Assembly (NCBI RefSeq): GCF_001194135.2
Contig: NC_068984.1
Span: 81,857,979-81,921,978, forward strand
Direction of reading: 5' to 3'
From: Octopus bimaculoides
Taxonomy: Eukaryota
DNA: 64,000 nucleotides
This document shows, piece after piece, positions 1-64,000 of the stretch. The translations under genes and the position numbers were made by a program. Below the pieces are notes generated by a model. It worked only from the letters and a program-made list of their open reading frames with translations. It did no database searches and was not told the origin of the DNA. The stretch's first letter is position 1. The number at the start of each line of letters is the position of its first letter.

Positions 1-1377
1 TAAATAAACCTCATAATACACTAGATGTATCCGTGGAAATTTTTACAATTATTTAGAAAACTGTGACATGGTTGAAAGTTTCAAAAGAATCATGAAATGT
101 ATAACTTTTTTTTGAAATTGTGTATTTTTTTAAATATGACTTTTGACGATGTAAAAACCAACATAGTATTGAATGTGTAGTCTTAGAAGATAACGTCTCC
201 AAATGCTAAATACCTTATTATACATTCATCACCTCTTTCACCTTTAAAGTTATATTGTTATTTTTCACTTTTCTCCAAGAATTAAACAATCTTAACTATG
301 GAGCGAAATCGAAGACATTATCTTTCTATATGATATCATTCTGCTACTGTACGACTAAGTTCTAACAGATCTTAACTCTCTATGTTCCATCATTATTTTC
401 ATATCAAAGAAAAACTTCATATGACTAGGCTTGAACCCACAGTGCCAGTGAACGAAGTATAGTAGCTGCATCTTTGAGCTGTGAATTCTAAAATGAAAAA
501 TGTAATCTTACAAGTTGTTCTGGATTCGATTTCACTGCATAGAACTTTGGGTGTCTTTTACTATGTCACTCCGGTAGAGTGATGTTCGGCAAATAGTACA
601 TTGTATGTGTGTGTGTAAATGCAGGTTTAAGTTTATGCTGCTTAAAGCCAGTGCTGTTAATGCTGTTCAGCAAATAGACATTGATAAAAATAAGTATCAA
701 ATTTTAAAACAATTATTGGAGTTGATATGCTTGTCTATTCCCCTGAAAATGGTGCCACACTCCAATAATCAGTAAAAGACTAAATGCATAAAATATATAT
801 TTCATACTCAATTTAAAATATTTATTTGTAGGTCTTATGAATAATTTAAATAATATAAATGGTGTATCTCTAATAGATCAGTCCTCGGTTTCGTTACATA
901 GATTAGAGCACAATAGGTAAGTAGATATTATTATAAAGGTGTTTGTGTCTCTGTGTGTTGTCGTCTAAAAATCCATATGTCAGAAAAAGAGGTACTCGTA
1001 TACTTGTCAACAGGGTGAGTATTTCAGCCGATTTAATCAATGATATTTTTCATACCAAAAATTTAATCAATCATATTTTTCATACCAAAAAGATCATCAG
1101 AGACTGCATATTATATTATTTGTAGTGACTTTGATGGCGATATAAATGTGACATTTCATCCGAAGAATGATAGATAGATTAGAGTACGGTTCAGAGACAA
1201 CCATGTCACCACTCGCTGTAATCATGCGATCCAAAAGGAAAATTCCATCCAAAGACCAAAGGTTGAAATCCATTGGTTGAAAGCTTAGCTATAAGATCGT
1301 AAGACCAGATATTAACAAGATTTTTGCTAATGTCAATCCCAACGACATTGTTTTCGAGGGTCGATTGGCAATGGGTG

Positions 1378-1599
1378 TACGAGGGAATGTTAAAAGGTTC
1401 CTGGCTTTAAGGGTGTCGTGAAAGGCCTAGCTGGAGGCTCAACCTTCCGAGTTCTTTTACAGGGCTTAGAAAAACTGAAGGACTGCTGCAATAAGTGTGT
1501 AACTCTGAAATGAGGAATATGTTAAATAAAATCATAATTAACTGATCCTATTGTATTTTCTTTTATCCAAAGCCAGGGTCTTTTCAGTACCCACTCGTA
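1378..1599. mobile_element. Mariner-derived MITE (~220 bp)
   Basis: Imperfect TIRs TACGAGGGAATGTTAAAAGGTTCCTGGCTTT / AAAGCCAGGGTCTTTTCAGTACCCACTCGTA. Confidence 0.7.
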
Positions 1600-2221
1600 T
1601 ATTTCGTACCTGATACTCGAATTTATATCATACAGCACTTGATTCAACTTTTATTATGCTATATAGTGAAATATTAATTGCTTATCAATGAATCAGGTAC
1701 GTGAAACTTCAGGATTTTGATCGCTCACCAAGCGACCAGCATATGGATCAGTGGTAGTTTTATTCATGGAAATTCTATTCATGGTAAAAATATTTAATTT
1801 TCAACAACCCGTTCACCTAGCTATGAATAAATGCCACAGGATTATAATATATACTGCTATCTGGAGCAACAGGACAAATGCCTCTGACGGGTATTATATT
1901 GGAGTCCAATTCTACTCATGAATATATTTTGGAAAGGAACGTACCCCACTATGCTAACGTGCTTTAGATACATTGCTTAAGTGTGAGCCCTTAAGTGGTT
2001 TCCTAAATTCCAATTATTCTGCCATAAACACACATTTTACATACATATGTACATATGTACGTAATCCACGTACAAATATTTATATAAGCAGGTCTATATT
2101 TTTTTCAAAAGCGCACGTATACATATTTGTATACATGTGTTCTTATACATGAGAACGTTTATAATTGGGTTAATAGGGTACCGGACAATTAACGAAAAGT
2201 TTAGTGGTTCTACTATATCCT

Positions 2222-4088
2222 TTTCTGCTCTAGGCACAAGACCCGAAATTTTAGGGGCGGGGGAGACAGTCGATTAGATTGACCTCAGTGCGCAACTGGT
2301 ACTTAATTTATCGAGCCCGAAAGGAGGAAAGGCAAAGTCGACCTCGGCGGAATTTGAACTCAGAACATAAAGACAGACGAAATACCGATTTCTTTATTAG
2401 GCATAAGGCCCTAAACATAGATGGGGTCACCTCAAGGACAGACAAGACCACAGTGGGGACAAAAAACAAAACGAATGTAAATGAAATGAAAGTTATATAA
2501 AAATGAAAATGGACGCATGGGCCCCACTCCTATGCAGTACCATTTGAACCGTTATATGTATTATCTACAATTGTTCTTTTTTTCCTTTAATTTCATACTT
2601 TTTTTGTCTTTAGTAGAACTTCATTAGTGGTTCGATATCTTATAAATCTACCACTGGTGGCAACTCTTTAAATTCCACCTCCACTTCTGGCGAGTCAACG
2701 TTATCTCCACACATCTCTTTCAATTTTCTGTAGTTTTCCTCTTCGATCAATATTGCCTTCATATCCTCCGCGTAGACATATGAAGGCACCTTTACTCTTA
2801 CTATTGAATGTAACTTGATTATTTTTTCCTCTGTTTCAACATTTTTTGGGTAGTTACATAATATCACACTCCTTCTCCTCCTCGTATCTTCTTTCCTTTC
2901 TCTTGGATTTTTGGTTCTCTCTTTTCTTCCTCCATATCACCTTCATACAGTTGGGTTTCCGATATTTTCTCCACTGGTAACTCCACTTTCTTTTTCCTTC
3001 CTACAGCCCTCCTTCACAGTTTCTTTTCTCACCTCTTCTCTCTTCTTTTTCTGCTTCTCAGACGGAGAACTCATTCCTCCGCTCCTCCTTCTTTTCTTTT
3101 TAACCAGAGTGAATCCCTTCTCCGCTTCTTTTTCTATTGCCTTGTCCTGTACTACCTGGTCCACACTCTCATGTCTCTCCTCCTGTTCTGTTTGTGGCTT
3201 TCTTTGGATGCACCATGCCTTCATGTGGCCACTTTCTCCACATGTGAAACACACTGGCGGCCTACCCTCCACAGTAACTCACATCTTCTGGCAGCACAAT
3301 CTCAACCACCACACTGTTCAAGTCCTCTGTTGTTGCCTGAATCGTTAATTCGATCCCATATCCCCACTAATCTACCTTCTGGGTCTTTGTAGCCTTCAGT
3401 ATCTTCCCGTCTTTCATATTATATGTTATGGCTGTCATCAGTCATTCTTCTTTCAATTCGGGTGGCACCTTACCCACTCGCACCTTGGCCACAGGTTTGC
3501 TGCAGTACGAAGTCAAGAGCACCCATTCGTCTGTCCTTATTGCCTCTGTGGAGTGCTTTATTGCTTCCTCCTCCGTTGTGAAGCGCACCTCCACAGTGGC
3601 ATATTTTCTCCCTCTCGTAATGTATGTTGGGAATCTTTTTATATTTTTAAAACATTCCTCTATGGCCTCTATTGGTGCTATTTCTATCTTTCTCGTGGCT
3701 GCCTTCATGGTTTTAAATATAACCGTTCTTTTTGTCACGTTGGCCGATAACTCTTCAGGCGGTGTCAGCTTCAAAATGTTTCCTTCCTTTGTGATTAATT
3801 TCTCACTCTCCTTCATCTTTCTAGGCTCCACTTTTATCTCGCGGAGCTCCAACTCTCGCGTGTCTACTCCTTTGCTCGTTGCGGCCGCATAACTTGGGCC
3901 TGCCTCCGGTGTCTTCTCCATTTTCCCCACAATGGGAAACAAAACAACAATTAACGAATCAACAACGGCAACAATTCAATCAACAATGGTAACAATTCAA
4001 TAAACAGTTCAACATAAACTCACGTATTAATTCACAGAGACCGCTAAGCATTTCGCCCGGCGTGCTAACGTTTCTACCACGTCGCCGG
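2222..4088 (-). mobile_element. tRNA-related SINE (family A), split into 2222-2387 and 4040-4088 by the ORF1-only insertion
   Basis: The two halves join to match intact copies at 27822-28033, ~49960-50160, ~50183-50405 and ~51405-51610 (GTTCTGAGTTCAAATTCC..CGAGGTCGACTTTG core). Confidence 0.85.
2388..4039 (-). mobile_element. ORF1-only non-LTR element (L1/Tx1-type ORF1, decayed), inserted in a SINE with ACCG duplication
   Basis: ATG at 3921 (MEKTPEAGPSYAAA), RRM-like YATVEVRF segment, zinc knuckle CFTCGESGHMKAWC, charged C-terminus ending at 2640, ~250-nt 3' UTR with AATAAA at the end; internal stops and a frameshift; ACCG at 2384-2387 and 4040-4043. Confidence 0.75.
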
Positions 4089-4914
4089 CTTTAGTGGTTT
4101 TACTATATCACTGAAGTATCGTCCTGGCTTTGTTAAAGAGACTTAACTCTTAACTGTAAGGTTTAACTTTAACAATTTACTGCTCCAAACAGTAACGAGG
4201 TTGTGGAGTTGACAAGTAATTCATTGTCGTTCAGTGTCGTGTTTAATTCCATTCCTCACCCTACCGAGATAAATACTGCCAGTATCCAAAACTTTCAGTG
4301 TTTCTCATGGTGTGGAACAGCTCCCTGAGCGTGGAAGCCCCCTGGCAGGAGGGAAGGGTTGTGAGACTCGTAAAGAAGGAGGACAAGTACGAAGGCAAGA
4401 GCACGCATTCGTCTGTCCTTATTGTCTCTGTGGAGTGCTTTATTACTTCCTCCTCCGTTGTGAAGCGCACCTCCATTTAAAACTTGTCCAACACAATGGC
4501 AAAAATTAAAAAAATTATATGGGTGCAAATTGCATTTAGTTTCCTCATTAATAACGTGGAACGGTAACAAAATATTTCACTAATACTTTAAGTGTTAGGG
4601 CTGGGATTTATTAGTTTAAGAATTATTTGCAATACAATGGTGATAGAGAAAATAACTCGCTTTTATTTAAAGCTACTAAAATCACTAATGAGTACTGACT
4701 TATGAATCAAAAGCATTCAGTCACCTTCCCGTTTCTTTTTTTTTATTTTTTAGTCATAGTGTATCTAAGACTACATTACTCAATGTATCATTTAAGGAAT
4801 CGATGTAAGCTGTGATTTGATAGAGATTTATTTGTTATTTTTATCAGACTTTTGTGATTCTGAATACAAATCATCATTATAGGAAAATCATAAAATGAGG
4901 AAAATTTCTAAACA

Positions 4915-5290
4915 TGTGGTTGTGTGGTAAGAAGTTTGTTTCCCAGTCATATAGTTCTGGGTTCAGTCCCACTGCGTGGTACCTTGGGCAAATGTCTTCT
5001 ACTATAGCCTCTGGCCGACCAAGGCTTTGTGAATACGAGATTTGGTAAACGGAAACTAAAAGAAGCCCGTCATATGTGTGTGTGTTTGTCTTTGTGTCTG
5101 TCCGCCATCTCTGCTTGACAACAGGTGTTGGCGTGTTTACGTCCCCGTAACTTAGTGGTTCGGCAAAAGAGACCGATAGAATAAATGTCAGACTTATTAA
5201 GGGGTCGATTTATTTGGCTAAAAATTCTTCAAGTTGGCGCCCCAGCATGGCCTCAGTGTAATGACTGAAACAAGTAAAAGATAAACGATA
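4915..5290 (+). mobile_element. SINE family B copy
   Basis: GTGTGGTAAGAAG...GGGTTCAGTCCCACTGCGTGG...GACTGAAACAAGTAAAAG; other copies or fragments at ~13080-13330, ~14110-14250, 32499-32790 (minus), ~37620-37790. Confidence 0.8.
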
Positions 5291-6123
5291 AAAAATTCCA
5301 AATTAGCACGAAACATTTTTCCTTTACCAAATGGAAAATTTGGGGTTAGTAACACTTTTTATCTTCGTTGCTATTGTTGTTTACACCCTAATGACCTATA
5401 GCTTAGCGTAGACTCATAACCATAGGCGTTCCATTTACGACCATCAAGTTTTATTTTTCAAGTATATAGAACTATATCCTTCAATGTTTGTTTTCTCTTT
5501 TAAACGGGTAGGGTGTGACTTGAAAGGGATTTGGCTATTATTACTAGCAGGTGAAGTGACCACATATAGAGTCCCTCATTCTCCAAAAGCCATATTGTTG
5601 CTAAAGAAAGCGCAATCTTAAAATAAGTTACTTAATGCGCTTTCATAATTTTCCGAATTAATTTTTTTTTTAATATTTTTTCTTTACGTTATCAGCAACA
5701 CTTATAAATATTAGAACGCTATGCTCCAGTGTAACCTTAACTGTGATAATCAATTGTTTCCTGGTTGTTGTTGCTGCTGCTGTTAGCACCGAGTCAGCTC
5801 CAATCAAACTAACCATTGATCAAAAGCGCTCCACCCATAGCCACCTTTTTTGTTATGACGTTGTATATTGGATTACATTTTCTTATGCGTTATTTCTTTC
5901 TAGGACGTTATGTCGTAATTTGAGGGTAATTTGATTATCTCTGGTTGGACGAGTGACCACATAATAGAGACTAATTAGTCGCTGGTTTAGTTTGTCTGAC
6001 GGCTTAAAATATAAAACAAAAGAATTTGGAAGAAATAAAAAGGGAGATTATCAGATCGAGCATGGTTTTTATTTTAGAGTAGTTTCCCTTTATGTCTCGT
6101 GAGTTCTAACCACATACAACAAA

Positions 6124-38631
<32,508 letters not shown>

Positions 38632-39370
38632 ATGAGTAAATAAAAAAAGCAGTAGTCCCTGATCAAAAATGGTTCCTAAACCTCTGCAGCACATCTCATC
38701 ATAAGAGCAGTCTTTCTCTACTCAATGAGAATTTTTTTTTTGTTTTGATTTTTGAGTTTTTGTCTCTATTTTTTTTTTTTTTTTCAGAAAGTGTGTTTAA
38801 AACTAAAAAAAAAAAATTTTAAAAGCAAACACATAAAAACAGCAATGATGAAAATATTTAAATACTCCTTCCACAAATCCCTTTTTTTTTTCTTCTTTTA
38901 TTTATCTATTTATTCTTTAAATGGACTGGCAGTAATTTAAATGAGATTTGCTTTTGGCAAAGTTGTGAAACCTGAAGTTTTGCACTTTCCTTAAGTTTTT
39001 TTTGTTTTTATACTTATTATTTAATGATGATTATTTAATCTATTAAATTTACATTTATTGAGGATTAATCTATAATTGGACAAAGTCAGAAAATATAAAC
39101 ATATATTTATTAGTTGGCTTAAGCAGTTTGTTTGTGAGCCTTTGCCTTGCTCTACTGTTGCCTTACATTCCAATGATTTTCGGTAAAACTCTACTTTCGG
39201 CTTGCTTTCTTTGTTTTTTTTTCTTTTTCCATCCTCTAGTAATAATACATTCCGTTAAAGTGTAGTTATACATTAGCTTCATATATTTTCCAGCATGGAA
39301 AAAACAGACATAAAATGAATGAATGAACAAATATATATATAAAGCTAGAATGTAACTACACATATATATG

Positions 39371-39401
<31 letters not shown>

Positions 39402-39677
39402 GTTCATGTCACACTAAGAAGCAGTGCACAGTATAGGAATTAGTGTCTCCATAAGTGGAATGTAAACCAGCCAATTTGTATTGGCATCAAGTCATATAAG
39501 TTGTAATAATGAAATTAAATCTAATTTTGAAATGTTTTAACTGAAGAAGGTTTACCTAATGGATGCATTTCCTATTATGTATTATGCAAACCTGAAATGT
39601 ATGTATTAAATGATTTCAGAATGTCACTATTACGTTTGACTTCATTATCATAACACACACACACACATATATATATA

Positions 39678-39736
<59 letters not shown>

Positions 39737-42700
39737 CTAAAGTAATAAGTGTAACTACACTCATATNNNNNNNNNNNNNNNNNNNNNNNNNNNNNNNNNN
39801 NNNNNNNNNNNNNNNNNNNNNNNNNNNNNNNNNNNNNNNNNNNNNNNNNNNNNNNNNNNNNNNNNNNNNNNNNNNNNNNNNNNNNNNNNNNNNNTATATA
39901 TATATATATATATATTGCTTGGTTTACAGCAGTTTGTGGAAATATGATTATTGCTTCAGTGAGTAAATTTCCATACAAATATTTAATATTGCTATTTGAT
40001 TGAGCTGGGTCTTTTTATATAGATATTATTTACCCATTCTGATCATGTATACAATAAATAAAAGTGACATGGCAATGTTACTAAACCATCTTGGTTTATT
40101 AGCATACAAACACATCTACGATGCTTTAAACCATTATAACAGCAATCTGAATTTATCTTAGTATACAACCCAGCTTTATCGTGCTTATATAGTTTCCATG
40201 TGACGCTTAACTGGAATTAGCGAAAGTAGCTGGCCATAAAATTCTTGCTTCAACATTAATCATGTGAAATCTGAATTTTTCTGAAGCAACCAACAATCCT
40301 TTGCTCATAGAGATGGAAAATATTCAATTCTGATTTCATGTACAATTTCTGCTAACAGAAAATTTAATATTTCAATGTCTATATTTGTTGAGTCAACCAA
40401 CTGTTTAGGTCTTGAAAATAATGCCATGAAGGCTGTAATATTTTAATTGAATTTGGTTATTGTGGTATTACAGTTATGTTTTCTTTGTTTTGCTTTTTGT
40501 TTTTTTCTTATGTTACCCCAGTGTTATAAAAATCTTAATTCTTTGTTTGCAATTTTCGCACTTATATCAAAATTTGCTGATTACTATCCCTGCTTTTGTT
40601 TTAGATTATTTGTTCTAACAGCTACTTCAAGTGCTCTTCAAAAAATAGTTCTTGTCATATTTTTAGAGATAATTATTCAACTAAAAATCAAGGAGAAAAC
40701 ACATAATTTACTATAAATTGCAAGTTTTGTTTATTCTTTTCTAAAATATTCAAATATTAAAGAAATAACAAAAAAACTTTCCATTTCAAAACTATTTTTT
40801 TAATTAAAATTTCATGAAGCTTTGAAATTTGCATGTATTAATTTACTTTTTCTTTCCTCTTTTCTTACTCCTCCTTTCTATCTCTTCCTTATATGCCATG
40901 GTTGATTTTGGGAGCAGTGTTTCAGCTGTAAGAAATCTTCAAGGTTTTACTGTTATTATGGTGTGGGTTGTACACATGAAGGTCCACTTAATTCAAGCAA
41001 ACATTAAAATACCAGTGATGAGATAAAATGATTATATGCTTTGTGTATTTAGAAGTAATTGGAAGTTGAAATGCAGGAAGAATTAACCCAGATTTTATCT
41101 TCTCAGAGATAAAAGGAATAAATTAATTCAAGTTTTAGCCAAATTTCACTGACATAAATATTTCTTGCTCAACAGTTTACATCATTTGTTCACATTGGTT
41201 TACTGCAAACTGACAGATTTTGAATTAGGTAAAGAACTTGTGTTATCTGATGGATTATGTCAGTCACTTCAGCAATCATACATGAGGTTGTATTTTAAAG
41301 TTGTATTAATGGATCTGCATATTTTCTATGCTTAATGGAAAATATTAAGCCATCAGCTATTGATCATTTGTGTGATTTCTTTTCCTTGCTCTGAAAACTA
41401 GAAAGCAATAAATAAAATAAATTAGATTATAAGTATCAGTACAAATTTCAAATCCCCCATATCAGTTAAGAAACTTCTGGTATAATATCTGTTTCAAGTT
41501 TTCAGTCTGTATTGTATTTGTGATGCTTTACAGAATATATTCTCTTTAACCAAAAATAAATGCCATATTAGTGTTCTTAGTTTAATTACCATTCTACTAT
41601 AAATCAATATTTACCACTCAGATGATAACCTTTTATGCATCTGCATTAAAATCAGTTACTACACTCACACTAACCTGCATAGGTTTCCTTAATCTGTCTC
41701 TATTTATCACTGAAGATGGGTTCATTGTTAATGAACATCAATAGTATTTAAGTTGATTGTAGAACAATTTTAGCAGACACAAATTTACGGAGATTTGTCA
41801 TCTGTTATAAAAATTGTATTATACTTGGTTGTGAGAATCACCTACCTATATTTGTATTTTCTTTTATAATTCTGTATTAACAGAACTTGGGGGGAAATAT
41901 AGGTATATGTGAGCATCTATGCACATAAGTAGTATGTGTGTCTATGCCTTTAGAATTTATAACTGACATGATAAAGAAAAAAAAGGTAATAACAAAGATA
42001 CTTGATCTCAAAAATCACAAACCTCTTTGTTATGCTTCAATAAATGTTATTTGTCAGATATTTTCTTTGTGTTTGTTTATTTCTTATCTTAACATCCATT
42101 GCCAATGTAATTTAACTATATATATATATATATATATTTGTCAAAGAGGACAACAAATGCTAAGGCAAGACAAACATCTCAAGTTATATATGTTATTATT
42201 AAAAAATTTTAAGTCAGATCTGTTCAATCTCAAGCACAGATTAAAATTTTTTTTTTAACGAAACAGTTTGAAACTTCGGATACTGGTTGAATGTGTCACA
42301 TAGAACATGGTTTACTTTTATCATTTTTGACAAAATTCTGTATTTTAGTAGTTATTTCATGTTAAAGTTATCGTATTTGGGTAATTTTAACCAATCAATG
42401 ATGTATATTCAGCTGAAGAAAGTTACTGCTGCTGTTTGCGAACAACAACTTACAACTCATTATTTTAACAAAATTATTACTGAGACAGTCCAACGATGTA
42501 GCCTGTATGTGGTTGCACGACCTGCTAGAAAAAGTAGCCAAACTTTTTTATATACAGAATAGAAAAACCTTTATCCTGTGATATACAGGAAGAAAGACGG
42601 AATGGTTACAGTTGAAAAGTCTTGGATCATAACTGTTCAATCAGATCCAACTCAGGACTAAACAACAGGTGACGAAGGGAACGAGACGAGGCAACGAGAG

Positions 42701-43849
42701 AGCCTTTACCTGGTTGCTCGAGTTGCTAGAAAGAGCAATCAAATCTTCCGGACAAAAAGAAAAATAAATTTCCGTCTTCAAGAAAAAAAAAACTAAAGCA
42801 AATTTATATTATTTTATAATGTTCACTTAGGGAATTCATTACTTCTAGAAAAGAATAAGACAAAATGGTCATGGCTGGAACGTCTTTTTACACAGATCCA
42901 TTACAATCAGAGCTATCCTGTGGTTAAAAAAATATTCTTCACTGAATGATGAAGCCGCTAAAGTTAAAGAAAAGTTGAAAGACTAAAAGATAGCAAATAT
43001 CCATATTCCAAATATTGGGATTCCCTTGACCAGTGTAATTTATACAGATTTTCGTATGAAATAAATAGAAAATGTTATGGGAACTTTGTACATATTATGG
43101 CTAATATCCAGTGTTGTATGAGAGTAGTTTCATGGATCTTGTCAATCTAAGTCACAGATTTTTTAATTACTTTTTTTTAACAAAACAGTTTGAAACTTCA
43201 GATACTGGTTGAATGTGTCAGAGGTTTTTCTATTCTGTATATAAAAAAGTTTGGCTACTTTTTCTAGCAGGTCATGCACTCAAATCAACCCTGATACAGC
43301 AAACCTATCATCAAAGACATTCCAGCCTTCAGCAAACCATCTTTTTAGGGATAATCTAGGACGTTATGTTTCTACCGCTGGATGCCCTTCCTAACGCCAA
43401 CCACTCAGAGGCCAGTCAGGCGGTACTGGCAACAGCCACGCTCAAAATGGTGTATCTTACGTGCCACCTGCACAGGAGCCAGTTCGGCGGCACTGGCAAC
43501 GATCTCACTCGGATGTCTTTACAAGTGCCAGGAAGGCGATGCTGGGCACAGGTGCCATTGACGGTTTCGCTTTCGCTTGCCCCAATAGGTCTTCGCAAGC
43601 CGAGTTTCGTTTCCAAAGAAGGAGACGACATTGGCATGGGTGCTAGTCGTCGAATTTAATTGGATTTCGATTTCACTTGCCTCAACAGGTCTTCGCAAGC
43701 GGAGTCTAGTGTCCAATGAAGGAAGGTATGTATAAGTGGGCTGCCTGAGGCCTTCGATTTAGGTCTCACTTGGCTTGCCGGGTCTTCTCACGCACAGCAT
43801 ATTTCCAAAGGTCTTGGTCAGAAGTCATCACCTGACCGAGGTGTGTGCT

Positions 43850-44041
43850 GGGAGCATTCAACATGGCACTAACATGAGTACTTTTATGTGGTACTAGCAC
43901 AATTGCTTTTCATATGGCACCTGCAAAGGTCCCTTGCAGGCCACTCCTCTTCACCAGGAGATGCAACCTTAAGATTTCAGATGTGGAGGACGGGACTTCT
44001 TGAATACAGCAAAGTGCCAGGTACCTCAATCCTTTGCCATC

Positions 44042-44077
<36 letters not shown>

Positions 44078-45880
44078 NNNNNNNNNNNNNNNNNNNNNNN
44101 NNNNNNNNNNNNNNNNNNNNNNNNNNNNNNNNNNNNNNNNNNNNNNNNNNNNNNNNNNNNNNNNNNNNNNNNNNNNNGATTGCTGGGAAACAATCAGGAC
44201 CAGCAGTTGAGTTTGCGTCCACCTCATCTATAGCTAACAGTATATCTTCTTCGCTAATATCGATGTATTCCATCGTAACTGCCACTTTTGAACTGGTAAT
44301 TCAGTACCTCACTGATTCTGGTTGGACTATCTATGAGGGAGCCATCCTTTTGGAAGAAGGTGTCCTATCTTGCAGCGTGCTGATGCTGTTTCTTTGGCGT
44401 AATGAAAGAAGGCCTTTGGGTTTGACTTAACGTTTTTTATAACCCAGGCTTCTTTGTCTGCTCTTTCCCTCATATAGGACTGTTGCAGGCTTTTTTCAAT
44501 TTCCATCAGTGTTGTTTTTAGGCAGGACCTTTCGTTACTTTTGGGATGTTGGTTGAGGCGATTTGCAACCTTCGCCCGTCGTCTCATGAGGATCATCCTC
44601 TCCCTTGGAATTTTCTTCCTATTTGTTGTGACCTTGTGCTCTGGAGCATATTTCTGGCATATGGCTTGCACAACAGATATGAAATATTCTAGTTTCATGC
44701 CAATGTCTGGTGTGGAGAGTCATTTCGGACAGTCCTGTCTGCGGATCTCTTTTTGGATCTGCTTTGTGGAAGTACAGATTGGAGAGATTTCGGGTGCTTC
44801 CTTTAGGCTGTATGTCTCTAGCTACCTTTGGCCCAAACATAGACAGGTCTATTATGTTGTGATCCGAGACTAATGTCGGCTTCACTTTCACATCATGAAT
44901 GATGTCTATATTGTTCGTGAAGCAGAGATCCAAAATGTTATTCGCCCTAGTTGGTCTGAGTACAACTTGCTCTATGAATAGGGCATTGGTGAGGTTAAGC
45001 AAGGACTCCACCTGTGCTTGTTTGCAATGAGTCATTCCTGAGAGCAGGAGTCCTTCGGGCCATTTGACGTTGAGGAAGTAGCTATCACCCATAAGAAATA
45101 TGCCCACGTGGTGTTCCAGTTTCATAAGGATTTCTTTAATTCTTGTGAAGCAATCTTCAAACTTGCCTATGTGGTTTGGAGCATCCGGTGGGCAATACGT
45201 ATTGCATATGACTATAGTGTATTGTCTTATGTATACAATTGGAGTGTCACATACCGAATTTGAGTATGACAGTAAGACCTGGAGTGTGAGGTCGTCACGG
45301 ATGTATACAGCAACTCCACCATGGCTCCTTTCCTTTCTGTCTGTTCGCAGTAGGGCATATTTTGGTACGTGTATTTCTTCATCCTCTACATCAGGGCTGA
45401 GGTGAGTGTCCACGAGTGCTATTGATAGGGCTTGATTGCATGCAGCAAGGTCTCGTAGGAAAAAATTTTTGCTTTTGTTATGATGCAACAGGACCCCAAT
45501 ATTTAGTAAAAATATTGGCGTGACGTCTGTGCAGCCGTTAGGGGAGGCCATCCTGTGTCTGTTGACTGTGGTGGTTTTGCGCAGTGGCGGACAAGATTCC
45601 TTGTTTGCGCTTGGTGTAGCCAGATCAGCTGCTGCACAATCTTTTGTGCCATGCACAAAAGAGACTCTTGCTCAGCTGCTGCCTTGTGCATAACCTCCGA
45701 AGAGCGCACTTCTTTTCTATAGTTTTTCCTTGGGAACGATTTTTGTCTTTTCTCATGGAAGCTTTTCTCCTTCAGGCCCCTGTAGTTTTGGCGGGGTCTC
45801 GGGTGAGCAAACCGGCAGTTTTTGCCGTCTTCCCCATGCCAACAGTGACAATTAGTTGGTTGTCAATATAAAACTCAGAG
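43850..45880 (-). mobile_element. CR1-group LINE: ORF1 tail, APE endonuclease, start of RT (decayed)
   Basis: GKNCRFAHP (ORF1 end); DTHL, DRKERSHGGVAVYIRDDL, FLMGD, RPTRANNILDLCFTN, VSDHNII (APE); KSNPKAFFHYAK, STAGPDCFP. Confidence 0.88.
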
Positions 45881-46379
45881 TTTCGGATACCGGGGCTGAA
45901 AATTGGTCCGGCATCTCATCATAAGTTATTAATAACTGATGAGATGCCGGCGCATTTTTCNNNNNNNNNNNNNNNNNNNNNNNNNNNNNNNNNNNNNNNN
46001 NNNNNNNNNNNNNNNNNNNNNNNNNNNNNNNNNNNNNNNNNNNNNNNNNNNNNNNNNNNNNNNNNNNNNNNNNNNNNNNNNNNNNNNNNNNNNNNNNNNN
46101 NNNNNNNNNNNNNNNNNNNNNNNNNNNNNNNNNNNNNNNNNNNNNNNNNNNNNNNNNNNNNNNNNNNNNNNNNNNNNNNNNNNNNNNNNNNNNNNNNNNN
46201 NNNNNNNNNNNNNNNNNNNNNNNNNNNNNNNNNNNNNNNNNNNNGTAGCTATATATGGAAAAAAAGACAAAGTAGAAAATGCTAAAATACTTTTATAAAG
46301 AACATTACAGAACCAGTTTCGATCCTTGAGATCTTTTCAACAGTAAATATGAATAATAGATTTTTGAAAAATTATTGAA

Positions 46380-46930
46380 ACTATGTTGGCCCTATAGGGA
46401 ACCTTTGTACTCAGTCGCCTGGACTACTGGCTCCAGTTATGGTCACCACATAGTGCCAAACTAACAGCGGAGCTTGAAGCAGTCCAAGCCACTACACTGA
46501 AACGATTGAAACAGTACAGTGGATGAGCTACAGCCAAAGGCTGAATAAAATTGCAACTTCACTCCCTGAAGCAAAGGCGCGACAGATGTGTAATAATCTA
46601 CATATTGAAAACTCTATAAGGGCTAGTACCTAATTTCGGCATTGAGTGTTATACAAATGCCTTACTCCATATAAATTCAGGACCAAGTACTGCAATAGAC
46701 TGGAGTTCAAAAGCCCACAGCTCGTCAATGCCCTGCCACGATAATTAAAAATTCTGCATAAGGTGGAAGTAGATATTTTCAGAAGGGAACTAGACATCCT
46801 CCTCTCCACAATACCGGATGAACCAACAGCCCGACATGAGGTACAGACCAGAGCAGCAGAATCAAACTCCCTTACACACCAAATAGGCCAACAACTGAGA
46901 CGAAGGCACATACAGGAGTGGTGATGGGAA
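46380..46930 (+). mobile_element. CR1-group LINE 3' end
   Basis: VLSRLDY..QLWSP....ELEAVQ, YSQRL..L.LHSL.QRR.R, FRRELD.LLSTIPDEP...RAAESNSL. Confidence 0.8.
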
Positions 46931-47005
46931 ACACCCCAGACTGAGGAAATCAGCAAGACTACGATGATGCTCCAGCATGATCGTAGCCTCATAGTTGAAA
47001 CGACC

Positions 47006-47036
<31 letters not shown>

Positions 47037-47535
47037 NNNNNNNNNNNNNNNNNNNNNNNNNNNNNNNNNNNNNNNNNNNNNNNNTGAATGTGTGTGTGTG
47101 TGTAATGTGCTTAACATCTAAAAAATGCTAGATCTAGCAATAAAAATGCTAATTTTGTAGCAATATACGGAAGTGTCAGCTCACCCACTTCAGAATATAT
47201 GTACAATGTCACCTATACATAATTAACTAATTAATTATTTAGTTTTGATAACTTATTCTACTGCGTTAGAAAGAACACGCATATTATCAGGTTTCAAAGT
47301 ATGTATCTATCGCTAATTGAATGACATCTACGCTAAAAACAGTTATTCCTTCAGTCAGATGCAATTTTCAAGACATTTTTGATATGATGGGAACTAAGTC
47401 AATGATAAAATATATGACTTTATTTCTGGTACCGCAGATACAATTTTCAAGACTCTTTTAATAAGATGGAAACTATTTCAATAATAAAAAATATAACTTC
47501 TAGTACTAATTCAATGACTAAAAATATCGACTTAC

Positions 47536-47583
47536 CATCTTTTACCTCAGTCTCAACAACTTTGTACGAGTATATCGGAACAT
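47536..47583 (-). CDS. Microexon, 48 nt (x-VPIYSYKVVETEVKD)
   Basis: tattatcttgcag|ATGTTCCG...AAAGATG|gtaagt. Confidence 0.65.
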
Positions 47584-50500
47584 CTGCAAGATAATATATT
47601 ATAATTTTCTTATAATGTTTAATATTTCTTACGTAAATGTGGAAGCTGGGATTTGTCACGGTATGACAATGAAGGAAATTTAACAGTCATGATTTATCTC
47701 AACGTTATGACAATCGCATATTTATGAAAATTTTATTACTGTAAATTGTTACATGGTTGCCGTAAAAACGAAAGTGTTTATCTGGTTTTGATGAAACCAA
47801 TTATGAATATGAGGATTTTCAGTGTCACCTTTTAATTAATCTTTTATATTATGTATCTGTTCAAATGTGATACACAGATTGCTATTTCAAACTAATACTG
47901 CTTCCGTTACACATAACGAATTTTATATTCACGTTGTCGGTCAACGTCGACATCAGTGGTTTTTACAATCATTAATTTGTCTTATCAGTAACGGCAGAGT
48001 TTGCTTTAGCATGTGATTATCAGTGGATACTTCTACTGACCAGACCCAAAGAGGTACTGATATATCGTCTGGTACTGGTATATCGTCTAGTACTGATATA
48101 TTTTTGTGATTTTTAACACCGTACATCTATAAGAAATACTATCTCAGAATGCATATGCTTATATCCATTTTCATACAAAATTTACTCAACTGCTTCTGCT
48201 GTAATATAGTGTTTTGCGTCAAACATCATGAAATAGATATATTACTGTGGTAATAATTACTGTTATTATTACTACTCACAGTTATTTCCATCAACTCGCC
48301 AGTCAGTCTAAAATGAGGTTTTGGAATGATATTTAAACTGGGCTGATTCCTGATCAGCAAAGTTCACGACTAAAATAACTAATGACGGATATCATACCTT
48401 CGTTCTTAGAAGAGTAAATCTTATTTACGGCCAATCATTTCCAGTCTTCTGTATTCAGCAATTTCGTCAGTTCGATAACCAGAATCACTACATTTGAACT
48501 TTTGTAGGATTTCTATTCCTGATCAGGTTTCACAATTTTCACGCAAGACTTGTGAAAAGAAGTCTACATGAAGGATATCTTTCTAGGATACGATAATGAC
48601 TAATAAATGAATTCGATCTTTAATTATATTACTGTCTTCGCTGTCGGCAGTAGTCGTCCAGCTATGTAACTTGTCTTCTAAAGAAAACAGTTTTGAGTCA
48701 CAATGTTAAAATGATAACTAATGAAGATGAGAATATCTAAATATCAACTTACTACTTGGTTGTTCAAGAACACGTGGTTGTTCAAGAGCACGTTTTGCAT
48801 ATTTCTGATTATCTATAATCGAAAGAAATATGATTTTTTAGAAAAGAAAATGACATATCACTTAGCTAATAATTATTAATTTTATTGTTTCTGTTTAGGA
48901 TAGGAGATGGTTAAATCTATGAAGCTGCGGGGTTATTTAATTACATTAATATATTAAGCATATCAACAGTTATGGATGGTAGAAATGGTAAATCACTGGA
49001 TTTTATGCCGAAATGCTAGAATGAATATCAATTTACACCTTACTACTTTACGTGTACCTTTTGTGTATTTTCGAACATCTACAGTTCGAAACAAATATTG
49101 TAAGACATTAAAAAAAAAAACATAGCTAATTATGTTTCTGTTTAGGATAATAAATGGTTGAATCTGGAAAATCATAGGTTATTTAATTGCATTAACATTA
49201 GGCATCCTTTCAAGGGCAATGGGTGGTAAAATTGGTAAAACGCTGTAATTATTCAACTTTCGCTCCTCAACAGTTTCATTTCATAATCATCTAGCCGGAT
49301 TCGAAGTACGTATTCGTTAGCTGGTGTGTGACCTTTTTACAAGAGGCATTTCTGTCTCAAAATAGGCGCAAATTACAAGTTGTTGTTTAATGTGATAGAA
49401 AATGTTTTAATGATTGGTAAATACATATTGACTTACTCTTTGTTGCTGTAGTCGTGAAAGTTTTATTCAATACGGTTTTAGGAGCTGGAACATATAACAT
49501 TATTGTTTTGTGATAATGATAAGTATTTCAATGATTTAGTATTTACTACATAAATATAGAATCTGATAGGTTTCTTGCTATAAATTATCGCTAATTTGTA
49601 CTATAAAAGATAAAATAAAACAATGGGTTATATCTTGCCTTGCAAAATCAAATAACGAATATTAGGATGATGATTTGGAAGAAATGGCATAAAGGTCTGA
49701 TAGTGTTTAGTGCTGCCTGAAATTAATCATATTTTACTTTCATTACCCTTTCTATAAACAATGTACAAAAGTAAGAGGAAATGTTCACTGTGGGATAAGC
49801 CCGTTGTAGTTCGGGTTTCCGCCGCTAGAAACCATTTGATGCAACCCATGGGCATCAGTCTGCCGACCGACGTCGTCAAGTAAAGTCGTACTGACACGTG
49901 GTGCATCTTTGTTTTGCAGTGCTTCTCACAGGGGTGGGTGGGGGAACAGATCGAATAAACTATATTGTTGAAACCAACAGAACTTGCAGAATCGCTAGCA
50001 CGTTAGTGGTAGTTCCTCATTCTAATGTTCTGAGTTCAAATTCCACAGAGGTCGACTTTGTTTTTCATCCTTTCGAGGTCGATAAAATACGTAACAGTTG
50101 CGTACTTGAGTCCATATAATCGACTAGACCCTCTCCCCACAAATTTTCAAGATTTGTACCCATAGTAGAAAGAATTAGTAAATCTAAGTTCAAGGCGGCA
50201 AGCTGGTGGAGTCATTACTGCATCGGACAAAATGCTTAGTGGTAATTCTTCTTGCTTTACGTTCTAAGTTCAAATCTCGCCGAGGTCGACTTTGTCTTTT
50301 ACCTTTTCGGGGTCGATAAATAAGTACTACTTTTACACACACAAGGGTTGATGTAATTGACTCGTCCTTTTTGCCAAATTTCAGGTTTTGTGTCTATAGC
50401 AGAGAGAATTATTCAATCTAGGTGCATTGAAAACATCAACTAATAAAGAGATTGCAACACCATAATGTTACAAACACTATCTACATGAAGCAAACAGTTT

Positions 50501-53500
50501 CGAACTACATACTTGAAAACAAATAATTACAGTCTTCACACTACACATATTATTTTTTTTTTTAATACAACAACATCGTCAATTGCAACAACTTTGTGAT
50601 GTAAAACACTAATTAACGTTTCGAAGCAAAGCTAAACTTGATTGGTTTGGTAAGATTCAGAACACTCAAAAATATCATATAGTATACGTTCAACTGAAGC
50701 TTTGCCCTACAAATCACAGAATCATTTGTAACTATATTATATTGTAAATTATATTTTCTTGACCATAGAAAAAAGTAAACATTGCACCAGTAGCAGATTA
50801 CACAGCTCCACATTGCAACTGTTTTTTGACACCAATCTACTCAAGCACTCACACCCTCACAACAGGCGTAAGAAGGATGTTGAGTAAAAGAAAAGAAGAA
50901 GAATTGTAGAAAGACCTATTTAAGCAAACTCATCATTATACACAAAGATCTTGTAAATCAAAAGATCATACTTCCTCCCAAATGTAAAAAGTAATATAAA
51001 CTTACTGTTTTTATCGGAATTTATCTCTGATTCTGAAAACACGAAAAAAGAAAAAGCAAAAATATATTTTTAAAATATTTATTATTTAGAAGAATTCATA
51101 CAGATATCCATGGCAGTCTAACGCAAGCTATCTTTACGAACAGTATTTAGTTCCAGACTTATATGCGTGTTTTTTAAGCTTCTGGTTTTAACTACATTCA
51201 CTCTGCCTTATGTAATGTAGATGTGTCTGTGTCTTAAGATATGTGACGAAGACTGTTTAATATTGGTTTCATAAGAGGCCAGGTATATATATGATGAAAA
51301 TATTCCACTGAATACTGTGTCAAGCTATTATCTCGGATCACACAATTTATTGTAAAACTAGAAACGATTAAATATGTAAAATAGTGTTACACGAACAGGG
51401 TGTTGAGCTGGTAGACTCGCTAGCACGCCGGGCGAAATCCTTAGCAGCATTTTTGTTCGTCTTAACGTTCTGAGTTCAAATTCCACCGAGGTCGACTTTG
51501 TCTTTTAACCCTTCGGGGATCGATAAAAAAGAAAGTATCAGATGAACACTGGAGTTGATGTAACCGATTTCCTCCTCCCCCAAAATTTCTGGCCTTATAC
51601 CAAAACCAGTAGAGCGTCGCGCAAGTTTCCGAGTAGATATTTTCGTTTGGACATAGCATATTCTAACATACAATTTTGTTTTAGATTACACTGTACGAGC
51701 TAAGATCCATGTCTCTTTACGTTTCTCCAGACGTTTATCTACATAAAAGCCTTTTGCCGATACAGAAGACTATGGACCCGCGAGCACACACACGTGCACA
51801 TTCTTGTATTTTACAAATATCTTACTCTTCTTTTATTCTCTTACTCGTTTCAGTCATTTGACTGCGGCCATGCTGTTGCACCGTCTTAAAAGGTTTTGTC
51901 AAGTAAATCAACCACCGTAATTATTTTAAGCCTTATTCTGTCAGTTCTTGTGTCGAACCGCTAATTTCGGCAACGTAAACAAATCAACACCAATTGTCAG
52001 GCAGTGGGGGAACAAGTATATGCAGAAAGATGCAACCCCACCCCATCACCACCACCACCACCCACACACGCACATGCATACACACACACGCACACACACA
52101 TACACATACATACATACATAAGTTTACGGTGGTTTATTCCCCCAATTCACTACTTCAAAAAGTTTCGATGTTTCTTTAAAAATCAGGAAAGAACACAACA
52201 ATCAATACATACAAAACAAATATCTTACCATTTGAAAAGTATAACTGCTTGATCAATCTATGATATTCTGAAAATTGTAAAAAGTAATTAGTACTTTTTA
52301 GAAAATACTTCATTTAATTTAGACATTACTGCAAAAAAGACACCTAAAAACATTACTATATTCAATTGTATAAAAAGACATTCAGATCTTCAACTCTCGA
52401 TAGAGAGCTAGAATATCAAATGTTTGAAAGTACATATCACATAGAGATGTAAGAGTTTTGCAAGATCACAATGCTGAGTTCAGAACACCAAAATAGGTCT
52501 TACAGATAGAAATGAAAGGATGTTTAATAATCAGACGTGTTACAGACTCCACAACAAATTGAAGACTGCAAATAGTATATCGTCGATGCATCAATCACAT
52601 CATTCTGAAAGAGCTTGCACCCACTCCTCTGATATTTCGAATATTAAAAAAAAATAATAATAAAAAAACAGAACAAGTATTCTCAAACGCAAGAAGCAAG
52701 TGTAGCGTCAATTTTTACATCAGTCCCTGATTACAACAATGAATTATGCCATCTGAGCAAAACTTGAAAGTTAAGTCACTTGGGCATGAACTCAGCAGTG
52801 AGTCGGTTGTAATTACAGGCGTCCAACTTTTCGGCTACAAAAGTACCTAGGGACACATGCTGCATGATAAATGAAAGTGAATCAAGAAATTTTGATTAAT
52901 AAAAATTACTTCTGTTGTGAGGAAGAAACAATCTGTCATGTTATGGATGGATTCTGGTAAAAAAAAAAAAAAAAAAAAAGAAGACATGGGATATAATCCT
53001 AGAATTAAAATTTAAAATAAAAATGATTAGAAATAGAATATAGTTGGTTTTGTCATTGTGATCTTTAAACTCTATAGCGATAACTCAAAGTTTGGTTTGG
53101 CCTCGTAAACATCATTGGAGTAATAAAGTCTCGCCAAGATACAAGAGATTTTATAAACACCAAGGTTAATAAACACTAAGTCGCATAATAATGAGTTTGT
53201 TCTCCCCTTAGAACAGGTGCAATTTTAATTATTAAATTTTGATTCTCGATATCAAATATATTAGCGCACATTTTACAATTTGTTTTACGTGCAGCGTGCA
53301 TATCTTTTATTTCCAGAATCATTCTTTTTAAGTTATCACAACACTCAGTCTTCATTCTTTAAATACAGTATAAAGTAGAAGCTGCATAACATGATTATCG
53401 ATAATGTTAACAACTGGTTATTGTTATCAGAATTAGTAGCTCTTAATCTCATTGTTTGCTTAGTGTTACCAGCTGTTATTGTTATGCAAAGACTTCATCT

Positions 53501-56500
53501 CAAAGTAATAAAAATACACAGCTTCTACGATATTCTATACTAGCAGATATAGTCGACGTTGCTCGGGATTAAAATAGCATAGTTTTTCATTGTTTTACTT
53601 GTTTCAGTCATGTGACTGCAGCCATGCTGGAGCACTGTATTTAGTCGAACAAATCAACACACGAACTCACATAATGAATCTTGCAAACCCAATCCCAATA
53701 GGTATTGCGAATAGCTGCCTGACTGAATAAAAAACCGTGAATAATTCCTAATTATGTAATATAAATATATATCGCAGAAGTAAATAAAAATAAAATATTG
53801 TTGTACATACTATGATTCTCTGCCAACCATCTCTTCAGTTTGCCAATTCCTTAGATTGTAAATTTAGAAATAAATTNNNNNNNNNNNNNNNNNNNNNNNN
53901 NNNNNNNNNNNNNNNNNNNNNNNNNNNNNNNNNNNNNNNNNNNNNNNNNNNNNNNNNNNNNNNNNNNNNNNNNNNNNNNNNNNNNNNNNNNNNNNNNNNN
54001 NNNNNNNNNNNNNNNNNNNNNNNNNNNNNNNNNNNNNNNNNNNNNNNNNNNNNNNNNNNNNNNNNNNNNNNNNGTTATTATCTAGTGTAACAATTTAAAA
54101 TGATAATAACAGAATCAATAATATAGGCGATAGATAGATTATTAGAATATTAATTCAATATTTTAACTCTCTTATTGGTAACGAAATATATAATTTGGAA
54201 TAAAAATACCAAAATTCCCCAGTTTTATTTTTTAATATGCAATTACTCTGAAACAGATATCTGTCAGTATTTTTACAGTATTCTCCAGTAATTTCAACAT
54301 GTAAATCATAACATCTACAAGTATACTTTGGAGAACTGAAAATGCAGATGTGCTTCATGAAGTCACAGATTGGATTATAACCCTATCTACATATTGTATA
54401 TGTGTGTGTACAGACAACGTTGTACAGGTAGCATGTTATACACATGTTATAAATCTTTCCTGTTTTCGTTGTAACAAATCCAGACAAACAGATATCCACA
54501 ATCTCATAATAACAACTGGCACTCCGTCGGTTACGATAAGTGTTCCAGTTGATCCGATCAACGGAACAGCCTGCTCAAGAAATTAATGTGCAAGGGGCTG
54601 AGCACTGTACAGACACGTGTGTTCCTAACGTAGTTTTCAAAGAGATTCAGCATGACACAGAATGTGACAAGGCTGGTCCTTTGAAATACAGGTATAACTC
54701 ATTTTTACCAGCTGAGTAAACTGAAGCAATGTGAAGTAATGTGCGTTGCTCCAGGATACAACGCATCGCCCGGAATCGAACTCACGACTTTACGATCGTG
54801 AGTCGAATACTCACGTGCCTTCACACAATCTCAGAACAGACATAGACTGGATGTAAGCAAAAAGAAAATAAAACCTATTCTTGAAGAAATAGCCATCCAT
54901 CCATCCATCCATCCATCTTCTCTGTCCACTGTCTCTAGGAGGGTCGTGGGGGTAGAGTTTTCGGGCCCCTCATCCATAGGGTCCTATCAGAAACAACTGA
55001 CTTTAAAACTTCTGGCTGGATTCCCAACCAAGACCAACTGGGACTATCTTGCTATTAGTCTACCCATGGATCTCCGGCTGGTTGGCTCAGCTCGAAGAAC
55101 CCGTCTTGCGATTCTTTCCTACACCATTTTAATCACATGTCCATAGTACTGGAACTGTGAACTATCAGTGCGAAAAAGTAGCAGTTTGACCTGGGGAGAC
55201 TCCTTGATTTCCGAGCTACGCGCCCTGTCGAGTAATGTTGCTCTAGAGATCATTCGGGGAAACCCCATATCCGTCGCTTGTATTCTTGATTGTACTCTTT
55301 CGGTCATTACCCAACATTCATGACCAAAGATGAGAATAGGCACAAAAACCAAACCACATCAATTTTACCATTCTGGAAGGCCGTGTACACCTCATGTCAT
55401 TGCCTTATTTCTTTGTCTATTTTATAAAAGACGATTGCAATTAGTAAACCAATGAATTGCTCGTAAATTCTTCTCTACATCTTCTTATTACAACTGAGTA
55501 TTATACCATCCTTTGTGAAAGCACATCCAGGTATGTTTGTTTCATATTCTAGGGAAAATATTACCTTACTTGAAAATAAGTGAGGGTTTGTGGCAGGAAA
55601 ATCATCCAGCCATAGAAAAATTTGCTTTAATGAGGTTCTCGTCTGACCCACGGAAGCATGGAAAAATAAACAACATCGATGATGATGATAAAAAAAACAA
55701 CTGTGATTATATATAACCACAAGAATTATAATCTCATTTGATCATGCATATACTTACTATTAGAGTGCATCAACAGATCTAGAACTAGCTGTACCCAGGC
55801 TGTTTCAATAAAACTATTTTTTAAGATACATGTCGTCAAAGCAGAAATTTAGAAAATTTTCCTAAATAAAACTAGGTTAGAGTTAATTAAATGTATGTTA
55901 ACTAAATATATGTTGAGATTAGATATACAGTTGCCTCAAAATGTCTCGTGTCTACAGTAAAACACTAAACTAGAAGCAGGTTAGACACCAGCGACACCTT
56001 TCCTGTGTTAATAGTAATCAGCCTACTGAGACATCCATTCACACTCTTAAAATAGAAACACACACACGTGCGTTCCCCATACATACACCCCCACCCACCC
56101 ACACACACACACACACAATCATCTTCTTTAGAATAGTTTTTACAAGTCAGTAAAACATACTTGTAGTAAGCGACTTAATATAAAGATAAACAGAAAAGGA
56201 TCTACCAGCTTACTGTTTTCATCGATTTCATGATTTCCCGATGCGTTTTGCTCTGAAAACAAGAAGCCCAATAGATATTTTTTAAAAATATATTGTGTTT
56301 ATTAGAATTCATATGTCCATAATTAAAATTTGTTAATTTTTAGAAATAGGATTAAGTTTCAAATGAAGTAATGTTTCTAAAAGCTACAGATATTGTTTCA
56401 TCCACTCCATCAAGGTATTTAGCCCAAGGACAGTTCCATCCAGTAGGCTTGTAATCGAAAAAATACACGTATTAACCATCTGTCTTTTTTGTGTATAGGA

Positions 56501-59500
56501 CTGCTCTGTCCAGTGTGTCCCACTTGATATAAGGGTTAGGGTATGATTTGAGATCATTTGGGTGTTATTTCTAGCGTGTTAACCAACCGCGTAAAACTCC
56601 CTCGTTGAATCGCATTCAATGTCTAGTTTAATGTAAATGTATCTGTGTTCCAAAACTAGGACGAAGTTACGTGCTTAACACCGAGTTCAATAAATCGAGT
56701 ATTTTTTAGATAAAATATTCTACAGAAAATAGTCTCAGCTCATAATAAATATTTCCAGGAATTTTCTGCTCATTTCAGGGCACACACTTTATAGTCAAAT
56801 TAGTCGCTAGTATCTAAACCGTTTAATACATAACATGGTCTAGCGCAGTGGTTCTCAAACTTTTCAAAAAACTTACTTGCTGGTCCCCTTACACCTTTTT
56901 CGATGATTTGCTGTTCCCTATGAAATGCAGGATAATTAACATGGAAAAATGACATACATTCGTGTACTGTAATTTCCCGACTATGAACCCGAATGAGAAT
57001 GGGTGTCTGGCAAAAGGCAAGGACATGCAGAAACATGCACCGGTGAGGATAACGACAGCGATAGACATGCAAACGTGTGGATTGCAATAGTGGAGTGGTG
57101 AATCATGTGAGCGTAGAATACCGACAGCACATGTACGATCAACCGTTATACCCGCATATTTTCCATCAGTCAATCACACCTGTTGTACAGCAAGTGTGAT
57201 TAGTAAATGAGCGTATAGGAGAGGCGGGTGATTTTGAGGTTAACAATAAGAAAGGATGATAGCATGCGAAAAACTGAATGTCTTGAAATTTTTAAACTTA
57301 ACTGTCTCAAACCACCTGTTTTCACGATACTTCAGCCCCTCTTCACGGTCCCCCTAAAATCGTTTCGCGGTCCCCCTAAAATCGTTTCGCGGTCCCCCAG
57401 GAGACTGCAGACCCCATTTTGAGAACCACTCGTCTAGTGCATAGTTCATCCTGGATATTTTCGTTGACCAGAAGACTTAACTTTATCATGTGTATGATTA
57501 GACGTAACTATATCAATAAAATATACTATAAATGTAATTTTATGTGTGTGTGTGTGTGTGTGTGTAACGGTGATGTTTTTAGTTGAAGTCGAGGGTCACC
57601 AATTGTAACAGTTGTTGTTAAGGTGTTGGTTGCCAGTATGCAAGATGGAAGAACAGTGATCGAAGTTTTAAGGAAATATTTATTTACTTTTCTTGTATGT
57701 TGTTGCTGTTTATGTTTAGTCAACTGCTAGCTACCCAACTAGGAATTAGAAGATAGTGTGAATGTTAAAAGTAAGGAGTCGATAAAAGGATACCTTCATG
57801 GTGCCTGACATTTAAACGGCAGTGGTGTTGTGATAAGACACTGTATCATAGTTGGCATTCTCACTAGTAAGCCTTCTCTCAGTTGAATTATCTCACTAAC
57901 TGGATTTTGCCTTTGGTCGCCTCTCCGTCATCTCCTTTTTGCCAATTAGGTTCTCACTAACTGGATTCTGCCTATGGTCGCCTCCCCGTCATCTACTTTT
58001 TGCCAACTAACTTTTTCCTACGGTGTGGTAGTATTTATAATTTTCCAAACTAGTTAAAAGGAAAGACATATTGTTGAGAACAATAGATTTCGTTGTCGGT
58101 CTGTTATCTCTATTCTAGCTTTTGGTGACCAAGAAGAGGTTAGAAGTGTGAAGTGGCAAAGACATTATTCTGTTTAGACAAGGCATCTGGCAAATATAAC
58201 TGCTGGCACTCACAGAAAAACTGTTTTACCGTGAGAAAAGTGCTGTTGAACTGTGAAATGAAATTTAGCGAATCCACGTTATGCCTGCATCAACCACTAT
58301 ATATATATGATCAACGATATGAATACACTTACATTGTTTTAGATTATTGTAGGTACATGAATATTACTTCACTGAAATTAGTCCAGAAATTTAGGAGTTA
58401 AAGACAGAAATGACCATTATGAAATTGTGATGAAGTAACTTACCTTTACAAGCTGAAACCCAGTTAACCTCTTAAACTGATGTCACAGAGATAGGTCTCT
58501 GTAACATCAGAAAGTTTAATTAGAATACGCTGTAAGTTCAACTAGAGAAAGAAGTTTGCGATTCTGAGACCGTAAATGCATTTAACATTTGTCATTGAAT
58601 ACGTAAATATGTATTATATAAAGGTAAAAGAAAATGTTTTGCTCCGATTATACCGTATGATCACTGTATATTTAACGATTAGCTTCTGACCGCAGCTAAA
58701 GATCATCTTATAGTAATCTGTTAATAAAACTGGCAGTATATTTCCATTTCTCGTTGATTGTTCATTTGCATAGCGAGAAGACAGCATACATTTGTACCAT
58801 CAGAGCTGTCTCTATACAATTTACTGAACTTCGTTGTTCAAAATTGTTCCTGATCGGTAGACAACGCTAGAAATGACAGGTTACACACCTCCAATATCTT
58901 TTCTGTTTTTGTTGTTATCCTTCCCCTGATACATACACTATCTCAAAAGAGACAAAAATAGAGTGAAGTCAAAGACAATTGCAGCAACTAAAGCAGAAAA
59001 TAGCAAGAAATGTATCTTCAGACGCATGGTTTTTGTAAATAAAGAATAACATGCTTCTCTCAAGCTTCATTATATAAAGAGAAATATAAGAAAATTAAGC
59101 TTACTATTATTACAGAAGTCAATCTTTTGCGCTGCCGGATATTCTGAAAACAGGAAATAGTTTCAATATATATTTTTTCAAATTGAATATTTATTTCAGA
59201 AAGATTTATACCATACGAATGTTATCTAACTTTATTTGCAACTATAGTTAAAATTAAGTTCTGAAGTTGTTAATATATCTATTATATGTCTTATCTCATT
59301 TACTGTGCCTTCTATAAGGTAAATGTTTCTGCAGGCCTCGATGTAATGACGGGGACCAATTTTCAATATGGTTTCATAATTTCAAGCATGTATTATCTAA
59401 CACATTGAGTAGGATACTGTACCACATTAATATAAATAATGAAGTTGGAATGTTTAGTGCCCATTTCCGATCACCCCACTCAAAATCAATCCGGTAACTA

Positions 59501-61740
59501 GTAATCAACTCTTTAACTGCATAACTGGTCGACATCACGATCGAGGGATCGCAATATCAATCAGCGTACAAGTATTTACGTTCCACTCCTTGACTATTAC
59601 GTCTGGACGCTTTGCCTTAAACTTTTTATCAGTTCGAACAAGCATGTCTCAAATTATTTTGAATAGGCTGATGTCATATATTGTATTTCACATGTTTATG
59701 CCACTTTTTATCCATTTTCATGTCGAAGAGTTGGTATAGTACTCAAGCATGTCTTAAATCCGGAAATGACGTTGTTAACCATCTCATTGTACTTGTTGCA
59801 TAGTCTGCGTGTGATGCTATCATCATTCCCAATTTCATTTCAGTAGTTATTTTTGGCAACATTATTCTTGATTTTGTGCAGACGCTTCTGTTTCTACATT
59901 AATCCAGAGCTTTCGAACCATTGTTGGCTTCCGATCAAGCTTGTTTCTTCTCCATCGGATCCTGTGGGATATTGGCCATAGAGCGATTTTCTTCTTTCCA
60001 TTTTACTTTAGCAGATTCTAAAATCTCATTTTCATTTTGTCTTTTCTTTTTTATTCATTTTACTGTTGTTATTTTGTAGTAGCTGTCTATGTTTTTATCA
60101 GTCACTGCCCTCTTTGTGTATGAGGTAGATGTATTCTATCTATAAAATAACATAACATGTTACAGCACAAATGTTTGAGAGAACTTCGTAGTTAGGCTGG
60201 ACTGTCGATGTCGTAGACACATTTGACGTACTGTTTATGGTTTGTAGAGGCAGGTGTTTGGTCTGTGGTCTTCATACAGCAATGATGTAGACAGGCGTCT
60301 GGTGATGATGAGAGCGGAAAGTGACTGGTGTAAGGACATCGTTGCTAGAGACGAGATGCGTGTGTGGTTAGTGGCAAGTGCCAAAGACCTAAAGCAGTCG
60401 AAAATTGTCCTTCTCATAGGGAATATTGGGCTCCCAGAAGCTAGTGAAAATTTTTCTGCTAAGAGAACTCGTAATCCATTTTAGCGCATCTGACTAGTTG
60501 ACCGTGTAAATAGGCGCAATTGTTTAGGGGACAATTTGCGCCTAAAAACTAACCAATCAGGACAATGGTTACAACCTGGTCTTTATAGCTAAGTGTTTTC
60601 TGCTATGTCCAAACAATAACTATAAATCAAAGGGCGAGAGAATAATTTGCTTTCTTTAATTTTGTCAATCCGTTCTGCTACAAGGGTAATCAAAAATACA
60701 GAACTGGTATTTTAGATAAGTAAAGTACCAGTTCTATACTAAGGTCAATTATCTGTTTTTTCTGCCTTTCTCAATCTGTTCCTCTCTCTACCAAGAAGAA
60801 ATGGGTTATGGTCAAACTTGAAAAGGAACGGGTTCCCCAGGTATAAAAATGCTGAAGACACGCCTTATATTACGGTTGCACCTCTATTATTCTATCAGGC
60901 ATAGAGGGGCCTAAAACAAACGCGATTGCAGGAATTTCTCCTTCAAGTCTCACTAATAGCAGAACCTCAAATCGCTACTTCAAGTTAGCCAAACACTAGT
61001 CTATGGTACAGAACTATCACTGTTTAAAACAATGAGCTGTGCCATATATGATACCTGGTTACAGGTATATGAAGCAAATCAAGTGAGAGTTAAGTGCCCT
61101 TGATTGTAGCTTTGCACTGCATTGCTAACAGATATATGATTCGCAGAAACTTTCATCAGTCTTACACGCAATCGAAACTACCAGTGGCGGGTGTTTTAGA
61201 ATAAATATAGGTTGGAAAATAACAAAATATAATCAACGTACCTCGNNNNNNNNNNNNNNNNNNNNNNNNNNNNNNNNNNNNNNNNNNNNNNNNNNNNNNN
61301 NNNNNNNNNNNNNNNNNNNNNNNNNNNNNNNNNNNNNNNNNNNNNNNNNNNNNNNNNNNNNNNNNNNNNNNNNNNNNNNNNNNNNNNNNNNNNNNNNNNN
61401 NNNNNNNNNNNNNNNNNNNNNNNNNNNNNNNNNNNNNNNNNNNNNNNNNNNNNNNNNNNNNNNNNNNNNNNNNNNNNNNNNNNNNNNNNNNNNNNNNNNN
61501 NNNNNNNNNNNNNNNNNNNNNNNNNNNNNNNNNNNNNNNNNNNNNNNNNNNNNNNNNNNNNNNNNNNNNNNNNNNNNNNNNNNNNNNNNNNNNNNNNNNN
61601 NNNNNNNNNNNNNNNNNNNNNNNNNNNNNNNNNNNNNNNNNNNNNNNNNNNNNNNNNNNNNNNNNNNNNNNNNNNNNNNNNNNNNNNNNNNNNNNNNNNN
61701 NNNNNNNNNNNNNNNNNNNNNNNNNNNNNNNNNGAAGAAG

Positions 61741-61802
<62 letters not shown>

Positions 61803-63588
61803 GAAGAAGAAGAAGTAGAAGAAGAAGAAGGAGGAGGAGGAGGAGGAGGAGAAGAAGAAGAAGAAGAAGAAGAAGAAGAAGAAGAAGAAGAAGAAGAAGA
61901 AGAAGAAGAAGAAGAAGAAGAAGAAGAAGAAGAAGAAGACATTCAGTGATGAGGGAAAGGATTAGAAGAGTGTTATCGCAGGGTAAGAGCAATACTCAAA
62001 ACAGAGCTGAATGCAAGAAACAGGATCGAAGCGATCAATACTTAAGTCATACAAGTTGTGACTTACAGTTTCAATATCATAAACTGATCGATTACTTGAC
62101 AGAAAAATACGAAGATTGTTGACAATGCATAGAATGCACCACCCTAAGGCAAATATAGAGCGACTTTATCTGCCAAGAAAAGAGAAAGGCCGTGGACCTT
62201 TACAACTGGAATTAACAATGAAGATTACCACAACTGGCCAAGACACCTACGTGAAAAACTGTGAGGACTGGATGCTAAAACTTGTCTCAAAACATGAAAA
62301 CAAGAAAGCATCATACTCAGTAACAAAACAGGCAAAAGAATATATAAGTGAATTCCAAATACAACAAAAATTCCAGAATTAGACGACTAGAAACAAGCAC
62401 AGAAAAAGCTAAGCGTATGAAAACCCGTGCTAAAACTGCTGCCTTAGATATTCTCACTGATAAACGGCAAGAAAAACCTCTCAATGGCAAATACCCAAAG
62501 AGAGCTAATAATGCCAATGTTGACAAAGCCCTTACCCATCAATGGCTAATGGCTTCTGGTTTTAAATCAAAAACAGAAGGGTTTATCATAGCAGCCCAAG
62601 ATCAAAGCCTACCTACAAGAAACTACCAGGCCAACATATTAAAAGAACGGCAGCTGTCCAACATGTCGTGTATATCAATAACAAAATGAAATCATTGATC
62701 ATGTTGCCTCCATGTGCAGTCTTCTTGCGCCTACAGAGTATCTCAACAGGCATGATAGAGCTGCACAATATATTCACTGGGTAATTTGCAAAAACCTGGA
62801 CCTGCCCCATGATAAAAACTCGTGGGAACACCTCCAGTGCTTGAAAATGATCACATCTCACTCCTTTGGAACTTCACCATTCAAACTGACAGAAAGATAG
62901 GCCAGATATTATATTGAAATACTTAAGACAAAAATCATGCTTCCTCGTTGATATGACTGTCCCAATCGATATTAACGTATCTGTCAAGACCTACCAAAAA
63001 CTGATCAAGTATAAAGATCTTGAAATAGAAATTGGCAAAATGTGAAACCTCAAGACTAAAATAATACTTATTGTCATAGGTGCCCTAGGATTGCTACCTA
63101 TCTCAGATACCAGGAAACCCCAAAATGGCAGAAATTTAAAAGATAGTGCTCATGGGAACTGCCCATATTCTACGTAAAATACTGTCTATGTAATCTCAAA
63201 ATTTAAAACAAACTCATAATTTTCTTATGTTTTCTTAAACATTCTCTAGAACAATACGATGTACAAAACCAAATATATGATATCCTAGGCATAACACCAA
63301 CATGAACTTCTAACTTGTTGTTTCTTGAGGCCTCTGGGTGAGATTTGGAACCAACTTGCACAAATGCAAATCAAAAGTCAAGCATATGATAATAATAATC
63401 ATCAATAATATTAATACGCCAATTTGTTTTTTGTACGTACCTGACGCGTGTGTCACGCTTAAGAGAAAGAAACTTTTGTTGCTTAAATAAAACTTTTTAA
63501 CTAGAACGCTTGCAATTTCTGGAAGAGATTTGAGACCACTACCTATGTGTTGTATTATTACTTTTCAACACCGATGCCCACTGGGCCA
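47536..63588 (-). CDS. Candidate micro-exon gene: array of symmetric phase-1 microexons (first/last exons not resolved)
   Basis: Ten exon candidates of 21-60 nt, each with yAG acceptor and GTAAG/GTAAT donor, each a multiple of 3, all open in phase 1. Phase 0 and phase 2 are each closed by stops in some members. Duplicated intron flanks link several. No homology recognised. Confidence 0.65.
48633..48677 (-). CDS. Microexon, 45 nt (x-DKLHSWTTTADSED)
   Basis: ctgttttctttag|AAGACAAG...GAAGACA|gtaata. Confidence 0.6.
48753..48812 (-). CDS. Microexon, 60 nt (x-NQKYAKRALEQPRVLEQPS)
   Basis: tatttctttcgattatag|ATAATCAG...CCAAGTA|gtaagt; internal in-frame 18-nt duplication. Confidence 0.65.
49437..49484 (-). 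CDS. Microexon, 48 nt (x-PKTVLNKTFTTTATK)
   Basis: gttatatgttccag|CTCCTAAA...ACAAAGA|gtaagt; Thr-rich, NKT sequon. Confidence 0.65.
49960..51610 (+). mobile_element. Three SINE family A copies (~49960-50160, ~50183-50405, ~51405-51610)
   Basis: Same core as 27822-28033. Confidence 0.8.
51006..51032 (-). CDS. Microexon, 27 nt (x-SEINSDKN)
   Basis: ttttcgtgttttcag|AATCAGAGATAAATTCCGATAAAAACA|gtaagt. Confidence 0.65.
52229..52267 (-). CDS. Microexon, 39 nt (x-YHRLIKQLYFSN)
   Basis: ttttacaattttcag|AATATCAT...TCAAATG|gtaaga. Confidence 0.65.
54893..55352 (-). mobile_element. RTE-clade (Rex3/Expander-like) LINE 3' end with (ATGG)n tail
   Basis: FVPILIFGHECWVMTERVQSRIQATDM.F.R...LLDRARSSEI...GHV.KM; (CCAT)6 at 54893-54916 on +. 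Confidence 0.85.
55758..55778 (-). CDS. Microexon, 21 nt (x-LLMHSN)
   Basis: agttctag|ATCTGTTGATGCACTCTAATA|gtaagt; weak pyrimidine tract, abutting a repeat. Confidence 0.45.
56214..56252 (-). CDS. Microexon, 39 nt (x-QNASGNHEIDEN)
   Basis: cttcttgttttcag|AGCAAAAC...GAAAACA|gtaagc. Confidence 0.65.
56846..57431. mobile_element. hAT/Charlie-type MITE, 586 bp
   Basis: TIRs CAGTGGTTCTCAAA / TTTGAGAACCACTC; 8-bp TSD GTCTAGCG / GTCTAGTG; internal 22-bp tandem repeat at 57346-57398. Confidence 0.85.
57891..58010. repeat. 61-bp tandem duplication
   Basis: TCTCACTAACTGGATT.TGCCT.TGGTCGCCTC.CCGTCATCT.CTTTTTGCCAA x2. Confidence 0.9.
59105..59143 (-). CDS. Microexon, 39 nt (x-YPAAQKIDFCNN)
   Basis: atttcctgttttcag|AATATCCG...AATAATA|gtaagc. 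Confidence 0.65.
59330..60040 (-). mobile_element. Highly decayed R4/Dong-clade LINE 3' portion
   Basis: TDKKFKAKRPDVIVK...TCTLIDIAIP (RLE PD-D motif) with upstream zinc-finger-region remnants. Confidence 0.7.
61734..61939. repeat. (GAA)n/(GAG)n trinucleotide repeat next to an N-gap
   Basis: Direct reading. Confidence 0.98.
61940..63416 (+). mobile_element. 5'-truncated R4/Dong-clade LINE (RT C-terminus, zinc-finger region, RLE) with TAA-rich tail
   Basis: MHHPKANIERLYLPRKEKGRG, ETEGF-like KTEGFIIAAQDQSLPTRNY, EYLNRHDRAAQYIHW, LLWNFTIQTDRK, VDMTVP.D.N...K..KYKDL, VIGALG, GTAHILRK; stop at 63191-63193; ATAATAAT tail at 63388-63416. Confidence 0.9.
63562..63588 (-). CDS. Microexon candidate, 27 nt (x-AQWASVLK)
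   Basis: gttgctgtttcag|TGGCCCAGTGGGCATCGGTGTTGAAAA|gtaata. Confidence 0.45.
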
Positions 63589-64000
63589 CTGAAACAGCAA
63601 CGATCTTAATGAGAAAAATTAAGATACTTAAATCTAACGCGTATGTCGAGCAAGGGAGAGAGGAAGTGAAAGAGAAAGAGAAAGAGAATGAGAGAGAAAG
63701 AGAGAAATGACGGCATGAAACTGTCTTTTCGGAGTGGTTGATAGGCACGATTGAACTGAAATTGACCCCTGGCTATTAAAGGCCCAACAACACACACTCA
63801 CATTTATTTTAGGTCTTCTACCCATTTGAATTCGGCCATACACCAGATAACATGGTAAGTCTTATGTTCCGAAATTTAAATTTTGAATTTGTTTTAATTA
63901 TGAAATTGCACCTCAGCTAAAAAACATCTTTTGGTTTTCGAATACAAACTTTTCTTTCTCTTTCTTTATTTTTGTTAAGTTAAATTTCTCTGTTTTGGTC

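What the first reader, a model, noticed from the sequence alone, without database searches (positions are those of the whole stretch)
47536..63588. Hidden minus-strand micro-exon gene: ten symmetric phase-1 microexons that can be combined in frame
Seen in sequence: ten segments of 27, 39, 39, 21, 39, 27, 48, 60, 45 and 48 nt (63588-63562, 59143-59105, 56252-56214, 55778-55758, 52267-52229, 51032-51006, 49484-49437, 48812-48753, 48677-48633, 47583-47536). Each has a yAG acceptor; eight have GTAAG donors and two GTAAT. Every length is a multiple of 3, and phase 1 is the only frame open in all of them. The nine from 59143 down join as ..YPAAQKIDFCNN-KQNASGNHEIDEN-NLLMHSN-KYHRLIKQLYFSN-ESEINSDKN-TPKTVLNKTFTTTATK-NNQKYAKRALEQPRVLEQPS-KDKLHSWTTTADSED-NVPIYSYKVVETEVKD.., a polar S/T/N/D/K-rich chain with NAS and NKT sequons. 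Established: Schistosoma micro-exon genes consist of short symmetric exons whose skipping yields variant secreted proteins. Inference: this is an analogous cephalopod locus, where any subset of exons stays in frame (up to 2^10 combinations), giving a variable extracellular protein. I know of no such description in cephalopods but cannot check the literature. Standard ORF-based annotation would miss it.
Basis: partly seen in the sequence, partly recalled or inferred. Interest (0 to 1): 0.88.

Follow-up and report, generated by a model that had tools for sequence, protein, structure and literature searches.

The report
Annotated octopus orphan gene of symmetric micro-exons
The stretch holds a real but already annotated, uncharacterised Octopus bimaculoides gene whose coding core is eight tiny in-frame exons; it resembles the micro-exon genes of parasitic flatworms in layout, but nothing yet shows that it makes variable or secreted proteins.

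Summary
All ten segments exist as described. Seven coincide exactly with coding exons of NCBI RefSeq protein XP_052823599.1 (uncharacterized LOC128247653, Octopus bimaculoides), so the gene is not hidden. It omits three reader exons (63588, 55778, 48677), which are no better than background candidates.

The core is eight consecutive phase-1 micro-exons of 39, 39, 39, 39, 27, 48, 60 and 48 nt, with GT-AG introns of 0.6-2.9 kb. Seven strict-signal exons cluster in 11.7 kb; 200 shuffles never gave more than four. The joined 339 nt has no stop in one frame (P about 5e-5 from composition).

The protein is an orphan: an HMMER scan of 1.84 billion representatives finds only itself. Both annotated ends are weak. 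The start codon and first 39 residues lie in a degenerate retrotransposon fragment, and there is no signal peptide. The C-terminus is read-through of a GTAAGT donor.

Both assembly gaps lie in an intron or upstream and break no exon. The flatworm-like layout is met. Secretion, splice variation and homology are unmet or untestable here. Modest interest.

The parts
59418..59535 (-). Annotated first coding exon of LOC128247653 (ATG 59535-59533; 39 codons + 1 nt; donor GTATCC at 59417). It is derived from a degenerate retrotransposon ORF tail and has no signal peptide.
   Evidence: Exact CDS reconstruction. hhalign of a retroelement profile against this region gave probability 98.4%, E 1e-14, with the alignment running into MSTSYAVKELITSYR.
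59105..59143 (-). Micro-exon 1, 39 nt, phase 1-1 (K)YPAAQKIDFCNN; acceptor tgttttcag, donor GTAAGC.
   Evidence: reader exon, in the RefSeq model.
56214..56252 (-). Micro-exon 2, 39 nt, phase 1-1 (K)QNASGNHEIDEN.
   Evidence: reader exon, in the RefSeq model.
53811..53849 (-). Micro-exon 3, 39 nt, phase 1-1 (R)IGKLKRWLAENH; AAG acceptor, GTATGT donor. It lies 27 nt from gap 53877-54073.
52229..52267 (-). Micro-exon 4, 39 nt, phase 1-1 (K)YHRLIKQLYFSN.
51006..51032 (-). Micro-exon 5, 27 nt, phase 1-1 (E)SEINSDKN.
49437..49484 (-). Micro-exon 6, 48 nt, phase 1-1 (T)PKTVLNKTFTTTATK.
48753..48812 (-). Micro-exon 7, 60 nt, phase 1-1 (N)NQKYAKRALEQPRVLEQPS. It contains an in-frame 18-nt tandem duplication (RALEQP/RVLEQP, 48757-48793).
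47536..47583 (-). Micro-exon 8, 48 nt, (N)VPIYSYKVVETEVKD, followed by a consensus G|GTAAGT donor that the RefSeq model does not use.
47447..47535 (-). Read-through tail of the annotated last exon: GKSIFLVIELVLEVIFFIIEIVSILLKES, stop TGA at 47449-47447. It lies in a 79-nt tandem duplication, so this C-terminus is doubtful.
   Evidence: (D2).
47419..47424 (-). AATAAA polyadenylation-type hexamer 23 nt after the annotated stop. It is compatible with a composite terminal exon.
48633..48677 (-). It is not in the RefSeq model and has a GTAATA donor. It shares an 11-nt stretch, 10 of 11 matching, with exon 49484. It could be a cassette exon or a chance match; unverified.
55758..55778 (-). It is not in the RefSeq model and has a weak pyrimidine tract (7 of 15). 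Unsupported.
63562..63588 (-). It lies upstream of the annotated start, beyond gap 61246-61733, in repeat- and TE-rich sequence, with a GTAAT donor. Unsupported.
53877..54073 (.). Assembly gap inside intron 3. No exon is broken, and the RefSeq CDS is in frame across it.
61246..61733 (.). Assembly gap upstream of the annotated start, abutting (GAA)68 at 61734-61939. It could hide a true 5' exon.

Best explanation
This is the annotated but uncharacterised Octopus bimaculoides gene LOC128247653 (XP_052823599.1). It is a lineage-restricted (orphan) gene.

Its credible coding part is eight consecutive symmetric phase-1 micro-exons of 27-60 nt, separated by GT-AG introns of 0.6-2.9 kb. Together they encode about 113 residues of a polar, methionine-free, probably disordered peptide.

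The gene is built cassette-style. Every exon is a multiple of three, sits in the same phase and ends in A or G. An exon can therefore be gained, lost, duplicated or skipped without a frameshift or a junction stop.

I infer that this layout records how the gene grew and is maintained: exon-level duplication and 3n indels under a reading-frame constraint, as is usual for disordered proteins made of successive same-phase exons. The layout permits in-frame splice variants but does not show that any exist.

The annotated ends are provisional. The start codon and first exon are exonised retrotransposon sequence without a signal peptide. The stop is reached by reading through a consensus donor.

Shown: exon coordinates, identity with the RefSeq protein, non-random clustering, orphan status, and the TE origin of exon 1. 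Inferred: translation, disorder, the growth mechanism, and transcript support behind the RefSeq model.
For: - The CDS rebuilt from the window equals XP_052823599.1 exactly, and all introns are GT-AG.
- Seven strict-signal 3n phase-1 exons lie in 11.7 kb. The plus strand has 3 in 64 kb, and 200 shuffles never gave a cluster above 4.
- All eight model micro-exons are 3n, which is (1/3)^8, about 1.5e-4, if lengths were free.
- Among strict signal pairs taken without any length or ORF condition, the model exons are all 3n and the others are not enriched.
- The joined 339 nt has 0 stops in phase 1, against 5 and 18 in the other frames. P(frame open | composition) is 5e-5.
- Exon 7 carries an in-frame 18-nt duplication.
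- No junction can create a stop.
- No relatives were found among 1.84 billion representative proteins.
- AlphaFold2 mean pLDDT is 37.8.
Against: - No transcript data could be examined. I do not know what evidence NCBI used for the model.
- No orthologue or paralogue exists in the protein collections, so there is no conservation or dN/dS support for translation.
- Exon-to-exon similarity is weak: best p is 0.017 among 55 pairs, so the duplication origin is only hinted at.
- The annotated start is TE-derived and the annotated C-terminus is intron read-through. Those are features one also sees in spurious ORF calls on non-coding transcripts.
- The open-frame statistic is not independent of the annotation pipeline's preference for ORFs.
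Confidence: 0.6

Rival explanations
1. One reading: a MEG-type system in which combinatorial skipping of the symmetric micro-exons produces a pool of variant secreted or extracellular proteins.
For: - The layout matches the MEG definition: most of the coding region sits in very small symmetric exons with long introns (PMC4350168; PMC10526429).
- All skip junctions are stop-free.
- The gene is an orphan set among TEs, as MEGs are.
Against: - There is no signal peptide in the annotated protein, and no signal-peptide exon was found upstream.
- Only one isoform is annotated, in a cluster of one.
- Seven of the eight exons have near-consensus splice sites, which fits constitutive inclusion at least as well as skipping.
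- No paralogous family was found.
- No transcript data are available.
Confidence: 0.12
2. The annotated model is a fragment. The micro-exon core belongs to a longer gene whose true first exon (start codon, possibly a signal peptide) and true downstream exons lie in assembly gaps or were not captured. On this view the unused GTAAGT donor at 47535 is normally spliced.
For: - The core contains no methionine, so the start must come from elsewhere.
- The annotated exon 1 is retrotransposon-derived and has a weak GTATCC donor.
- Exon 8 is itself 3n, phase 1-1, with a consensus G|GTAAGT donor.
- Several gaps lie upstream (61246-61733, and about 2 kb just beyond the window) and downstream (47037-47084, 45961-46244, 44078-44177).
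- Candidate downstream exons exist at 46689-46666 and 40925-40869.
Against: - No strict candidate lies upstream of 59143, either in the window or in the extra flank of L001.
- An AATAAA sits 23 nt after the annotated stop, which fits a real 3' end.
- The downstream candidates occur at the background rate: 4 outside the cluster, against 2.7 per strand expected from shuffles.
Confidence: 0.2
3. It is a non-coding or non-functional transcript, started in or near a retroelement fragment, whose ORF was called by the pipeline but is not translated.
For: - The gene is an orphan.
- It has a TE-derived start and an intron read-through end.
- The predicted structure has very low confidence.
- It has no Pfam domain.
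Against: - Eight of eight exon lengths are multiples of three.
- A 113-codon open frame has P about 5e-5 from composition.
- There is an in-frame 18-nt duplication.
- No known RNA family or hosted small RNA was found.
Confidence: 0.17
4. It is a chance pattern of splice-like motifs with no gene.
For: The loose criterion is common: 40 hits on the minus strand and 21 on the plus strand.
Against: The strict cluster was never reached in 200 shuffles. The segments match an independently built RefSeq protein exactly.
Confidence: 0.02

Closest known systems
Schistosoma / platyhelminth micro-exon genes (MEGs)
   Same: - Most of the coding region lies in very short symmetric exons that are multiples of three (here 27-60 nt; MEGs 6-81 nt).
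- The exons are separated by much longer introns (here 0.6-2.9 kb; MEGs 0.1-5 kb).
- The product is small (under 200 aa) and lineage-restricted.
- Transposable elements lie in and around the gene.
- Any exon subset stays in frame.
   Different: - There is no sequence homology to any MEG family or to anything else.
- There is no N-terminal signal peptide, which all MEG products have (PMC4350168).
- No isoform evidence exists.
- It is a single gene, not a family.
- The host is a free-living mollusc, not a parasite under host immune pressure.
- The exons are longer on average than the typical 15-nt MEG exon.
Cassette-built disordered or structural protein genes with successive same-phase exons (elastin, titin PEVK, SCPP genes; general rule in PMC3632108)
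   Same: It is a run of consecutive symmetric exons of one phase encoding a low-complexity, probably disordered polypeptide. It carries an in-frame internal duplication. In-frame skipping is possible. The phase-1 split-codon layout is like that of elastin (from my own knowledge, not tested here).
   Different: It has no recognisable repeat motif and no homology to these families. The exons are not demonstrably duplicates of each other. It is much shorter than those genes. Its function is unknown.
TE-initiated young or orphan genes (exonised retrotransposon first exons)
   Same: The annotated start codon and first exon lie in a degenerate sense-oriented non-LTR retroelement ORF tail. No orthologues were detected.
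   Different: The downstream core shows frame-preserving architecture (8 of 8 exons 3n) that is not expected of a purely accidental TE-driven transcript.

Membership tests
Micro-exon gene (MEG) class as defined for Schistosoma (DeMarco et al. 2010, as summarised in PMC4350168 and PMC10526429) | Most of the coding region is made of very small symmetric exons (multiples of 3, up to about 81 nt). | tested here: met
   Eight exons of 39, 39, 39, 39, 27, 48, 60 and 48 nt, all phase 1-1. They make up 339 of 546 CDS nt, and all of the CDS that is not TE-derived or read-through.
Micro-exon gene (MEG) class | Short exons interspersed with much longer introns (about 100-5000 bp). | tested here: met
   Introns of 274, 2852, 2364 (gap length estimated), 1543, 1196, 1521, 624 and 1169 nt, all GT-AG.
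Micro-exon gene (MEG) class | N-terminal signal peptide; the product is secreted or membrane-anchored. | tested here: not met
   The annotated N-terminus MSTSYAVKELITSYRIDFEWGDRKW... is not signal-peptide-like and is retrotransposon-derived. A hydropathy and donor-phase scan upstream found no convincing signal-peptide exon. Caveats: the 5' end may be incomplete, gaps lie upstream, and no dedicated signal-peptide predictor was available.
Micro-exon gene (MEG) class | Alternative splicing of the micro-exons yields a pool of protein variants. | not testable with these tools
   There was no access to RNA-seq or cDNA. The protein collection holds a single isoform in a cluster of one.
Micro-exon gene (MEG) class | Sequence membership in one of the described MEG families, or platyhelminth origin. 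| tested here: not met
   phmmer against 1.84 billion representatives returns only the query. The organism is Octopus bimaculoides.
Disordered proteins assembled from successive symmetric exons (PMC3632108) | [quoted passage not shown] | tested here: met
   Eight in succession, all phase 1-1.
Disordered proteins assembled from successive symmetric exons (PMC3632108) | The encoded region is intrinsically disordered. | tested here: inconclusive
   The composition is polar and rich in N, K, T and E. AlphaFold2 run on the single sequence gave mean pLDDT 37.8. For an orphan run without an alignment, that result is weak evidence.
Disordered proteins assembled from successive symmetric exons (PMC3632108) | Exons related by internal tandem duplication. 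| tested here: inconclusive
   Four exons are of identical length (39 nt). Short boundary similarities exist (D6 and D7). Pairwise exon alignments are not significant after multiple testing. One clear in-frame 18-nt duplication lies inside exon 7.

The most novel reading that the evidence does not exclude
Cephalopods have independently evolved a MEG-like device. On this reading, LOC128247653, once its true 5' signal-peptide exon is found, produces a family of secreted peptides by combinatorial in-frame skipping of symmetric phase-1 micro-exons. That would be the first such system outside flatworms.
Probability: 0.1. Interest if true: 0.7.

Novelty: new member of a known kind. Interest (0 to 1): 0.33.

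Why it matters
One source states that MEG-type gene architecture appears restricted to platyhelminths (PMC4350168), where it is tied to parasite-host interaction. A gene with the same layout in a free-living mollusc would suggest that the layout can arise wherever short disordered peptides are built exon by exon, and is not a parasite speciality.

The locus also illustrates practical points:
- RefSeq had already found the gene.
- Both ends of the RefSeq ORF (a TE-derived start and an intron read-through stop) deserve re-annotation.

As a single orphan gene with no expression, variation or function data, its present importance is modest.

Tried and rejected
- The loose splice-pair scan was rejected as evidence because it has too many background hits. 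A strict scan with shuffles replaced it.
- Relatives: word-indexed protein search (one hit), full HMMER search (self only), a metagenome locus scan (nothing), and Pfam (nothing above cut-off; PIG-P at 17.8 bits against a cut-off of 39.3 was ignored).
- A word-indexed search with the exon-1 region peptide returned nothing, and direct BLASTP between two short TE fragments was negative. The TE origin of exon 1 was settled only by building a 30-sequence retroelement profile and running hhalign.
- Exon duplication origin: repeat finder and pairwise exon alignments gave only weak hints, so it is not claimed.
- snoRNA or miRNA host-gene idea: Rfam finds nothing in the whole window.
- Signal-peptide exon hunt upstream: one hydrophobic ORF at 62539-62458 lies antisense in a TE and was rejected.
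- Downstream continuation exons: 46689-46666 and 40925-40869 are listed but occur at the background rate.
- Structure prediction was uninformative, so no fold search was run.
- Gap resolution: the chromosome-level assembly carries the same gaps.
- Literature: no paper joins micro-exon or microexon with octopus or cephalopod, and none cites LOC128247653.
Full report
**1. The observation**

All ten segments are present on the minus strand at the stated coordinates and lengths. Each has a yAG acceptor; eight have GTAAG donors and two GTAAT. Offset 2 (intron phase 1) is the only frame open in every segment.

The window is AT-rich (about 35% GC) eukaryotic DNA with seven N gaps and many transposon remnants.

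**2. Is it more than chance?**

It is yAG + GTAA[GT], 21-60 nt, a multiple of 3, with phase 1 open. It gives 40 candidates on the minus strand and 21 on the plus strand of the window.

All eight GTAAG ones were listed, but only two of the nine GTAAT ones.

A stricter rule requires at least 9 of 15 pyrimidines upstream and a GTAAG donor.
- The plus strand has 3 hits.
- The minus strand has 11, and 7 of them lie within 11.7 kb.
- 200 dinucleotide-preserving shuffles gave a mean of 2.7 per strand. The largest cluster seen in any 11.7 kb was 4.

When the length and ORF conditions are dropped, signal pairs are denser in the gene span. It holds 14 in 11.6 kb. The rest of the minus strand holds 18 in 52 kb, and the plus strand 14 in 64 kb. 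The seven strongest pairs are all 3n, while the other donors show no 3n excess. The core pattern is therefore not chance.

**3. What it is**

The joined peptide hits one protein, E 6e-48. It is 'uncharacterized protein LOC128247653 [Octopus bimaculoides]', XP_052823599.1, 181 aa.

That gene lies on a 147.8-Mb chromosome record, CM046604.1 of GCA_001194135.2. The fetched locus is 100% identical to the window, including the same N runs. The window is therefore this very locus.

A CDS assembled from window coordinates translates exactly to XP_052823599.1, and every intron is GT-AG. The coding segments are:

| Segment | Note |
|---|---|
| 59535-59418 | first coding exon |
| 59143-59105 | micro-exon 1 |
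| 56252-56214 | micro-exon 2 |
| 53849-53811 | micro-exon 3 |
| 52267-52229 | micro-exon 4 |
| 51032-51006 | micro-exon 5 |
| 49484-49437 | micro-exon 6 |
| 48812-48753 | micro-exon 7 |
| 47583-47447 | micro-exon 8 plus read-through tail |

The model contains one further 39-nt phase-1 exon, 53849-53811. That exon also being 3n and phase 1 independently confirms the pattern.

They are statistically indistinguishable from background candidates. Of the three, 48677-48633 is the most plausible. It has a good pyrimidine tract and shares an 11-nt stretch (10 of 11 matching) with exon 49484. It remains unverified.

**4. Gaps**

Gap 53877-54073 lies inside the intron between exons 56252 and 53849. It ends 27 nt before the acceptor. 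No exon is interrupted, and the RefSeq reading frame runs consistently across it. This also supports the order and orientation of the two flanks.

Gap 61246-61733 lies upstream of the annotated start, next to a (GAA)68 microsatellite. Neither gap is closed in the chromosome-level assembly, and either could hide an exon.

**5. Coding evidence for the core**

The eight micro-exons are 39, 39, 39, 39, 27, 48, 60 and 48 nt.
- All are multiples of three, which is (1/3)^8, about 1.5e-4, if lengths were unconstrained.
- All sit in the same phase.
- Joined (339 nt), they have no stop in phase 1, against 5 and 18 stops in the other frames. Random sequence of the same composition keeps that frame open with P about 5e-5.
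- Exon 7 contains an in-frame 18-nt tandem duplication, RALEQP/RVLEQP.
- All exons end in A or G, so no exon-to-exon junction can create a stop.

The open-frame statistic is partly circular, because annotation pipelines prefer ORFs. The 3n symmetry is not circular in that way.

**6. Weak points of the gene model**

*(a) Orphan status.* A word-indexed search and a full HMMER scan of 1.84 billion representative proteins find only the protein itself. There is no Pfam domain, and a metagenome scan found nothing.

*(b) The 5' end.* The annotated first exon is transposon-derived.
- A retroelement ORF2 C-terminal region sits on the plus strand at about 62.1-63.1 kb. It has 164 relatives at E <= 1e-5, some carrying PF13966.
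- A 30-sequence profile of those relatives aligns to the minus-strand region about 59995-59420. Probability is 98.4% and E is 1e-14. The alignment runs into residues MSTSYAVKELITSYR of the annotated protein.
- The donor of this exon is a weak GTATCC.
- The N-terminus is not signal-peptide-like, and a scan for a signal-peptide exon upstream found nothing convincing.
- The micro-exon core has no methionine, so a start must come from some upstream exon.

*(c) The 3' end.* The annotated C-terminus, GKSIFLVIELV...KES, is produced by reading through a consensus G|GTAAGT donor at 47535. The read-through enters AT-rich sequence that is part of a 79-nt tandem duplication. An AATAAA hexamer lies 23 nt after the stop, so a composite terminal exon is possible.

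*(d) Structure and RNA.* AlphaFold2 on the single sequence is uninformative, with mean pLDDT 37.8. No known RNA family lies in the window.

**7. How it most likely works**

My best reading (confidence about 0.6) is a lineage-restricted gene whose peptide is built cassette-style from same-phase micro-exons. The symmetry is the footprint of growth and maintenance under a frame constraint. [quoted passage not shown]

Here the duplication origin is only hinted at. Four exons are 39 nt long, there are short boundary similarities (D6 and D7), and pairwise exon scores are weak.

The architecture permits in-frame exon skipping. Nothing here shows that it occurs. The near-consensus splice sites of seven of the eight exons fit constitutive inclusion at least as well.

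The rivals are:

| Rival | Confidence |
|---|---|
| The model is a fragment of a longer gene with hidden ends | 0.2 |
| An untranslated TE-initiated transcript | 0.17 |
| Chance | 0.02 |

**8. Comparison with known systems**

Flatworm MEGs are defined by three things (PMC4350168; PMC10526429):
- very small symmetric exons making up most of the CDS;
- long introns;
- a signal peptide in all products, and splice-generated variation.

They 'appear to be restricted to platyhelminths' and are enriched in TEs.

This locus meets the two architectural criteria. It fails the signal-peptide criterion as annotated, has no homology to MEGs, and cannot be tested for variation here. It works like, or could work like, a MEG only in the sense of frame-neutral exons. 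It is not a member of that family.

Elastin-type, PEVK-type and SCPP-type cassette genes are the other close analogues. That comparison rests on my own knowledge and was not tested here.

**9. Novelty and verdict**

The gene is already in RefSeq, so it is not hidden. What is new is the recognition of its MEG-like layout in a cephalopod. No paper in the searched library joins micro-exon or microexon genes with octopus or cephalopods, and none cites the locus.

It is a new instance of a known kind of gene architecture, supported by sequence statistics and an existing annotation. Expression, variation and function are unknown. Interest is modest (0.33). The MEG-like variable secreted-protein reading remains possible at roughly 10%.

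Noticed in passing
window 62116-63135 (+) and 59995-59420 (-): There are two copies of the C-terminal part of a non-LTR retroelement ORF2. Its relatives are widespread in cnidarians, crustaceans and octopus, and some carry PF13966 zf-RVT. The degenerate minus-strand copy supplies the annotated start codon and first exon of LOC128247653.
   Followed up: yes
window 58371-58333 and 58476-58444 (-): Two further segments in intron 2 have strong splice-like signals and 3n length (39 and 33 nt). Each has a phase-1 stop. They could be decayed or poison pseudo-exons, or chance matches.
   Followed up: partly
window 48757-48793 (-): An in-frame 18-nt tandem duplication lies inside micro-exon 7 (RALEQP / RVLEQP), with one nonsynonymous difference.
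   Followed up: partly
window 47356-47420 and 47435-47499: A 79-nt-period tandem duplication (83% identity) covers the sequence that encodes the annotated hydrophobic C-terminal tail. An AATAAA lies between the copies.
   Followed up: partly
window 50003-50192, 50236-50426, 51405-51609; also 27827-28036 and 2222-2386: Copies of a short interspersed repeat (about 170-190 nt, 70-80% identical) lie in the gene's introns and elsewhere in the window. None overlaps an exon.
   Followed up: partly
window 44619-45656 (-), 14388-16647 (+), 18088-18991 (-), 2943-3272 (-): Other transposon remnants are present: a LINE endonuclease domain (Exo_endo_phos_2), Mos1/mariner HTH fragments, LTR-type reverse transcriptase plus RNase H, and a zinc-knuckle gag-like ORF.
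   Followed up: partly
window about 37447-38635 (+); L001 30905-32089: A neighbouring PX-domain gene (437-aa product, probably a sorting nexin) converges tail-to-tail on the micro-exon gene. Its last coding ORF ends near 38635.
   Followed up: no
window 61734-61939: A (GAA)68 microsatellite abuts assembly gap 61246-61733 and is probably the reason for the gap. It produces long artefactual poly-Leu and poly-Ser ORFs.
   Followed up: no
window 46689-46666 and 40925-40869 (-): Two strict-signal 3n phase-1 candidates lie downstream of the unused donor at 47535. They could be continuation exons but occur at the background rate.
   Followed up: partly
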